From: a virus
Reading direction: 5' to 3' (one strand)
Length of the DNA: 64,000 nucleotides
IMG/VR virus record: IMGVR_UViG_3300045988_058602
Coordinates: 90,765 to 154,764 of that record
Under the pieces are notes generated by a model, which ran no database searches, was not told the DNA's origin, and saw nothing but the letters and a program-made list of their open reading frames with translations. How positions within the stretch are numbered: the first letter of the stretch is position 1; each line of letters opens with the position of its first letter. The position numbers and the translations under genes are program-made. Below are positions 1-64,000 of the stretch, in pieces.

Positions 1-247
1 TTAAGACCAAGCCCTTCCTTGTCTAATATATCTATCCACTGGTTTTTCAAAAGCTCAGTGGGAACTACCACTAGTGCTCTAATAGTAGGATACTTGGATA
101 GAACAGCTTTTAGGCAATTGATTGCACATCGAGTCTTTCCAAAACCGGTACATGCTTCTATGGTTCCTTTTCCCTTATGTAATAACCAGGCTCTCTTACA
201 TTGCTCCTGCCGCTCATCACGAGTAACAGGAGTAAAGAGATCTTTCA
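1..247 (-). CDS. SF2 (DEAD/DEAH-like) helicase, N-terminal fragment running off the window start
   Basis: Reverse-strand translation MKDLFTPVTRDERQEQ...GTIEACTGFGKTRCAI contains a Walker A motif GFGKT; start ATG at 247-245. Confidence 0.55.
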
Positions 248-1111
248 TCAATCTATGTTCCTAGTGATGTCCCATCCTTTAAGTTCTGCAACCTTTTTGA
301 TTTCCTCCATCTTGTCCTTCCACTGTTTAGCCTGGTTTTCGCACTGATTCTGGAAGCGATACAAGACTTTGTTAGATAACAGTCTTAGTTGATCACTAGT
401 TAAGTTAGCGTATTTATCTCTTTTCAGTCTACACATAGATCTAAATTCAGCATAACTTAATCCAGTATCACAGATTTTTAAAGCTATAGAAGGATTCAAA
501 CGAAGTTCCTTACTTACTACTTCCAGTCTGTTGACAGCTTTTCCTGTTATTGGGTCTTTACGATACAAATCTTTTTGCATCTCTTGCTGGGTAAACCACA
601 AACCCATCTTAACAATAAAGTTAAGCGTTAAGTGAGAATTGTCGAATAGTCCCAGAGAATCAAGACAAGCATCCATAACTAAACTTACTGACACTTCTCT
701 AAATTCTACTGGAATACCATTAATAATATCCCCAATGGGATAAGTTTTAATGGTTTCATTAGTTAACACCTCTTTATTGTTCTGGATAATAGCCTTCAAG
801 TCTTCCAAACAGCGAGTATTGGTATATTGTTTTTCAGCTCTAAGCCATCTAATAAGAAGCTCAGCACGACATCTCTGAATTTGGTCAGACACTATGCCCA
901 ACAATGTTATACGACCCGGATTCTTAGTATCAGAATTGTATAACATTTGTTCACAATGGTTATAAAACCGTCTCAATTGGTCATAATCAGCGTCTACTAG
1001 TTTTACCTCTTCCTGGACCCCGTTTACTTTAGGACCTTTCCATACGTAACTATTGATGTCGTTTGCTTTATCATTTAAAGCTTCTTTCAGCTTATCTCCT
1101 AATACAGTCAT
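248..1111 (-). CDS. hypothetical protein (287 aa)
   Basis: Long intact ORF in the minus-strand operon; TGA stop. Confidence 0.5.
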   Translation of the reverse strand: MTVLGDKLKEALNDKANDINSYVWKGPKVNGVQEEVKLVDADYDQLRRFYNHCEQMLYNSDTKNPGRITLLGIVSDQIQRCRAELLIRWLRAEKQYTNTRCLEDLKAIIQNNKEVLTNETIKTYPIGDIINGIPVEFREVSVSLVMDACLDSLGLFDNSHLTLNFIVKMGLWFTQQEMQKDLYRKDPITGKAVNRLEVVSKELRLNPSIALKICDTGLSYAEFRSMCRLKRDKYANLTSDQLRLLSNKVLYRFQNQCENQAKQWKDKMEEIKKVAELKGWDITRNID

Positions 1112-1155
1112 AAATTATTCTTTAATAATATTCCATAATTCATCTTATTTTAATG

Positions 1156-1479
1156 TTAATCTAATAATATTTGCCCATTTTCAATCAACGGCTTTTCGTG
1201 AATAAACTTCAGGAAAATTATATTCGTTTCTTTATATGGAACAAAATCTTTACCATCGTACCACTTATCGATGCCTTCTTCTACATACCTCACAGTAACA
1301 TATCCGACATCTCCTAATTCCATAGAACACTGATTCCAGTTTGGGAACCTTACACACATTATATCTTTATAATCCAGATTATCATATTCAAATCTTTCAA
1401 AAACATAACTAGCATAGCCCATCCCGTCCTCATTTTTAGCAACAAATTTTACATGGTAAGTTACTTCTTTGGTTTCCAC
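1156..1479 (-). CDS. hypothetical protein (107 aa)
   Basis: Intact ORF, collinear operon; TAA stop. Confidence 0.45.
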   Translation of the reverse strand: METKEVTYHVKFVAKNEDGMGYASYVFERFEYDNLDYKDIMCVRFPNWNQCSMELGDVGYVTVRYVEEGIDKWYDGKDFVPYKETNIIFLKFIHEKPLIENGQILLD

Positions 1480-1670
1480 ACATCGAATGTATTAATATCC
1501 TCAAACATCTTGCAACCATAGGATGCAAAATCTCCTTGGAGCTTATCCATATTTTGGAGACATGGATAATTCTTACACCTAGTACAACTGCGTTCAGGAT
1601 GTTTATAGTGAAAACCATCTTTGTCCTTAAACATTATTTCAGTAATAGGCATAACAATATTAATACACAT
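1461..1670 (-). CDS. small Cys-rich protein (69 aa)
   Basis: ORF with a CxxC...C pattern; overlaps the alternative ORF 1436-1618. Confidence 0.3.
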   Translation of the reverse strand: MCINIVMPITEIMFKDKDGFHYKHPERSCTRCKNYPCLQNMDKLQGDFASYGCKMFEDINTFDVWKPKK

Positions 1671-2008
1671 GAACCAGCAGCTCCGTATTTTATAACGTTC
1701 TGCTTTCTCTTTAAAGACTTATTAAGACCTTCAATAGATCTATTTTTATCTTCGATTATGTTTCCATAATATAGTAACTGAACTCTGCGAACAGAATCCG
1801 TCCTTTCCCAACTCTTATTTATTAGTTCCAGATTAGTTATTTTGGTTTTCAATAACGGAACAGTCTCAGAAAGTTTCTGATGTTCAGCGAATATCAGATT
1901 CGCCGTCTTTAGCTGTTCTCCCGTTATTGTAACGGTCGATGTATTCTGAGAAGAAGCACAAATTGACGCTATCAGAACTAGACATAATAGTAGATACTTT
2001 CTCATCAT
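1634..2008 (-). CDS. secreted or lipoprotein-like protein (124 aa)
   Basis: N-terminal hydrophobic signal MMRKYLLLCLVLIASICASS. Confidence 0.45.
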   Translation of the reverse strand: MMRKYLLLCLVLIASICASSQNTSTVTITGEQLKTANLIFAEHQKLSETVPLLKTKITNLELINKSWERTDSVRRVQLLYYGNIIEDKNRSIEGLNKSLKRKQNVIKYGAAGSCVLILLCLLLK

Positions 2009-2207
2009 ACTTCTTGTCTATATATTCAATCTCCTTTACAATAGAATCATTAACTATAAAGATACTATCTCTAATAATAGAATCTCGTACAATTTCTTGC
2101 ACGTCTACTATAGGTAAGTCAATGTGGTCCCTCCTAGAAGATAGTAAGTATATAATTAATAATCCCATTAGTATGATTGTAATATAACAGAGCTTAACCT
2201 TGTTCAT
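1884..2207 (-). CDS. small membrane protein (107 aa)
   Basis: N-terminal TM helix; overlaps the previous ORF by 125 nt, so one of the two starts is probably shorter. Confidence 0.35.
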   Translation of the reverse strand: MNKVKLCYITIILMGLLIIYLLSSRRDHIDLPIVDVQEIVRDSIIRDSIFIVNDSIVKEIEYIDKKYDEKVSTIMSSSDSVNLCFFSEYIDRYNNGRTAKDGESDIR

Positions 2208-2781
2208 TTAACTCAATGCCCATCGCCTTAGCCTTCTCTACAAGCTCGACGCATTTAGCAACATCTACGCTTCCGCTTTTAGCAGCATTGAATATTTCTT
2301 TTTCAGAACCGTTCAAATCCTCTATTTCTTTCTTGACTGCTTCTTTTTTATCAAAGCGGGCTTTCATCTGGTTATATCCTTTGATGATTCGTTCAGGGTT
2401 TTCTTTAATAAACCCTATTTCTTGTTTCAAGAATGCCTTAACCAGAGTCTTGTTAATTACACCTCTAGACTTAGTGTAGATAGTAGGACACTTAGGATCA
2501 TGTAAAGCCTTATTATAGGCGTTAGCTTTTCCTCTCTCCTTATCAAACTCGTCAGTTGGGTGACATACACTGATACCTACAGATACTACTCTGCAAACTT
2601 CTGCATAGTCCGGATCGTCTACACAAATATAGCCGTCTTCACTTGCCCATCCAACTGAAAGTTTGTAGTCATCTTCACTTTCTTCTGGAGACTGACTCAG
2701 AGCACACGCTACAATCTTATGTTCCTTACCCTTGAAATCTACAAATGAGTCAATCATGTACTCAATCACATCCTGTTTCAT
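2194..2781 (-). CDS. hypothetical protein (195 aa)
   Basis: Intact ORF. Confidence 0.5.
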   Translation of the reverse strand: MKQDVIEYMIDSFVDFKGKEHKIVACALSQSPEESEDDYKLSVGWASEDGYICVDDPDYAEVCRVVSVGISVCHPTDEFDKERGKANAYNKALHDPKCPTIYTKSRGVINKTLVKAFLKQEIGFIKENPERIIKGYNQMKARFDKKEAVKKEIEDLNGSEKEIFNAAKSGSVDVAKCVELVEKAKAMGIELNEQG

Positions 2782-3043
2782 TTTCTACAATTTTAAAACC
2801 GTTATTAATTAGATATTCTTCTGGAGCAAACTGTAATTCAAAGAACCTTCTTAGTGAATAATTCTTTTTCTTTACAGAAAGATTTTTCTTTTTTATAGTA
2901 ATCGGTTTACTAGAAGAAAAGTATTTCTCCTCCATTAGAGCCGCTCCCCAACTCCAAATTTGATAAATCGAACTACAATAGATAAACTTATCATGTGTAT
3001 ATACAATTTGCTTATCCTTCTCGTAAGTCTTCCGTAAGGTCAT
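2762..3043 (-). CDS. hypothetical protein (93 aa)
   Basis: Intact ORF. Confidence 0.3.
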   Translation of the reverse strand: MTLRKTYEKDKQIVYTHDKFIYCSSIYQIWSWGAALMEEKYFSSSKPITIKKKNLSVKKKNYSLRRFFELQFAPEEYLINNGFKIVENETGCD

Positions 3044-3485
3044 TGTAAAACACTTTAATAGTTTTGAAAATAAATGAATTTTTTCTTGAATTATAGCAAT
3101 CGTTCCAGCTTCTACTCTGATAATGAGTTAAAAGTTCAGAGGCTTTTACTCCTGTATAAACATTTTTGCAGAAGCTACTATCGTCCTCACAGTCACAAGA
3201 GTTTATTGTATACTCTCCTATACCTATGGCATAATGCCAATGACTACCTATTATTTCGCTAAATTTACCTCCAAGAAAATAATCTTCATAGATTATTACT
3301 TTGAATTTAAATTTATCTCTACTAAGTAGTCTAGCTAAACAATATGCTATATAACAACAGCCTCCAGCATTAATGTCATACTCTTCATCCAGAAACTTAC
3401 AAAGCTTATTAAGCCTCTCCGCTAGAATTTCCTGCACTTCCGGTGATTTCGAGTTTAATCTCTTTTTTTGCTTTTTTAAACTCAT
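3012..3485 (-). CDS. hypothetical protein (157 aa)
   Basis: Intact ORF. Confidence 0.45.
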   Translation of the reverse strand: MSLKKQKKRLNSKSPEVQEILAERLNKLCKFLDEEYDINAGGCCYIAYCLARLLSRDKFKFKVIIYEDYFLGGKFSEIIGSHWHYAIGIGEYTINSCDCEDDSSFCKNVYTGVKASELLTHYQSRSWNDCYNSRKNSFIFKTIKVFYNDLTEDLREG

Positions 3486-3708
3486 CTAAGTACTGACCTA
3501 AAGTTATAATTTCATCTTTTCCGAATTTCTTTCTAGTTGCGTAGTTTATACAACGTTCTACAGCAGCCTCTAGTGAATAGCCATAGCCTTCCACTTTAAA
3601 TTCTTTTCTCGGATTTTTCCCTCCAATATCATATAGCAGCTCCAAGTCGAAACGAGGAGAAGCATCATTGATAGGGGTTAGCCTATAAAAGGAGCCTTCA
3701 ATTATCAT
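3409..3708 (-). CDS. hypothetical protein (99 aa)
   Basis: Intact ORF; overlaps the next by 77 nt. Confidence 0.4.
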   Translation of the reverse strand: MIIEGSFYRLTPINDASPRFDLELLYDIGGKNPRKEFKVEGYGYSLEAAVERCINYATRKKFGKDEIITLGQYLDEFKKAKKEIKLEITGSAGNSSGEA

Positions 3709-4075
3709 TTTCTATTTCTTTAATAAGATTTTCGATGAAGTCTGCTCTGTTCTGTATAGCTTCATATAGTTCATCTAGACTTTCAGCAATATAGATAGCA
3801 CAATAAGTATATTGGTTTATACACGGGACACTAAACTTATTTACATTATCCTTGTTCCAAGAATATAAACACCCAGTGCAATCTGGGTCTCCAGTCTCAT
3901 AACCGCATTCGTTGCATAAATAGCAATTTCTAAGACTCCCAAATCCAGTTATCCTAGATAACGCCTCATGCCAGCAATCATCGTCCTCATGCGCATTGCT
4001 TTCAAGTTCCTCTCTTGTAATACTTCTATACTTTTTTACAAGACGTCTTGCAGCGTCTAAATTCTTTATTTGCAT
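3698..4075 (-). CDS. Cys-rich putative zinc-binding protein (125 aa)
   Basis: Several CxxC pairs (CYLCNECGYETGDPDCTGC). Confidence 0.45.
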   Translation of the reverse strand: MQIKNLDAARRLVKKYRSITREELESNAHEDDDCWHEALSRITGFGSLRNCYLCNECGYETGDPDCTGCLYSWNKDNVNKFSVPCINQYTYCAIYIAESLDELYEAIQNRADFIENLIKEIENDN

Positions 4076-4878
4076 ACATCTATTACTGTTAAGTTATTAT
4101 TACTAGGCTGATATTCATAATCACAGTATGAATTAGTTATCGTAACATGATCAAAATTGTTACACAACTTTTTCAAGCCTTCTATATTTACAGCATGGCA
4201 AACTATAATCTCGAATCTATAGTTAGGATACTTTTCTTTAAGAACTTTAAGTTCTCCAAGGAATGTTCCTCCAGCATCGCACAAATCATCAATGAATACA
4301 AACGTAGAATAGTAACAATTTACATTTCTACCTATAGAGAATTCCTTGATTTTTCCAGTTTCTAAGTCTCTTGTCTTATTGAACACTAAATGTCCCCATA
4401 CCTTAGAGTACTCCCTGTATCTCTGATACGCTCCAGCATCAGGGAATACAACATTAGATTGTTGTGGTATATAGCTTCCATAATTCAATTCTTGACACCA
4501 ACATCTAGAACCTAGAAGATTCTTTGCTCTGTTAGAGTGAGCCTCTAAAATACAGACTGAACGATAGTTCATTCCATTTAAGATATTGCACACAATTTTC
4601 AGAGAAAATGGACGGTTAAAATCCATTACCCTATCCATACGCATAGACATTAGATAGGTAATAAATAAGTCCCACTCAATTTCTTGTCTGTCTAGAATAT
4701 CGCCAACTTGAGCTAACAGAAACAATTCTTCGGCAGAAGTAATTCTACACATAACCTTTACCGAATCTTTCCTATCAAATTCGTCTGGAAAACTTATTTG
4801 AGGCTCTCCGTCAGGGAATGTAGTGAGGTTATACTTAATCTCACTTTCATCCCAATTAATTAAGTTTAATAATTTCAT
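4066..4878 (-). CDS. PRPP-binding phosphoribosyltransferase-fold protein, ribose-phosphate pyrophosphokinase (Prs)-like
   Basis: Type I PRTase PRPP loop FIDDLCDAGGTF; located next to a NAMPT-like gene. Confidence 0.55.
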   Translation of the reverse strand: MKLLNLINWDESEIKYNLTTFPDGEPQISFPDEFDRKDSVKVMCRITSAEELFLLAQVGDILDRQEIEWDLFITYLMSMRMDRVMDFNRPFSLKIVCNILNGMNYRSVCILEAHSNRAKNLLGSRCWCQELNYGSYIPQQSNVVFPDAGAYQRYREYSKVWGHLVFNKTRDLETGKIKEFSIGRNVNCYYSTFVFIDDLCDAGGTFLGELKVLKEKYPNYRFEIIVCHAVNIEGLKKLCNNFDHVTITNSYCDYEYQPSNNNLTVIDVCK

Positions 4879-5347
4879 CTACGACATATTTTAAGATTTC
4901 ATAACTTTCTTCTAAGCCCGCCCTATCGTCTAGTAGAATATTGTAATAAGGCTTTCTAGAGTTCGGAAATAGTCTACTGCTTGTAAAAGGAGGTATAATC
5001 ATATCATTAATAAGATTTCCTATCCTCATTTGGACACACTCTACTTGTTTCTCTATAATTTTATTTTCGTTTTCCTCTGTAGAAAGTAAAATCATTTCAA
5101 AACCTAACATAGTACAACGTCTCAGTAGATTAATAACACAACTATAATCTCCTCCAGTATTATGATAGTCGAAGATAGTGTTATCAAAGTCGAAAGCGAC
5201 TATTAGCTTTCCGTATTTCTTATACTCTTCTAATAGTCGCTTCTTACAAGCCTCTTTTCCAAATGGATGGTTAAAACTTTCTATAAAGTCCTTCATTAAT
5301 TCGCTGTCTAATTTCTTTAAGAGTGTACTCCTTTTTAAGGACGCCAT
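4856..5347 (-). CDS. HAD-superfamily hydrolase-like protein (163 aa)
   Basis: Motif I FDFDNTI (DxDxT). Confidence 0.45.
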   Translation of the reverse strand: MASLKRSTLLKKLDSELMKDFIESFNHPFGKEACKKRLLEEYKKYGKLIVAFDFDNTIFDYHNTGGDYSCVINLLRRCTMLGFEMILLSTEENENKIIEKQVECVQMRIGNLINDMIIPPFTSSRLFPNSRKPYYNILLDDRAGLEESYEILKYVVDEIIKLN

Positions 5348-6833
5348 CTTCGAACACAGTCTCTAAACAGCCTCCACTTTCTACCTCAGGAGTTACTTGG
5401 TCTTCAGCATAGTAAACGCCATTAACGTCCTGATAGACAGCAATTAGACCTTTAAGAGAATTTTTAGTTCCATCATCTGTTTTAGGATGTTTGAATATTT
5501 CTTTCAATTCTCCATTAACTACACAAGCAGTAGCTTTGATTGCAAAGCCTAGACTATCTCTACTTGCATACTGATATGAGAATGAACCAACACCAAGAAC
5601 AAGATTACAAGCTGCCATGTGGGCATTCTCAAGTCTCATATAGATTTGCTTTTGACGTTCTAAAGTAATAGAATCTCCATACAATAAGCCTATCTTAGTG
5701 CTTGGATAACGGTAGTCCTTGGAAGTAGTATTCCAACCGAAGATCTTACCAAGCATATAGTATGCTCCGTAATATTGACCTTCTGATACTTCTACGTATT
5801 CTGCATCGTCATTAAACGGAGCATAACAGCAGTAGTATTTACCTTCCCTTATTCTTGTATTGAAATGAGGATTAGTTCTCAGACCACAAATAATATCTAC
5901 CGGGTCTCCACTATCGGGACGAATAACTACACGACCGTCACGAGCCATAATGTCTTTCTTCAACTTAGGAAGGAAGTTTTCAACAACATTCCAGAAATCC
6001 CAAGTATCAGACACTATGGAAACAAACCCAGTAGGATATAACTCATTAATGAGACGTTTATATGTTCCTAACTCGTCCTCTTCTCCTCCTGCACACATTA
6101 CCGAATGTTCAGTAGCCGGAACAGTAGCAGCAATCAATTCACTATCAGAATTAGCTCCATAATATTCTTCAAGAGCTGCAATAGCAGGAATAGTTTCACT
6201 TCCTACAAATGAAGTCATATGAGCCATACCAGAAATAACAGACGCTTCCAAACCAGCCATTCCTCTCATAGAGAAGTCATGACACAAGAAATCCAGGTTT
6301 ACATCCTCCGGAAATCCAGTATGTACTGAGTGTCTTTTGAGTTCTTTCTTATAGAGTCTTGCTCTAGTGGCAGAGGTACAAGGCATCCACAAAGTACAAC
6401 TAATCAAAGTCTCTAGATAATTAGTTAACCAAAAGAACTCTGGTTTCGTATTAGTAATAGTCATCATAGGAACTCTAATAGGACATACTGAACCTTCCGG
6501 CAACGCTTTAATACGAATAGGGAGATATCCTAAATCATACAAAGCCTCAATATGTCTATATCCCACGGACTCAATTCCAACGAAGTTGTGGACTCTCCGA
6601 TAAAACATTTCTATAGCTTTCTCTTTAGGCAATACAAAGAAATTCTTATTAAATTCGTCGATCAAATACTTTTTAATTAAATATTGGATTCCGAATACTA
6701 CAGAACCTTCGGTAGCTTCTGGAAAGTACTTGTTACTTCTCGGAGTCCAGTTACTATAAACTTGTTCAGTACCTTCTGGGTACATCCTGTGATGGCCTAA
6801 TTTGTAACCATCTGTTGCATTAATTATTTCCAT
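5271..6833 (-). CDS. nadV: nicotinamide phosphoribosyltransferase (NAMPT/NadV-like)
   Basis: 520 aa; N-terminus ATDGYKLGHHRMYPEGTEQVYS matches the conserved NAMPT N-terminus ATDSYK..H...YP. Confidence 0.8.
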   Translation of the reverse strand: MEIINATDGYKLGHHRMYPEGTEQVYSNWTPRSNKYFPEATEGSVVFGIQYLIKKYLIDEFNKNFFVLPKEKAIEMFYRRVHNFVGIESVGYRHIEALYDLGYLPIRIKALPEGSVCPIRVPMMTITNTKPEFFWLTNYLETLISCTLWMPCTSATRARLYKKELKRHSVHTGFPEDVNLDFLCHDFSMRGMAGLEASVISGMAHMTSFVGSETIPAIAALEEYYGANSDSELIAATVPATEHSVMCAGGEEDELGTYKRLINELYPTGFVSIVSDTWDFWNVVENFLPKLKKDIMARDGRVVIRPDSGDPVDIICGLRTNPHFNTRIREGKYYCCYAPFNDDAEYVEVSEGQYYGAYYMLGKIFGWNTTSKDYRYPSTKIGLLYGDSITLERQKQIYMRLENAHMAACNLVLGVGSFSYQYASRDSLGFAIKATACVVNGELKEIFKHPKTDDGTKNSLKGLIAVYQDVNGVYYAEDQVTPEVESGGCLETVFEDGVLKKEYTLKEIRQRINEGLYRKF

Positions 6834-6846
6834 TCTAAAAATTATT

Positions 6847-7353
6847 TTAATAACTAATTGTTAATAAACTCTTCATGTTTTTACCGACAGCTAAGTTCTT
6901 AAAACATTGAGTAATAAACTCTTTTGTCTCTGGATGAATCGCTCTAGGAGCGCTAATATATTTAATCCACCAGTTGTATTCTCCTTGGAAACTATTTCCA
7001 TTATATACCTTACCAGCGGCTAAATAATCACACACTAACTCTAATGCGTATTCTCTAGGGATTTTCACTGGGACTCCACCAGAATCTAATTGAGTTACCC
7101 AATATTCATAATGATGTGGATTCCTTCCTCTATGATGTAAATAGGACCTAGAATAGCCCAGAATTTCTTTCTCCTTATTTAATGGAGATGTGTTATCATC
7201 GTAAAATTTAACAGAGCGAGAAAATTCATACCATCCGAACTTAGATAAATCGTGCAAAATGCCCTGCCTGTATAGTCCTAATTGGAAGCAATAGTATGCA
7301 ACCCAGAACTTATGCCTTAGTATCCTTCTTAGATGCTTTAATATCCGAATCAT
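6847..7353 (-). CDS. HD-domain-like protein (168 aa)
   Basis: HDLSKF motif followed by a His-rich cluster HHRGRNPHH. Confidence 0.4.
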   Translation of the reverse strand: MIRILKHLRRILRHKFWVAYYCFQLGLYRQGILHDLSKFGWYEFSRSVKFYDDNTSPLNKEKEILGYSRSYLHHRGRNPHHYEYWVTQLDSGGVPVKIPREYALELVCDYLAAGKVYNGNSFQGEYNWWIKYISAPRAIHPETKEFITQCFKNLAVGKNMKSLLTISY

Positions 7354-7642
7354 ATAACGAATCTCCTAGGAAGTTAAGAATAGGGACATCTACTGTATAG
7401 TCTTCATTGTACACTGCAAATGCGTATACTACCCACGATGCTAGTGAGACACCTAAACCAAGCGGAGGGATAATCAAACTAGCTACAACAATAATAATAG
7501 TCCATCTAGGGATTTTTATTCTTGTAGCTTTAGAAGTTAACCAATTTACCTGGTAGGTGTAGTACAGACAGTAATATAGAAGTGCATAAAGTATAAGCCC
7601 TATGCCGTCGCATATTAAATACACAAATTTAAGATCTTCCAT
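7310..7642 (-). CDS. membrane protein (110 aa)
   Basis: Multiple hydrophobic helices. Confidence 0.4.
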   Translation of the reverse strand: MEDLKFVYLICDGIGLILYALLYYCLYYTYQVNWLTSKATRIKIPRWTIIIVVASLIIPPLGLGVSLASWVVYAFAVYNEDYTVDVPILNFLGDSLYDSDIKASKKDTKA

Positions 7643-7962
7643 ATCTTCTTTATAATTTTAGTCAGAAAATTTCTACCTCTTAACGTATACTTGTGAGTAT
7701 ATCCGTCATTTCTGTTAGGATTCCACAGAGCATGGATTGCATAGTATATATAGCCTACCATATATAATACTATATTCAAGACAGGGACAAATCCCAGAAC
7801 TATAATCATTAATACTGCCCAGATTGGAACCTTAATGTCATACTCTTCGTCTATGTTAGCATAGTTGCTACTATACCCGGTCCAATAAACCGTAACATGA
7901 GTATCTTTTAAGATAAGCACCGTGACGATTATCATCACAGTGCATATTATTAAGTACATCAT
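7615..7962 (-). CDS. membrane protein (115 aa)
   Basis: Multiple hydrophobic helices. Confidence 0.4.
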   Translation of the reverse strand: MMYLIICTVMIIVTVLILKDTHVTVYWTGYSSNYANIDEEYDIKVPIWAVLMIIVLGFVPVLNIVLYMVGYIYYAIHALWNPNRNDGYTHKYTLRGRNFLTKIIKKIWKILNLCI

Positions 7963-7964
7963 AG

Positions 7965-8789
7965 TTATTTTCCAGCTACATCCTTAAATAAGGTAGGAAC
8001 AGTACCATAAGTAGGCAGTTTTCCATCCCACTTCTCCACAAAATTCTGTTGTACAATCAATGCAGATAAGGAAGCTGCAATCTTTCTGTTATACTCAGCT
8101 TCTGCGTCTCCCTTAATTTTCAGAGCCTGAGCTGCTCCCTCTGCTTGGGCTACAGCCTTTTTAGCATTAGCTTCTACAGATTTAACCTCATTTTCTATCT
8201 TAAGAGCATCCTGCACCGCTTTATTTTTAGCATCAATAGCATCTACTAGTGTCTTAGGATATTGGAGACCAGAAGTTAGCTGCTCAAGTTGGAAGTTTTC
8301 GGCAAGTAATTCTTTGCTTAATCTATCTTCTATAGATTTCTCAAACTCTTCTCTTTTGCTAACTAATTCATCAGTAGTATAATTATTAAGTTGTATACGG
8401 AATGCGTTTTTAACATAGTTATATAATGTAGTATTTACGACATCAAGTATATTGTCTTTTCTGTATTTCTTAAATACCTCAGGTGACTTTCCATCAACTA
8501 TCTTAAGAGATATAGTAGGGTCAACAGTAAATGACGAACCATCCTTAGCATTAATAGAAAAAGCCTCATAGTCCACAGTAAGCACATAGGTTGGGTACTC
8601 ATATACAGCTGTGGTAATTGGATTATACCAAACAGCCCCCGTGACCAATGAGATGTCATCTACTCCTTTACCATCACCGTAAAGATTTACCTTGATTCCT
8701 TCATGTCCAGCGTCTACCCGCTCGTAGCCACAACTTGACAAACCAAATACCAGAGTTAATACACACAGAAACTTAATTATTGTCTTCAT
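7965..8789 (-). CDS. SPFH (band 7 / prohibitin-like) domain lipoprotein
   Basis: Lipoprotein signal ending LSSCG, then an SPFH-like core followed by an Ala/Lys/Glu coiled coil. Confidence 0.55.
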   Translation of the reverse strand: MKTIIKFLCVLTLVFGLSSCGYERVDAGHEGIKVNLYGDGKGVDDISLVTGAVWYNPITTAVYEYPTYVLTVDYEAFSINAKDGSSFTVDPTISLKIVDGKSPEVFKKYRKDNILDVVNTTLYNYVKNAFRIQLNNYTTDELVSKREEFEKSIEDRLSKELLAENFQLEQLTSGLQYPKTLVDAIDAKNKAVQDALKIENEVKSVEANAKKAVAQAEGAAQALKIKGDAEAEYNRKIAASLSALIVQQNFVEKWDGKLPTYGTVPTLFKDVAGK

Positions 8790-8985
8790 CTTTTTTATTT
8801 TTAAAATGTTTTTTGAAATGTTTAATAGTCCTATAGACTAGACTAGGAATTGCTATAAATAATAACAATAGTCCTCCAAGGTTTGCAACCCATAGGGACT
8901 GAGATAATAACCACAGTCCCATATTATAGGCTACAAAAACTAATACTATGGCAATAAATGCCTTAATTAGGTTTTTCTCGACCAT
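8773..8985 (-). CDS. small membrane protein (70 aa)
   Basis: Two TM helices. Confidence 0.35.
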   Translation of the reverse strand: MVEKNLIKAFIAIVLVFVAYNMGLWLLSQSLWVANLGGLLLLFIAIPSLVYRTIKHFKKHFKNKKDEDNN

Positions 8986-9226
8986 AAAATAATATATTCT
9001 CTATTGCTTTTCTTATTATACCACAGTAGTACACTATCCTCCGCAATATCTACATAAGGATCATAGTAGATATATGCGATGAATAGTAAGCATATAATTA
9101 TAAACGCAATCATAAATTACCGAGTTTTTACAGAACCTGGTCTAGTGGTAGCAGCTTGAAAATCCTTCCCTTGCTTATCCCACCATGCTTGCTTTGATTT
9201 CAACCAAGCTACTCTCTTCTTGTACT

Positions 9227-10243
9227 TCATTGCTCAGAAACTATTACAATTCTGTTAAATTCATTATCTCCAAAATCAGTAGTAACTCCACACCCCTTCA
9301 CGGTAAGTTTGTCTTCCGGAGCACCATAGTTAACTAGAGCCTTCTTCATAGATTCCGCTCTAGCATTAGCTAATTTGTTGTTGAAGTCAATAGGTCCCTC
9401 TTCAGAAGCATATCCCTCTATAACATATGACTTACCACTATTTGCTATGTAAGCTGCTAATTCGGACACAGCAACATTAGAGGTAGCAGATATTTCAGAG
9501 GAGTTTTGTAGGAATTGGATTTTAGGAGTAAGTAATTCTACCTTAGTAATTTCTATGGTATCTACCTTAACTACCTCAACAGGTTTGCGAGCCATAAGTT
9601 CATTATTCTTCTCTCTCAATTCATTAATAGACGCATTTAAGCTTTCTATTTCCGAATCATCATAAAGTTTCATAACTGGGAAATTCCCTTTGCTCGACTT
9701 AAATCTGTAAGTAGCTCCTACATAAACATTGACTTCTTGGTTTAATGGAGTAGTTTTAGGAAGTAGCATATATTCTGGGGTTATATTTAACGCCCACGTA
9801 TCAGTAATGTTGAAATTACATCTTACTGCACCACGCGCAGATACGTTATTATAGACGTATCCATAGGTATGATACCAACCTGCTCCTATAATCAATACTG
9901 GTTCAAACAGACGTCTATTGCCTTCATAGCCACATACCAGATTACTAAGATTGGTAGTAACATTAGCCGTAAGGTTGTGTGAATCAAAGAATGTCTTATT
10001 TCCCTGATTCATACCCGCTACCATGTCTAATTCTAGGCCAAAGATGGGTGTAATTTCTTTACCTACAGCAATATTCACCAGAATATCATTAGGTTCAGCC
10101 CAACTTCTCTGATTGTCCCAGACTGTAGTTCCAACATTACCGGAAATATACCAATTGTCTTTCAAACTTCCGGTTTCTACAACTTGTGCGCTTGCAAACG
10201 CACACATTAAACACAAACAAATAATACTAAAAATTTTCTTCAT
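9227..10243 (-). CDS. OmpA-family outer-membrane protein
   Basis: Signal peptide, beta-barrel-like N-terminal domain, and an OmpA C-terminal motif SYVIEGYASEEGP...NNKLANARAESMKKAL. Confidence 0.7.
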   Translation of the reverse strand: MKKIFSIICLCLMCAFASAQVVETGSLKDNWYISGNVGTTVWDNQRSWAEPNDILVNIAVGKEITPIFGLELDMVAGMNQGNKTFFDSHNLTANVTTNLSNLVCGYEGNRRLFEPVLIIGAGWYHTYGYVYNNVSARGAVRCNFNITDTWALNITPEYMLLPKTTPLNQEVNVYVGATYRFKSSKGNFPVMKLYDDSEIESLNASINELREKNNELMARKPVEVVKVDTIEITKVELLTPKIQFLQNSSEISATSNVAVSELAAYIANSGKSYVIEGYASEEGPIDFNNKLANARAESMKKALVNYGAPEDKLTVKGCGVTTDFGDNEFNRIVIVSEQ

Positions 10244-10261
10244 AATTACATTAATTAAAAT

Positions 10262-10696
10262 TTAATCCCACCAAGTTCTCATACGTTCAAACTTAAGTTT
10301 GTTGTACAAGTACCAGGCTTTTTCTCTTCTCAAAGAGTCTTGGAGAATAGGTTCGCTCCAATCGAGATCAGCAGCTTTAGGACGGAATCGTTTCCAATTC
10401 TTAATGTTTATGTGCCTATCTACAAATCCTTTAGACCTAGGTCTGAAATCACAGTGGTAGGCAGAATCTATCTCTAACACAATGTCCAAGAGTCCTAGTG
10501 CTAGTTTTAGATCCCTTTCAACAAATTCATTACCCTTAGCAATTCTAGATACTTTGAAGTATTCATACATTCTGATTAAGGCTTGCTTCTCTAGTGAGAG
10601 CACGAAACCATAATCAAACGGATAGAACTTCATAGCCTCTTTAATGAGCTTCTTGTTCTTACTCTTTCTTAGTTTCATATTCTTGACTTGCTTCAA
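10262..10696 (-). CDS. hypothetical protein (144 aa)
   Basis: Intact ORF. Confidence 0.45.
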   Translation of the reverse strand: MKQVKNMKLRKSKNKKLIKEAMKFYPFDYGFVLSLEKQALIRMYEYFKVSRIAKGNEFVERDLKLALGLLDIVLEIDSAYHCDFRPRSKGFVDRHINIKNWKRFRPKAADLDWSEPILQDSLRREKAWYLYNKLKFERMRTWWD

Positions 10697-11117
10697 CTGC
10701 TAATTTATCTGCGAGATTATTCATCTGAGAAAAGAAATCAGAATTGGAGGTATGTCCTTTTACCCAACAAAAGTTTATACTAGGACAGAATTTTTCTGCC
10801 TTTTCTAAAACCTTGTCATACAAATTCCATAGTTCCACATTCTTTTTCCTTTTCCATCCTTTAGTAGCACATCCTATAACGTACTGAGAATCTGAATAGA
10901 TAGTAAGAGATTTAAGTTGACTGCTTACTGCATTAAGGGCATATATTACTGCTAACAACTCACATTTGTTATTAGTAGTATTAGGAATCATTTTGCTAAA
11001 TTCATAGACTTTTTCTCCATCAATTACAAATACGACTCCTACCCCTCCAGTGTTTCTAGACGAACTAAAAGCTCCATCAGTGAAGACTTCTAGAACCTTA
11101 TTGGATTTCTCCATCAC
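10659..11117 (-). CDS. rnh: ribonuclease H
   Basis: RNase HI-like motifs VFTDGA...GVGVV, CELLAVIYAL, WVKGH. Confidence 0.7.
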   Translation of the reverse strand: MMEKSNKVLEVFTDGAFSSSRNTGGVGVVFVIDGEKVYEFSKMIPNTTNNKCELLAVIYALNAVSSQLKSLTIYSDSQYVIGCATKGWKRKKNVELWNLYDKVLEKAEKFCPSINFCWVKGHTSNSDFFSQMNNLADKLAVEASQEYETKKE

Positions 11118-11502
11118 GAGAATTTACTCTCATGTTAGTTCCTAGTAATATTGCAATCTTTATCAAATCATCATAATTATCACAAATTATATTTTCTAGA
11201 ATATAGTTCGCGTAATCCTTAATCTTAACTCTCTTACCTATAGCTCCGTATTTGTCATTTAACCATTTGATTTGAGGATTGAAATCCTCTAGCCCATCGG
11301 ATAGGTGTCTAAGAGCTTTCCTAATAGGAACTGGAAACCACATTTTCTCCCCTATCCAATCTAAATGACAATATCCAAAAGCAAAAGCTCTACTCAAATC
11401 TCTTTGAATAAACTCGTCTAACTCAAAGTTTCTCTCGTGTCTGCCCATTTCCTCAAAATCGTCTCTTAAGTCTAGGCAAAATACTTCGTTAAACTCAATC
11501 AT
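11098..11502 (-). CDS. hypothetical protein (134 aa)
   Basis: Intact ORF. Confidence 0.45.
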   Translation of the reverse strand: MIEFNEVFCLDLRDDFEEMGRHERNFELDEFIQRDLSRAFAFGYCHLDWIGEKMWFPVPIRKALRHLSDGLEDFNPQIKWLNDKYGAIGKRVKIKDYANYILENIICDNYDDLIKIAILLGTNMRVNSRDGEIQ

Positions 11503-11884
11503 CGCTCCAAGATCCTATAATGCAGTCTAACTCTAGTATACCGTATCTGTATATAGCCTTAAATGGTCCAGTAGCCATAAAAATCACAGGAGCTTTGCTA
11601 GTTTCCTTAACCTTCATAACACCCTTAAGTAACCTGCTAGCACAGTCTCTAAGTTCACTTATGTCAGGTATTTTATATATACTAGGTGCTACAAACATTT
11701 TCCAGGAGGACTTATCTATACAATTCCCCTCATCGTCATAGCTTCTTTTGCTCTTTTCCCAATTCATAAATTCGCGAACTCTGTCGAAATCAAAGTTCCT
11801 CATTATGTTCTCGTACTGAACATTTAGAGGAGGGGAATCACTGTAGTTGTTTGTTCTCTTCACTTTCATTTTTGTAACATTCAA
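11495..11884 (-). CDS. hypothetical protein (129 aa)
   Basis: Intact ORF. Confidence 0.45.
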   Translation of the reverse strand: MNVTKMKVKRTNNYSDSPPLNVQYENIMRNFDFDRVREFMNWEKSKRSYDDEGNCIDKSSWKMFVAPSIYKIPDISELRDCASRLLKGVMKVKETSKAPVIFMATGPFKAIYRYGILELDCIIGSWSDD

Positions 11885-12155
11885 TAAGACGTTGCAGATT
11901 TGAGAGTCTGTCAGGTTTTACACTGACAATTAACCCTCCCTTCCGCAAATTATAACTTAGTTTAATTCCGCAATGACTTAAGACATCTATGAAGTCTTTC
12001 AAAGCGTTTCCCTTTAAAACATTTCTGTAGACTAACTTCTGACCATCTTCATAACCTTTACGATAATATTCATTCGCAACATCAGAAATAAGCCATCGCT
12101 TAATAGGCGAAATCCTACTTAAGAGTTCATTGACTCTGGTTGCGATGAAATCCAT
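11838..12155 (-). CDS. hypothetical protein (105 aa)
   Basis: Intact ORF. Confidence 0.4.
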   Translation of the reverse strand: MDFIATRVNELLSRISPIKRWLISDVANEYYRKGYEDGQKLVYRNVLKGNALKDFIDVLSHCGIKLSYNLRKGGLIVSVKPDRLSNLQRLIECYKNESEENKQLQ

Positions 12156-12159
12156 ATTA

Positions 12160-12330
12160 CTGATTGATTACGAGGCTATCAACGCCTACAGTATCTACAG
12201 TATCTACACTTAATGTGTCCACAACTTCCTCAATGACTACAATAGAGTCATTCTCTGAGGTCTTAGTGTTTCCTGCACAAGCAGACATCAATGCAATCAT
12301 TCCGAAAAGCAATAGTACTTTCTTCATTTC
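12160..12330 (-). CDS. small lipoprotein (about 56 aa)
   Basis: Reverse translation MKKVLLLFGMIALMSACAGN... has a lipobox; not in the ORF track because it is under 60 aa. Confidence 0.3.
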
Positions 12331-12808
12331 CATTAGTTTTTAAAATTAATAACTTATCTATCAAAAAAAAGAGTGGTTCCAATATCTGTGCTTCACCAGA
12401 TATTTTCCCCACTCCCAATACTCCGAAGAGCTTGTACCGTTATTAGGTTGGCCAACCTCCCTTTTCATCTTGTTGAGAATTTGGGATAATAGTCACCAAG
12501 TTTAAAGATTACTTGTAACTGAAGCAAAGCTGAAATCCCGTTAAGGACTTCGTAACTCCTCCAACAACGTGGTTGGCGAGCTATTTTAGTAGGAAGCTAA
12601 CGCGCAGGCAAAGATAAAAGCAAAGTCTAAGACCTGACCGTACTAACAAAGACTAAGGCAAAGACTCTTATATATTATAAGAGTAATTTTTTTTTTTAAT
12701 TTTGCACAGTCAGCGAATGAGTTGTCAGAAATCCAGTGATTTCTAATAGCAATTATTTATATTCCTGTTAAGTATAAATTGTTAGCTTCCTACAGAAAAT
12801 CTTCTAAA

Positions 12809-13723
12809 TTACTTAGAAGAAGGATCGCCTTGTTTCTTAATCTCTTCGAAGATTCCTAGGAGATTCTTTGGCAAGGTAATTTTTAACTGTGAAATCCGCT
12901 CCTTTTCGGAGGTCTTCCAATTATTAAAGCGGCTTCTTAATTCTTGTATCTTAGAATTATATCTCTCATAATCAGCCTTAAATTCTGCAAGTCTTTCCTG
13001 ATATTCCTCTTCTCTAGTCATATCAATCTTATTCACAGTCTCTTTAAGTTCAGCTTTAAGAGCGTTTAATTCTTTCTCGTAGGAACGGTATATGTCTTGG
13101 AGAGACATAAACATATCATCTACCTTACTTACACTAATAGTAGGGTCTTGGTAATAGAGAATTAAATCTCTACCAGATCCTTCCTTATAGATAGGACAAT
13201 TCTCAGCGGCATGGACATCCTTTCTAGCCTTACTGAAAGCCCCTTTAGGATGGATATATTTACCATAAGTAGAAGCAAACGCTTCAAGTCTTAGATACTT
13301 GTTTCTCTTATTGGCATCCCATGAATCCATTACCTCTTTTTCATCCGCCTTAATAGGTGAATCTGGATATTGAGGTTGTTCTGGAATCTCAACATTGTTT
13401 TCTCTAGCCCATTTTTCGATAGAGCAAGCAGTAGTATAGGAAATCAATTCCTCCTTTTTCTTAATAGCCTCCCGCACCCAAGCACAGAAGCTATTCATTT
13501 CCGCTGACTTTTCTAAGTCGTCCTTAATAAAGTCTAGGGAAGTTTGACCTACTGTCATTAATTGCTTCTCCCCACCTCCTATAGAGGCTACAAACACTTG
13601 ATAGAACCTCACACTATTCAGACGCTCAGTAGCAGCCTGAATCATTTCCTGCGCAACATTAGCATAATAGTTAGCAGATGTAGAAGTCAATCCTTCGTTT
13701 CCAAAAAATACACTTTCTTTCAT
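12809..13723 (-). CDS. hypothetical coiled-coil protein (304 aa)
   Basis: Intact ORF. Confidence 0.5.
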   Translation of the reverse strand: MKESVFFGNEGLTSTSANYYANVAQEMIQAATERLNSVRFYQVFVASIGGGEKQLMTVGQTSLDFIKDDLEKSAEMNSFCAWVREAIKKKEELISYTTACSIEKWARENNVEIPEQPQYPDSPIKADEKEVMDSWDANKRNKYLRLEAFASTYGKYIHPKGAFSKARKDVHAAENCPIYKEGSGRDLILYYQDPTISVSKVDDMFMSLQDIYRSYEKELNALKAELKETVNKIDMTREEEYQERLAEFKADYERYNSKIQELRSRFNNWKTSEKERISQLKITLPKNLLGIFEEIKKQGDPSSK

Positions 13724-13926
13724 TTTGTTAACTTATCAATTACATTTACTATAGATTCTTCTCCAGCTATGAAACCAGCTCTATGAGCATTCATAATAAG
13801 TTTCTTCAAACTTTCTAGCTCCTCTTTTGACTTAAGAGTATTGCTAGTATAAATCTCTACTAGTTCTTTTATGTATCTTTCCATATCAAAACATTTTATA
13901 GTACCCGAAGTGGGACTCGAACCCAC
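13720..13926 (-). CDS. hypothetical protein (68 aa)
   Basis: Intact ORF; 5' end overlaps tRNA-Leu. Confidence 0.3.
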   Translation of the reverse strand: MGSSPTSGTIKCFDMERYIKELVEIYTSNTLKSKEELESLKKLIMNAHRAGFIAGEESIVNVIDKLTK

Positions 13927-13966
13927 ACGCCCTCAATGGGCATCAGAGCTTAAATCTGACGTGTCT
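13882..13966 (-). tRNA. tRNA-Leu(TAA), class II
   Basis: Manual fold: acceptor GCCCGGA, anticodon loop TTTAAGC, long variable arm, T-loop TTCGAGT. Confidence 0.7.
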
Positions 13967-14102
13967 ACCAATTCCACCATCCGGGCATATGGTAGCTATT
14001 CTCACGAACCGCTACCGAGAGATAATCCTAAAGTATCATTTTTCTAATCTTCTTACTAGATTAGTCTCCGAATTGTTAAATTCAAAGTTAAAAACTGTTA
14101 AC

Positions 14103-14414
14103 TTACTTAAACTGTAGACAGGTGTTAATAAACTTATCAACATCAGTTCCACAATCAATATAGTTAGGGGTAACTTTTTCAAAGTATCTTAGATTAGCTT
14201 CTGTGCCTATTAACCCAAGCTCTTCAAAATCGTAACCCTCTCCATGAATATCAAAGGGTAGTCCAGGACTGAATGTCAACCAGGCTACTCCTTCAAATTC
14301 GCAACAAATACAAACTGTCAACCCACTTTCTCTTAGTCTGTCTAAGATTTGTGGACTGACAGTCTTTAATACTACACACTCACCCGAGTTCGGCGAGTCT
14401 CCGTTTGATTTCAT
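14103..14414 (-). CDS. hypothetical protein (103 aa)
   Basis: Intact ORF. Confidence 0.4.
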   Translation of the reverse strand: MKSNGDSPNSGECVVLKTVSPQILDRLRESGLTVCICCEFEGVAWLTFSPGLPFDIHGEGYDFEELGLIGTEANLRYFEKVTPNYIDCGTDVDKFINTCLQFK

Positions 14415-14754
14415 CTTCGGACAAGCTTTCTAACTTCTCAGATTGTTTCTTAGCTAACAGTTCCGTCAGGCGAGCCTTTTCAGCAGCCTTATTCTTAGCT
14501 GTCTCTCTATCAGCCTTCTCTTTTAGCTTATCCGTTATAATCTCCTTCACAATATTGAACTTCAATTCAAGTTCGGTATTGCTGGGAGTATCATTAGTTA
14601 TGAAAGACTTTCTTGGACTTTTAGCTAGTTCCTCATCGTAAGAAACGGCTAATTTATCCAATACTGGCAGGCTCAAGTCCCACAAATCTTCTACACTCAG
14701 ATTACCTTTACTAGTTGCGAAACGCAACTTCATTTTTGACGCTTGTTTAAACAT
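14380..14754 (-). CDS. hypothetical protein (124 aa)
   Basis: Intact ORF, Lys/Glu-rich. Confidence 0.45.
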   Translation of the reverse strand: MFKQASKMKLRFATSKGNLSVEDLWDLSLPVLDKLAVSYDEELAKSPRKSFITNDTPSNTELELKFNIVKEIITDKLKEKADRETAKNKAAEKARLTELLAKKQSEKLESLSEDEIKRRLAELG

Positions 14755-14756
14755 AA

Positions 14757-16772
14757 TTAGAAAATGATTTTAAATGATTTATTATCAACTTTTACAACAA
14801 CATCATTGTGTGATGTGCTAGAAAATCCCAATCCACTCAACTGGTCATCACTGTACTCAGCTTTTGCTCTAGAACCAAGAGCTTCAAACACTCTTCTATG
14901 CTCCTTTTCAAGGTCAGCTCTCAGATATTCATTAAAGAAACCTCTAACAGGGTCTGGATTCTTGCATCCATCTATCATAAAGAACAGATGCTTGTTTCCT
15001 ATAGCGTTGCCTTCCCAATGATTAGGAGAGAACATAATACAAGAAACCTTCTGGAATTTCATTGTATCAATTCCCCACTCGTTAGTAGATTTGAACGATG
15101 TAGAACCCTCTTTAATAGTAGGAGTCATGGAAATGTTTCTTTGTCCATCAACATGGATACGAGCAACTTCAATGTATTCCTTGCTCAGAACTACTTTTCC
15201 ATACTGGAATTTGTGAAGTTCTCCATTAATCTCGATTTCCATTTCGAAACCAAAATCAATACTTTCCCTCTTATAGAAGTTATGCACTCTTACCACATAA
15301 TCTCCCGGTCTTAGTCTGCTAGGGTCTGTCCATATGATGTTCTCAACAGCATCTCTAGTTTTTCCGGAACCTGCATTCATGTCAACATCAAGAGTTCCTC
15401 CAGTATAACCAGTTTTGCTTCCATAATAGATTTCTCTTCCACCAGGTTCGGTTACATGAAGGTCAAGGTCATCATAGTTAAACCAGTGAAGAGAGCATCT
15501 CATGAAACCGTCTACATTTCCACCAGCAGCCTTTACCTTCTCCTTGAAGGAATCGGCTACAGAACCATTATAAACCCAAGCAAAGTTGTTATTCCACTTA
15601 AACAACTGTCCAGCATCCGGATTTTCAGGAGCAGTCAGAGTAACAAAGTTGGGAATATGTCTGTTCTCTACCAAGATAGAAACCTCCTTAGCTCCTGGAA
15701 GTACATTCTTGACAAAGGCATCAGCAGAAACTTCTTGGGCTTTGGTAAACTCTTTTGGATTTACTGTAGAAGTCTCAGAGAGCATATCAAACATTCCTCC
15801 CTTCATCTTTGCTCTAGTATCTCTATTTACGAATAGAACATCATTCACAGAAATATCTTCCACATGAGCATGACGACGAGGAAGTGCATCAGTAAGACCT
15901 AGCTCTTCTACCTTCTTCTGAGCGGCTTCAATTTGTTTCTTAGTAATAAGAGCAGTAGGTCTCTTATAGTTAGCAGGAGCCATGATGTTTTCATACGCTC
16001 TTACGGCTTTCTCCAGATCTACACCATTGCTTAGATCAATAAGTAAAGTTCCCATAGCCGTATTTCTAATCTTAGCTATAGGAGACTTAAAGTTTAACCA
16101 GCAATAGTTAGTTCTTACTTCTGGACTCAGAGTTTGAGCAGTAACTAGTGTTCTTCTAAATTCCTCCAAACTCTTCAAGAACTCTGCACCTCTATAGAGA
16201 TTATTTCCTTCTATAAGCTCAATAACAGTTTCAACTGCCTCCAGCTTAAGCTCGCTGATAGAGCGTTCAAATACCCCAGCTCTTGCTCTGACATCTCCCC
16301 TGTAACCGGCAGCAGAGTCAAAACCATGAACTCGCCTGTTGAACTTGAAGTTATTCGGAATAGTTACGTACAGATGTGTCCAAGTTCTAGTTGTTCCATC
16401 AGGGAGTAGTTGAACATTATGGTCACAACCATGAAATTCGTTCACATCTTGAATGAAGACATCTCCTATTCCAGCTTCCTTAACTAATTTAGCTAGAGCC
16501 TGTGCTGTTTTCTCGTATCCAGGAGTGTGCACATCATCCCAGAATGTTTTAGTCTTATATGTTTGAGGGTCAATCGCTACAACTTTACCATAATGCCGGA
16601 TAAAAGATTTACAGGCATTGCAGTTATGGTCTTGTCTAACGGTTTCATCTTCAAACGACAGAAGATAGCCCATCCAAAGGAGGTCTTTATCAACATTAGC
16701 AACAAACAGGTTTTCTGCAATCATATTATTGAAAGCAGCTTCTACATCTTTCTTAAAATTCTTAAATTCCAT
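14757..16772 (-). CDS. large uncharacterized protein (671 aa)
   Basis: Longest early ORF; no family recognised by eye. Confidence 0.6.
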   Translation of the reverse strand: MEFKNFKKDVEAAFNNMIAENLFVANVDKDLLWMGYLLSFEDETVRQDHNCNACKSFIRHYGKVVAIDPQTYKTKTFWDDVHTPGYEKTAQALAKLVKEAGIGDVFIQDVNEFHGCDHNVQLLPDGTTRTWTHLYVTIPNNFKFNRRVHGFDSAAGYRGDVRARAGVFERSISELKLEAVETVIELIEGNNLYRGAEFLKSLEEFRRTLVTAQTLSPEVRTNYCWLNFKSPIAKIRNTAMGTLLIDLSNGVDLEKAVRAYENIMAPANYKRPTALITKKQIEAAQKKVEELGLTDALPRRHAHVEDISVNDVLFVNRDTRAKMKGGMFDMLSETSTVNPKEFTKAQEVSADAFVKNVLPGAKEVSILVENRHIPNFVTLTAPENPDAGQLFKWNNNFAWVYNGSVADSFKEKVKAAGGNVDGFMRCSLHWFNYDDLDLHVTEPGGREIYYGSKTGYTGGTLDVDMNAGSGKTRDAVENIIWTDPSRLRPGDYVVRVHNFYKRESIDFGFEMEIEINGELHKFQYGKVVLSKEYIEVARIHVDGQRNISMTPTIKEGSTSFKSTNEWGIDTMKFQKVSCIMFSPNHWEGNAIGNKHLFFMIDGCKNPDPVRGFFNEYLRADLEKEHRRVFEALGSRAKAEYSDDQLSGLGFSSTSHNDVVVKVDNKSFKIIF

Positions 16773-16782
16773 TTTAAATCTA

Positions 16783-17004
16783 TTAAGTGTTCAACTTTTT
16801 GTTCATTTCTCCTTCTAAATTCCTAAGAGTTTCTATACTCTCCTCATAGAACTTATCCTTACCTAATTCACAGACTTTGTAATTAGATAATATTTGCTGG
16901 AATCGCAAATGTGGACTACATTCTATGATTTGAGCTAGTCTAGTTAAAATCTTAAAGTTAGCTTGTTTTCTAAGCTCAATAGCCTTTTCAATCTGGGCTT
17001 CCAT
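16783..17004 (-). CDS. hypothetical protein (73 aa)
   Basis: Intact ORF. Confidence 0.35.
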   Translation of the reverse strand: MEAQIEKAIELRKQANFKILTRLAQIIECSPHLRFQQILSNYKVCELGKDKFYEESIETLRNLEGEMNKKLNT

Positions 17005-17485
17005 ACTTGTTGATAATATCTAACTCTAATTCTTTAACCTTACTCTCATATAGAGAATCTTCGGCATATCCAATCCTATCTAGGAATCTATAATAGTCCT
17101 CTTCTGGATCGTACCTACTTAGAATAAATTGCTTATAAGCAAATACACAGCTTATCCAACTATCAAACTTGAAATAGGACATCGTTCTTGAATTATACAG
17201 TCCGAACAAATTATTGTTGTCCTTACAAAGTTTAGACTTGAAGTTACCAGATTCTAGAATAGCCTGAGCTGTTATGATAGCAGGACTTGGGAAATCATAG
17301 TGTTTAAGAGTATTATACAATACTTCCTCATTCACCTCCTCCATCAAATAGAATGGATGTTCCGGCATCAGCATAATTTTCTCCTCTGGAAACCTCGCAG
17401 AATATATCCAGTGGTGCAAGGAATAACCAGTTGCAAATCCGAATACAATACTAATCATTAAAATAATTAAAACTCTCTTTTTCAT
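16988..17485 (-). CDS. peptidoglycan hydrolase, N-acetylglucosaminidase-like, membrane-anchored
   Basis: N-terminal TM segment, then AQAILESGNF...NNLFGL, which resembles the glucosaminidase (LytD/FlgJ) signature. Confidence 0.55.
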   Translation of the reverse strand: MKKRVLIILMISIVFGFATGYSLHHWIYSARFPEEKIMLMPEHPFYLMEEVNEEVLYNTLKHYDFPSPAIITAQAILESGNFKSKLCKDNNNLFGLYNSRTMSYFKFDSWISCVFAYKQFILSRYDPEEDYYRFLDRIGYAEDSLYESKVKELELDIINKYGSPD

Positions 17486-17784
17486 ATCTCAATAGAATTA
17501 ATAAATCTTGCATCATTACATAGTTGATAAACAACTTTATCAAGTTCTGGGACATAGACTATATAATAGTAATCAAAGAATTGGTTATTATCTTCGAACC
17601 CTATAATTATCCCTTTATGTCCACTATCTACCACACAGTCTCTAAATAAATATTTTGAAATATCTTGGCGGATTCCGTCATGATTTATTACAGCCTGCAA
17701 TGCAGAAAGTCCGTAGTAAGATGTATTTACACCCCTTATCTCATGTCCAAGCAAATCTTTATCAAAAGGAGAACTTACTATCAT
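17482..17784 (-). CDS. hypothetical protein (100 aa)
   Basis: Intact ORF. Confidence 0.4.
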   Translation of the reverse strand: MIVSSPFDKDLLGHEIRGVNTSYYGLSALQAVINHDGIRQDISKYLFRDCVVDSGHKGIIIGFEDNNQFFDYYYIVYVPELDKVVYQLCNDARFINSIEI

Positions 17785-18104
17785 AACAATACTTTAGTTA
17801 GGTCCTCTACAGTTAGATTAGCTATCTTCGATAATTCACAGATTTGGTTTGAGAAATCTAGCCTTGTTTTAAGTTCTAAATCCCTCCATTGCCGTACCTC
17901 CTCTCGACTCTTTCTAAGTTCTTCTTGTAAGTAGGATATAGCCGCCCTTGCTGACTTTAATTGCTCTGTAGAACAAACGACAAAGTGCTTAGCTCCCTTC
18001 TTATTTGTAGAAGGAAGAGCGGCCTCAGCCTCTTCAATACTATCGAACTGTCCTAAGATAAAAGGAATATTATTACATTCCTTAATTAAATAGTACTTAC
18101 TCAT
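17781..18104 (-). CDS. hypothetical protein (107 aa)
   Basis: Intact ORF. Confidence 0.4.
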   Translation of the reverse strand: MSKYYLIKECNNIPFILGQFDSIEEAEAALPSTNKKGAKHFVVCSTEQLKSARAAISYLQEELRKSREEVRQWRDLELKTRLDFSNQICELSKIANLTVEDLTKVLL

Positions 18105-18321
18105 CTTTAATTCCTAGATAATCCTTTAATAATTGAATGTTTCCTTCTCTCAAATGCCGAATAAAAGCCTCCCTTTCTCTCTCAAATAGCAGAATTTTAC
18201 TCTCTAACAGGTCTATTCGTCTTTGTTGATTTTCCTCGTATTCTTCAATAGCGTCAGAAATTGCTTTAAGTATAGAAGATTCCTTCATAGCGCTACTCAT
18301 TGTAGAACTCTTCGTCCCCAT
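18097..18321 (-). CDS. hypothetical protein (74 aa)
   Basis: Intact ORF. Confidence 0.35.
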   Translation of the reverse strand: MGTKSSTMSSAMKESSILKAISDAIEEYEENQQRRIDLLESKILLFEREREAFIRHLREGNIQLLKDYLGIKDE

Positions 18322-18718
18322 TATCGTCGCCTATAGGATTCTCCCATCCGTACTTTACAGCAGTAGCCTTAAACAAAGGCAACCCATACATAGCATAATT
18401 CTCTTCAGGATAATTCTCTAAGCCCTCTTCTAGAACTTGATTCCATCTTAGTACCACGTAGAACATTAGGCTAGCTGAAATGCCTCTCTGGTCTAGAGCC
18501 TTCTCAAAACCAAACTCTACGTCAGACTTAAGTTGCTCTAGGATATTCCCTCTAGTCCATTCCTTAGGCTCTGGATAAGGCTCATCACCATCGTACTTGA
18601 AGCCTATTTTTTCTAACTGCTCTTCTGTTAAAAACTTTGCTAATCTAGAACCGAAACGGTCATCGAGAACTACGGCATAGTCTTTGTAATTGTCTAAAAT
18701 CTCATTTAACGTTTTCAT
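18293..18718 (-). CDS. hypothetical protein (141 aa)
   Basis: Intact ORF. Confidence 0.45.
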   Translation of the reverse strand: MKTLNEILDNYKDYAVVLDDRFGSRLAKFLTEEQLEKIGFKYDGDEPYPEPKEWTRGNILEQLKSDVEFGFEKALDQRGISASLMFYVVLRWNQVLEEGLENYPEENYAMYGLPLFKATAVKYGWENPIGDDNGDEEFYNE

Positions 18719-18721
18719 TTT

Positions 18722-19042
18722 TTACATATCTTTTAGGTAAATATTTTGAGGATATTCCCCGAATACTGATAGAGTTACAGCACAAATCCATACCCTGTCA
18801 TTGTAATTCTTACTTTTGCATAAGTAAGTTGCTCCACATTCATCCTCCTCAATTTTAGACAACGTTATCTTAGCTGCAGCTGGGTCAATCATCTGCAATC
18901 TAACAAACTTATTATCTAGAGAATCAAGAAGTTCATCTGCACCACCAACCATTGCTAGTTCCTCTGGTGTTCCGTCGTAATCTGGCCACCAATAGAACCA
19001 GACTCCTCCAACCTTTACAAACTCAAATGTTTTTCTCATCAA
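18722..19042 (-). CDS. hypothetical protein (106 aa)
   Basis: Intact ORF. Confidence 0.4.
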   Translation of the reverse strand: MMRKTFEFVKVGGVWFYWWPDYDGTPEELAMVGGADELLDSLDNKFVRLQMIDPAAAKITLSKIEEDECGATYLCKSKNYNDRVWICAVTLSVFGEYPQNIYLKDM

Positions 19043-19100
19043 TTATTAATTATATTAAACAAAAAATACCCCAACAACTTCCGCTGCTGGGGTACATAGT

Positions 19101-19170
19101 AACGCCAACGGGATTCGAACCCGTATGGCAGGCGTGAAAAGCCTGAATCCTAACCATTAGATGATGGCGC
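19101..19170 (-). tRNA. tRNA-Glu(TTC)
   Basis: Manual fold: anticodon stem CAGGC/GCCTG, loop TTTTCAC, T-loop TTCGAAT. Confidence 0.65.
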
Positions 19171-19174
19171 TATC

Positions 19175-19849
19175 CTACTGCACAATCAAGCTATAAGCTT
19201 CTTGCAACAGTTTAATAGTTGGAACCATACGGTTATCAACAACTATTATTTTATAAATGTTCAGAATTTCTTTGTAGGTTAAAGATGTACAAGTTAGAAA
19301 TATCTGCACATCTTCGTTTACAGAACCATTTGACAATCCCAAATCTACTTTAATCATACTGGGTAATGTTCCAATCTGAGAAATGTCCCAAGTAGATTTA
19401 GTTCTCCTGAAAACTTCCCGCTGTTTGGAAGTAAGTTGCTTTTCTTTCAATCTAGACTCAATAATAGTACCATCAAACGTTAACGAACCTCCATCGGTAT
19501 TACTATTATTTAATGCTAGCTGAATCTTCTGAACTGCAGAGTCTTTAGGTTTTGGCTTAAGTTGCACTCCTTCCTTCAAGCCCTTAATAATCTGCAATGA
19601 AGGAATAAAGTCTTTTATTTGAGTTGCATTCCACACAAGAAATTTTCCAGGACTATCTTTAACAGTAACTATATACTTAGTCCCTCCGTTCAATGGAATA
19701 ATCACTTGTAAGTCTGCATCACTCATTTTACTTAAATGGTCTGATACTCTAACTTTGACGTTTCCAATGACAAAGTAGCGAGAAACAGTTGTTTCCGCTT
19801 CGATAATCTCAGTAGCAGTTGCTACTAAATACTTTTCCAATCTAGTCAT
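19175..19849 (-). CDS. hypothetical protein (224 aa)
   Basis: Intact ORF. Confidence 0.5.
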   Translation of the reverse strand: MTRLEKYLVATATEIIEAETTVSRYFVIGNVKVRVSDHLSKMSDADLQVIIPLNGGTKYIVTVKDSPGKFLVWNATQIKDFIPSLQIIKGLKEGVQLKPKPKDSAVQKIQLALNNSNTDGGSLTFDGTIIESRLKEKQLTSKQREVFRRTKSTWDISQIGTLPSMIKVDLGLSNGSVNEDVQIFLTCTSLTYKEILNIYKIIVVDNRMVPTIKLLQEAYSLIVQ

Positions 19850-19876
19850 AAAAATTAATCTAATTTAATGGTTAAG

Positions 19877-19949
19877 ATCCCCCACTCGGATTCGAACCGA
19901 GGTCTCGAGATTACAAATCACGTGTTCTAACCAACTAAACTACAGGGGA
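19877..19949 (-). tRNA. tRNA-Thr(TGT)
   Basis: Manual fold: acceptor TCCCCTG/TGGGGGA, anticodon loop TTTGTAA, one U-U mismatch in the anticodon stem. Confidence 0.55.
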
Positions 19950-19995
19950 ATAAATGCCGAGACTGGGGGATTCGAACCCCAACCTTCACAGTGCC
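19950..19995 (-). pseudogene. tRNA 3'-half remnant (T-arm plus 3' acceptor strand only)
   Basis: GGGGTTCGAATCCCCC T-arm followed by AGTCTCGG, with no matching 5' half; lies between tRNA-Asp and tRNA-Thr. Confidence 0.35.
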
Positions 19996-20067
19996 GAGAG
20001 TACCAGACTCGAACTGGTGACCTTCGCATAGACAGTGCACTATTCTACCACTGAACTAACCCTCAGT
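19996..20067 (-). tRNA. tRNA-Asp(GTC)
   Basis: D-arm TAGTTCAGTGGTAGAATA and anticodon loop CTGTCTA fit the bacterial tRNA-Asp pattern; discriminator G73. Confidence 0.6.
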
Positions 20068-20076
20068 GTAACTGGA

Positions 20077-20628
20077 TTACTCCAGACTAATTAAACCCTT
20101 CTCTAACATAATATGGTGATTCGGACATAACCATACTAAATTATTCTCGTTGTTAATCTCCTTAATAAGAGTGTCTTCGTCAAATTCTAATATTCCTTTA
20201 AGATGATGTACTTCAAGTATTGCATCAAATTCATGATTATGACAATATTGACATACTTTCTCACGTTCGGAACTTTCTAATACTCTACGAGCATTAGTCC
20301 TTATTTCTTGACATTTAGATGATAAGTACTTCTGCCCAGATGTATAATAACCTAATGTTTTGTTACCAATTCCATTAAGTTCTTCCCAGCAACTACGACA
20401 CATTTCTGAATCTTTATGCTTAGGTTTACCACATCTAGGACATATCTTGTTTTCATCGTGCTTTATCCTACCTCTATTATTGTAAGAAGCAGCACACGAA
20501 TGACTACAAAACTGTTTCTTCCTCACATCTGCGACCCTCTGATTATCTAGTACTTCGATTACCTTACCACATTCCTTACAGTGGTTAGGATTCTCATAAT
20601 ACAATTTAAGAGATTGTTCTCGATTCAC
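20077..20628 (-). CDS. HNH endonuclease with Cys-rich zinc-finger region
   Basis: C-terminal HNH motif with histidines (EVHHLKG...LCPNHH) plus several CxxC pairs. Confidence 0.65.
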   Translation of the reverse strand: MNREQSLKLYYENPNHCKECGKVIEVLDNQRVADVRKKQFCSHSCAASYNNRGRIKHDENKICPRCGKPKHKDSEMCRSCWEELNGIGNKTLGYYTSGQKYLSSKCQEIRTNARRVLESSEREKVCQYCHNHEFDAILEVHHLKGILEFDEDTLIKEINNENNLVWLCPNHHIMLEKGLISLE

Positions 20629-20778
20629 AGATAAGTTTAATTAATTTTAATGACAGTGTGATATGCAAGCCATTACACCACAGCCTCGATATTTAATCCC
20701 AGTACCATATTTCTCTGAGGATTTTTACTTGTTGTTTGATTTGTTCAGAAATTTTCTACATATTATTTACAGTGTTAG

Positions 20779-20850
20779 TTGGGAAGGGCAGAGTTGAACT
20801 GCCGTCTAGAAATTATCAGTTTCTTGTTCTAACCGTTAAACTACATCCCA
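20779..20850 (-). tRNA. tRNA-Ile(GAT)
   Basis: Manual fold: anticodon stem AGAAA/TTTCT, loop CTGATAA, T-loop TTCAACT. Confidence 0.65.
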
Positions 20851-20876
20851 ATCGGTTGAACTATAGCCCTGTCATG

Positions 20877-21438
20877 TGGACCTAACGGGAGTCGAACCCG
20901 TGTCCAAACAACCCTTATTACAAGGATAACGTGCGTCTCATTTTTATTACATCAGCTAGTGAGTTCTAGCATTTAGATAGTTTTATTAGAAGAGCTGGAT
21001 TCTTTACAGTAGAGGTGAACCAGCAGTCCTCCTACTAACTAATTTACAAACTACCAAACTGGGGGGCTGACTAGAAGTCATTCTTCCACCACTCCATTTA
21101 CGTTGGAGAACGTCTATTTGTAGCCCATAGATAGGCAGTGGAGATTTCAGCTCTACTAACCTTTGGCTTTCAAGTTAATGCATCTAAGCTTCACTGTAAC
21201 CTGTAGGTACTATGATTCTTCCCCGAAGGTCTCGTTATAACACTTAGATACAAACCTCTTCTGTTTCTAGGTCTCCCCATTAACCCGACTTGATTAATAT
21301 TGTCTATTAATAAGTCAGCAGCTTAGGCTGCCATTCTTACAGGTGCAATTTCTGCAGTTATTTGTTTTCTTCGTTTAAAGAGATTGCGCTCTACACGTCC
21401 TTATAATTCGTAATCGCCTGTCAAATCCAAGTAGGCCC
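20877..21438 (-). ncRNA. ssrA: tmRNA (ssrA)-like gene
   Basis: 5' end GGGCCTACTTGGATTTGACAGGCG resembles the tmRNA 5' tRNA-like domain. The 3' end GGACACGGGTTCGACTCCCGTTAGGTCCA resembles the tmRNA T-arm and acceptor. The 5' GGGCCTA pairs with the 3' TAGGTCC. An internal candidate tag frame reads GCAGAAATTGCACCTGTAAGAATGGCAGCCTAA, i.e. AEIAPVRMAA followed by a stop. Confidence 0.6.
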
Positions 21439-21480
21439 ATGTTCCAGTTTATCTCTGATTAGAAAACTGGAGAAAAGAAA

Positions 21481-21738
21481 TTATAGCATTATAGTTGAGC
21501 CAGGAGGCAAAATTGTGACCTTACAAGTAAGCAAACGACGCGTATCCTCAACAGTAAACAGCTTAGGATAGCATAGACCGCTACGCCCACCAATGATAAT
21601 TAAAGCATCTCCGTACCTCTGAACTATAGTTCCAGGCTCCATTTCCTCGTCACAGAACCAATTTACAATCTCAGCTACATCTCCATCTTTCATATTTGTA
21701 AGATGTGTTGTGATTGTCTTATTAATTACTTTTGCCAT
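21481..21738 (-). CDS. hypothetical protein (85 aa)
   Basis: Intact ORF. Confidence 0.4.
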   Translation of the reverse strand: MAKVINKTITTHLTNMKDGDVAEIVNWFCDEEMEPGTIVQRYGDALIIIGGRSGLCYPKLFTVEDTRRLLTCKVTILPPGSTIML

Positions 21739-22300
21739 GTAAACACTGTTTTAATATTTCCTTAGTAACTACTCTATCAGCTTCTCTAGATAGCTTATCC
21801 AACTTTTCTAAGTCAAACTCGCTAGACTGGAACTTAAATTGAATCCAAGTTGGTTCACTAGGTCTATAGTCTAAATAAGTCTCACACTTATCAGTTCCCA
21901 AAACCTCATGCACCATAGCTAATATACGTTCACCAGCAGCTTTAGTTTTTACGAATCCAGATAAATCATATCCAACACCTCTAGAACTCCAGTATTCTCC
22001 TTCCTCTGGACGAATGTCTTTTGGTTCCCAATGCCAGGCAGAAACACCGGACCTAGGATGAGCAATACGATGAGCATACTCCATTACGGATTCCGAATTT
22101 GGATCAGAAGGATTCTCTGGATGAGAGCCATATTGCACTATGCCTTTTCCGTTATCACTTCTTATTTCGAATGTTAGTTTACAATGTCTGCAAGTTCCAG
22201 AGGTAACTCCTCCGCAAGAGAAACAACCACTGGTCACAGAATCACATCCACAATTAGGACAACCCCATTCCTTAAATTCTGAGAATAATATAGATAACAT
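21722..22300 (-). CDS. hypothetical Cys-rich protein (192 aa)
   Basis: Intact ORF; CPNCGC...CFSCGG...CRHC. Confidence 0.45.
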   Translation of the reverse strand: MLSILFSEFKEWGCPNCGCDSVTSGCFSCGGVTSGTCRHCKLTFEIRSDNGKGIVQYGSHPENPSDPNSESVMEYAHRIAHPRSGVSAWHWEPKDIRPEEGEYWSSRGVGYDLSGFVKTKAAGERILAMVHEVLGTDKCETYLDYRPSEPTWIQFKFQSSEFDLEKLDKLSREADRVVTKEILKQCLHGKSN

Positions 22301-22596
22301 TATTTATTAAGCTTAAATTCTACTTCCTTTAATACAACGTATCTCTTACCGTCTTCCTTCTGTTCTATACAACCATTGGCCTGTAGAAAATTAATTATGA
22401 AGTCCATAGGAATGTGGTAATTGTCAGTTACAAGCATACTGCCATCAATATGATAGCGTTCTTTTCTCTCTAATCTAGTGGGATTACCATTTATAGTAAT
22501 CTCACCAGAACATTCATTATCCTTATCTGGTTTAATTCCCTTTATGTAAATAGAATAACCAGCTTCAGCTAAATAAACTTGTTGTATTACACTCAT
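22300..22596 (-). CDS. hypothetical protein (98 aa)
   Basis: Intact ORF. Confidence 0.4.
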   Translation of the reverse strand: MSVIQQVYLAEAGYSIYIKGIKPDKDNECSGEITINGNPTRLERKERYHIDGSMLVTDNYHIPMDFIINFLQANGCIEQKEDGKRYVVLKEVEFKLNK

Positions 22597-23018
22597 AGTT
22601 TTGGAACATCAGAACGGTTATCATGATAGCCCTCGTCCCCAACAAGTTGGGCTAAACAACCGTGCATATAAGGAACAAGTTCGGGTTTCTCCTTATAACA
22701 CCTGTATAGCATCCAACTCATGCTCATAGAGTTTCCACTATGACCATTATCAAAGTACGGAAGTTTGTCTTTGATAGCCTCAATCAGCTCAAATAAGCTA
22801 GGATATTTCTCATAGAAGGCTTTACATTCCTCTAGACTCATTTCTTTGAAAAACTCGGTAAACGATAAGGCTTGCTTTATACAACCCATTTCATAACCAA
22901 ATAGGTCATTTTCTTCAAATGTACCATCACCAGCTTCAACGAACAAACGATTGAAACGTTCGATTCTCTCCTGAAATTCTTTCGGAAGAGATTCCTTTGT
23001 AAGATTCTTGAAATCCAT
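22593..23018 (-). CDS. hypothetical protein (141 aa)
   Basis: Intact ORF. Confidence 0.45.
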   Translation of the reverse strand: MDFKNLTKESLPKEFQERIERFNRLFVEAGDGTFEENDLFGYEMGCIKQALSFTEFFKEMSLEECKAFYEKYPSLFELIEAIKDKLPYFDNGHSGNSMSMSWMLYRCYKEKPELVPYMHGCLAQLVGDEGYHDNRSDVPKL

Positions 23019-23041
23019 AATCTAATTTTAATTGTTAAAAA

Positions 23042-23112
23042 TAACTTAGTAGCGGGAGTCGGATTCGAACCGACGACCTTCAGGTTATGAGCCTGACTAG
23101 CTACCTCTGCTA
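23042..23112 (-). tRNA. tRNA-Met(CAT), copy 1
   Basis: D-stem TAGC/GCTA, anticodon stem TCAGG/CCTGA, loop CTCATAA. Confidence 0.6.
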
Positions 23113-23125
23113 TCATCCCGCGATA

Positions 23126-23311
23126 TTACAAATGCTTTTTAATTAGTTTACAACGATTATACTCTCCTCCCCATCTAATAGGAAACTCTTTTTCCTTAGC
23201 CTCTTTATACTTCTCTGCCTGTTTCTTGTCTAAGAAGATTTGGCAATCAGTTTCATAATTTTGAGGAGCATTAGCTGGGTGATAATTTACTACAACTACA
23301 TATACTTTCAT
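23126..23311 (-). CDS. hypothetical protein (61 aa)
   Basis: Short intact ORF. Confidence 0.3.
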   Translation of the reverse strand: MKVYVVVVNYHPANAPQNYETDCQIFLDKKQAEKYKEAKEKEFPIRWGGEYNRCKLIKKHL

Positions 23312-23336
23312 AATTTTTTAAATAAAGTTTGTGGAC

Positions 23337-23404
23337 ACGCAGGGACTCGAACCCTATCTTCCGGTGTGCAAAACCAGCGCTCTAGCCATTTGAGCTAACG
23401 GCCC
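23337..23404 (-). tRNA. tRNA-Ala(TGC)-like, possibly defective
   Basis: 5' half GGGCCGTTAGCTCAAATGGCTAGAGCGCTGGTTTTGCACACCGG is a canonical Ala 5' half with the G3:U70 pair, but the 3' acceptor strand pairs at only 4 of 7 positions. Confidence 0.4.
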
Positions 23405-23931
23405 ATTTTTGGGATTTTCTTTTTAATTGGTGACATACCCATAAATTTCCACTGTTAAGATTCCATAACTTAACAACACCAGATAAGTTTTTTTTGTTTG
23501 AATCATGTTCTAGTAGCATAAGTTCGCAACCATGCTACTCTCTCAGTTCATCGACTATCGTGTCAGAAAAGGTCTTTATGATTCCGCAGGGACTGGCTTC
23601 AACTTAAACCCCGAATGGATTTTTACCTTGCCAGGTCAGGATATTATTACGTTTCTAGCACTCTGAATTGATTTAGCCTGTTTAATCTTATAATCACGAA
23701 CTACTTCTTTCATATAAGAGTTAAATTCCTTCATGTCTTTCCATGAAATCTCATTAGCTAGTTTTGGAGTTTGAAACATTTTGTACTTTTCTAATAGGTC
23801 TTTCATTTCTCTCTTTAGTTTTCAAAGCATTTTCACACGCTTGTTTCTTCATTACATATGGACAATCACAATTTCCACTGTAGTACCAACAACAATAATC
23901 ACACTGATGCATAATCTAATATAAGGTCAAT

Positions 23932-24003
23932 AGCTGGGGCACATGGACTCGAACCATGATTCTTTGATTAACAGTCAAAAGTTCTGACCTTTGAACTATA
24001 CCC
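23932..24003 (-). tRNA. tRNA-Asn(GTT)
   Basis: Acceptor TGGGGTA/TGCCCCA, anticodon loop CTGTTAA. Confidence 0.65.
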
Positions 24004-24249
24004 CAATAGTTAATTTTCTCCACGGGTGTAGATAAGTACCCCTTTGGTACTTACCTTTTAGTAGTATCTTTACTCTAGACCTCTGTAGGGAGGTGGAATA
24101 GTTCCAGAAACTAACCATGTATAGCTCTTAGAACTCTGTTCAAAATACCACTTAGCAGCTTTCTTCACAACATTAATTACTTTCTTCATAACATCAAAGT
24201 TTAAAATTGTTAATAATTAATCTAATTCAGAGCCACAAAAGGAGTTTCG

Positions 24250-24328
24250 TTGCGGAGGTAGGATTCGAACCGTTTATGACGATTTCTAGGTTATGAGCCT
24301 AGCGAGATGACCACTTCTCTACTCCACG
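24250..24328 (-). tRNA. tRNA with CAT anticodon (Met or Ile2-type), copy 2, with an aberrant T-stem
   Basis: Good D-arm GAGA/TCTC and anticodon arm CTAGG-CTCATAA-CCTAG, but poor T-stem pairing and an odd variable region. Confidence 0.4.
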
Positions 24329-24474
24329 ATATTGGTAGCCACTTTACATCCGCTACCCAGGGATGCCTCTATCACCAGTGAGGCACGGACTATTCTAACC
24401 GTATAGCACGACTGGTTGGTAACGTCTCCAGACACGGCATTTAGACTGAAAATGTCGAAACAGTGATTTAAAGA

Positions 24475-25110
24475 TTAAATAGGCTCTGGAAGATATTTCC
24501 AAATATAGCCATACTATGATTTGGTTTTATTCTTACAGCATCCTATAATATGACTCTATGCAGATTTATTGTCAGTAATTCCGTTATTAATTAACCATTC
24601 CTAAGCTTCTCTGGAACCAAAGAATACCTGTATAAAATTACCTGCTAAGTCATACTAAGCAATTAACTTTGCGTTACTTTTTCTAATTTTTATATTATTT
24701 GCCTTCAAAACTTTGTAAATAGTGTCTTTACAGCACCCTATTTTTTCTTGTATCTAAGAACTAGTATATCCCAATCTAGCTAATTCTACAATTTCACTAT
24801 GATTGTATAGAATAGTGCCATCTCCTCCTTTAGAGGCATTGTACCCATTAGAACCATAAGTTCCTAGCTCTTTTATCCAATAGATTTCTCTTTCAGATAA
24901 TTCAGAGTTACTATCTACATATTCCAATTCCTCTATCATAAAGTTCTCAACACCATACTTATTCATGGCATCATATAAAGGTCTTTTGTTGCATCTTTCT
25001 TTCTAAAAGTCATAACAATGTTCCTTCCAGCGCTCTTCTATAGAAGTAGTAGTTTTTCCTACGTATCGCTTGCTATTAATTAAATTTGTAATGCAATAAA
25101 TATATGCCAT
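24475..25110 (-). CDS. GIY-YIG homing endonuclease (I-TevI/Seg-like) with 6 in-frame TAG codons
   Basis: N-terminal YIYCITNLINSKRYVGKT is a GIY-(10 aa)-YIG motif, and the C-terminus YGYIWKY is typical of Seg-type endonucleases. A single 212-codon frame is uninterrupted by TAA or TGA but contains 6 TAGs. The ORF-track fragments 24754-24966 and 25003-25266 are pieces of this gene. Confidence 0.6.
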
Positions 25111-25131
25111 ATTTTTAAATTTAAAATTAGA

Positions 25132-25216
25132 ATCCGTGGAGGGATTCGAACCCTCATTAAAGATTTCTCTTTTCAGTTTTGCAGACTGATGGCTAAACCA
25201 TTCACCCACACGGATA
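25132..25216 (-). tRNA. class II tRNA (long variable arm) with anticodon GCA and U73
   Basis: Acceptor ATCCGTG/CACGGAT, anticodon stem TCAGT/ACTGA, loop CTGCAAA, variable-arm hairpin AAAGA-GAAA-TCTTT; unusual body for a Cys anticodon. Confidence 0.45.
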
Positions 25217-25519
25217 TTAAGATTTAAAGTACTTCTCTCTAAATGGGATATTAAATAATGAATCATTAATATCCTTATCAGTTATTTCCCTACCTAGAGC
25301 CTTCTCCGCACATTCGCTACAGATAAACACATGGTGGTCTGGATAATAATCTTTACCTCCCCCTTTGTAATAAGAGGAGAATTTCTTTGCAGCTTCTTTT
25401 TCAAAATTGGTTAGCTTAAAGTAATTTATTATCTTGTTCCAAACCTCATCAATAAACATTGGAGAGTTATGGTCTCCATAATAAAATTCTTTATTACATA
25501 CTGTACACTTTATTTTCAT
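25217..25519 (-). CDS. Cys-rich zinc-ribbon-like protein (100 aa)
   Basis: CTVCNKEF...FICSECAEKAL. Confidence 0.4.
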   Translation of the reverse strand: MKIKCTVCNKEFYYGDHNSPMFIDEVWNKIINYFKLTNFEKEAAKKFSSYYKGGGKDYYPDHHVFICSECAEKALGREITDKDINDSLFNIPFREKYFKS

Positions 25520-25523
25520 AAAA

Positions 25524-25595
25524 CTTAAATTTTGAGTAGGTAATGAGAATCGAACTCACATCCTCGGCATGGCAAGCCGATGCACTAACCATTGT
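25524..25595 (-). tRNA. tRNA-Gly(GCC)
   Basis: Perfect acceptor GTAGGTA/TACCTAC, anticodon loop TTGCCAT. Confidence 0.65.
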
Positions 25596-25600
25596 GCTAT

Positions 25601-25675
25601 ACCTACAAATGTGCAGATAGAGAGACTCGAACTCTCCCCTTCAGATTGGAAGTCTGACGTGCTCAAACCATTAAC
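25601..25675 (-). tRNA. tRNA-Gly(TCC)
   Basis: Acceptor GCAGATG/TATCTGC, anticodon stem TCAGA/TCTGA, loop CTTCCAA. Confidence 0.6.
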
Positions 25676-25722
25676 ACCACATCTGCATTACGGAGAGTTA
25701 TACGATACTCTCCTAAACGTTA

Positions 25723-26067
25723 CTACGAATGTAGTAATTCTTGGGCCTCAATTTCGCCAATTATTTTAGTAAGTGCGATCTTGAATGGATTTCCCTTGAT
25801 TTTGTCGAAGAGATTGGCATCGCGTACCTCCTCAACTTTGTCTGGAACATTCAATTTTCTTTTACCGTTGTCTACGGTTTTCCATGTGATAACTGTGCAA
25901 CGCTTAACGTCATAAACGCTGTCGTTGCGATCAACGAACACCTTGAAGAAGTTTCTTTTGTGCTTTACTACCTCAACTCTTTTGAAGTTTTTGATAGGTG
26001 CGTGCATTTTCAAGTCACATCTTCCATTAGCTAAGAAAATCAATTCTGCCATAATAATACTCTGCAT
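25723..26067 (-). CDS. hypothetical protein (114 aa)
   Basis: Intact ORF. Confidence 0.45.
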   Translation of the reverse strand: MQSIIMAELIFLANGRCDLKMHAPIKNFKRVEVVKHKRNFFKVFVDRNDSVYDVKRCTVITWKTVDNGKRKLNVPDKVEEVRDANLFDKIKGNPFKIALTKIIGEIEAQELLHS

Positions 26068-26170
26068 AGTCAGAGATTCAAAGTTAAACTATGTTAATTA
26101 CAGTGCTATTCCCTGTCAGTCATTTCATTTTTAAACCAGTTACTATTCTTCACCTTAAAACGAACAAAAG

Positions 26171-26572
26171 TTATATAGAAATATAGTTTTTTCCATATTT
26201 ACTAATAAAGCCATCAACCCAGTCTCTCATGTCCTGGTCAGAATCGAAGTAAATATACTCCGCATCCTTCTTAGAGAAGGTAATCTTCACAGAAGCCTTC
26301 ACGTAAACTTCCTTATCTTTAAGGAAATTATAACTCTCTAGAGCCTTCTCTATTTCACTTATACTGTATTTATGGTCATCAAATGACCATGGAGTCATCC
26401 AGTATTCTCTGTCTATATGCTTACTACGTCTCCACCAAAGAAATCCGACTTTCTTGTCGTATACTTCATGGTAATAATTCCAGTCTTCATCTCTATGGGC
26501 TGGACGAACATAGATTTTATTTATAGTCAGTACATTAATCAGTATATCTCTCTTCATATTCTTGAATCCCAT
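26171..26572 (-). CDS. hypothetical protein (133 aa)
   Basis: Intact ORF. Confidence 0.45.
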   Translation of the reverse strand: MGFKNMKRDILINVLTINKIYVRPAHRDEDWNYYHEVYDKKVGFLWWRRSKHIDREYWMTPWSFDDHKYSISEIEKALESYNFLKDKEVYVKASVKITFSKKDAEYIYFDSDQDMRDWVDGFISKYGKNYISI

Positions 26573-26899
26573 CTATTATTTGTTTTCTCGCATTTCTGCG
26601 ATCTTTTCTATTCTCTTTTTTGTATTCGTATTGCGTCATTTTACTTCTATAAGGAGAAGTACAGTTTTTTAGCATTTTAGCATACTTAGAACCATCTAGA
26701 AAATCTGTAATTGATTCACAAACTCTTAATGCTTTATTCCTAAAAATAGGAACATTGTATTTTACAGTAGCTTTAATTCCATTAACAGGAATATAGAATC
26801 GTCCACAAGAATCATAGACCTTTTTAGCCCTAGAAACCCACTTTCTTTTAGAAAGCTCTCTTCTTAATTTTCTGTCCATAGGCAAATAAATTAGTGTAG
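26535..26899 (-). CDS. hypothetical basic protein (about 120 aa)
   Basis: The ORF-track start at 26924 would overlap tRNA-Cys; the start was trimmed to avoid that. Confidence 0.35.
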
Positions 26900-26973
26900 A
26901 ATCTGGAGTGGGATTCGAACCCACGAAACACGGTTTTGCAGACCGTTCCCTTAGACCGCTCGGGCATCTAGAC
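26900..26973 (-). tRNA. tRNA-Cys(GCA)
   Basis: Anticodon stem ACGGT/ACCGT, loop CTGCAAA, U73 discriminator, T-loop TTCGAAT. Confidence 0.6.
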
Positions 26974-26998
26974 GTAATGGGAGACTAGCTCCCAATTC

Positions 26999-28414
26999 TT
27001 AAAACACTAGAGGATTATAACTACCTCTACGATACAAAGAAGGTTTACTGTTAGGGTCTCTAACCCAGTAGTAGTTAATAACGTTATCGTCCCTAGTAAC
27101 CACAATCCCCAATTTCTTGTCAATAGAGATAACTTCATCCCCATGAAAATCGTCTCCTACTTTCAAGCTTGAGAACTTGACATATGAGGACACATAGTTA
27201 TAAGATAGATTGTGGAAGTTATGCTGACGATATTCATAATACTCGTTAAGAGCTTTTCTCTCCTCGGCTGTGCAGTTATCCTCATCTTTAACCATAGGCT
27301 TAGGCAAGGGATTGTTAAATCTTTCAACAGCTTTAGAGAACTCTTTTACAGAGAACTTGTTTTTGTCAGATGTAACTTCGTAGGAATATGCATATCCTCT
27401 AATGCAGGAGTATTCATACTCATTAGTTACCACATTGAAGAATCCTTTTGCTCTTCTTAAACCTTCAATTCCGTGAATGTTTACTTCATTAACTATTGTC
27501 TTAAGAATATCAATGGTAGATATAGTTAAAGAATCAATGAAGTCGAGCAAATCTTGACGTGCTTCTGGAACTTGTAGAACATCGTCTAAGTATTCATTCA
27601 CAATCTTCAGGTCGAGATTTCCAAACTCCTTGACATAACGAATGCGAGACGGGCGTCCAATCATGTTATCGTTAACGGTCATTTCGTTCGTAGTCAGCAA
27701 GAATACCTTGCGATAACCGGAATTATATACTCCATCCATAATTTGGAGAATAGTGGAGTCAGACTCATTGAAGTTCTTCTCAAACTCATCCAAGAATAGG
27801 ATACAGTCATTTTCGATACTTGAAAGAAATTCAATCATGCTTTGATTAGCATCTCCCATATCTTTTACTATGATGATAGGAAGGTTTAACTTGTTCGCCA
27901 ATTCCTTAGCTGTAACTGTCTTTCCAGTACCCTTCGTACCAGTCAGCATAATTCCCATGTTATCGGAAGTAGCATGATAAGTCTTAATTACGTGGTTAAT
28001 AAACTCCTCTTGCAAACCATACATTTTGTACGGGAATACAAACTTGTCGGTATGTCTTTCAAGATGAAAGCCGTTCCTAGTTAGGCAAATGTTGTAAATA
28101 CCTACTGGTAGAGTCTTCTCTACCTTGTAATCTGGGCTTACCTGACTGTAGATATTTCCAGAATACATCCAAACTTTGTTCATTTTTTCGTCTTCTAAAA
28201 TGTTATTTAATACAGATGCTTGTCTAATGCATCCAACTAATTGATTAGCTATTGATTCAATAGCTTCTTCGTCGTCTGTCTCCTTGGAGAGTCTCTCTAC
28301 GAACCACTTCTTGGAACGTTCAATCACTTGTTCATCAGTCTCACTTTCTTGAATAGTGTTTCCGAACTCATGATAAATACTAGTAAGCTTAGCTTCTAAT
28401 TCTTCCTGTGTCAT
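26999..28414 (-). CDS. AAA+ ATPase-domain protein (471 aa)
   Basis: Walker A GTKGTGKT and Walker B-like ILFLDEFE. Confidence 0.6.
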   Translation of the reverse strand: MTQEELEAKLTSIYHEFGNTIQESETDEQVIERSKKWFVERLSKETDDEEAIESIANQLVGCIRQASVLNNILEDEKMNKVWMYSGNIYSQVSPDYKVEKTLPVGIYNICLTRNGFHLERHTDKFVFPYKMYGLQEEFINHVIKTYHATSDNMGIMLTGTKGTGKTVTAKELANKLNLPIIIVKDMGDANQSMIEFLSSIENDCILFLDEFEKNFNESDSTILQIMDGVYNSGYRKVFLLTTNEMTVNDNMIGRPSRIRYVKEFGNLDLKIVNEYLDDVLQVPEARQDLLDFIDSLTISTIDILKTIVNEVNIHGIEGLRRAKGFFNVVTNEYEYSCIRGYAYSYEVTSDKNKFSVKEFSKAVERFNNPLPKPMVKDEDNCTAEERKALNEYYEYRQHNFHNLSYNYVSSYVKFSSLKVGDDFHGDEVISIDKKLGIVVTRDDNVINYYWVRDPNSKPSLYRRGSYNPLVF

Positions 28415-28594
28415 TAGTACTAATCATTATTATCTTTAATTAGGTTGCGAGCTTTGTCCATCCCAGACTCATAAGCTTCTACAACATACTGTATAGCAGT
28501 TTTTGAATCAATTTGATTCATGGAATTGCTATTTTCTACCAAATCTTGAATAATCTCACTTAACTCTGGCATATTTTTAATAAAATAAAGGTTG

Positions 28595-28675
28595 TAGGGT
28601 AGGTGAGACTCGAACTCACACGCCCGAAGGCACTAGATCCTAAGTCTAGCGCGTCTACCATTCCGCCACTACCCC
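28595..28675 (-). tRNA. tRNA-Leu(TAG), class II
   Basis: Anticodon stem CTAGA/TCTAG, loop CTTAGGA, variable arm TGCCTTCGGGCGT. Confidence 0.65.
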
Positions 28676-28680
28676 AACAG

Positions 28681-29181
28681 TTATAGTTCTATATTCTTTA
28701 TCTTAGGAGCTATATTAACCATTTCTCTATAATAATTACGTATTTTCTCAAATGCCTCATCAGGTATTATACTACAGTCAATTACTGATCTGTCATATAA
28801 CATATTACCAGGAAACCAGGCTATGTTTAGCATTCTCTGTTTAGAGTAAGTAATTCTGGTTTCTTTGGAGTCAATATAGACCTCATAGCAATCTTCGTTT
28901 ACCATACAAGAGTTGCCAAACTCTTTTGTTAGTTGGAAGTACATAAAAGAGTAATTATTGAAGTTAATTCTAAAACACTTCCCTACGTAGCTTTTAAACA
29001 GCTCTTCTCTTTTTTCCTCTTCCCTCCTTTTAGTATCTCTTCTTTCCTGTTCTTCTCTGTCTAGGTAATCACAATATTCCTGCAATGAACAGCCGGGATG
29101 CTTCTTAGCATATACTTTCATAGGATTTTCATTCCACATATCATACCATTTTAAGTTGCCCGTATACATCAAACCCTGCAA
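28681..29181 (-). CDS. hypothetical protein (166 aa)
   Basis: Intact ORF. Confidence 0.45.
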   Translation of the reverse strand: MQGLMYTGNLKWYDMWNENPMKVYAKKHPGCSLQEYCDYLDREEQERRDTKRREEEKREELFKSYVGKCFRINFNNYSFMYFQLTKEFGNSCMVNEDCYEVYIDSKETRITYSKQRMLNIAWFPGNMLYDRSVIDCSIIPDEAFEKIRNYYREMVNIAPKIKNIEL

Positions 29182-29563
29182 TAGGAATCCAGGTTACAAT
29201 ACTATTACTGTCTACTGGCTTTCCTCCCTTAATAGTGCAAACAGTAATATGAGGGTTGGCATTTGCACAAGGTAACTGTGGATCTCCAATAGTAACTCTG
29301 AAAGCTATAGCTTTATCAGAAAAGCCAATTCCGTCAATTGTTATACGATGCATTTCAAATGGGCCTCTTCTAATATATCCTCTTAAGGCTTCAAATATCT
29401 CTTCATCACCTTGACTACTATGAAGCAAGGTACAATGGTCTAGATACAGAGTACTCCCTCTTTGGAACACCAAATTAGATACAATAGGGTTATCAATGAT
29501 AACTCTCAAAAGTGCATTTCTATCTTTCTCAGAAAGAAATAATCCAAAATACTGATATTTCAT
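29141..29563 (-). CDS. 2H phosphoesterase superfamily protein (LigT / cyclic phosphodiesterase-like)
   Basis: Two H-x-T/S-x motifs: DHCTLLHS and NPHITVCT. Confidence 0.5.
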   Translation of the reverse strand: MKYQYFGLFLSEKDRNALLRVIIDNPIVSNLVFQRGSTLYLDHCTLLHSSQGDEEIFEALRGYIRRGPFEMHRITIDGIGFSDKAIAFRVTIGDPQLPCANANPHITVCTIKGGKPVDSNSIVTWIPIAGFDVYGQLKMV

Positions 29564-29583
29564 ATTTTCTACATTTTAGTTAG

Positions 29584-29657
29584 TGGGCCTGGCCGGGATT
29601 GAACCGACGACCTTGACATTATGAGTGTCCTGCTCTAACCGACTGAGCTACAGGCCC
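29584..29657 (-). tRNA. tRNA-Met(CAT), copy 3
   Basis: GGGCCTGTAGCTCAGTCGGTTAGAGCAGGACACTCATAATGTC..., T-loop TTCAATC. Confidence 0.65.
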
Positions 29658-29669
29658 TAAATAGGTTTC

Positions 29670-29948
29670 TTATTCTCTTTCTAATAAATCCTCTTCATAA
29701 ACGTATTCTACTAATAATTCATCATTTCCGAATACCATTATTTGTAGTACTACAAGTTTACGTGTAGAGTTTTTAGTTAGCCTAGGAGAATCAGAGAGTA
29801 CACACTCAGACATTGGAGACCTAGCATGAAATCTAACAAAATTACTTCTAGGATGAGACCTCTGAATTATTCCAGTACTAGGTGCATTAAGAGATACTTT
29901 ACTTGTAATATCTCCAATATTAAAAGAAGTTACGTTAAGCATAAGCAC
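29670..29948 (-). CDS. hypothetical protein (92 aa)
   Basis: Intact ORF. Confidence 0.35.
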   Translation of the reverse strand: MLMLNVTSFNIGDITSKVSLNAPSTGIIQRSHPRSNFVRFHARSPMSECVLSDSPRLTKNSTRKLVVLQIMVFGNDELLVEYVYEEDLLERE

Positions 29949-30144
29949 TTATTGATTTACACTTAAATATTACAGTTTTACCAATGATATCGTCAGGCTT
30001 TATATTGAACCTAGCGAACTCTTGGATTAGTTTCTCCATGTCCTTCTCAGAATATGTTTCTCCAATAACTCTCATATTATCTAGAGAAGTTTGGAAGTTC
30101 TTTAGTAATTCTGTAAGTAAACAGCCATTAATTATTACTTTCAT
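29935..30144 (-). CDS. hypothetical protein (69 aa)
   Basis: Intact ORF. Confidence 0.35.
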   Translation of the reverse strand: MKVIINGCLLTELLKNFQTSLDNMRVIGETYSEKDMEKLIQEFARFNIKPDDIIGKTVIFKCKSISAYA

Positions 30145-30463
30145 TTCACTACAATTTGTTCTTCAGATTTTAATTTAGCTGGAGCATCAAAATGTAACTT
30201 ACCACATCTTACACACCAACAAACTCCAAATGAATTTTCTCTCACTTTACATCTGCCTTTCTCACAGATTTTAACTACTTTTCTGTAATTCTCCTTATCC
30301 ATAATTATATAATTTAGAAATACAGCCTTACTACCCCTATGTTCCTAGTTATTCTTTAGCTAGCTTTAGATTATTACTAGGTAATACCGCAACGGATTTA
30401 TTCAGCTGACTTTACCGCCTCTTGGTATGCAAGGCTAGGTCTCCCTAGCGAAGCTGTATTTAG

Positions 30464-30535
30464 TTGGGCTACCAGGACTCGAACCTGGACTCTCAGAACC
30501 AAAATCTGATGTGACTACCATTACACCATAGCCCA
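30464..30535 (-). tRNA. tRNA-Gln(TTG)
   Basis: U1-A72 acceptor TGGGCTA/TAGCCCA, D-arm TGGTGTAATGGTAG, anticodon loop TTTTGGT. Confidence 0.65.
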
Positions 30536-30598
30536 GTTTAGCTTAACTATTCTCTCGAACCGTTAAGCCCATATTTACCATGAAAAACACACAATGCG

Positions 30599-30675
30599 TG
30601 GGACGAGGCAGGATCGAACTGCCGCTATCGTCCTGGATTTTCAGTCCAGCGCTCTACCAACTGAGCTATCGTCCC
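30599..30675 (-). tRNA. tRNA-Phe(GAA)
   Basis: GGGACGATAGCTCAGTTGGTAGAGCGCTGGACTGAAAATCCAG..., perfect acceptor. Confidence 0.65.
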
Positions 30676-30681
30676 ATGTAA

Positions 30682-30921
30682 TTAGATACTCAAATCTAAT
30701 ACATTTTTGTTCCACCAGTTAGTTAAATCTTGTAAAGAAAACTTAAATACAGTTTCAAAGTCTTCTACAGAAACAACTTCCTCTCCTATCTCTCCAGCCC
30801 ACATCCAACATGCTTTTGTCTCTTCTAAGGAAATGGGTTCTTCCGTAAGCCATGTATCATGCAGTAACATATCCATGAATGGCTTATGTAGTGATGCAAA
30901 TATTCTAATCTTCTCTTCCAT
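30682..30921 (-). CDS. hypothetical protein (79 aa)
   Basis: Intact ORF. Confidence 0.4.
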   Translation of the reverse strand: MEEKIRIFASLHKPFMDMLLHDTWLTEEPISLEETKACWMWAGEIGEEVVSVEDFETVFKFSLQDLTNWWNKNVLDLSI

Positions 30922-30938
30922 AACAATGTTTATTTAAG

Positions 30939-31023
30939 CGGAGGCAGCTGGATTCGAACCAGCGGGACCCGAAGGCCCTCCGTCTTAGCAGGACGGTGGT
31001 TTAAGCCACTCACCCATACCTCC
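30939..31023 (-). tRNA. tRNA-Ser(GCT), class II
   Basis: Anticodon stem CCGTC/GACGG, loop CTGCTAA, variable arm GGGCCTTCGGGTCCC. Confidence 0.65.
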
Positions 31024-31084
31024 AGATTGCAAAGGGGCTTTTGTTATACTTTACTAGAGAATTGTAAAGCCCCTTTGCTATGAA

Positions 31085-32893
31085 TTACTTCACTTCTTCA
31101 AACTCAGTTGTTTTGCTTTCAATCTGATTCTTTCCCAGTACACTCTTAACAGTGTCTGCGAAAGGAATCGAGCGAAGCAGGTCAAATGCAGGATTCAAAC
31201 TTTCAGCTGTTTTAGCCATGAAATTACCAGCGGTATTCTCGTTACCATAAACAGTAACCTGTCCAAGGTGAACGTGTTCAAACATCTGAGCAGATGCTTC
31301 TGCAATACCTGTCAACTGGTCAACTGTCTTGTACTGAACCACCATTTCAGGAGTCAAGCCAGATTCAATCATCTTCTGGACTGCCAGAGCAGGAGCCATT
31401 TCAATAGCCTGGACTTTATCAGCCTCAGCCATCAAAGATGCTCTCTTACCCTCAGCTTCAGCAAGCAGTTTCTTTCTTGTACCTTCAGCTTCGGCTTCTA
31501 GCTGCAACTTTGTAGCATTCGCTTTAGCTTCTGCTTCTTTCAGAATTTCAGCAGCCTTAGCTTCTGCTTCAAGTACAGCTTTCTGCTTAACAGCTTCTGC
31601 TTCAATCGTGATACGTTCCTTCTCCTTTTGAGCAGGAACAATCGTCTCAGCATGAAGCTTAGCTTCCATAGCCAATGCAGCTGCTTCGTTTACTTCCAGT
31701 TGCTTTTCTTGCTTAGTTTTCTCGATAGTCATTTGAGCTTCTACCTTAGAAGTTCCTGCTACCTTTTCAGCTTCAGCCTTAGCTTTCTCGGCCTCTCCCT
31801 TAGCTTTAGAGACTTCAATTGTGGCATTTTGTTCTGCCACTCCTGCAATCTTATCAGCTTCAGCTGCCTTTACACGCTTGTCTGACTCATACTTAGCAAC
31901 TGCAGCTTCCTGTTCGTTAATTGCCTTTTGCGTCTCAGCTTCCTGTTTTTGTTTAGCCTGAGCAATACGAGTTTGTTTCTCTGCTTCTGCTTCTGCTTTC
32001 TTAGAGTCAGCTTCTGCTTTAGCCTTAGCTACATTAGCCTCAGCCAGTGATTCAGACTCTGCTCTGTTAGAATCGGCTTCTGCTTGAGCTTTAGCTATAG
32101 CTGAAATTTTCTCAGCTTCTGCTTTAGCTTTCTCTGATTCCGCTGCAGTATTAGCTTTAGCAATATTGGCAGCTTGTTCAGCTTTCTGATTAGCAATACC
32201 TGATTGCTTATTCTTCTCAGCTTCTGCAAGTTTGATTTCCTTCTCCTGGTTAATCTCTGCCACACGAACCTCTTGCTCTTGTCTAGTCTGAGCAACAGTA
32301 GTTTCACGCTCTTTCTCAGCGTCTGCTACAGCAATTTCACGTTGCTTGTTGGTTTCTGCAATCTGAATATCTCCTTTCTTTTTCTCTTCTGCAATGTCAG
32401 CCTGTGCCTGAGCAAGAGCTTTAGTTGCAGCTTTCTGACCTAGATTCTTGATATAGTTTGCATCATCCGAAATATCGGCATTGTTAATGTTGATAATACT
32501 GAAACCTACCTTATTCAACTCGGTCTCAATATTCTCCTTAGCTTTGCCGATAAACTTGATTCTGTCAGCGTTAATTTCCTCAATCGTCATCGTAGCCATC
32601 AAGCTTCTCACTTCACCAATGAGAATATCCTTGATTTGGTCTGAGATTTCAGAAGTTTTAGCTGTTAAGAATCTACTTGCAGCATTTTGCATTAATGTTT
32701 GAGTAGTTCCGATACCAGTGGTCAATGTTACAGGAATAGTTACCTTAATCATTTGACTGGAAACACCAGTAACATTTACTTGAATTTGGATAGGTTTCAA
32801 GGACATTTTAGCCCAGTCTTGAATTACTGGCATTACGAATGTACCTCCACCATGAATGATTTTGGACGGCAGCATCAAATGGAATAATCCCAT
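31085..32893 (-). CDS. flotillin-like SPFH-domain protein with a long Ala/Glu/Lys coiled coil
   Basis: 602 aa with an N-terminal band-7-like core and about 300 aa of AEAEK-type repeats. Confidence 0.65.
   Translation of the reverse strand: MGLFHLMLPSKIIHGGGTFVMPVIQDWAKMSLKPIQIQVNVTGVSSQMIKVTIPVTLTTGIGTTQTLMQNAASRFLTAKTSEISDQIKDILIGEVRSLMATMTIEEINADRIKFIGKAKENIETELNKVGFSIININNADISDDANYIKNLGQKAATKALAQAQADIAEEKKKGDIQIAETNKQREIAVADAEKERETTVAQTRQEQEVRVAEINQEKEIKLAEAEKNKQSGIANQKAEQAANIAKANTAAESEKAKAEAEKISAIAKAQAEADSNRAESESLAEANVAKAKAEADSKKAEAEAEKQTRIAQAKQKQEAETQKAINEQEAAVAKYESDKRVKAAEADKIAGVAEQNATIEVSKAKGEAEKAKAEAEKVAGTSKVEAQMTIEKTKQEKQLEVNEAAALAMEAKLHAETIVPAQKEKERITIEAEAVKQKAVLEAEAKAAEILKEAEAKANATKLQLEAEAEGTRKKLLAEAEGKRASLMAEADKVQAIEMAPALAVQKMIESGLTPEMVVQYKTVDQLTGIAEASAQMFEHVHLGQVTVYGNENTAGNFMAKTAESLNPAFDLLRSIPFADTVKSVLGKNQIESKTTEFEEVK
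31440..32460 (-). repeat. intragenic degenerate tandem repeat (gcttctgcttcagc-like units) encoding the flotillin coiled coil
   Basis: Visible periodic GCTTCTGC/AGCTTT units on the plus strand. Confidence 0.5.
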
Positions 32894-33011
32894 CTCTGGT
32901 ATTCCTAGTAGCTTCTAGTTCACTAGTTGGACCTGAACAACTGAACAGTAGTATAAGTCCTAACGAAATGATTGTTAACTTTTTCATAATCTAATTTATT
33001 AATTAAAATAG

Positions 33012-33084
33012 CATAGGATAAAGGATTCGAACCCTTACTTTCGGTTTTGGAGACCGACGTGCTAACCGTTAACACTAATCCTAT
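33012..33084 (-). tRNA. tRNA-Trp(CCA)
   Basis: Perfect acceptor ATAGGAT/ATCCTAT, anticodon loop CTCCAAA. Confidence 0.65.
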
Positions 33085-33090
33085 AGATTG

Positions 33091-33181
33091 AGGAGGCAGT
33101 GGGACTCCAACCCACACATCGCTGTTACACGATTACTGGCAGTTTTCAAGACTGCTGCCTTAGCAATTAGGCTTATACCTC
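33091..33181 (-). tRNA. tRNA-Ser(TGA), class II
   Basis: Anticodon stem GCAGT/ACTGC, loop CTTGAAA, about 22-nt variable arm, T-loop TTGGAGT. Confidence 0.55.
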
Positions 33182-33183
33182 CA

Positions 33184-33369
33184 TTATAATGAAACCTTAT
33201 ATTTATCCCAATCACTGGTTAATGTCAAGGCTCCTTTAACATTTATTTCACTTGAGGGAATCTCATACATGTCCCCAGTTATAACTACTACAAATACTAC
33301 ATCACAAGTAGAATTATCAAAATGTCTAATCTTAGAATCTCCAGATGAACCTCCGCAATTCTTCAACAA
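33184..33369 (-). CDS. hypothetical protein (61 aa)
   Basis: Short ORF. Confidence 0.3.
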   Translation of the reverse strand: MLKNCGGSSGDSKIRHFDNSTCDVVFVVVITGDMYEIPSSEINVKGALTLTSDWDKYKVSL

Positions 33370-33737
33370 GACTTCATAATTTCCACTCTTTACCTAATGT
33401 TGAGTAGTTTTAACTGATACTCTCTTCAAACCCTCTTTATCTACTACAATGTCATATTTCTATGTATCATTCAAGGGAATTAGGACCGGAATGCAATGAG
33501 CAGTATAGTATGCTATAGCTCTTCCTAGTCCTAAATTTCCTTGATGAGATTTATACTAACTTTCCCAAGCGTTCATTTTTACAAAATTTGTATTAGATTT
33601 TCATCTTTACGATTACATTAAACCTGACTCTGCCACCCTTCCAAAAGCTAGTCTTACGACTAGCCAAGAATCATACAAAGAAGCACTAATACACAGAATA
33701 TAGCTAGAATACACCAGCCTATAGCCTGGACTGCTCC

Positions 33738-34217
33738 TCAGCCAAATATACAAATCATTGAAGCTATGAAGAACACTGCTCCTCCGACTACACTTATCCA
33801 ACCTCCAGCATCCTCATCGTTTTTAGATAGCTTGCCTCGACCAGTTAGAAGCATAAATAAGGATATTCCTAATAGGAGTATGCCTACTATAACTCCAGCT
33901 ATTTCTTTGTAAAGAAGTTTCCATACTACAATAGTTATTGCTGTCTGCCCTAGACTAGAATCTGCTATTCTTATAGCGGAATCTTCTACTGCTTTCAAGG
34001 TTTCATTAACTGCTACGCCAATTTCCTTGCCAAGATTTGCATACTCAGAAACTTCCTTGATTTCGCCTTTTACAGCTTTCTCTGTAGTAAGTTTCTCAAT
34101 TTGAGTCTTAGTTTCTCCAGGCAACTTATCATAGTCTTCTTGTGAGATAGTTATCTGAGAAAAAGCTGCTACGCTCATCCAGAGCATAGCAAACATAAGT
34201 ATAAAGAATTTCTTCAT
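33738..34217 (-). CDS. membrane protein with signal peptide (159 aa)
   Basis: Signal peptide MKKFFILMFAMLWMSVAAFS plus C-terminal TM helices. Confidence 0.45.
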   Translation of the reverse strand: MKKFFILMFAMLWMSVAAFSQITISQEDYDKLPGETKTQIEKLTTEKAVKGEIKEVSEYANLGKEIGVAVNETLKAVEDSAIRIADSSLGQTAITIVVWKLLYKEIAGVIVGILLLGISLFMLLTGRGKLSKNDEDAGGWISVVGGAVFFIASMICIFG

Positions 34218-34532
34218 TTAATCTTTGATTCTTAATTGTTCAACCGAAATGTAAAGTCTGTCTGCAACTTCTTTTAGAGTGAGCTCTACTATTGGTTTTC
34301 CTTCCCAGACGAGCTGTCTATCTCCAATCTCTAGTTTACGAGCCTCACGTGGATATGTACGGTCGTACACCCTAGTTATCCTCCACATTTCTGCATCCTC
34401 TACTGGGCACCAGTGATCTACTCCACAAAGGCACAGGCCGCTTGTACTTCCAACTACAAGACATAACTCACCACAGTACTCTACCAACATTCCAGACTTA
34501 ATGTCTTCTTTTCTCAAGTATTTCTTATTCAT
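34218..34532 (-). CDS. hypothetical protein (104 aa)
   Basis: Intact ORF. Confidence 0.45.
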   Translation of the reverse strand: MNKKYLRKEDIKSGMLVEYCGELCLVVGSTSGLCLCGVDHWCPVEDAEMWRITRVYDRTYPREARKLEIGDRQLVWEGKPIVELTLKEVADRLYISVEQLRIKD

Positions 34533-34544
34533 TTTTTTAGAATT

Positions 34545-35105
34545 TTAGTCTAACCATTCAAATTCTTCACCCTTGAAATGTCTTGCAAAACAAGCATCGA
34601 ACACTAGCTTTCCAAACTGGGTTGATACGTATTTGGCAATTTCTTCAGATTTGCACGCAAGCATCCCGACAAAGGAACCGGCATGGCCGACGCCACTGTC
34701 AGAATCGAAAGAGCCGAGACCCGCATCGCCGCCAATAAGCGCGCAGCCGCCTACCAACGCGAATTTCTCGCCCTGATAACGGAAGTGACCAATGACCTCT
34801 GCATCCTTCGGAACTGATTTCATTCTAAAGAAGCGAACCCAAGGATACCATACAGTTCCAGTCAGCAGATTGAACTTGTGCTTTTCGTTCAGCGCATCCA
34901 GAATTGTTTGCAACTTAGCTAGAGCCTTTACAGATTCAGTGTAATGGATTTCACTATTAAATAAGTACCCAAGATAGTCTCTAGCGTCCTCATAGGTCTT
35001 TATTCGTCCCATAATATTCTCTGGAACAATTTCAACATTACCTGTTTTGGCATTGTAGATAGGCTTGTAGCCATCTGGACATTCAATTTCAATAGTTCTT
35101 TTCAT
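34545..35105 (-). CDS. remote DGR target protein (186 aa) carrying a second variable repeat
   Basis: aa 116-148 GGCALIGGDAGLGSFDSDSGVGHAGSFVGML parallel the tail-fibre VR peptide GGGANYGGGAGLGSFDSSNGVGGAFSYVGF. Confidence 0.6.
   Translation of the reverse strand: MKRTIEIECPDGYKPIYNAKTGNVEIVPENIMGRIKTYEDARDYLGYLFNSEIHYTESVKALAKLQTILDALNEKHKFNLLTGTVWYPWVRFFRMKSVPKDAEVIGHFRYQGEKFALVGGCALIGGDAGLGSFDSDSGVGHAGSFVGMLACKSEEIAKYVSTQFGKLVFDACFARHFKGEEFEWLD
34659..34760 (-). repeat. DGR variable repeat 2 (VR2, remote, opposite strand)
   Basis: GC-rich island. Its reverse complement ggtaggcggctgcgcgcttattggcggcgatgcgggtctcggctctttcgattctgacagtggcgtcggccatgccggttcctttgtcggg aligns to the TR. Mismatches fall almost only where the TR has A. 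Confidence 0.75.
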
Positions 35106-35134
35106 TTGTTATAATATTTAATAAAACATGATTA

Positions 35135-35208
35135 GGGTGTTATAGCGGACTCGAACCGCTGACCTCTACAGCCACAATGTAGCGTTCTGCCAACTGAACT
35201 AATAACAC
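35135..35208 (-). tRNA. tRNA-His(GTG) with an extra 5' G-1
   Basis: G-1 then GTGTTAT/ATAACAC; anticodon stem CTACA/TGTAG, loop TTGTGGC; C73. Confidence 0.65.
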
Positions 35209-35215
35209 CATCAAA

Positions 35216-35665
35216 TTATTTAAGTAATGGCGATAACTTTTTACCAAGAATCTTTACCGCCTTCTGCGCATCAGCCACAGTTTTGAAATAAACAACACCT
35301 GGATATTTTACATTCTGATGCATACCAACATATACTCCTTTTATATCGGTTTCTGTCTTCCCAGATAGAGAAGAACCTCTTCCAAGGAAATAGCCGTTGT
35401 TACTCTCCGTTTTATTCCAACCGTTGTTTAAGTAATTAGCTACTATTTGTAGACAAATTAGAGACTTAGTTTGCTCTGATGCCCCTAAAGGTAAAAATAG
35501 CACATCCCAATTCTTTTCAGATTCTAATATTTCTCCAAGAGAAGGGACTAGAACTTCTTCACTAAATGCAGTAAGAGCTAACTTTTTCAAGTCTTCATTA
35601 CCACTCTCATACCATTTACGTGCCTGTTCTAAAGTTACTTCAAGGCAAGCTTTTGTTTTATTCAT
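35216..35665 (-). CDS. hypothetical protein (149 aa)
   Basis: Intact ORF. Confidence 0.45.
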   Translation of the reverse strand: MNKTKACLEVTLEQARKWYESGNEDLKKLALTAFSEEVLVPSLGEILESEKNWDVLFLPLGASEQTKSLICLQIVANYLNNGWNKTESNNGYFLGRGSSLSGKTETDIKGVYVGMHQNVKYPGVVYFKTVADAQKAVKILGKKLSPLLK

Positions 35666-35666
35666 T

Positions 35667-35909
35667 TTATTTATTAGTTTTTAATGGACACCAATCTGGA
35701 ATTAATACCTTTTCATAAGGTCTTAACATTCCTTCAATTAATTTATTAGCCTCTTTACAGAATGCTTTCTCGTCATCATCATTGAACCAGTCGTCAGGAT
35801 CTGGGTCAGGATAGATTCTGCAGTTAGGACATTCTCTACACTGCTTAATTTCTTTTTGGAATACTACACTAGTACCAGATTTCTGGCAAGTATCCTTCTC
35901 CGTACTCAT
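35667..35909 (-). CDS. Cys-rich small protein (80 aa)
   Basis: CQKSG...CRECPNC...WCP. Confidence 0.4.
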   Translation of the reverse strand: MSTEKDTCQKSGTSVVFQKEIKQCRECPNCRIYPDPDPDDWFNDDDEKAFCKEANKLIEGMLRPYEKVLIPDWCPLKTNK

Positions 35910-36139
35910 AATTTGTCATTTTGTAATTTTGTAATTTCTTTAAATTCGTTTATAACTGTTTTTATAAATGGTTTAATATCAAATAATAGTATTACAATAA
36001 CAAATATAGTATTTATTACTGGTAATGCCATTATTGCGAGTCTTCTAACTGTAACAAATCGTTCATTTACTGCCATATAAAGGCCAACTATGTACGTGCT
36101 TATTACGTATATAAATGCTGAATATACAAATATCATCAT
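35906..36139 (-). CDS. small membrane protein (77 aa)
   Basis: Two TM helices. Confidence 0.35.
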   Translation of the reverse strand: MMIFVYSAFIYVISTYIVGLYMAVNERFVTVRRLAIMALPVINTIFVIVILLFDIKPFIKTVINEFKEITKLQNDKL

Positions 36140-36157
36140 AATATATTGAAATTAGTG

Positions 36158-36241
36158 TGGGATTGGGAGGACTCGAACCTCCAGTCTCAAAAGAGAGCAG
36201 ATTTACAGTCTGCGCGGCTACCAATTACCGGTTACAATCCC
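36158..36241 (-). tRNA. tRNA-Tyr(GTA), class II, copy 1
   Basis: Acceptor GGGATTG/CAATCCC, anticodon stem GCAGA/TCTGC, loop CTGTAAA, variable hairpin TCTC-TTTT-GAGA. Confidence 0.6.
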
Positions 36242-36454
36242 GAATCGACCTAGTAGAGAACCCTGGTTTCCTCATTTAAATATGACTAACCTATATGCAG
36301 TGGGTATACATATTTCTAAAATCCATATCCTAGGTCTCGCTAATAGGGTTTTATTCATAGATAGATTGATAATAATCTATCCAATAGTCTGCCTGCATAT
36401 CTTCGAAGATTTCTTTGAGTTCTTCATCAGATAGCCCTTCATATTTGTCTTCCA

Positions 36455-36826
36455 TTATATCTTTCTCCTATTAAATAGTCTAAAATATTCGTCAGAATAT
36501 ACGCTGCATAAGTCCTTATACTTTTTTGGCATAGGATAATCAAAGTCATCAAATGCAGACTCTTTAATAAATCCATCATGTAGAGCCATATTTGCTGTGG
36601 TAACAGCAATATTACAATTACGCTCCTTTCCCCAGTCAACAATGTTACTCATAACACTATTAAAGTATTCTGTATCATTATCTACTTGGAGATAGATTTC
36701 CACTCTGCAAATTGCAGGATTTTTGAATCCTTGTCTACCTTGTCTAAGAGTTATCTTAGATACGAAATTCAAGTCTAGCAAATCTGCTATTCTATCCTTA
36801 GCTACAATTCTAGAAATTCTTATCAT
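36455..36826 (-). CDS. hypothetical protein (123 aa)
   Basis: Intact ORF. Confidence 0.4.
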   Translation of the reverse strand: MIRISRIVAKDRIADLLDLNFVSKITLRQGRQGFKNPAICRVEIYLQVDNDTEYFNSVMSNIVDWGKERNCNIAVTTANMALHDGFIKESAFDDFDYPMPKKYKDLCSVYSDEYFRLFNRRKI

Positions 36827-36853
36827 CTTTTGGTAAGTTATTTTACATAATTG

Positions 36854-36937
36854 TGGGATAGGTAGGATTCGAACCTACTAAGCCTAAAGGCAACGGATTT
36901 ACAGTCCGTCCCAACTCTCCATCGTTGGCGCTATCCC
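36854..36937 (-). tRNA. tRNA-Tyr(GTA)-like, class II, copy 2
   Basis: Acceptor GGGATAG/CTATCCC, anticodon stem ACGGA/TCCGT, loop CTGTAAA, unusual 5-bp D-stem. Confidence 0.5.
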
Positions 36938-37149
36938 ATAAAGCAATTAACAGATTTGTTCTAATTAACATAGCTACTACAATTCTTCCTCTTGGCACCC
37001 CAAGTCCTCTAGTAGCTAATAGCCGCACTAGTGCGTGGTAACAATTTTAAGGGAACTCACCTCTGTTAATTGGAGTAATCAGGGATTCATCTAAAAGGCA
37101 CCCTACAGTCCTAATTGCTGTACTAATAGTGAATGTTGATTACTTCTTG

Positions 37150-37222
37150 TCTGGATAGCAGGACTCGAACCTGCGGTCTCTACATCCCAAATGTAGCATC
37201 TTACCAACTCGACTATACCCAG
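37150..37222 (-). tRNA. tRNA-Pro(TGG)
   Basis: Anticodon stem CTACA/TGTAG, loop TTTGGGA, T-loop TTCGAGT. Confidence 0.6.
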
Positions 37223-37375
37223 ATGCAAACACGTGTTTCACAACAAATGTTTACTAGCGGAATAAAAGAAAAAGACTTCCCTATTAATAGGGAATTATTT
37301 CTCTATCTTAGAGAAAGTATAATTTAATCTTTCTATAGATATGATGCAATCTTTTGCAAAGTTTATACCTTTTGT

Positions 37376-37588
37376 CTAATTATTAGCTGGAGGTTCCTCC
37401 CTAATAGTAATAGAATTTCTATTAGCAACATCACATTCTGGAAATATATAGATGTTATGAAGGTCGCAACATATCATAATATCTATTTCATCCTCGTTGT
37501 ATTTGTGAACGGTCCCTTTGTTATAATTATTACTTGTTAAACTAAAGTTCAACGAGTTATTTACAGTTTTACTCGCAGTAGTTTTCAC
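37376..37588 (-). CDS. hypothetical protein (70 aa)
   Basis: Short ORF. Confidence 0.3.
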   Translation of the reverse strand: MKTTASKTVNNSLNFSLTSNNYNKGTVHKYNEDEIDIMICCDLHNIYIFPECDVANRNSITIREEPPANN

Positions 37589-37777
37589 CTAAGTTCTGTA
37601 AAACTTGTTATTATAATATATAACAAAATCAAATGGTAGATTGTCAGACATTGGTAATAAAATATCTAATCCATATTTTGATAATTCACCAATGGCTATA
37701 CGCTCTCCTATTTCTCCGAGCTACTTTTTGTTTCTTAATTCGTCTACATTTATCATAGCTTAATTATTTAAAGTTGG

Positions 37778-37848
37778 TTCTCCCTAAGAGAGTCGAACTC
37801 TTGTCTTTCGATTAAAAGTCGAAAGCTCTACCGTTGAGCTAAGGGAGA
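37778..37848 (-). tRNA. tRNA-Lys(TTT)
   Basis: Perfect acceptor TCTCCCT/AGGGAGA, anticodon stem TTCGA/TCGAA, loop CTTTTAA. Confidence 0.65.
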
Positions 37849-37855
37849 ATAATAG

Positions 37856-37927
37856 TCTTTCCTTCCAGATTCGAACTGGAATTATCTGTTTAGAAGACAG
37901 AGGTTCTATCCATTGAACTAAGGAAAG
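37856..37927 (-). tRNA. tRNA-Arg(TCT)
   Basis: Acceptor CTTTCCT/AGGAAAG, D-stem GTTC/GAAC, anticodon stem TCTGT/ACAGA, loop CTTCTAA. Confidence 0.6.
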
Positions 37928-37989
37928 GATAACTAAGAGTTTGCCTACTATTATATAGTATAATCTAGATTTCTCTTAGTTAAGAATTG

Positions 37990-47187: not shown

Positions 47188-48102
47188 ATGGACAAAAGTA
47201 AAATTACAAAACAAAATGGGAACATAGCTTTCGAGGAGGAGGCTCATATTTATTATGATGTTACAGAGCCTGAACAGAAATTTATATCTGTGACGACTTT
47301 AATACATTCTTTCACCCAACCCTTTGACAAAGAGTTCTGGTCAGCCTATAAAGCATTAGAGAAACTTCTGTCTAAAGAAGATTGGGCTATTGAGAAAAAG
47401 TCATTACTGAATACTAAGAAATTTGACAAAGTTCTACTTGAGCTTCATAACATTACAGAAGACGAGTTTAATAAGGAACAACAAGCTATCTTAGATGCGT
47501 GGGATTTAGAGAATAGGAACTCTTGCGAAAGAGGAACTAAGATTCATGCAGATTTAGAAAACTCTTTTTACAAAAAGAAGAAGAACATAGACCTTAGTAA
47601 ATATCAAATAGGTGGTAAGTTTGAGTGTGTAAAAGACCATAATGAATTAGATTTAGAGAATGGGGTATATCCTGAGTATTTAATATCTAGAGTATCGGAA
47701 GATGGAAAACTTAGAATAGCTGGACAAATCGACCTACTAGTTAAAAGAGGTAATAAGATAATTATAGGAGACTGGAAAACTAATAAGAAGATAGAAACCA
47801 AGAGTTTCTTTAATTCTAAAACCAAATCATCAGTTAAGATGAAATATCCTCTAAATAATTTAGATGATGTTAATTATTGGCATTATGCACTTCAATTAAG
47901 TACTTACGCCTGGATGATACAAAAAAAGAATCCGGAGTTTGAGATTGAAGATTTAGTATTAGTTCACTTTGATCATAGTGATAATATGACAGTATATCAT
48001 CTACCTTACCTAAAAGATGAAGTAATTAGAATGCTATTGTTTTATAAAAAAGAATCTGTACTAGCTGAAAACAAAAGAAAACGTCAACGTATTGAATATT
48101 AA
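47188..48102 (+). CDS. PD-(D/E)XK nuclease of the RecB/Cas4/YqaJ exonuclease family
   Basis: GQIDLLVKRG...IIGDWKTNKK (D...DWK) and QLSTYAWM (QxxxY) motifs. Confidence 0.6.
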   Translation: MDKSKITKQNGNIAFEEEAHIYYDVTEPEQKFISVTTLIHSFTQPFDKEFWSAYKALEKLLSKEDWAIEKKSLLNTKKFDKVLLELHNITEDEFNKEQQAILDAWDLENRNSCERGTKIHADLENSFYKKKKNIDLSKYQIGGKFECVKDHNELDLENGVYPEYLISRVSEDGKLRIAGQIDLLVKRGNKIIIGDWKTNKKIETKSFFNSKTKSSVKMKYPLNNLDDVNYWHYALQLSTYAWMIQKKNPEFEIEDLVLVHFDHSDNMTVYHLPYLKDEVIRMLLFYKKESVLAENKRKRQRIEY

Positions 48103-48104
48103 TT

Positions 48105-48320
48105 ATGACATTAGAAGAAATTGAAGAACGGTGGAAAATATGTAGACGATGTCCTATATGCGACCAAGATAATGGATTATGTAATGGAAATTTATATCTA
48201 AATCCAAAAAATAATGATATAAGTATAGGACCAAAAGAAGGTTATATAAAAGGATGCGGATGTCTACTAGAGAAGAAGATTCCAAACGAGAAAAAACATT
48301 GTCCTGCAGGGAAATGGTAA
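48105..48320 (+). CDS. Cys-rich zinc-finger protein (71 aa)
   Basis: CRRCPICDQDNGLCNG...CGC...HCP. Confidence 0.4.
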   Translation: MTLEEIEERWKICRRCPICDQDNGLCNGNLYLNPKNNDISIGPKEGYIKGCGCLLEKKIPNEKKHCPAGKW

Positions 48321-48637
48321 TGTACGGAACTCCCGTGCTGTATAGACCCGATAAGGCTTATGTACTTACTTATCAGGAAACAAAAGAAGAAAGTAGAGAA
48401 GATATGACAGAAAAATGGATTAAGGCAATATTTACTAAGCCTCTAACAATATTAAAGAGTATATATTTTAATATATTCGGAATAAATCAAGATTTAGCAA
48501 CCAAGAGATTAAAGATTTGTAATACTTGTCCTCACAAGTTATATACTTCTGTTGGAGAAGTATGTGAGGAATGTGGTTGTATATTAGAGAATAAAACTAG
48601 AATAGAAGATGAACATTGTGATTTATGTAAATGGTAA
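48254..48637 (+). CDS. Cys-rich zinc-finger protein (127 aa)
   Basis: CNTCPHK...CEECGC...HCDLC; overlaps the previous ORF in another frame. Confidence 0.4.
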   Translation: MRMSTREEDSKREKTLSCREMVMYGTPVLYRPDKAYVLTYQETKEESREDMTEKWIKAIFTKPLTILKSIYFNIFGINQDLATKRLKICNTCPHKLYTSVGEVCEECGCILENKTRIEDEHCDLCKW

Positions 48638-48645
48638 AATGAATT

Positions 48646-49371
48646 ATGGAAAATTTAAGAACAGAATTAAACAGTAACGAGAAACTAGCCTTATCTTTGA
48701 CCGGAATGGAAGGAACAGGAGAACACTTTATTTTAAATGGTGAAGCTGCAGATAAGACATTACTTAGAGAGAAACAAGAAAGATTTAATACAGCGGTAGA
48801 TGAAATAAAAGATAAATTCTCAAAACATAATAAAGCTTTAGAGGATTATGCTAATTCATTATCAGAAGATATGAATGGTGTAGAGATTATGCCTATGTAT
48901 GGGTATGCTCTTATCAAGCCGTTTGAACAGAACCCATTCCAAAAAATTAAGACTACTAAATCAGGATTAATTACAGACTTAGGAGGGTTTGCTCCAACAT
49001 ACAAGTCTAACGAGACTGGAGAAATTGAGGAAGAACAACAGTTTATCAAGGTAGGTACTGTAGTAGAGGTAGGCCACAAGTGTGAGTTCTTAAAGCCTGG
49101 TGATATTGTATTCTATACTATAGCTAGTGAATGTATGGTTCCATTTTACAAACTAGGATTCGTAGTAGTTAATGAGAATAGAATCATGGCTGTAGTTAAT
49201 GAGAAACTAACTGAAAGGAGAGACCAAATTAAGCAATCTCAAGACTGTATAAATGTAGATATAGATAAGATCCCAAAAGAGCTTGGAGATAGCTTACCTG
49301 AGAGAATAAAGAATTGGATGGAATACAAAAAGATAGGAATTAATTTACTTAGAGAGGATGGAAACAATTGA
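48646..49371 (+). CDS. hypothetical protein (241 aa)
   Basis: Intact standard-code ORF. Confidence 0.5.
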   Translation: MENLRTELNSNEKLALSLTGMEGTGEHFILNGEAADKTLLREKQERFNTAVDEIKDKFSKHNKALEDYANSLSEDMNGVEIMPMYGYALIKPFEQNPFQKIKTTKSGLITDLGGFAPTYKSNETGEIEEEQQFIKVGTVVEVGHKCEFLKPGDIVFYTIASECMVPFYKLGFVVVNENRIMAVVNEKLTERRDQIKQSQDCINVDIDKIPKELGDSLPERIKNWMEYKKIGINLLREDGNN

Positions 49372-49426
49372 TGAGAAAGTTTATTTCAAACCTGGGGATT
49401 GTGTTACTTTACGGTAGTGTAAGGTA

Positions 49427-49579
49427 ATGCATTCTCCAGTAATGCTTGTTCTGAGAAGGGAATCAGCATTATTTAAAGATAACCAGGGATTGCGCGGACT
49501 TAGATGTAGATGGTTTACTGATTCTGGACTGATGCAAGAAGCAGTATTTAATACAAAAGACTTAATTAAAGTAGAAGAA
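49427..49579 (+). CDS. small protein (50 aa)
   Basis: MHSPVMLVLRRESALF...; ends TAA 2 nt before the next ATG. Confidence 0.3.
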
Positions 49580-49581
49580 TA

Positions 49582-50796
49582 ATGGCGAAAATACAATTTG
49601 ATCCAGAGTTAATGTAGCATATCAAGACTATATATGGAGACGCAGAGTTAGACGGAAGAACTTTACAACAGTTGCATTAGACTTGGCAAAGTAATCCGAA
49701 CTCTATTAGAAATACTGCATAGTAGAAGAAAAGAAGTGCTGTGCCAGCTATACAACAAAAACCTATATTAGGATTAAAGCCGTCTACTCCTACTATTCCT
49801 AAGAAAATAAATGCACCTTAGCAACAAATTCAAAACGACGACTTAAGAGGAGTCTAGGGGTTTGGTACAGCATTTAGAGAAGCCAGAAAGAGAGGACTAA
49901 CTCAATTCAAATGGGGGAAAGGAGTGTATGGAACATAGTTAGCTAATGGAAAGAAAGCAACAGTAGAGGTAGGAACTCCAGTAATGAATAATCCCTATGT
50001 TACATATAGTCAAGACGGAAAAAGAGCTACTACGTACCAAAATCAAGTAGACTAGGAAACTGGAGAGCATACTGGAACTATCCAAGAACAATGGATAAAG
50101 CCGCCTACAACTAATATGTATGGGCAGAAACTAACTCCAGAATAGCTCAAAAATTAGAGAAGTTGGGAACATATACCAAAGGCAACTGCTAGATAGCAAC
50201 GAGTTAAATATCAACAAGGAGGAGCAATGGCTAATTAGGAAGAATTACAAAAAGCATTTATGGCATACTTAATACAGGATGCCGCAGCACAAGGAATACA
50301 ATTACAATCTGAGTAGGATTTAGAACAATATGCTCAGCAATTAGGAGAAGACGGAATTAAAGCCAAATACCAGGAATTTATGCAAAAAATGCAAGGTGGA
50401 GTTATGGCTAGATTAGGAGCTAAGCTTGAGTACTATAAAAAATTAAAAGGAGTTTGCCCAGAAGGGGAAGAACTTGTTTATTTTAAACAAGGAGGTAGAA
50501 TTTGTAAAGCCTGCCAGAAAGCTTAGAAAGGTGCTAAGGTAAAAGGTAACGAGGTAGACAAATTTAAGAAAGGAAGAGCACAGTATAAGAAAGATATGAA
50601 ATCAGCGAAAGATGAAGCTTCCAGAGATTCTATATCTATTAATAAATATAATGATTAGGAAACCATGTCTAATAAAGGACATAAAGGAAACTTCCAAAAG
50701 GGAAAATGGGTTCCTGATAGAAAGCAATATACTAAAAAGGATGCTTGTGGCTCTAAAATGAAAGTAAGCAAGTGTGGCTCTAAAATGAAGAAGTAA
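49582..50796 (+). CDS. late protein (404 aa), TAG-recoded, Gln-rich
   Basis: Single frame from ATG 49582 to TAA 50794 with about 20 in-frame TAGs and no TAA or TGA. Confidence 0.55.
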
Positions 50797-50829
50797 GAAA
50801 AGATTGTCGAATGTTAATGATTAATGATT

Positions 50830-51390
50830 ATGAATGTATTTAACTATAACACTTTAACTAAATAGTTAGAAATAAATGAACCAGAGATTCTTCTAGTTAA
50901 AGAGTTTAAAGCTTTACTGCAAAGAGATAAATCTGTGGAAAAGGATAGAGCAATTAGAGAACTATCATACATTTATTTAGCTATTGATTGGAAGAGTCCG
51001 TATAGCTAGTACTCTGAATATGAAAGGCACGATGAAGCAATTAATGATTCTGGATTAACAGAATCAGAATTTAATGATCCGATATTTAGGGAAGCATGTA
51101 GAAAATATAGAGCATTATAGGACTCAAATAAATCAATTAAATTATTAGAAGCTGCTAGAAGAGCTGCTGACTAGTTTATTGATTACTTCGATACTATTGT
51201 AGACTTAAATGAACGTGACACTAATGGAAAGCCAGTATTCTCTGCTGAGAAAGTAATGAAGGAAATGGCTAGCCTTCATAAAGTTCACGAAGAATTAATT
51301 ACATTAGAAGATGAGGTTAAAAAAGAACTTACTGAATAGTCTACCGTTAGAGGAGGGGCTACAGATGGTTTTGATCCTGGAGAATTTTAA
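50830..51390 (+). CDS. putative small terminase / DNA-packaging accessory protein (186 aa), TAG-recoded
   Basis: Frame ATG 50830 to TAA 51388 with 6 in-frame TAGs; the call rests on its position directly upstream of TerL. Confidence 0.4.
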
Positions 51391-51392
51391 TT

Positions 51393-53753
51393 ATGCCAAG
51401 AAAGAAAAAGATATTACCTGATGAACTATAGACTATAGTAGATTAGGTAAGAGAAAAAGAACATAAAGAAGATGCTGTAGAGGCAAGAGAGCTAGTATAG
51501 AAAATAAGAGAAGAAAGGGTCAAAAGTGCAGACTATTGGGATGTCAAGAAAGGAGACAAGATAGATGTTTTTGACCCTACTTTGTCTTATGAGATAACTG
51601 GCTATAGACCTATTGATGAAACGCATGGTTTGGACTTTAATCCCGAATGGTTCACCGAAACCAGAGAAGTATACAGAAAGACTGGGAAGTATTGTCCCTA
51701 CTTAAAAGACAGTAAGAGATACAATGAATTTTGGAAAGAGTAGTACAGAAGATGTAAATATGGAATGACAGTTAATGGTTATACTATTACTGGAGATAAC
51801 TATTTCTTCTTAAATTTCTATTAGCTTCCTATTATTGATGATAATAAAGCATCCGGTGAAGGAACTAATAGTGACTTCCCTATATTCTTTGCATCCCATT
51901 ACATGTTCTTCCATTACTTACAAATGGCTAGAGTACTACATAGACATGCAGCTTTAATGAAGGCTCGTTCAATCGGATTCTCAGAAATAAATGCCTCACT
52001 ATCCGCTCGTATGTATTCTGTAATTAGAAGAAGTAGAGTAATGATTACTTGCTTTAATGATACCTTCCTTAAAGGTACATTTAGTAAGTTTGATAATGCT
52101 CTAACATTTTTAAATACTTGCACAGGTGGAGGATTCTTTAAGCTTCGTCTAATTGACCAGGATTTAAGAAAGAAGTCTGGTAAGTAGGTTAAAGTAAACG
52201 GATAGTTTGAAGATGTTGGATTTAAATCAGAAGTAGTAGGAATAAATGGAGCTAAACCATCTAATATTCGTGGAGACCGTGTTGACTTATTAATATATGA
52301 CGAAGCAGGGTCTTGGCCAGGATTAGATACTGCTGTGGTACAAGGACAAGAACTTTGTGAAGTCTAGGGTAAGCCTCGTGGAACAATGTTGTTTGGAGGT
52401 ACTGGTGGTGATATGGGTGCTCCATTAGCAGGTCTTAAAAAGATTTACTATAATCCAAAAGCTTACAAAGTTCTTCCCTTTAGACATAATTATACTCAAG
52501 ATGGGACTACTATTGAGAGTGGATTCTTTATTCCATATTTTGTACAGTCTTTGAACTCCGAATACATGGATCATAGAGGCGTATGTAATACCGTAGAATA
52601 TAAGAAGTATCTGTAGGAAGAAAGAGATAATCTATTAGCAGTACCCGATGACTATTTAAAGAAGTGTGCTGAACGTTGTTGGAATGCAGAAGAAGCCTTC
52701 AATCTAGAAGGTGTTAACAAGTTTAACAAAATTCTTATTTCTGATCAATTAGCTAATATAAGACTAAAGAAAATAGGTCCCAGACCAGAATGTGGTTATA
52801 TAGATTACTTCTATAAAAATAATAAACACACTGCTGATAACATTGATGGATTTAAGTGGATTCCTAATACTAAGGGAAAGGTAAAGATTCTGGAACATCC
52901 AGTATGGTCTGACCTATATAAGGAGTAGATGGATAAACTTAGATAGGAAGCAGAGGAAAGAGGAGAGGAATTTGAAGCACCTGTATATAAAGAAATGCAT
53001 AATCTTTATATTGCAGGAATAGACGGTATTGATATAGGAGCTAATTAGACCTCGAAGGAAACTAAAGATCCTTCTGACTTCTGTATAACTATTAAGAGAA
53101 GGGCATTTGGTATGAGTGAGCCATAGTATGTAGCAATGTATAAGGACAGACCTGGAGACATTCGAGAGGCTTACAAAATAGCTATGTGTTTACTTAGATA
53201 CTACAACTGTAAGGTAAATATAGAAGCAACTCGTGTTGGTATGATTACCTGGGCTAGAGAAAAGAAATGTTTGAATTACTTTATGAAACGTCCTAGAGCT
53301 ACTCTTACTGATGTTAAAAATGGAACTACTAAATAGTATGGAACTCCAGCTACTAAAACTATTATAGAACAACACACTGATCTAACTGCTGCGTTTGTGG
53401 AAGATTATTGTCATACTATATGGTTTGAAGAAATGTTGGAATAGCTTACTGGATATAATGACGAGAATAAAGGTAAGTTCGATATTATAGCAGCTATGGG
53501 TATGACAGAATTAGCAGATGAAGAGTTGTCTGGAAGATAGCCTATAGTTGTGGAAAAAGAAGTTGAATTGTTCAGGGATTTTGGTTATTATTACGATGAG
53601 AGAGGAATAAAAAGATTTGGAGTTATACCAACTAGCGAAACTCCAGAATTAAATATGCAAGACGATGAATACGATGACCCATACAGAATTGAAACAAGTG
53701 ATCCTAGAGTATATGAGAGACTTATACCAAATGGAATATATAGGCGGACTTGA
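51393..53753 (+). CDS. terL: terminase large subunit (TerL), TAG-recoded
   Basis: Frame from ATG 51393 to TGA 53751 joins the ORF-track fragments 51903, 52386, 53136 and 53550. It contains an ATPase Walker B motif DLLIYDEAGSW and a nuclease motif IAGIDGIDIG, with about 17 in-frame TAGs. Confidence 0.75.
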
Positions 53754-54009
53754 GATTGAGGATTTGAATCCAGTTGGTTACAAAATATCTTTTAACTTTG
53801 ACAGGTCTGAGATGCCATTAGTAATCATAGCTGATTTACCCGATGATGAATTTCTGCCTTTTATTAAAGAAGAATTAAGAAGTAGGAAGTTATAGAGAGT
53901 TAAGTATTATAACGCCACTAAGCTTCCTCCAGAACAACATAATACATGTTATGAAAGAGAAAGAATTGATAGACAAAACAAACGAGGCTATTGCGGAACT
54001 TGTGTATGA
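53665..54009 (+). CDS. possible small overlapping ORF (114 aa) with 1 TAG
   Basis: Alternative frame overlapping the TerL 3' end and the portal 5' end; uncertain. Confidence 0.2.
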
Positions 54010-56125
54010 TAAATATGAGCTTTAGAAAGCTTATAATTATTATAATGGTAAAAGAGATCCAGAATAGTTTCGCTATCTTGAAGAGAATTTTGGAATAGGC
54101 AGTCCTACATCAGTAGAATTTACACCACTACTTAAGAAGCATGTAGATGCTTTAGTAGGGGAATATCTAGGAACTCCAATACTCCCGAAAGTCTCTTGCA
54201 AAGATTCAGATACTATCAGTAATATAACCAGAGAAAAATAGCTAGAGATAACTAAAGGAATAGTTAAGTTTTTAAAAGATCACTTAAGTAATGCTATCTT
54301 AAGCTTTATTGACGGAAAAGATATTACTGATAAAGCTGTAAAGACTCAGCTAGATAAGGTTATATAGGATATTGATTAGTCATTCATTTCTCAGTATGAA
54401 ATTGCTGCGCAGAACATTATTCACTACCTAATGCAATCTAGGGAAACTGATCTTATTACTAAGTTGCGGTAGTTATTAACTGACTTACTAATTACTGGAT
54501 ACACATTCTTTAGAGTAAAGTCTTCTTTCTCCGGAACTAATGTGGAGATAGAGGTTCTTAACCCATTAAATACGTTTGTTGATAGAAATCCAGAATCTCC
54601 ATATGTCAAGAAATCATATAGAGTTGTTATTAGAAAATGGATGAGTAAAAGCCAAATACTAGCTAAGTATGGTAAAGAAATATCTAGGGAAGACTTAAAG
54701 AGGTTAAAAGATGAATGGAGAGCAGATGATTCTGCTGCCGTATACAGAAGAGTTTATGGAGATGTTTGTACAGTGGTTAATGAAGATCAAAATCATGAAA
54801 CCATTCCTGGGTATCCAGATAATGAATATAGTGCTCATAGATTTTAGTTAATTCCGGTCTACGATGTAGAGTGGATAGAGACTGATGATGATTTCAAAAT
54901 GCAGAGATACAATACTATAAGGATAGGAGAGGAAATCTATATTCTTAGAGGATTAGACAAGACTGCAATGAGGTCTAAAGACGATCCTAACTCTTGTTCA
55001 TTATCAGTAAATGGAGTTTATTTTCTAAATCGTTCTCAGTAGCCATATTCTTTAATACTTAAGTGTGCACATCTACAGGATAGATATGACTTACTTAACT
55101 ATTACAGAGACAACTTGATAGCTAATAGTGGAACCTCAGGAGTTATTATGGATATGTCATTACTTCCTACTAACTTAGGAGTACATTGGCCAGAAAGAGT
55201 ATAGAAATGGCTAGCTTATAAAAAAGCTGGTATTCAGTGGGTTGATACTACTTAGGAGGGTAGAAATGACAATGGAAACGCTCCTTTAAATACTATCTTT
55301 AATGGATTTGATGACACCCTTAAAGCGTAGGCTGTATAGGCTATTGAGTTAGCTATTCAATCAGTAGAATAGACTACATCATCTATAACTGGAGTATTTA
55401 GGGAAAGACTTAATGGAATAGAGACTCATGATGCTGTAACTAATATTAAGCAAGGAGTCGCTAACTCTTATATAGTAACTAAACACTATTTCCAACAAAT
55501 GGACTTGATAACTTGTGAAATATTATTAGATAGTCTTAATTAGGCTAAAGTAACTTACAAGAAAGGGTTAACTGGAACTATTATATTGGGAGATAAGTAT
55601 TAGTAGATATTTACTGCCCTTCCTGAATATTTCACAATGACTGATTTTGACATTCATATAACCTCCAGCACTGAAGTTATGGAAGATTTATAGACTATTA
55701 AAGCTATGATTCCGGAGTTCCTTAAGAGTTAGCAAATGGATGCTGGTATAGTTTTTGAAGCATTAACAGCTAAGAGTTTGACAGACTTAAAGTACAAGGT
55801 TAAAAAAGCTATGCAGGTTTAGAAAGAAGAGAACAATCAATTACAATAGTTGTAGTAGAAGTTGGAAGAAACTTCATAGCAAGCACAACAACTACAATAG
55901 GAATTGGAGAAAGCTTAGTAGAAAATAGAAAGGCTAGACGAACAAAAACTTGGACTAGAACAGTAGAAGATGCAACTAGAGTATAAGGTTAATTGGCTTA
56001 AAGCTCAGTCTGATTCTACTTACAAAGATAGACAAATGGATATTGAAGAGAAGAGAACTGAAATAGAGTTAGCATAGCTTCATGACGGAAATCCATATAA
56101 CGATAAAGTAAGACAAATACATTAA
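53951..56125 (+). CDS. portal protein (724 aa), TAG-recoded
   Basis: Frame ATG 53951 to TAA 56123 includes the fragment 54542-54847. N-terminal AYNYYNGKRDPEQF resembles the portal YYxGxQ motif. The C-terminal coiled coil becomes Gln-rich when TAG is read as Q. Confidence 0.6.
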
Positions 56126-56126
56126 T

Positions 56127-56996
56127 ATGGCTACAGCAGGTACAATAGTATATAATAAAGATTAGCAACAAATATATCCCATTTCTCATGCAGAGGTGGT
56201 AATTAGTAATGCTTCTGGAAGTAAGTCAGATGTAGAAGACAACCTTGTAAAATTATGGAAAAAGGTCTCAGAACTAAGTGGGGACTCGGAAGCAGCTAGT
56301 AATATCATGGTAGTAGTTACTTATTGTAAAACAAATACCAAAGATGAATCCGAAGTAAAAAAGTTGTCAACATGGAGTGATATTTTTGAACTACCAGACT
56401 CAGAAAGACCGTATGTTTGGAAGAAAACTCTATACACGTATAAAGGAGACACTGCTAAACTTAATGAGATTTACGAAATTGTTGCTACAGATATTGCTGA
56501 GAAAATTCAGAATATCTATATTGCAAGATCAACTGGGGTTGCACCAGTTATTACTTATCCAATACTAAAGGATGGATATGGAGATCCTATATTAGACTCT
56601 GAAGGAAATACTTAGGAAGATTTGACTGCCTTTGACAATAAATTACCAGAAGGCTGGTCAGAAACTCCAGTTAGTATTGGTCCAGCTACTCCATATGTAT
56701 TTATATCAACACGTAAGAGAGTAGAAGGATTATGGAAAAGATATTCTGAACCAGCTCAATACGGTAGGTGGGCATTTGACAGTTAGTTAGAGTTACGATA
56801 TACCATTACTTCTGGAGATAAACCAGCTGTTAATACTACAAGTGACGATCCTGGAAGTTAGTGGTCTAGCGATACTCCAGATAATTTTACTGGAAAAATG
56901 TGGATGATTACTGCAACATCAGTAAACGGAGTATTGAATAGTGATGAAAATAACGTTAGATGGCACGGTCCTCATTTGATGTCAATTATACAATAA
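56127..56996 (+). CDS. structural protein (289 aa), TAG-recoded
   Basis: Frame includes the fragment 56196-56615 and has 4 in-frame TAGs; TAA stop overlaps the next ATG (TAATGG). Confidence 0.5.
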
Positions 56997-57727
56997 TGGA
57001 ATTTAGTATTGATATACATACCCAGATTACTGGGGAAATAACTATTGAAGACTTCTCTAAAGAATATGGATAGTATATTGATGAAGATTTAGAAGTAGTA
57101 ACTTCTTACGACTCTTATAAGTATAGTGAGAGTGCTACTCTAAATACTATCATCAAGGTAAGTATAGGGGATGCCACACTAATAGATGTCCTTTTAAATG
57201 ACCATACAGAAGATTTAGATTCATGTACATTTAAAGTAAAAGAGGATGGATATTATGTGGTAGATCATATAATACTTCCTAATATGAAGTGGTATGAAAA
57301 TTCATCTGATGAATATAAGGAATACTACGAAACTATCTATGTTACAGATGGGGAGAAACTATATAAAGAAGTAGAAGGAGAGTTAGAAGAGTGTACGGTA
57401 AAGGAAATTCTAGAAAGAAACATAGAAGGCACTACTATCAAGAAGTGTAAGGTAGATGTATTCTTTACAGGGAATTTGCAATAGTGCTATATTAATTATT
57501 GTAAAAAATTATTTGACGGACTCCTAAATAAATGTGTTACCAATGAACATGAGGCAGATATTTTTGCCAGAGATTTTATTTGGATGACTCTCAACATTAT
57601 AGATTATTTAATAGGCTTTAAACAATTCATGGAAGCTGAAAGATTGCTAGCAATGTTCCGCACTTGTGGAGGATTCTGCAATACTCGCCATCATGGACAT
57701 AAACATATAAGTTGTGGATGCTCTTAA
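56996..57727 (+). CDS. hypothetical late protein (243 aa), TAG-recoded, Cys/His-rich C-terminus
   Basis: Frame includes the fragment 57257-57484; ends CGGFCNTRHHGHKHISCGCS then TAA. Confidence 0.5.
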
Positions 57728-57882
57728 AAGAAAGGCTATTAAAAGGTATGAAGAGTTTCTTGGAAGAATTAAGAAAGGATATAGACCAGATTATCAAGAT
57801 ATTTTGAATTTAATCTGTTTTATTAATCTACCTGTAAAACTAGATAATCACGAATTTATTAAATAGCAACTATTAAATCATA

Positions 57883-59469
57883 ATGATACAGCCTATTTAC
57901 ACTTCGGTAAGCAATGCTGACATAAAGCCTTGTGGAAAGAAAGGACATTTAATAAAAAGTGAGCCTATACCACTTCTGAGAGATAATTACTTAGGAGAAT
58001 ATAGAACAGAACTAGAAAGAGCTAAGGTTAGAAAAAACTTAGGAATTGCTGATGAGTAGAGTCTTCTTTGGGGAAACATTAGTGGAACTATAGAGGCCTA
58101 GAAAGACTTAGTTTAGTATATTGAACAAAAATGGACATATACTAGCGATGTTGCAGAGAATATTAACACTGTAAAAGATGCATTAGACTATGCATTGTTT
58201 TTTATTAGTTAGTATGAGGCTAATACTGAGGAAATAGAAGAGATAAAGGTTGATATAAGTAATATTAGGACTAGCATTTAGGTATTAGGAGAAGATCTAA
58301 AAAGAGAGATTGATACTAATAGGGAAGGACTAAATAACTTGTCTTAGGATATAGTTGAAATTAATTAGGCAATATCTAATATCAATGCTGCTATAGAAAA
58401 TATAGACGTTGATAAGAACATTCTTAATTGGATTAAAAACAATCTTTAGAACTCTAAGACTGTAGAGATAAAGGAAGATAATACTATAGAAGTTATTCTT
58501 TCTAAGCAGGATGATAATGCTATTCATTTAATTGAATAGGAATTACCTCCTGCAGAAGAAGGGGAACCTTCTACTATAACTCTTCCAGGAATCTATGTAA
58601 AGAATCTAGAACCTTAGTTAGAAGAAGCTTAGAAATCTATAGAAGAAGTATAGAAAGCTTAGGAAGAGACTAATGAAAAAGTTAGTACTAATAGTGAGAG
58701 TATTACAAATATTTAGACTAGTCTAGAAACTATAGCTACCTATTAGACAGAACTTCCGGATGATACAACTTCTACTGTTATAGAAGGTACTACTGTTGAA
58801 AAATTAAAAGGAAAACCATTTAATGAAATCATAGATACTTTACTATTCCCAACAGTAGTCAGAGATTTAATATATCCATAGTTGTATTATAGCTTTACTT
58901 CCCAAATTGTGGAAGTAGGAACCGCATTACTAAACCCAACCTTAACTTTCGTAAAAAATGATGCAGGAGAAGAAACTGACAGAGAAGAAGTTATTACTTA
59001 TAACGGTTCTCCTATAGAGTCTGCTACATATGATTCTATTGGAGTTTATACTCATTCTGGTACAGTAAACTATGCTGCTGGAGAATACCTAGTAAACAAT
59101 AAGGGAGAAATCACGGATAAGAGGGTAGAAGCTGGTTCTATATCAGCAACTGCACAAGTAACAGCTACTTATCCTTGGTATTCCGGAAATACTGATGGGC
59201 TAATAAAATAGTCTTTAGTTCCATTTAATTAGGCTTCTGGCACTATTACATTTTCGTTAAGCGGTAGGGCTATTATAAAACTACCAGGAAGTAATACTCA
59301 GCTAAATTCCTTCACAGTAGATGGAGGATTGGGATATTTGAATGTCGATCTGAATGGTTGGGAAGCTTCTACTGAACAAATAAATGGATTCCCATATAAA
59401 GTATGGACTAAGAAGGATACCTACTCTTCAGCACTACCTCACCAAATTAACTTTATTCTATCACAATAA
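57883..59469 (+). CDS. tail/structural protein with coiled coil (528 aa), TAG-recoded
   Basis: Frame includes the fragment 58882-59211 and about 20 in-frame TAGs; TAA overlaps the next ATG. Confidence 0.5.
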
Positions 59470-61337
59470 TGGCATTTAAATATACAGGTGATGCTACCCT
59501 AGGTGTTGGTTTAACCGTAGAAACTCCGAAGCCTCTGGATAATAGAACAGTAGTTGATAACCTAGAGGAGCTATATTCTATTCCAGAGAAATATGCTTAT
59601 TAGGGCATGACCGTATCTAATATAGATAACGGAAATATTTATATGCTTATTGATAAGTCTAAGATTAAATATAAAGAAGGATGGAAAGCGTCTTATGAAT
59701 CTATTCAGATAATAGCTTGTACAGAAGCTGAATATAAAGAATGGTCTGCTAATACTACAGAAGATTTTAAACCAATAGATGAGAATAAAACATATCTTCA
59801 CGCTGAAACATATTATTATATATATGAGGACAGCCTAGACGATAATTAGTTTTACCTATCAGCAGAATGGGGTAAGAAAATAGAAGAGTAGTTAAAGCAG
59901 AAAGCTCTTAATACTACAGTTGTATAGATTAGAAATGATTTAGACTAGACTATTTAGAATCTTTCTAAGTATGCAACATTAGAAGAATTAACTGCTAATT
60001 ATGCTCCTAAGGCGGACCTAGATTTGGAAGATCCAGAATCCCTTTTATCTAAAGCTCTGTCTAACCACTATACTAAACAGGAAACAGATGATATATTTGT
60101 TACTAAGGAAAGTCTTAGAGGGGAAGGAATAGAAGGAGATGATTTCGTCTTTGTTACTAAAAAGCAATATGACGAAGATTAGTAGGCTATCTAGAGCGAA
60201 TTAGATAAGACTTTAAAAGTAGATGGAGATGGTTCTCTGGAAAGTATTACTGTGGGACAGATAAAATCTCCAGTGATTGAAGGAGAGGATTAGCTAGTAG
60301 TAGATGTTAAATCAGACGGATTGTTTGTTGGAGAAGATCAATTTGCTATGATGTCTGATGTCCCAAATTTAGTTACATTAACTGAAGAGGAATATTTAAA
60401 ACTGGTAGAAGATGGTACTCTAGAACCTGACACATACTATTATGTGTATGACGTGACAAATGACGCTAAAGTCTATATTACTAAAGAGTATCTAGATTAG
60501 AATTACCATACTACTCATTAGTATTAGTCATGGGTAGCTACCAACTACTACTCAAAATCTCAGATTGATGAGATAGTTGCTGGTTTACAGAAACTTGGGA
60601 GCTACGTTACTACAGAAGATATTAAAGCATATTACACTAGTCAATAGGTAGATGAAAAGTTTCTTACAAAAGAGAATGCTCAATCTACATACGCTACCTA
60701 GTAGTCATTAACGGAGCTGTCTGGATAGATAGCAGAAGAGTATGTAACAAAGGATAGTTTGAGAGGAGATTCTCCCGAGACTGGTGATGATGACTTTATA
60801 TTTGTTACTTAGAATAAATATCAATAGGATTAGACTGCTGCTTCCCAAGAATTTAATACTAAGCTATTAAAATCAGAATAGATAGAAACTTCTGACATTA
60901 CTATTTAGAAAATTGTAGAAAAAGAAGTACAATAGGGAACAACTGAAGAAAGTCCAGGAGATATAGTAATAGAGCAAACTATTGAAAGCTCTATTAATCT
61001 TACTACTGAAGATAATAGGTTATTAGCATCAGGTAAACAAGTTGCTCTTATTGAAGAAGTTCCAAAATTAGTATGTTTACCCTAGACTGATTATGATAAC
61101 CTAGTTGAAAATAATAAGACAGAGAACGATACTTATTACTGTACTTACGGAGAAAAAGATATATAGGATACAGGATATGTTAGAAGCGAATATCTTACTG
61201 AAAAGTACTATACTAAAGCAGAGGTAGAAGCTTTGATACAGGAAGCTGTAAGCGAATTATAGAAAAAGATAGATGCAATATAGCCTGGTTCGGGCAGTGC
61301 ATCAGTAGATGAATCAAATGAACAATTAATATTTTAA
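59469..61337 (+). CDS. tail fibre/structural protein (622 aa), TAG-recoded
   Basis: Frame includes the fragment 59607-59849 and about 35 in-frame TAGs; TAA at 61335. Confidence 0.5.
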
Positions 61338-61342
61338 ACAAG

Positions 61343-61552
61343 ATGGGAACAATTTATATTGACGGACAGTTTAAAAGCTCTGCTAAGCCTGTAAAAGTTG
61401 TTAGTGGTAGTGTAGGAGGGTCTGGAGTAGATCCTGATACTCTCAAGAACTATGCTACTAAAGCAGAACTTCAGAAAGCTGTTGAGGACTTAACTGCTTC
61501 CATAGAAGGAATAGATCATGATGTAGTTGAAGAAACTTTAATAATATAGTAA
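61343..61552 (+). CDS. small late protein (69 aa)
   Basis: The ORF-track fragment ends at TAG; the real stop is the TAA immediately after it. Confidence 0.4.
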
Positions 61553-61553
61553 T

Positions 61554-63374
61554 ATGGCAGCTATCAAATCTATAAAGGTAGGAGAAATTACATACGACTT
61601 AAAGGCTACTTATGATGGTTCTGGCAACAATATTGCCGAGACCTATGCTAAATCTAGTGCTATTCCGACTAAAGTATCATAGTTAAGTAATGATAAAAAC
61701 TACCTAACAGAACATTAGGACATTAGTGGTTTAGCAACTAAAGAATAGATAGACGAAAAAGTAGACAAGGAATTAGGAAAAGGTCTTTCCGAAGCTAATT
61801 ATACTGAATTAGAAAAATAGAAGCTTTAGGGTGTAGAAGATGGTGCAAATAATTATGAACACCCAACTACAGCCGGATACAAACATATTCCCTCTGGAGG
61901 AGCAGCAGGATAGATTTTAACTTATTCTAATGATGGTACTGCTCAATGGGCAGATTCTAGCACTAAGTTAGATTAGCAATTCTAGGCACTTAATGAGGCT
62001 TGGGAAGAACTTCAGAAAGCTTAGCAAAATTTAGATAGTTAGGTAACAGCTATGACTAGTAACGCAGATCTTTACTCCTATGGAGTAGAATGGGATATAA
62101 CTGTATCTTCTCCGGTTCTCACCAGAATTGGAAACCCGTTACTGCATAAATCACTTCCTATTCAGTCTGCTTATAGGGGATGCGTAGCCAATGGAGCTAA
62201 TATAAACTATTTCTTACATCCAGATAATTGGGCTTATAAGGAAGACGGTACTACTCCCTCTGTGCTTGATGGTAGTGAAGGAACTGTTAGGGTTAACACT
62301 CCTAAGTTCTATGGTAAGTCTGGTTCCAATGGAAATAAAAGATGGGTAAGAGAATCAACTGTTAAGATAGACGACTCTTGGGTTGAAATACCGGAATTGT
62401 TAATTGATGCATATAGAAGCACAGTTGATACTACAGTATCTGCAACTCCAAAGGCTGTATCAGTAGTTAATACTACTACAGCATTTAGAGGAGGTGGAAA
62501 TAGAGCATAGTTCGACGAGTACTTGACTACTGAGCTGGAGACTAAAGATATTTTCAGAAGCGACTTAGGAAAACCAAGAACGAATATTTCCAGAGCCACA
62601 ATGAGAACTTATGCTACAAACGCAGGTTCTGAATTACTATGTTACGAATATTACAAGTGGATATTCTACTGGAATTATGTAATAGAATATGCTAACTTTA
62701 ACTCTTAGGCTACATATGAGGCAGAGCTTACTGCTGATGGCTATCATTAGGGAGGTCTTGGGCCCGGAGTTACGGATTGGAGTAATTCTGACACAAGTTG
62801 GTCTGGATATAACGGAACTTATCCTCTTACTCCATGCGGTCACTGTAACGATATTGGTAATTTCACAGGAGTTAAAGATTTAGTTATCCCAGGATGCACT
62901 GCAACAGATGGAACTAGTACAGTGGCTACTCATACTTTTAAAGTACCTCGTTGGAGAGGCTTTGATAATCCATTTGGAGACATTTGGACAAACCTAGATG
63001 GAGTAGTTATTCAAAGAACTGCAGCGAATGAAATAAGTAGTGTATATACTACCACAGATAAAGCGGAGTTTACTGACGTAATTGGCAACAAGACTATAGC
63101 CGGATACGAGGTAGCACAAGATGGATACATTAAAGAGTTTGATTTAGGAGAGACAGCGGAGATTATACCATCTTCTTGTACTGGAGCTTCAATTACTACT
63201 TATATGTGTGACTACCACTATTGTAACGCTAGCTCTACAGCGCTTCGCACGCTGCGGGTGGGCGGCGGCGCGAATTATGGCGGCGGGGCGGGTCTCGGCT
63301 CTTTCGATTCTAGCAATGGCGTCGGCGGTGCCTTTTCCTATGTCGGGTTCAGGACTCTAAATAGAGTATCTTAA
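61554..63374 (+). CDS. tail fibre protein with a C-terminal FGE/C-type-lectin-like variable domain (606 aa), TAG-recoded; primary DGR target
   Basis: One frame joins the fragments 62052, 62523 and 62922. The tail-fibre motif SGGAAG(Q)ILTYSNDGTAQW is present, with the Q encoded by TAG. The C-terminus ...RTLRVGGGANYGGGAGLGSFDSSNGVGGAFSYVGFR is encoded by VR1. Confidence 0.65.
63242..63349 (+). repeat. DGR variable repeat 1 (VR1)
   Basis: GC-rich island ctgcgggtgggcggcggcgcgaattatggcggcggggcgggtctcggctctttcgattctagcaatggcgtcggcggtgccttttcctatgtcgggtt aligns to the TR; nearly every mismatch is at a TR adenine. Confidence 0.8.
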
Positions 63375-63444
63375 GATATAAAAATATAAAAAATCAGTTT
63401 AGATAATAAACTGTAGGATATTACTTCTAAAAACCGTTGATTGG

Positions 63445-63552
63445 CAAAAAAGAACTGCTAGTAGGCAGCAACGCGAATAATGGCAGCAATGCAGGTCTCA
63501 GCTATTTCAATTCTAACAATGACGTCAGCAATGCCAATTCCAATGTCGAGTT
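63445..63552 (+). repeat. DGR template repeat (TR)
   Basis: ctgctagtaggcagcaacgcgaataatggcagcaatgcaggtctcagctatttcaattctaacaatgacgtcagcaatgccaattccaatgtcgagtt is rich in AAT, AAC and AGC codons in the VR reading frame, and no TR codon can mutate to a stop by A-to-N change. Confidence 0.8.
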
Positions 63553-63749
63553 ATTATATATTTAGAAACAATTTTAATTTTTACCTTATTTAGTTTGCTA
63601 AGTAATATCCTTGCCTCTAGGCAAAAAATAACGTAGTGTTGAATGAAGGGTGTTAGTAGGTTATCTCGAACGCTTCCGATGAAATATATAAAAAATTGAA
63701 ACGTGTAGGACATTTGCACGAAAGGGTGTATGATTTATGGAACATCGAA

Positions 63750-64000
63750 ATGGCTGATGATAGAGCCAGAAAAAATAAATCTGTTCGATGTGGAATTAAG
63801 CAACATGATAAAAATAGATTAAAAGAAAATAAGGAATTATCCCACAAACTAAGGGACCTAATTTATCAGACGTCTGAATATAGTACTTTCATAATATATG
63901 AACCTAAGGGAAGATTAATCTTTAGACTTCCATACTATCCTGATAGAATAACTCATCATGCGATAATGAATATTATGGAGCCTATATGGACTAAAATATT
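63750..64000 (+). CDS. DGR reverse transcriptase, 5' partial (continues beyond the window)
   Basis: MADDRARKNKSVRCGIKQHDKNRL...GRLIFRLPYYPDRITHHAIMNIMEPIW has the RT domain-1 pattern P..DR..HHA....EP, and it starts about 200 bp downstream of the TR. Confidence 0.65.
   Translation, partial: MADDRARKNKSVRCGIKQHDKNRLKENKELSHKLRDLIYQTSEYSTFIIYEPKGRLIFRLPYYPDRITHHAIMNIMEPIWTKI

Follow-up and report, generated by a model that had tools for sequence, protein, structure and literature searches.

Diversity-generating retroelements (DGRs) commonly, but not universally, encode an accessory protein, Avd (or HRDC), and the best-studied DGR requires Avd. In the Zeta crAss-like phages, cassettes of the order TFP-VR-TR-RT have been described that are devoid of Avd and contain amber codons in the reverse transcriptase (RT) gene. 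These phages possess genomes of 182–189 kb with a GC content of 34.5–34.8%, 24–27 tRNAs, CTA suppressors and RTs of 414 amino acids, and Avd is present only in Lera and ct1yV3 (PMC12386605). For the DGR of Quimbyvirus, of the ‘Quimbyviridae’, a second target has been reported, which is non-structural and encoded on the opposite strand (Benler et al., 2021; PMC8008677). Finally, the RNA motifs of the RT series were published without an assigned function, with the exception of RT-10, which was linked to the DGR of the Bordetella phage BPP-1 (Weinberg et al., 2017; PMC5737381).

I analyzed a stretch of viral DNA of 64,000 nucleotides (positions 90,765–154,764 of IMG/VR record IMGVR_UViG_3300045988_058602; referred to below as the window, with position 1 its first letter), in which TerL and portal genes are recognized. 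With a probability of about 93%, it carries an active DGR that acts on two targets, in a gut phage of roughly 186 kb with amber recoding. A preliminary description of this DNA had proposed a DGR with one target. The DGR interpretation is supported here by the adenine specificity of the repeats, the homology of the RT, its YADD motif and the variation of the variable repeats (VRs) between genomes; the second VR and its gene, the TAG recoding, the suppressor tRNA and the spacer RNA had been missed.

A repeat search identified a 98-nt pair, consisting of VR1 (63252–63349, plus strand) and the non-coding template repeat, TR (63455–63552, plus strand), which are 76% identical at an offset of 203. 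TR contains 30 adenines, and 22 of the 24 mismatches fall on these (17 A>G, four A>T and one A>C; hypergeometric P 2.9e-13), while the remaining two, at VR1 positions 63256 and 63287, are both TR T>G. The homology stops at 63349; none of the next three 3′ bases matches, one being opposite an A and two opposite a T of TR. The bases 5′ of the core, facing a run of A in TR, are uninformative, and TR may extend in this direction to about 63443. The pair previously given as 108 bp long, 95 bp apart and differing at ∼25 positions, three of them not adenines, is the same one, and its adenine bias and location hold, but it was drawn slightly too wide. Read in the VR frame, TR contains 10 AAY codons, and none of its codons can be turned into a stop by adenine substitution, in agreement with the AAY-rich, stop-proof template that had been described. 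The GC content is 0.65 for VR1 and 0.45 for TR, against 0.356 for the whole window, in which the VRs had been noticed as GC-rich islands. No ORF was found in the gap between VR1 and TR.

VR1 lies at the very 3′ end of target gene 1 (61554–63374, plus strand), which encodes a tail-fibre/tail protein of 606 amino acids and whose stop codon ends at 63374; its translation, LRVGGGANYGGGAGLGSFDSSNGVGGAFSYVGFRTLNRVS followed by the stop, had been quoted correctly. This gene is open only if TAG is translated, as it contains 13 in-frame TAG codons, and the corresponding database gene call (P0121) likewise has Q at these positions. A Pfam search of target 1 returned nothing. In a structural model, made from a 95%-identical database homologue and not from the window protein itself, the C-terminal domain that holds VR1 is predicted to adopt a C-type-lectin/FGE-type fold, as the preliminary description had anticipated for the C-terminus of the tail fibre. 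A megablast search of INPHARED phages with positions 61545–64000 gave no match, and no record was found in an exact-product look-up of the 150-amino acid fragment obtained with the standard code.

The recoding extends well beyond this gene. Of the 244 codons of the Gln type that the late genes contain, 129 are TAG, which is thereby the commonest of them, and the coverage of the 44–64 kb region by long ORFs rises from 0.14 to 0.77 once TAG is read through. ARAGORN identified a suppressor tRNA(CUA) (44696–44768, plus strand) among the 27 tRNAs of the window, and pairwise comparison with all 26 others shows that it is nearest to the phage's own tRNA-Gln(UUG). With TAG codons at conserved Gln positions, a tRNA(CUA) and recoded late genes, TAG is read as Gln in this phage (genetic code 15). 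Since both the RT and the tail-fibre genes contain TAG codons, the two proteins would be made only once the suppressor tRNA-Gln(CUA) is at work.

The 5′ part of the DGR RT gene (101 codons; 63696–64000, plus strand) lies downstream of TR, and is cut by the end of the window. Its start is most likely TTG 63696, as suggested by the conservation of this codon in all relatives and by its alignment with the ATG or TTG starts of other crAss-like RT genes; the preliminary description identified the RT correctly, but began it at ATG 63750. A phmmer comparison shows the fragment to be a homologue of Bordetella Brt (4e-8). As the RT core lies outside the window, the full protein was read from contigs that share 537 nt with the window at 99.8% identity, not from this molecule. 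In one such contig (L022) it consists of 424 amino acids and contains YADD (at 214) and LIGNYLSQ (181–188; GNYLSQ at 183), and it matches Pfam RVT_1 (2.9e-18), phrog_1423 (8.8e-110) and Bordetella Brt (phmmer 1e-45). It had been proposed that an extended RT without YxDD would argue against a DGR; the motif is present in these near-identical contigs, and 16 relatives yielded 14 distinct full-length RT sequences, each of 424 amino acids and each with YADD. The closest relatives of this RT are those of crAss-like phages (55–57% identical), with which it shares a C-terminal extension of ∼100 amino acids. In all relatives the RT gene contains at least four in-frame TAG codons, the first of them upstream of YADD. 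For the Gln that is invariant in the RT motif, four relatives, the closest ones among them, use TAG and the others CAR, and this alternation at a signature residue directly supports the assignment of TAG to Gln.

No Avd was detected: the VR1–TR gap is devoid of ORFs, Pfam gives no match for the ORF that follows the RT, and a search with BPP-1 Avd against 508 ORFs (from the window and two downstream loci), a single-sequence and therefore insensitive search, found nothing. To the extent that these searches allow, this bears out the earlier statement that no avd lies between VR and RT. DGR cassettes of crAss-like phages are without Avd as a rule, in those examined here as well as in the published ones (PMC12386605).

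Searching with a pattern in which the TR adenines were replaced by N led to the discovery of a second variable repeat of the same TR, VR2 (34663–34756, minus strand), located 28.7 kb away and inverted. Over the full 98-nt frame, VR2 and TR show 27 mismatches, of which 23 are at TR adenines (P 1.7e-12); the other four are all in the outermost positions of the frame, suggesting that the homology is slightly shorter. When IMG/VR was scanned with the same pattern, each contig contained at most VR1, TR and one remote VR2. VR2 is part of target gene 2 (34545–35105, minus strand), in which 39 codons follow it. This gene encodes a 186-amino acid protein of phrog_11581 in the standard code, within a block of genes for tRNAs and metabolism on the minus strand, where its immediate neighbours are small unknown proteins and tRNAs.

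Target 2 has 832 database relatives, and the 120 that were listed are 86–94% identical to it; in an alignment of 31 relatives, almost all variation is within the VR. The wider family comprises 207 clusters at 50% identity, mostly of 180–200 amino acids. At least three unrelated lineages of Bacteroidales phages encode members of it, which are located amid non-structural genes. One homologue, 34% identical and encoded by the Phocaeicola phage PV4-TP1, is the remote target of that phage's own TR. A Pfam search with target 2 itself gave no hit, comparison of the family profile to PDB sequences and Pfam gave nothing meaningful, and the predicted structure, obtained from a shallow alignment, has a pLDDT of 48, making it unusable for a fold search. 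In an hhalign comparison of target 2 to target 1, only the VR columns align, with no shared scaffold detectable. I also considered whether target 2 could be a Tentaclin (PMC10743442), and rejected this identification, as it lacks Ig domains and comprises only 186 amino acids.

I then compared the repeats among related genomes; activity is judged here by how assembled genomes differ, not by the reads of a single population or by an experiment. TR is almost invariant: the 26 related contigs of IMG/VR that agree with the window in the flanks of TR contain five distinct sequences of it. VR1, by contrast, exists in 26 distinct versions in 26 genomes, with substitutions at 72% of the A-sites and at 0.85% of the non-A sites, and even genomes that are ∼1% divergent over the 1.5 kb upstream differ at 14–18 of the 98 VR1 positions. 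VR2 is found in 32 distinct versions in 33 genomes, and varies at the TR-A sites while its flanks are 87–99% identical. Across the VRs, the A-sites are substituted at 72–74% and the non-A positions are 99% conserved. All four bases are seen at the AAY sites of the VRs, for which TR has A in all genomes. The expectation that VR variation would be confined to TR adenines, for which read pileups had been suggested, is thus borne out between contigs (26 versions of VR1, 32 of VR2). With distinct VR1 and VR2 copies varying at TR-A sites while TR stays near-constant, the element is evidently active at both targets, as far as sequence comparison can tell.

The substitutions also follow their neighbours. 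TR adenines that precede a G are replaced by G in ∼95% of all VRs, synonymous sites included, and this NAG pattern is not that of a simple random adenine mutagenesis. A 3′-neighbour effect has been reported for bRT in a preprint. It explains the direction of the change more simply than A-to-I editing of the TR RNA, which was therefore set aside.

These comparisons bear on three other explanations for the locus. The repeats could result from the ordinary duplication or gene conversion of Gly/Asn-rich repeats, with the A/G bias reflecting AT pressure on the non-coding copy; a drift from G to A is conceivable for a non-coding TR in a genome of 35.6% GC, and 17 of the 22 adenine-site differences in the window are indeed A in TR and G in VR. 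However, such a process does not account for the occurrence of all four bases at AAY sites for which TR keeps A, nor for the 99% conservation of the non-A positions. Furthermore, a single TR is tracked by two unlinked VRs in unrelated proteins, and an RT of the DGR clade, with its SQ motif, is encoded directly downstream, leaving this explanation with a negligible probability. It could also be argued that VR1 is the sole true target and that VR2, as a decayed or chance copy, has ceased to be rewritten, since VR2 is distant and inverted, is not followed by a hairpin, and departs from TR at non-A positions at either end of the 98-nt frame. These mismatches are however limited to the outermost four positions, and among the 33 VR2 copies there are 32 distinct versions, which vary at the same TR-A sites, between well-conserved flanks. 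In addition, an unrelated phage encodes a homologue that is matched by that phage's own TR, and remote second targets have been published (PMC8008677; PMC10743442). I consider it highly improbable that VR2 is no longer a target.

The last of these explanations is that of a fossil, in which the TR/VR pairs would record past homing by an element whose RT has been cut by TAG codons, or whose Avd has been lost. Under the standard code, the RT of the relatives would be truncated before YADD by its TAG codons, no Avd was detected, and the RT core lies outside the window. Against this, TAG is the commonest Gln-type codon of the late genes and its cognate tRNA(CUA) is encoded; the invariant Gln of the motif is TAG in some RT genes and CAR in others, and each of the 14 distinct RTs is complete and has YADD. 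The absence of Avd is the rule in crAss-like cassettes (PMC12386605). VR1 differs in every genome and VR2 in nearly all, even where the flanks are ∼1% apart, while TR and the spacer are near-constant, as selection predicts. A fossil element is therefore very unlikely, and an active DGR with two targets is the reading retained here.

The spacer between TR and the RT gene is almost invariant among relatives, and contains a structured RNA (63607–63693, plus strand), identified by an Rfam match and by covariation. Rfam RT-17 matches it over its full length with 29.1 bits (E 0.001), below the gathering score of 40.4, and in six of six other Crassvirales DGR cassettes a match to RT-17 of 27–38.6 bits ends at the RT start. 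The RNA is thus RT-17-like in score and place, yet outside RT-17 by Rfam's criterion. It includes two helices, pairing 63611–63615 with 63620–63624 (helix 1) and 63648–63654 with 63671–63677 (helix 2). In seven sequences, 96% of the cells are paired, with a covariation score of 0.606 compared to 0.253 for shuffled alignments (0/500) and at most 0.126 for slid controls. The fold of the whole TR-to-RT RNA is no better than that of shuffles (z +1.5).

Downstream of VR1, by 5 nt, a small hairpin is found in the DNA fold (ACTCT-AAAT-AGAGT; 63354–63367, plus strand), with a 5-bp stem that is kept in relatives and a 4-nt loop that varies. It is not significant against shuffles (z −1.8), and the DNA fold after VR2 contains no equivalent. 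By analogy, it may correspond to the hairpin by which the Bordetella DGR recognizes its target. At the 3′ ends of the repeats there is a very short IMH-like element, GTCGGG in 58 of 58 VR copies and GTCGAG in 25 of 26 TRs.

I propose that TR and the adjoining structured spacer RNA would be transcribed, and that the RT encoded just downstream would copy TR into a cDNA, faithfully except opposite adenines. The spacer RNA probably binds the RT and primes cDNA synthesis. This cDNA would then replace the two homologous repeats, VR1 and VR2. Through VR1, the receptor-binding surface of the tail fibre would be altered; through VR2, which lies in a small, non-structural-looking protein whose gene is far from the structural genes, it would most likely be the binding surface of an intracellular factor in phage-host conflict. 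Because the RT and the tail fibre both require amber suppression, I infer that mutagenic homing would be confined to the late phase of infection. A more specific proposal, which I regard as possible but rather unlikely, is that the DGR co-diversifies a virion receptor-binding protein and a member of a widespread family of small intracellular conflict binders, for instance an anti-defence or host-takeover factor, with an Avd-less RT that near-deterministically converts A to G before G. Many TR adenines would be ‘cryptic’, only keeping TR distinct from the VRs.

The cassette type has already been published for this phage group, and the main finding is in this sense confirmatory: it provides a clean example of a DGR in an uncultured and very abundant group of gut phages. 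Beyond this, the homology of target 2 to the second target of Quimbyvirus means that one unexplained hypervariable family links two unrelated phage lineages. An RT that is made by amber suppression only, and whose signature Gln is sometimes TAG, implies a gating of hypermutation to late infection, and the conserved RT-17-like RNA, at the position of the priming spacer of the Bordetella DGR, points to a likely role for an orphan Rfam motif. There is also a practical implication, as most of the element would escape DGR finders that work with the standard code and search within 10 kb.

The closest similarity is to the cassettes that Zeta crAss-like phages carry, with the same order of a tail-fibre gene bearing a C-terminal C-type-lectin VR, TR and RT, the same lack of Avd, and an amber-containing RT with a GxxxSQ motif. 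The present RT is 414 amino acids long if counted from a GTG start, and 424 from the TTG start. The phage also resembles this group in its 27 tRNAs, CTA suppressor, amber recoding, 35.6% GC and, for its relatives, genome size (∼186 kb; 178–192 kb), which exceeds the 150 kb required for the Zeta clade. These features match those of the ctoVY1/cthgQ11 group, to which it probably belongs. In contrast to the one target per cassette described there (PMC12386605), a remote VR2 is present here, and neither the spacer RNA nor the TAG at the motif Gln is mentioned in that work.

The two-target arrangement is instead that of Quimbyvirus, where one TR also serves a target in the tail module and a distal, opposite-strand target among non-structural genes; the gene neighbourhood of the second target in PV4-TP1 fits the description of Quimbyvirus. 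The latter is however an unrelated, smaller lineage of about 72–75 kb, and its RT is split over three frames, unlike the single ORF found here, interrupted by TAG codons read as Gln. The neighbours of the second target differ as well, being methyltransferases in Quimbyvirus, and small unknown proteins and tRNAs here.

Compared to BPP-1 (mtd-avd-TR-brt), the experimental paradigm for DGRs, the flow from TR to VR is similarly adenine-specific and TR is similarly AAY-rich, the VR lies at the C-terminus of a receptor-binding protein predicted to have the same C-type-lectin fold, the RTs are homologous (phmmer 1e-45), and a spacer of ∼140 nt with a structured RNA separates TR from the RT gene. This phage differs from BPP-1 in having no detected Avd, two targets, a far shorter IMH-like element, a weak or absent hairpin after the VRs, an RT with a C-terminal extension of ∼100 amino acids, and amber recoding of both the RT and the target. 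Its spacer RNA is RT-17-like, and not of the RT-10 type; like Rfam RT-17 (RF03020), it possesses a P1 hairpin and the conserved UAGUAG...CGAA elements, and is located directly upstream of an RT gene.

A repeat search of the window identified a 98-nt direct repeat near its end, with an upstream copy at 63252–63349 (+; the variable repeat VR1) and a downstream copy at 63455–63552 (+; the template repeat, TR), at an offset of 203 and 76% identical. The TR has A at 22 of the 24 mismatches (17 A>G, 4 A>T, 1 A>C), a bias with a hypergeometric probability of 2.9e-13 for 30 adenines in 98 positions; the other two are T>G, both adjoining a substituted adenine. VR1 codes for the C-terminal residues of the tail-fibre ORF (target gene 1), whose stop is at 63374. 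Read in the VR1 frame, the TR contains 10 AAY codons, and no codon becomes a stop through adenine substitution. GC content is 0.65 in VR1, 0.45 in the TR and 0.356 in the window. The preliminary description of this region as a diversity-generating retroelement (DGR) was accurate on the repeat pair, on the coding of the ORF C-terminus by the upstream copy, and on the AAY-rich, stop-immune template. Its repeat length of 108 nt holds for the 98-nt core only, as the extra 5′ bases lie opposite an A run and are uninformative, and none of the three bases past the core on its 3′ side matches.

The reverse transcriptase (RT) gene is cut by the window end, with only 101 codons inside. An exact 50-nt piece of the TR was found in 29 IMG/VR contigs (96–270 kb, many ∼186 kb), four of which are 92–99.8% identical to the window over 537 nt downstream of the TR. 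In these relatives the RT ORF encodes 424 aa from a conserved TTG (window position 63696), with LIGNYLSQ at residues 181–188 and YADD at residue 214, supplying the YxDD motif anticipated for the extended gene. The protein has matches in Pfam (RVT_1, 2.9e-18) and PHROGs (phrog_1423, 8.8e-110) and is homologous to Bordetella Brt (1e-45, or 4e-8 for the window fragment alone). The RT of every relative contains at least four in-frame TAG codons, the first upstream of YADD. Four relatives, among them the two nearest to the window, encode the Gln of the SQ signature by TAG, and the rest by CAA or CAG. This interchange shows directly that TAG means Gln in these phages, and equally that active RT cannot be made without suppression.

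The same recoding applies to the late genes. Long ORFs cover 0.14 of the plus strand at 44–64 kb under the standard code and 0.77 with TAG read through, giving a contiguous late-gene block that includes terminase, portal and tail genes; target gene 1 itself (61554–63374, +; 606 aa) has 13 in-frame TAG. One of the 27 tRNA genes in the window is a suppressor tRNA(CUA) (44696–44768), whose nearest relative among the phage's own tRNAs is tRNA-Gln(UUG), and TAG is the commonest Gln-type codon in late genes (129, against 81 CAA and 34 CAG). The late plus-strand genes (44000–64000) are readable solely with TAG as Gln; minus-strand long ORFs at 1–44000 terminate under the standard code in TAA (34), TGA (16) or TAG (4), and at ∼44–47 kb a switch occurs in both gene orientation and GC skew. 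The minus-strand block at 13901–37927 contains 25 scattered tRNA genes, including three tRNA-Met, two tRNA-Cys and two tRNA-Tyr. ARAGORN also reports another suppressor-like tRNA (41439–41509, −), whose UUA anticodon would read TAA. Because TAA is the chief terminator in both gene blocks (34/54 and 9/11 long ORFs), this may be an inactive tRNA or a spurious call; seemingly unused suppressor tRNAs have been noted in Zeta phages (PMC12386605).

I also searched the window with the TR sequence carrying N at each adenine. This revealed a third copy of the repeat, VR2 (34663–34751, −), with one mismatch to the masked TR, where no such match is expected by chance. Over the full 98-nt frame, VR2 differs from the TR at 27 positions, 23 of them adenines (P 1.7e-12), and the remaining four are at the extreme ends, so that its homology to the TR is a few bases shorter than that of VR1. 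VR2 lies within a 186-aa ORF (34545–35105, −; target gene 2), with 39 codons after it. VR1 and VR2, 28.7 kb apart and oppositely oriented, are thus both served by one TR.

The masked pattern was also used against IMG/VR, yielding 67 loci that were then sorted by their flanks; each genome has at most VR1, the TR and one remote VR2. The TR is nearly invariant (5 distinct sequences in 26 contigs), whereas 26/26 VR1 and 32/33 VR2 sequences are distinct. Adenine sites are substituted in 72–74% of cases and other sites of VR1 in 0.85%, while non-adenine differences of VR2 are found at the outermost positions only. In genomes ∼1% different from the window over 1,500 nt upstream, VR1 differs at 14–18 of 98 positions, nearly all at TR adenines. 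This genome comparison, in place of the read pileups proposed earlier, locates variation at TR adenines in 26 VR1 and 33 VR2. A near-invariant template beside repeats that vary at adenine sites among relatives argues strongly that mutagenic homing is ongoing at both targets, and the adenine bias, the RT motifs and this variation bear out the identification as a DGR. Two TR-class copies, in the IMG/VR relatives L044 and L051, have VR-like G at several adenine positions, and the upstream flank in L044 differs too; recombination between TR and VR or chimeric assembly could explain them.

The substitutions follow the neighbouring base. At the eight TR adenines before G (63460, 63463, 63467, 63485, 63493, 63500, 63527 and 63549), ∼95% of VRs, of either target, have G and almost none T or C; at the AAY adenines any of the four bases occurs. 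Selection for glycine could account for this only in part, since three of the eight sites are four-fold degenerate third positions and are also G. Beyond the window (loci L068–L073), five independent crAss-like TR/VR pairs have, with a 3′ G, 34 G, 4 A, 0 T and 0 C in the VR; a 3′ A or T gives all four bases frequently, and a 3′ C mainly G and A. For the Bordetella enzyme, bRT, the error spectrum depends on the 3′ neighbour, and C misincorporation predominates in most contexts, NAG included (2025 preprint, 10.1101/2025.08.18.670894). This effect explains the pattern only in part, accounting for the direction of NAG>G but not for its near-completeness.

No relative of target 2 was found in Pfam, PDB sequences or named PHROGs, and its structure model (pLDDT 48) is too poor to use. 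It has only the 38–40 VR columns in common with target 1. Its family comprises 207 clusters at 50% identity, mostly of 180–200 aa proteins, with the motif LVGGxAxxGxxAGLGxFxS...VG followed by a conserved C-terminal segment. Homologues occur in two cultured Bacteroidales phages, among recombination, replication or methyltransferase genes. That of Phocaeicola phage PV4-TP1 lies on the opposite strand, ∼15.7 kb from the tail-protein-TR-RT cassette, and matches the PV4-TP1 TR with mismatches at adenines only. This is the layout of the second DGR target of Quimbyvirus, which lies in a defence-related neighbourhood on the opposite strand, far from the structural module (Benler et al., PMC8008677). 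The target 2 family may be an intracellular, conflict-related binder. Adjoining target gene 2 is a 149-aa ORF (35216–35665, −), of which only the N-terminal half is weakly similar to that of the family (hhalign probability 83%, E 8.7e-06), and which may be a VR-less paralogue.

The spacer preceding the RT (63607–63693) matches Rfam RT-17 over its full length, though below threshold (29.1 bits, gathering 40.4; E 0.001), and the match stops three bases short of the TTG start. It recurs at the same place in 6/6 other Crassvirales DGR cassettes (27–38.6 bits), whose RTs are about 50–57% identical. The alignment of the seven spacers supports two helices, in which 96% of cells are paired and five pairs show compensatory changes, with covariation of 0.606 against 0.253 when shuffled (0/500) and at most 0.126 in slid controls. 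Among phages of this group the spacer hardly varies, and a T-rich stretch 3′ of the TR differs in length. In the BPP-1 DGR the RT-10 motif occupies the corresponding place and has been suggested to act in priming (Weinberg et al., PMC5737381); by analogy, the spacer RNA might have a similar role.

The sole candidate distinction between IMH and IMH*, the elements at the 3′ ends of VR and TR, is GTCGGG in 58/58 VRs versus GTCGAG in the TR. A 5-bp hairpin 3′ of VR1 is not significant, and none was found 3′ of VR2. The reported lack of an avd-like ORF between VR and RT agrees with the present analysis: no ORF lies between VR1 and TR, BPP-1 Avd (the DGR accessory protein) matched none of 508 ORFs, and avd is annotated in 0/6 crAss-like cassettes; in Zeta phages Avd is reported from two only (PMC12386605). 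A conserved ORF of ∼117–130 aa (phrog_11557) overlaps the RT 3′ end outside the window (L022 7942–8325, L003 8537–8920, L002 5054–5449), and the cr7_1, cr55_1 and LMMB cassettes have a comparable small ORF after their RT. The conserved ORF has no Pfam match and is not Avd-like in sequence; it might be an accessory factor.

Directly upstream of target gene 1, ORF 59451–61337 encodes a 628-aa protein with three diverged copies of a unit (60138–60833, +) spaced by 324–327 nt, which suggests a fibre-like protein with tandem repeated domains. The window also encodes a 529-aa nicotinamide phosphoribosyltransferase homologue (5271–6860, −; phrog_448, 5.8e-182), an auxiliary NAD-salvage gene. VR1 (+, right of ∼44 kb) and VR2 (−, left of it) are both directed away from the switch in skew and orientation. 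If this were a replication origin, which is conjecture because skew in the window also tracks transcription, both targets would be co-directional with replication, an orientation found to favour DGR homing (2025 preprint).

DGRs have been described in 18/43 Zeta crAss-like genomes, in cassettes of a tail fibre with a C-terminal C-type-lectin VR, a TR and an RT with a GxxxSQ motif, and seven Zeta RT genes contain amber codons (PMC12386605, 2025). The window fits with the ctoVY1/cthgQ11/3717_85572 group of that study, judged by shared genome and RT features (182–189 kb, 24–27 tRNAs, CTA suppressors, GC ∼34.5–34.8%, 414-aa RTs); 414 aa is the length of the present RT ORF, as completed in the relatives, counted from GTG 63726. 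No second target is mentioned for that group, whereas the window has the remote VR2; two-target phage DGRs are already known (PMC8008677, PMC10743442). Cassettes of this type have already been published for this phage group, and the element is an ordinary DGR. Four features add usefully to what is known, without being categorical novelties: its remote second target, an RT gated by amber suppression, the RT-17-like RNA in the spacer and the NAG>G pattern.

Follow-up and report, generated by a model that had tools for sequence, protein, structure and literature searches.

The prototype DGR is that of the Bordetella phage BPP-1, with its components Mtd, TR, Brt, and Avd. Late-gene stop-codon recoding in gut phages (code 15) was reportedly described by Ivanova in 2014 and by Borges in 2022. 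TAG-to-Gln recoding of late genes has been reported in crAss-like phages, including those of the Zeta group (PMC7886860), and mass-spectrometry support for it is summarized in a review (PMC10136315). In the gut phages described by Yutin in 2021 (PMC7886860), the reading of TAG as Gln is limited to the late structural genes, the phages supply a suppressor tRNA of their own, and the standard code still holds in the early genes. Babkin et al. in 2025 described Zeta crAss-like phages in which a CTA suppressor and amber suppression occur together with a DGR (PMC12386605); the examples ctHMy13, ctoVY1, cthgQ11, and 3717_85572 are 176 to 189 kb long, with 23 to 27 tRNAs and ~35% GC (Table 1 of that paper). 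In that description, the Zeta cassettes consist of a tail-fiber target with a C-terminal VR and an RT of ~414 aa with amber codons, no Avd is present, the targets carry a C-type lectin domain, and the amber codons in seven RT genes hamper detection of the DGRs. A further described case is cr7_1 (Burzaovirus coli, Suoliviridae; NC_055895.1), which has a homologous tail protein gene (64% nucleotide identity) with 14 in-frame TAG codons, a VR/TR pair of ~100 nt in which 28 of 28 mismatches are at A, a downstream RT with 3 in-frame TAG codons, and a tRNA(CUA) annotated as tRNA-Gln. Recoding, DGRs, and the two together are already documented in crAss-like gut phages.

In this study, we investigated the window, by which we mean the whole 64,000-nt stretch of viral DNA that was analyzed, and in particular the DGR cassette that lies at its 3′ end (Table 1). 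A single explanation very probably accounts for this locus as a whole: a retroelement hypermutates the tip of a phage tail-fiber gene that is read, like the other genes in its recoded late block, with TAG as Gln. The recoding does not differ in kind from that known in gut phages; TAG is likewise read as Gln in late structural genes only, with a suppressor tRNA of the phage's own and early genes in the standard code, and the window adds a further case in which the recoded block includes the DGR target. The window belongs to a large crAss-like gut phage whose features best fit the Zeta group, an assignment made from shared features rather than from phylogeny: it has 27 tRNAs, ~35% GC, and the same cassette layout, and its relatives have an RT ORF of 406 aa and contigs of 180 to 196 kb. 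The best annotated matches of its TerL are Crassvirales terminases, at only ~26% identity, and a megablast search of positions 44000 to 64000 against a phage collection gave no match. cr7_1 differs from it in having a 104-kb genome, in belonging to a different crAss-like family, and in its target, which is 705 aa long with another N terminus and is served by a TR in which two AAA codons could yield stops. Like BPP-1, the locus has a VR at the 3′ end of a tail-fiber gene, a nearby TR, adenine-specific mutagenesis, an AAY-rich template barred from stops, and an asymmetric 3′ boundary (IMH versus IMH*). BPP-1 uses the standard code and has Avd and a GC-rich IMH with a downstream hairpin, whereas the window has no Avd and no convincing conserved hairpin, and its cassette lies inside a TAG-recoded late block.

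Table 1. Coordinates of features in the window, counted from its first nucleotide
Feature	Position	Strand	Details
Early ORFs (50, minus strand)	1-44000	-	0 in-frame TAG in 9615 codons; TAG is the terminal stop in 4 of 50
tmRNA-like gene	20874-21438	-	Rfam RF00023 match, 69 bits, E=7e-25, above gathering score
tRNA-Gln(UUG)	30463-30535		closest paralogue of the suppressor tRNA
tRNA with anticodon UUA	41439-41509	-	Rfam tRNA model, 57 bits
RAGATH-14 RNA, full length	41536-41742	-	RF03145, 157 bits
Suppressor tRNA, anticodon CUA	44696-44768	+	ARAGORN; Rfam tRNA model, 66 bits
Plus-strand genes before the recoded block	44710-49371	+	0 in-frame TAG in 993 codons; include exonuclease and GroES-like genes
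Exonuclease gene	47188-48102	+	TAG-free
GroES-like gene	48646-49371	+	TAG-free
Recoded late-gene block (nine genes)	49582-63374	+	128 in-frame TAG in 4402 codons (2.9%)
First gene of recoded block	49582-50796	+	404 aa; 15 TAG and 35 CAA/CAG
Terminase	51393-53753	+	16 TAG; within recoded late block
Portal	53951-56125	+	28 TAG; within recoded late block
Upstream neighbor of target	59469-61337		27 in-frame TAG
DGR target, tail (fiber) protein	61554-63374	+	606 aa; 13 TAG read as Gln in 606 codons (2.15%, below late-block average); TAA end
Stretch with all 13 in-frame TAG of target	61680-62750	+	first TAG at 61680, last at 62748-62750
VR	63252-63349	+	starts in codon 567 of 606; 32 full codons and two bases of the next
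TR, non-coding, adenine-rich	63455-63552	+	30 A
Spacer between TR and RT, non-coding	63553-63749	+	0 ORFs; position agrees with relatives
DGR reverse transcriptase gene, 5′ part	63750-64000	+	83 codons to window end, 0 TAG visible

The target is one continuous gene that is read through TAG as Gln and carries the VR at its 3′ end. ORF analysis places its ATG at 61554 and its TAA at 63372 to 63374, with 606 sense codons between them, exactly the boundaries given in an earlier note on this DNA. That note also put the number of in-frame TAG codons at about 25; we counted 13, at codons 43, 55, 65, 89, 92, 120, 141, 144, 157, 163, 319, 385, and 399, and the higher figure may come from the 27 TAG codons of the upstream neighbor. 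The continuity of the gene is supported by homology. The PHROG 5302 "tail protein" profile matches residues 147 to 602 (E=5e-79), with five TAG codons inside the match. More than 6800 database proteins match the target, and the best 120 of these are full length at 606 aa and ~85% identical; such full-length homologues are carried by contigs of 180 to 196 kb. From IMG/VR we took 80 related loci, among which 43 homologous genes are complete and free of in-frame TAG. Where they align with window codons 120, 385, and 399, these standard-code homologues have Gln in 43/43, 43/43, and 42/43 cases, respectively, against a Gln background of 2.7%. In an alignment of 15 co-linear relatives, TAG occurs in 20 columns. 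It interchanges with CAA or CAG in 10 of these, and in the remaining columns it is mostly GAG or GAA that stands in place of TAG; GAG and TAG are one base apart.

A gene that ends at its first TAG (codon 43), with the VR in a separate downstream ORF, was the alternative that the earlier note had set against its own reading. Translation by table 11 does split the frame into 14 pieces, as this alternative would have it, but the frame contains no internal TAA or TGA over all 606 codons, while such codons number 55 and 17 in the two remaining frames, and the chance of so long a frame free of both is P ~8e-17. The single profile match runs across five TAG codons, the standard-code homologues are unbroken over residues 27 to 606 and have Gln at the conserved TAG sites, the phage encodes a suppressor tRNA, and the terminase and portal genes show the same pattern of TAG codons. 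Frame and homology continue past the first TAG, and an early end is effectively refuted; we regard its probability as negligible. Reading TAG as Gln throughout the target, we find that its last 207 codons contain no TAG, and this absence from the C-terminal third is due to the scarcity of Gln residues there (two Gln codons in total, both CAA). A depletion of TAG in this part that appears at the raw rate (P=0.001) is gone once Gln content is controlled, and a comparison of TAG with CAA/CAG between the N- and C-terminal parts is not significant (Fisher P=0.11).

The product of the target would have a receptor-binding role. A Pfam domain search with the target and four diverse homologues gave no match, and a sequence profile search of the PDB with the target returned nothing meaningful. 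An AlphaFold2 model built from a shallow alignment of 18 sequences has a mean pLDDT of 29 and is uninformative on a C-type lectin fold.

Across the window, the early genes use the standard code and the late structural genes read TAG as Gln. Since the genes between 44710 and 49371 are free of TAG, the recoded block starts at 49582 and not at the strand switch. The exonuclease and GroES-like genes, both TAG-free, lie 3′ of the suppressor tRNA. The first gene of the block encodes a very Gln-rich protein with a Lys/Cys-rich C terminus and no PHROG match. The suppressor tRNA(CUA) opens the plus-strand block. Of the 27 tRNAs that the phage encodes, tRNA-Gln(UUG) resembles it most, with an alignment score of 28, whereas eight others score no higher than 14. 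The suppressor is predicted to be Gln-like and to serve the late block. Some other RNA genes of the early region deserve mention in their own right. Genes in the window end mainly in TAA, yet a tRNA with the ochre-type anticodon UUA is present, and a full-length RAGATH-14 RNA lies directly beside it. A tmRNA-like gene is found within the tRNA-rich early region of this stop-codon-recoding phage; the match spans 565 nt, compared with 374 nt for the model, and ARAGORN made no call there.

The VR and TR are a genuine DGR pair. They form a 98-nt direct repeat with 76% identity, and 22 of the 24 mismatches fall at TR adenines, of which there are 30 (hypergeometric P=3e-13); the other two fall at TR thymines. 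The VR ends 25 nt upstream of the TAA stop and so makes up the 3′ end of the target gene. At the 3′ edge of the repeat, the TR reads GTCGAGTT (63548 to 63552) and the VR reads GTCGGGTT (63345 to 63349), with one A/G difference that is fixed in all loci of the recoded group. It is an asymmetry of the IMH*/IMH type, by which retrohoming is given its direction. In a search for a hairpin or IMH-like structure downstream of the VR, a 5-bp stem (ACTCT-AAAT-AGAGT) turned up at 63357 to 63370. It occurs in the close group, lies inside coding sequence, and is not kept in more distant relatives, and we do not claim it as a functional element.

The stop codon and the TR are separated by 80 nt and the TR and the RT gene by 197 nt, gaps that leave no room for an Avd gene, and none is present at the cassette in the window. 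The genes that flank the RT in one relative (L002) are likewise without an Avd-like annotation. Avd is not universal, and according to the Zeta description it is absent from most crAss-like DGRs (PMC12386605). The 197-nt spacer would presumably belong to the DGR RNA. The RT gene runs off the end of the window, and its identity can be followed through relatives. The N terminus in the window (MADDRARKNK...YPDRITHHAIMN) is one residue off that of the RTs of L004 and L006, two loci with target proteins 95 to 96% identical to that of the window. The first 138 aa of the L004 RT match Pfam RVT_1 with E=7.6e-6 and 26.2 bits, just below the gathering cut-off of 29.6 bits, and the L002 RT has a precomputed match to PF00078. 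Both GNYLSQ and YADD are present in the RTs of relatives with 95 to 96% identical targets; the RT in the window ends before both.

The variation among relatives argues that this DGR is active in the lineage of the window. The protein cluster of the window at 90% identity or more has 429 distinct member sequences. When 15 sequences at this identity (14 cluster members and the window) were compared, 21 of the 33 residues encoded by the VR varied, compared with 64 of the 573 residues outside it, and the VR was different in every one of the 15. A VR/TR pair with mismatches mostly at adenine sites was found in 77 of the 78 loci analyzed (77 fetched loci and the window). The repeat reaches 90 nt in 72 loci. 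A DGR-type RT with GNYLSQ lies downstream in 69 of these, one of the 69 having the variant GNYLLQ, and the remaining three are misses of the motif search. The earlier note's proposal that the gene is diversified by the DGR is borne out both by this hypervariability of the VR and by the 22 of 24 mismatches at TR adenines. It could be supposed that the element is an inactive relic and that the difference between VR and TR reflects old divergence, given the two mismatches at sites other than adenine, the missing Avd gene, and an RT of which the window shows only part. We consider this very unlikely, since each of the 14 cluster members has a VR of its own in a protein that is otherwise nearly constant, the cluster holds its hundreds of distinct sequences, the TR is nearly identical across relatives with 81 to 96% identical proteins, and the RT ORFs of close relatives are full length (335 to 407 codons). 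The substitutions at TR adenines are skewed to G, which accounts for 17 of the 22 in the window; over the 72 related loci there are 1035 changes to G, 319 to T, and 238 to C. The positions at which AGC becomes GGC (Ser to Gly) are almost fixed. This skew suggests either that glycine is selected for at positions of the scaffold or that the errors of the RT are biased.

Our model of the locus is as follows. The early genes use the standard code, and the late structural genes are translated with TAG as Gln, by means of the phage's own suppressor tRNA(CUA), which is predicted to be Gln-derived. The target is one of these late genes, encoding a tail or putative receptor-binding protein, and the last ~100 nt of its coding sequence are the variable repeat. 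Transcription of the adjacent non-coding TR would give an RNA that the downstream RT reverse-transcribes with misincorporation at adenines, and the resulting cDNA would then replace the VR, which is how we take retrohoming to proceed here. The TAG codons elsewhere in the target would have arisen by ordinary CAA/CAG-to-TAG and GAG-to-TAG changes after the lineage gained suppression.

The earlier note held that VR and TR contain no TAG and that A-to-N mutagenesis of the TR cannot create TAA, TGA, or TAG, and both statements agree with our results. TAG is absent from the reading frame of both repeats; in other registers, it is present twice in the TR (63459 to 63464) and once in the VR. In the register of the VR, the mutable codons of the TR are eight AAT, two AAC, and four AGC, together with TAT, GAC, GAG, CTA, GTA, and GCA. 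Enumeration of all A-to-N outcomes of the 32 TR codons yielded no TAA, TAG, or TGA and no Gln; some 1e16 peptide variants can be reached from the TR, and Gln is never among them. Because neither Gln nor a stop is reachable, every reachable VR codon has the same meaning in codes 11 and 15. Recoding and the DGR are independent, orthogonal layers, and AAY diversification never touches the reassigned codon.

The same note went further and described the TR codons as chosen, which would make the TAG-free repeats a specific co-adaptation of the retroelement to the recoded code. The inability of the TR in the window to yield any of the three stop codons would fit this idea, as would the VRs of the 72 related loci, none of which has an in-frame stop or TAG. 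These properties are, however, at the level of chance and of generic DGR design. About 0.7 TAG codons would be expected in the 33 codons touched by the VR, and the probability of finding none is ~0.49; with the codon usage of this gene, 32 codons would lack AAA, AAG, and AGA with P ~0.085, and the stop-proof TR is a weak signal of adaptation. That AAY codons cannot mutate to stops is textbook knowledge on DGR templates. The 39 standard-code relatives have this AAY/AGC design too, a TAG arising in the VR would do no harm where TAG is Gln, and stop-capable codons do occur in the TRs of relatives (AAA twice in cr7_1, AAG in L063, and AGA in L079). We see very little chance that such co-adaptation has taken place and prefer to regard the stop-proof template as a general feature of these elements. 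Some standard-code TRs seemed to have "TAG TAG" in frame at their 5′ edge, but this proved to be an artifact of an ungapped alignment that was extended too far.

The occurrence of the cassette among relatives bears on two other claims, namely, that the combination of a DGR with a recoded target is unusual and that it constrains the order of evolutionary events. The VR/TR pair measures 90 nt or more in 72 related loci. Of these, 33 have a TAG-recoded target with 5 to 14 in-frame TAG codons, and the other 39 keep to the standard code. With nearly half of the loci recoded, an annotated example in cr7_1, and the published Zeta phages, the combination is not unusual. Nor is the constraint on order a strong one, because the cassette is also present in standard-code relatives and the TAG counts vary. 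The standard-code relatives that share the cassette and a nearly identical TR design have proteins 61 to 69% identical, and among recoded relatives with 81 to 96% identical proteins the number of TAG codons ranges from 5 to 13, with frequent interchange of TAG, CAA, and CAG. The simplest reading of these sequences would be that the DGR and its target are older than the recoding, or that their movement is not tied to it, with TAG codons gathering in the target as they would in any other late gene. Since the two systems are orthogonal, their combination says little about order and offers little information beyond the accumulation of TAG in a pre-existing cassette. The core of the earlier note, a recoded DGR target, thus stands, without its TAG count, its claim of unusualness, the special adaptation, or a strong constraint on order.

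The RT genes of relatives are themselves recoded. The full RTs of close relatives contain 3 to 7 in-frame TAG codons, and the codon for the invariant Gln in GNYLSQ is either TAG or CAA/CAG, with TAG in about half of the recoded loci. TAG at the Gln of GxxxSQ is internal evidence that TAG is Gln. The loci with TAG at this position are L003, L004, L006 to L012, L018, L022, L029, and L070 (e.g., the L004 RT at 5197 to 6417 of its own sequence). The relatives' RTs contain TAG, and therefore RT synthesis would require the suppressor tRNA. Retrohoming may thus be limited to the late phase of infection, when the suppressor would be expressed. A more speculative idea, which we think is rather doubtful, is that the whole DGR cassette depends on the suppressor and that the code switch acts as a timing or safety switch gating retrohoming to late infection. 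The published Zeta description notes the RT amber codons and is not known to test such gating (PMC12386605).

The recoding of target and RT also has a practical consequence. DGR finders and gene callers that use table 11 split both genes in such phages, and because both are broken in this way, DGRs in recoded phages are under-counted; the same point about annotation and under-counting is made in the Zeta description (PMC12386605). In the RefSeq record of cr7_1, the tail protein and the RT are each annotated as a single CDS.
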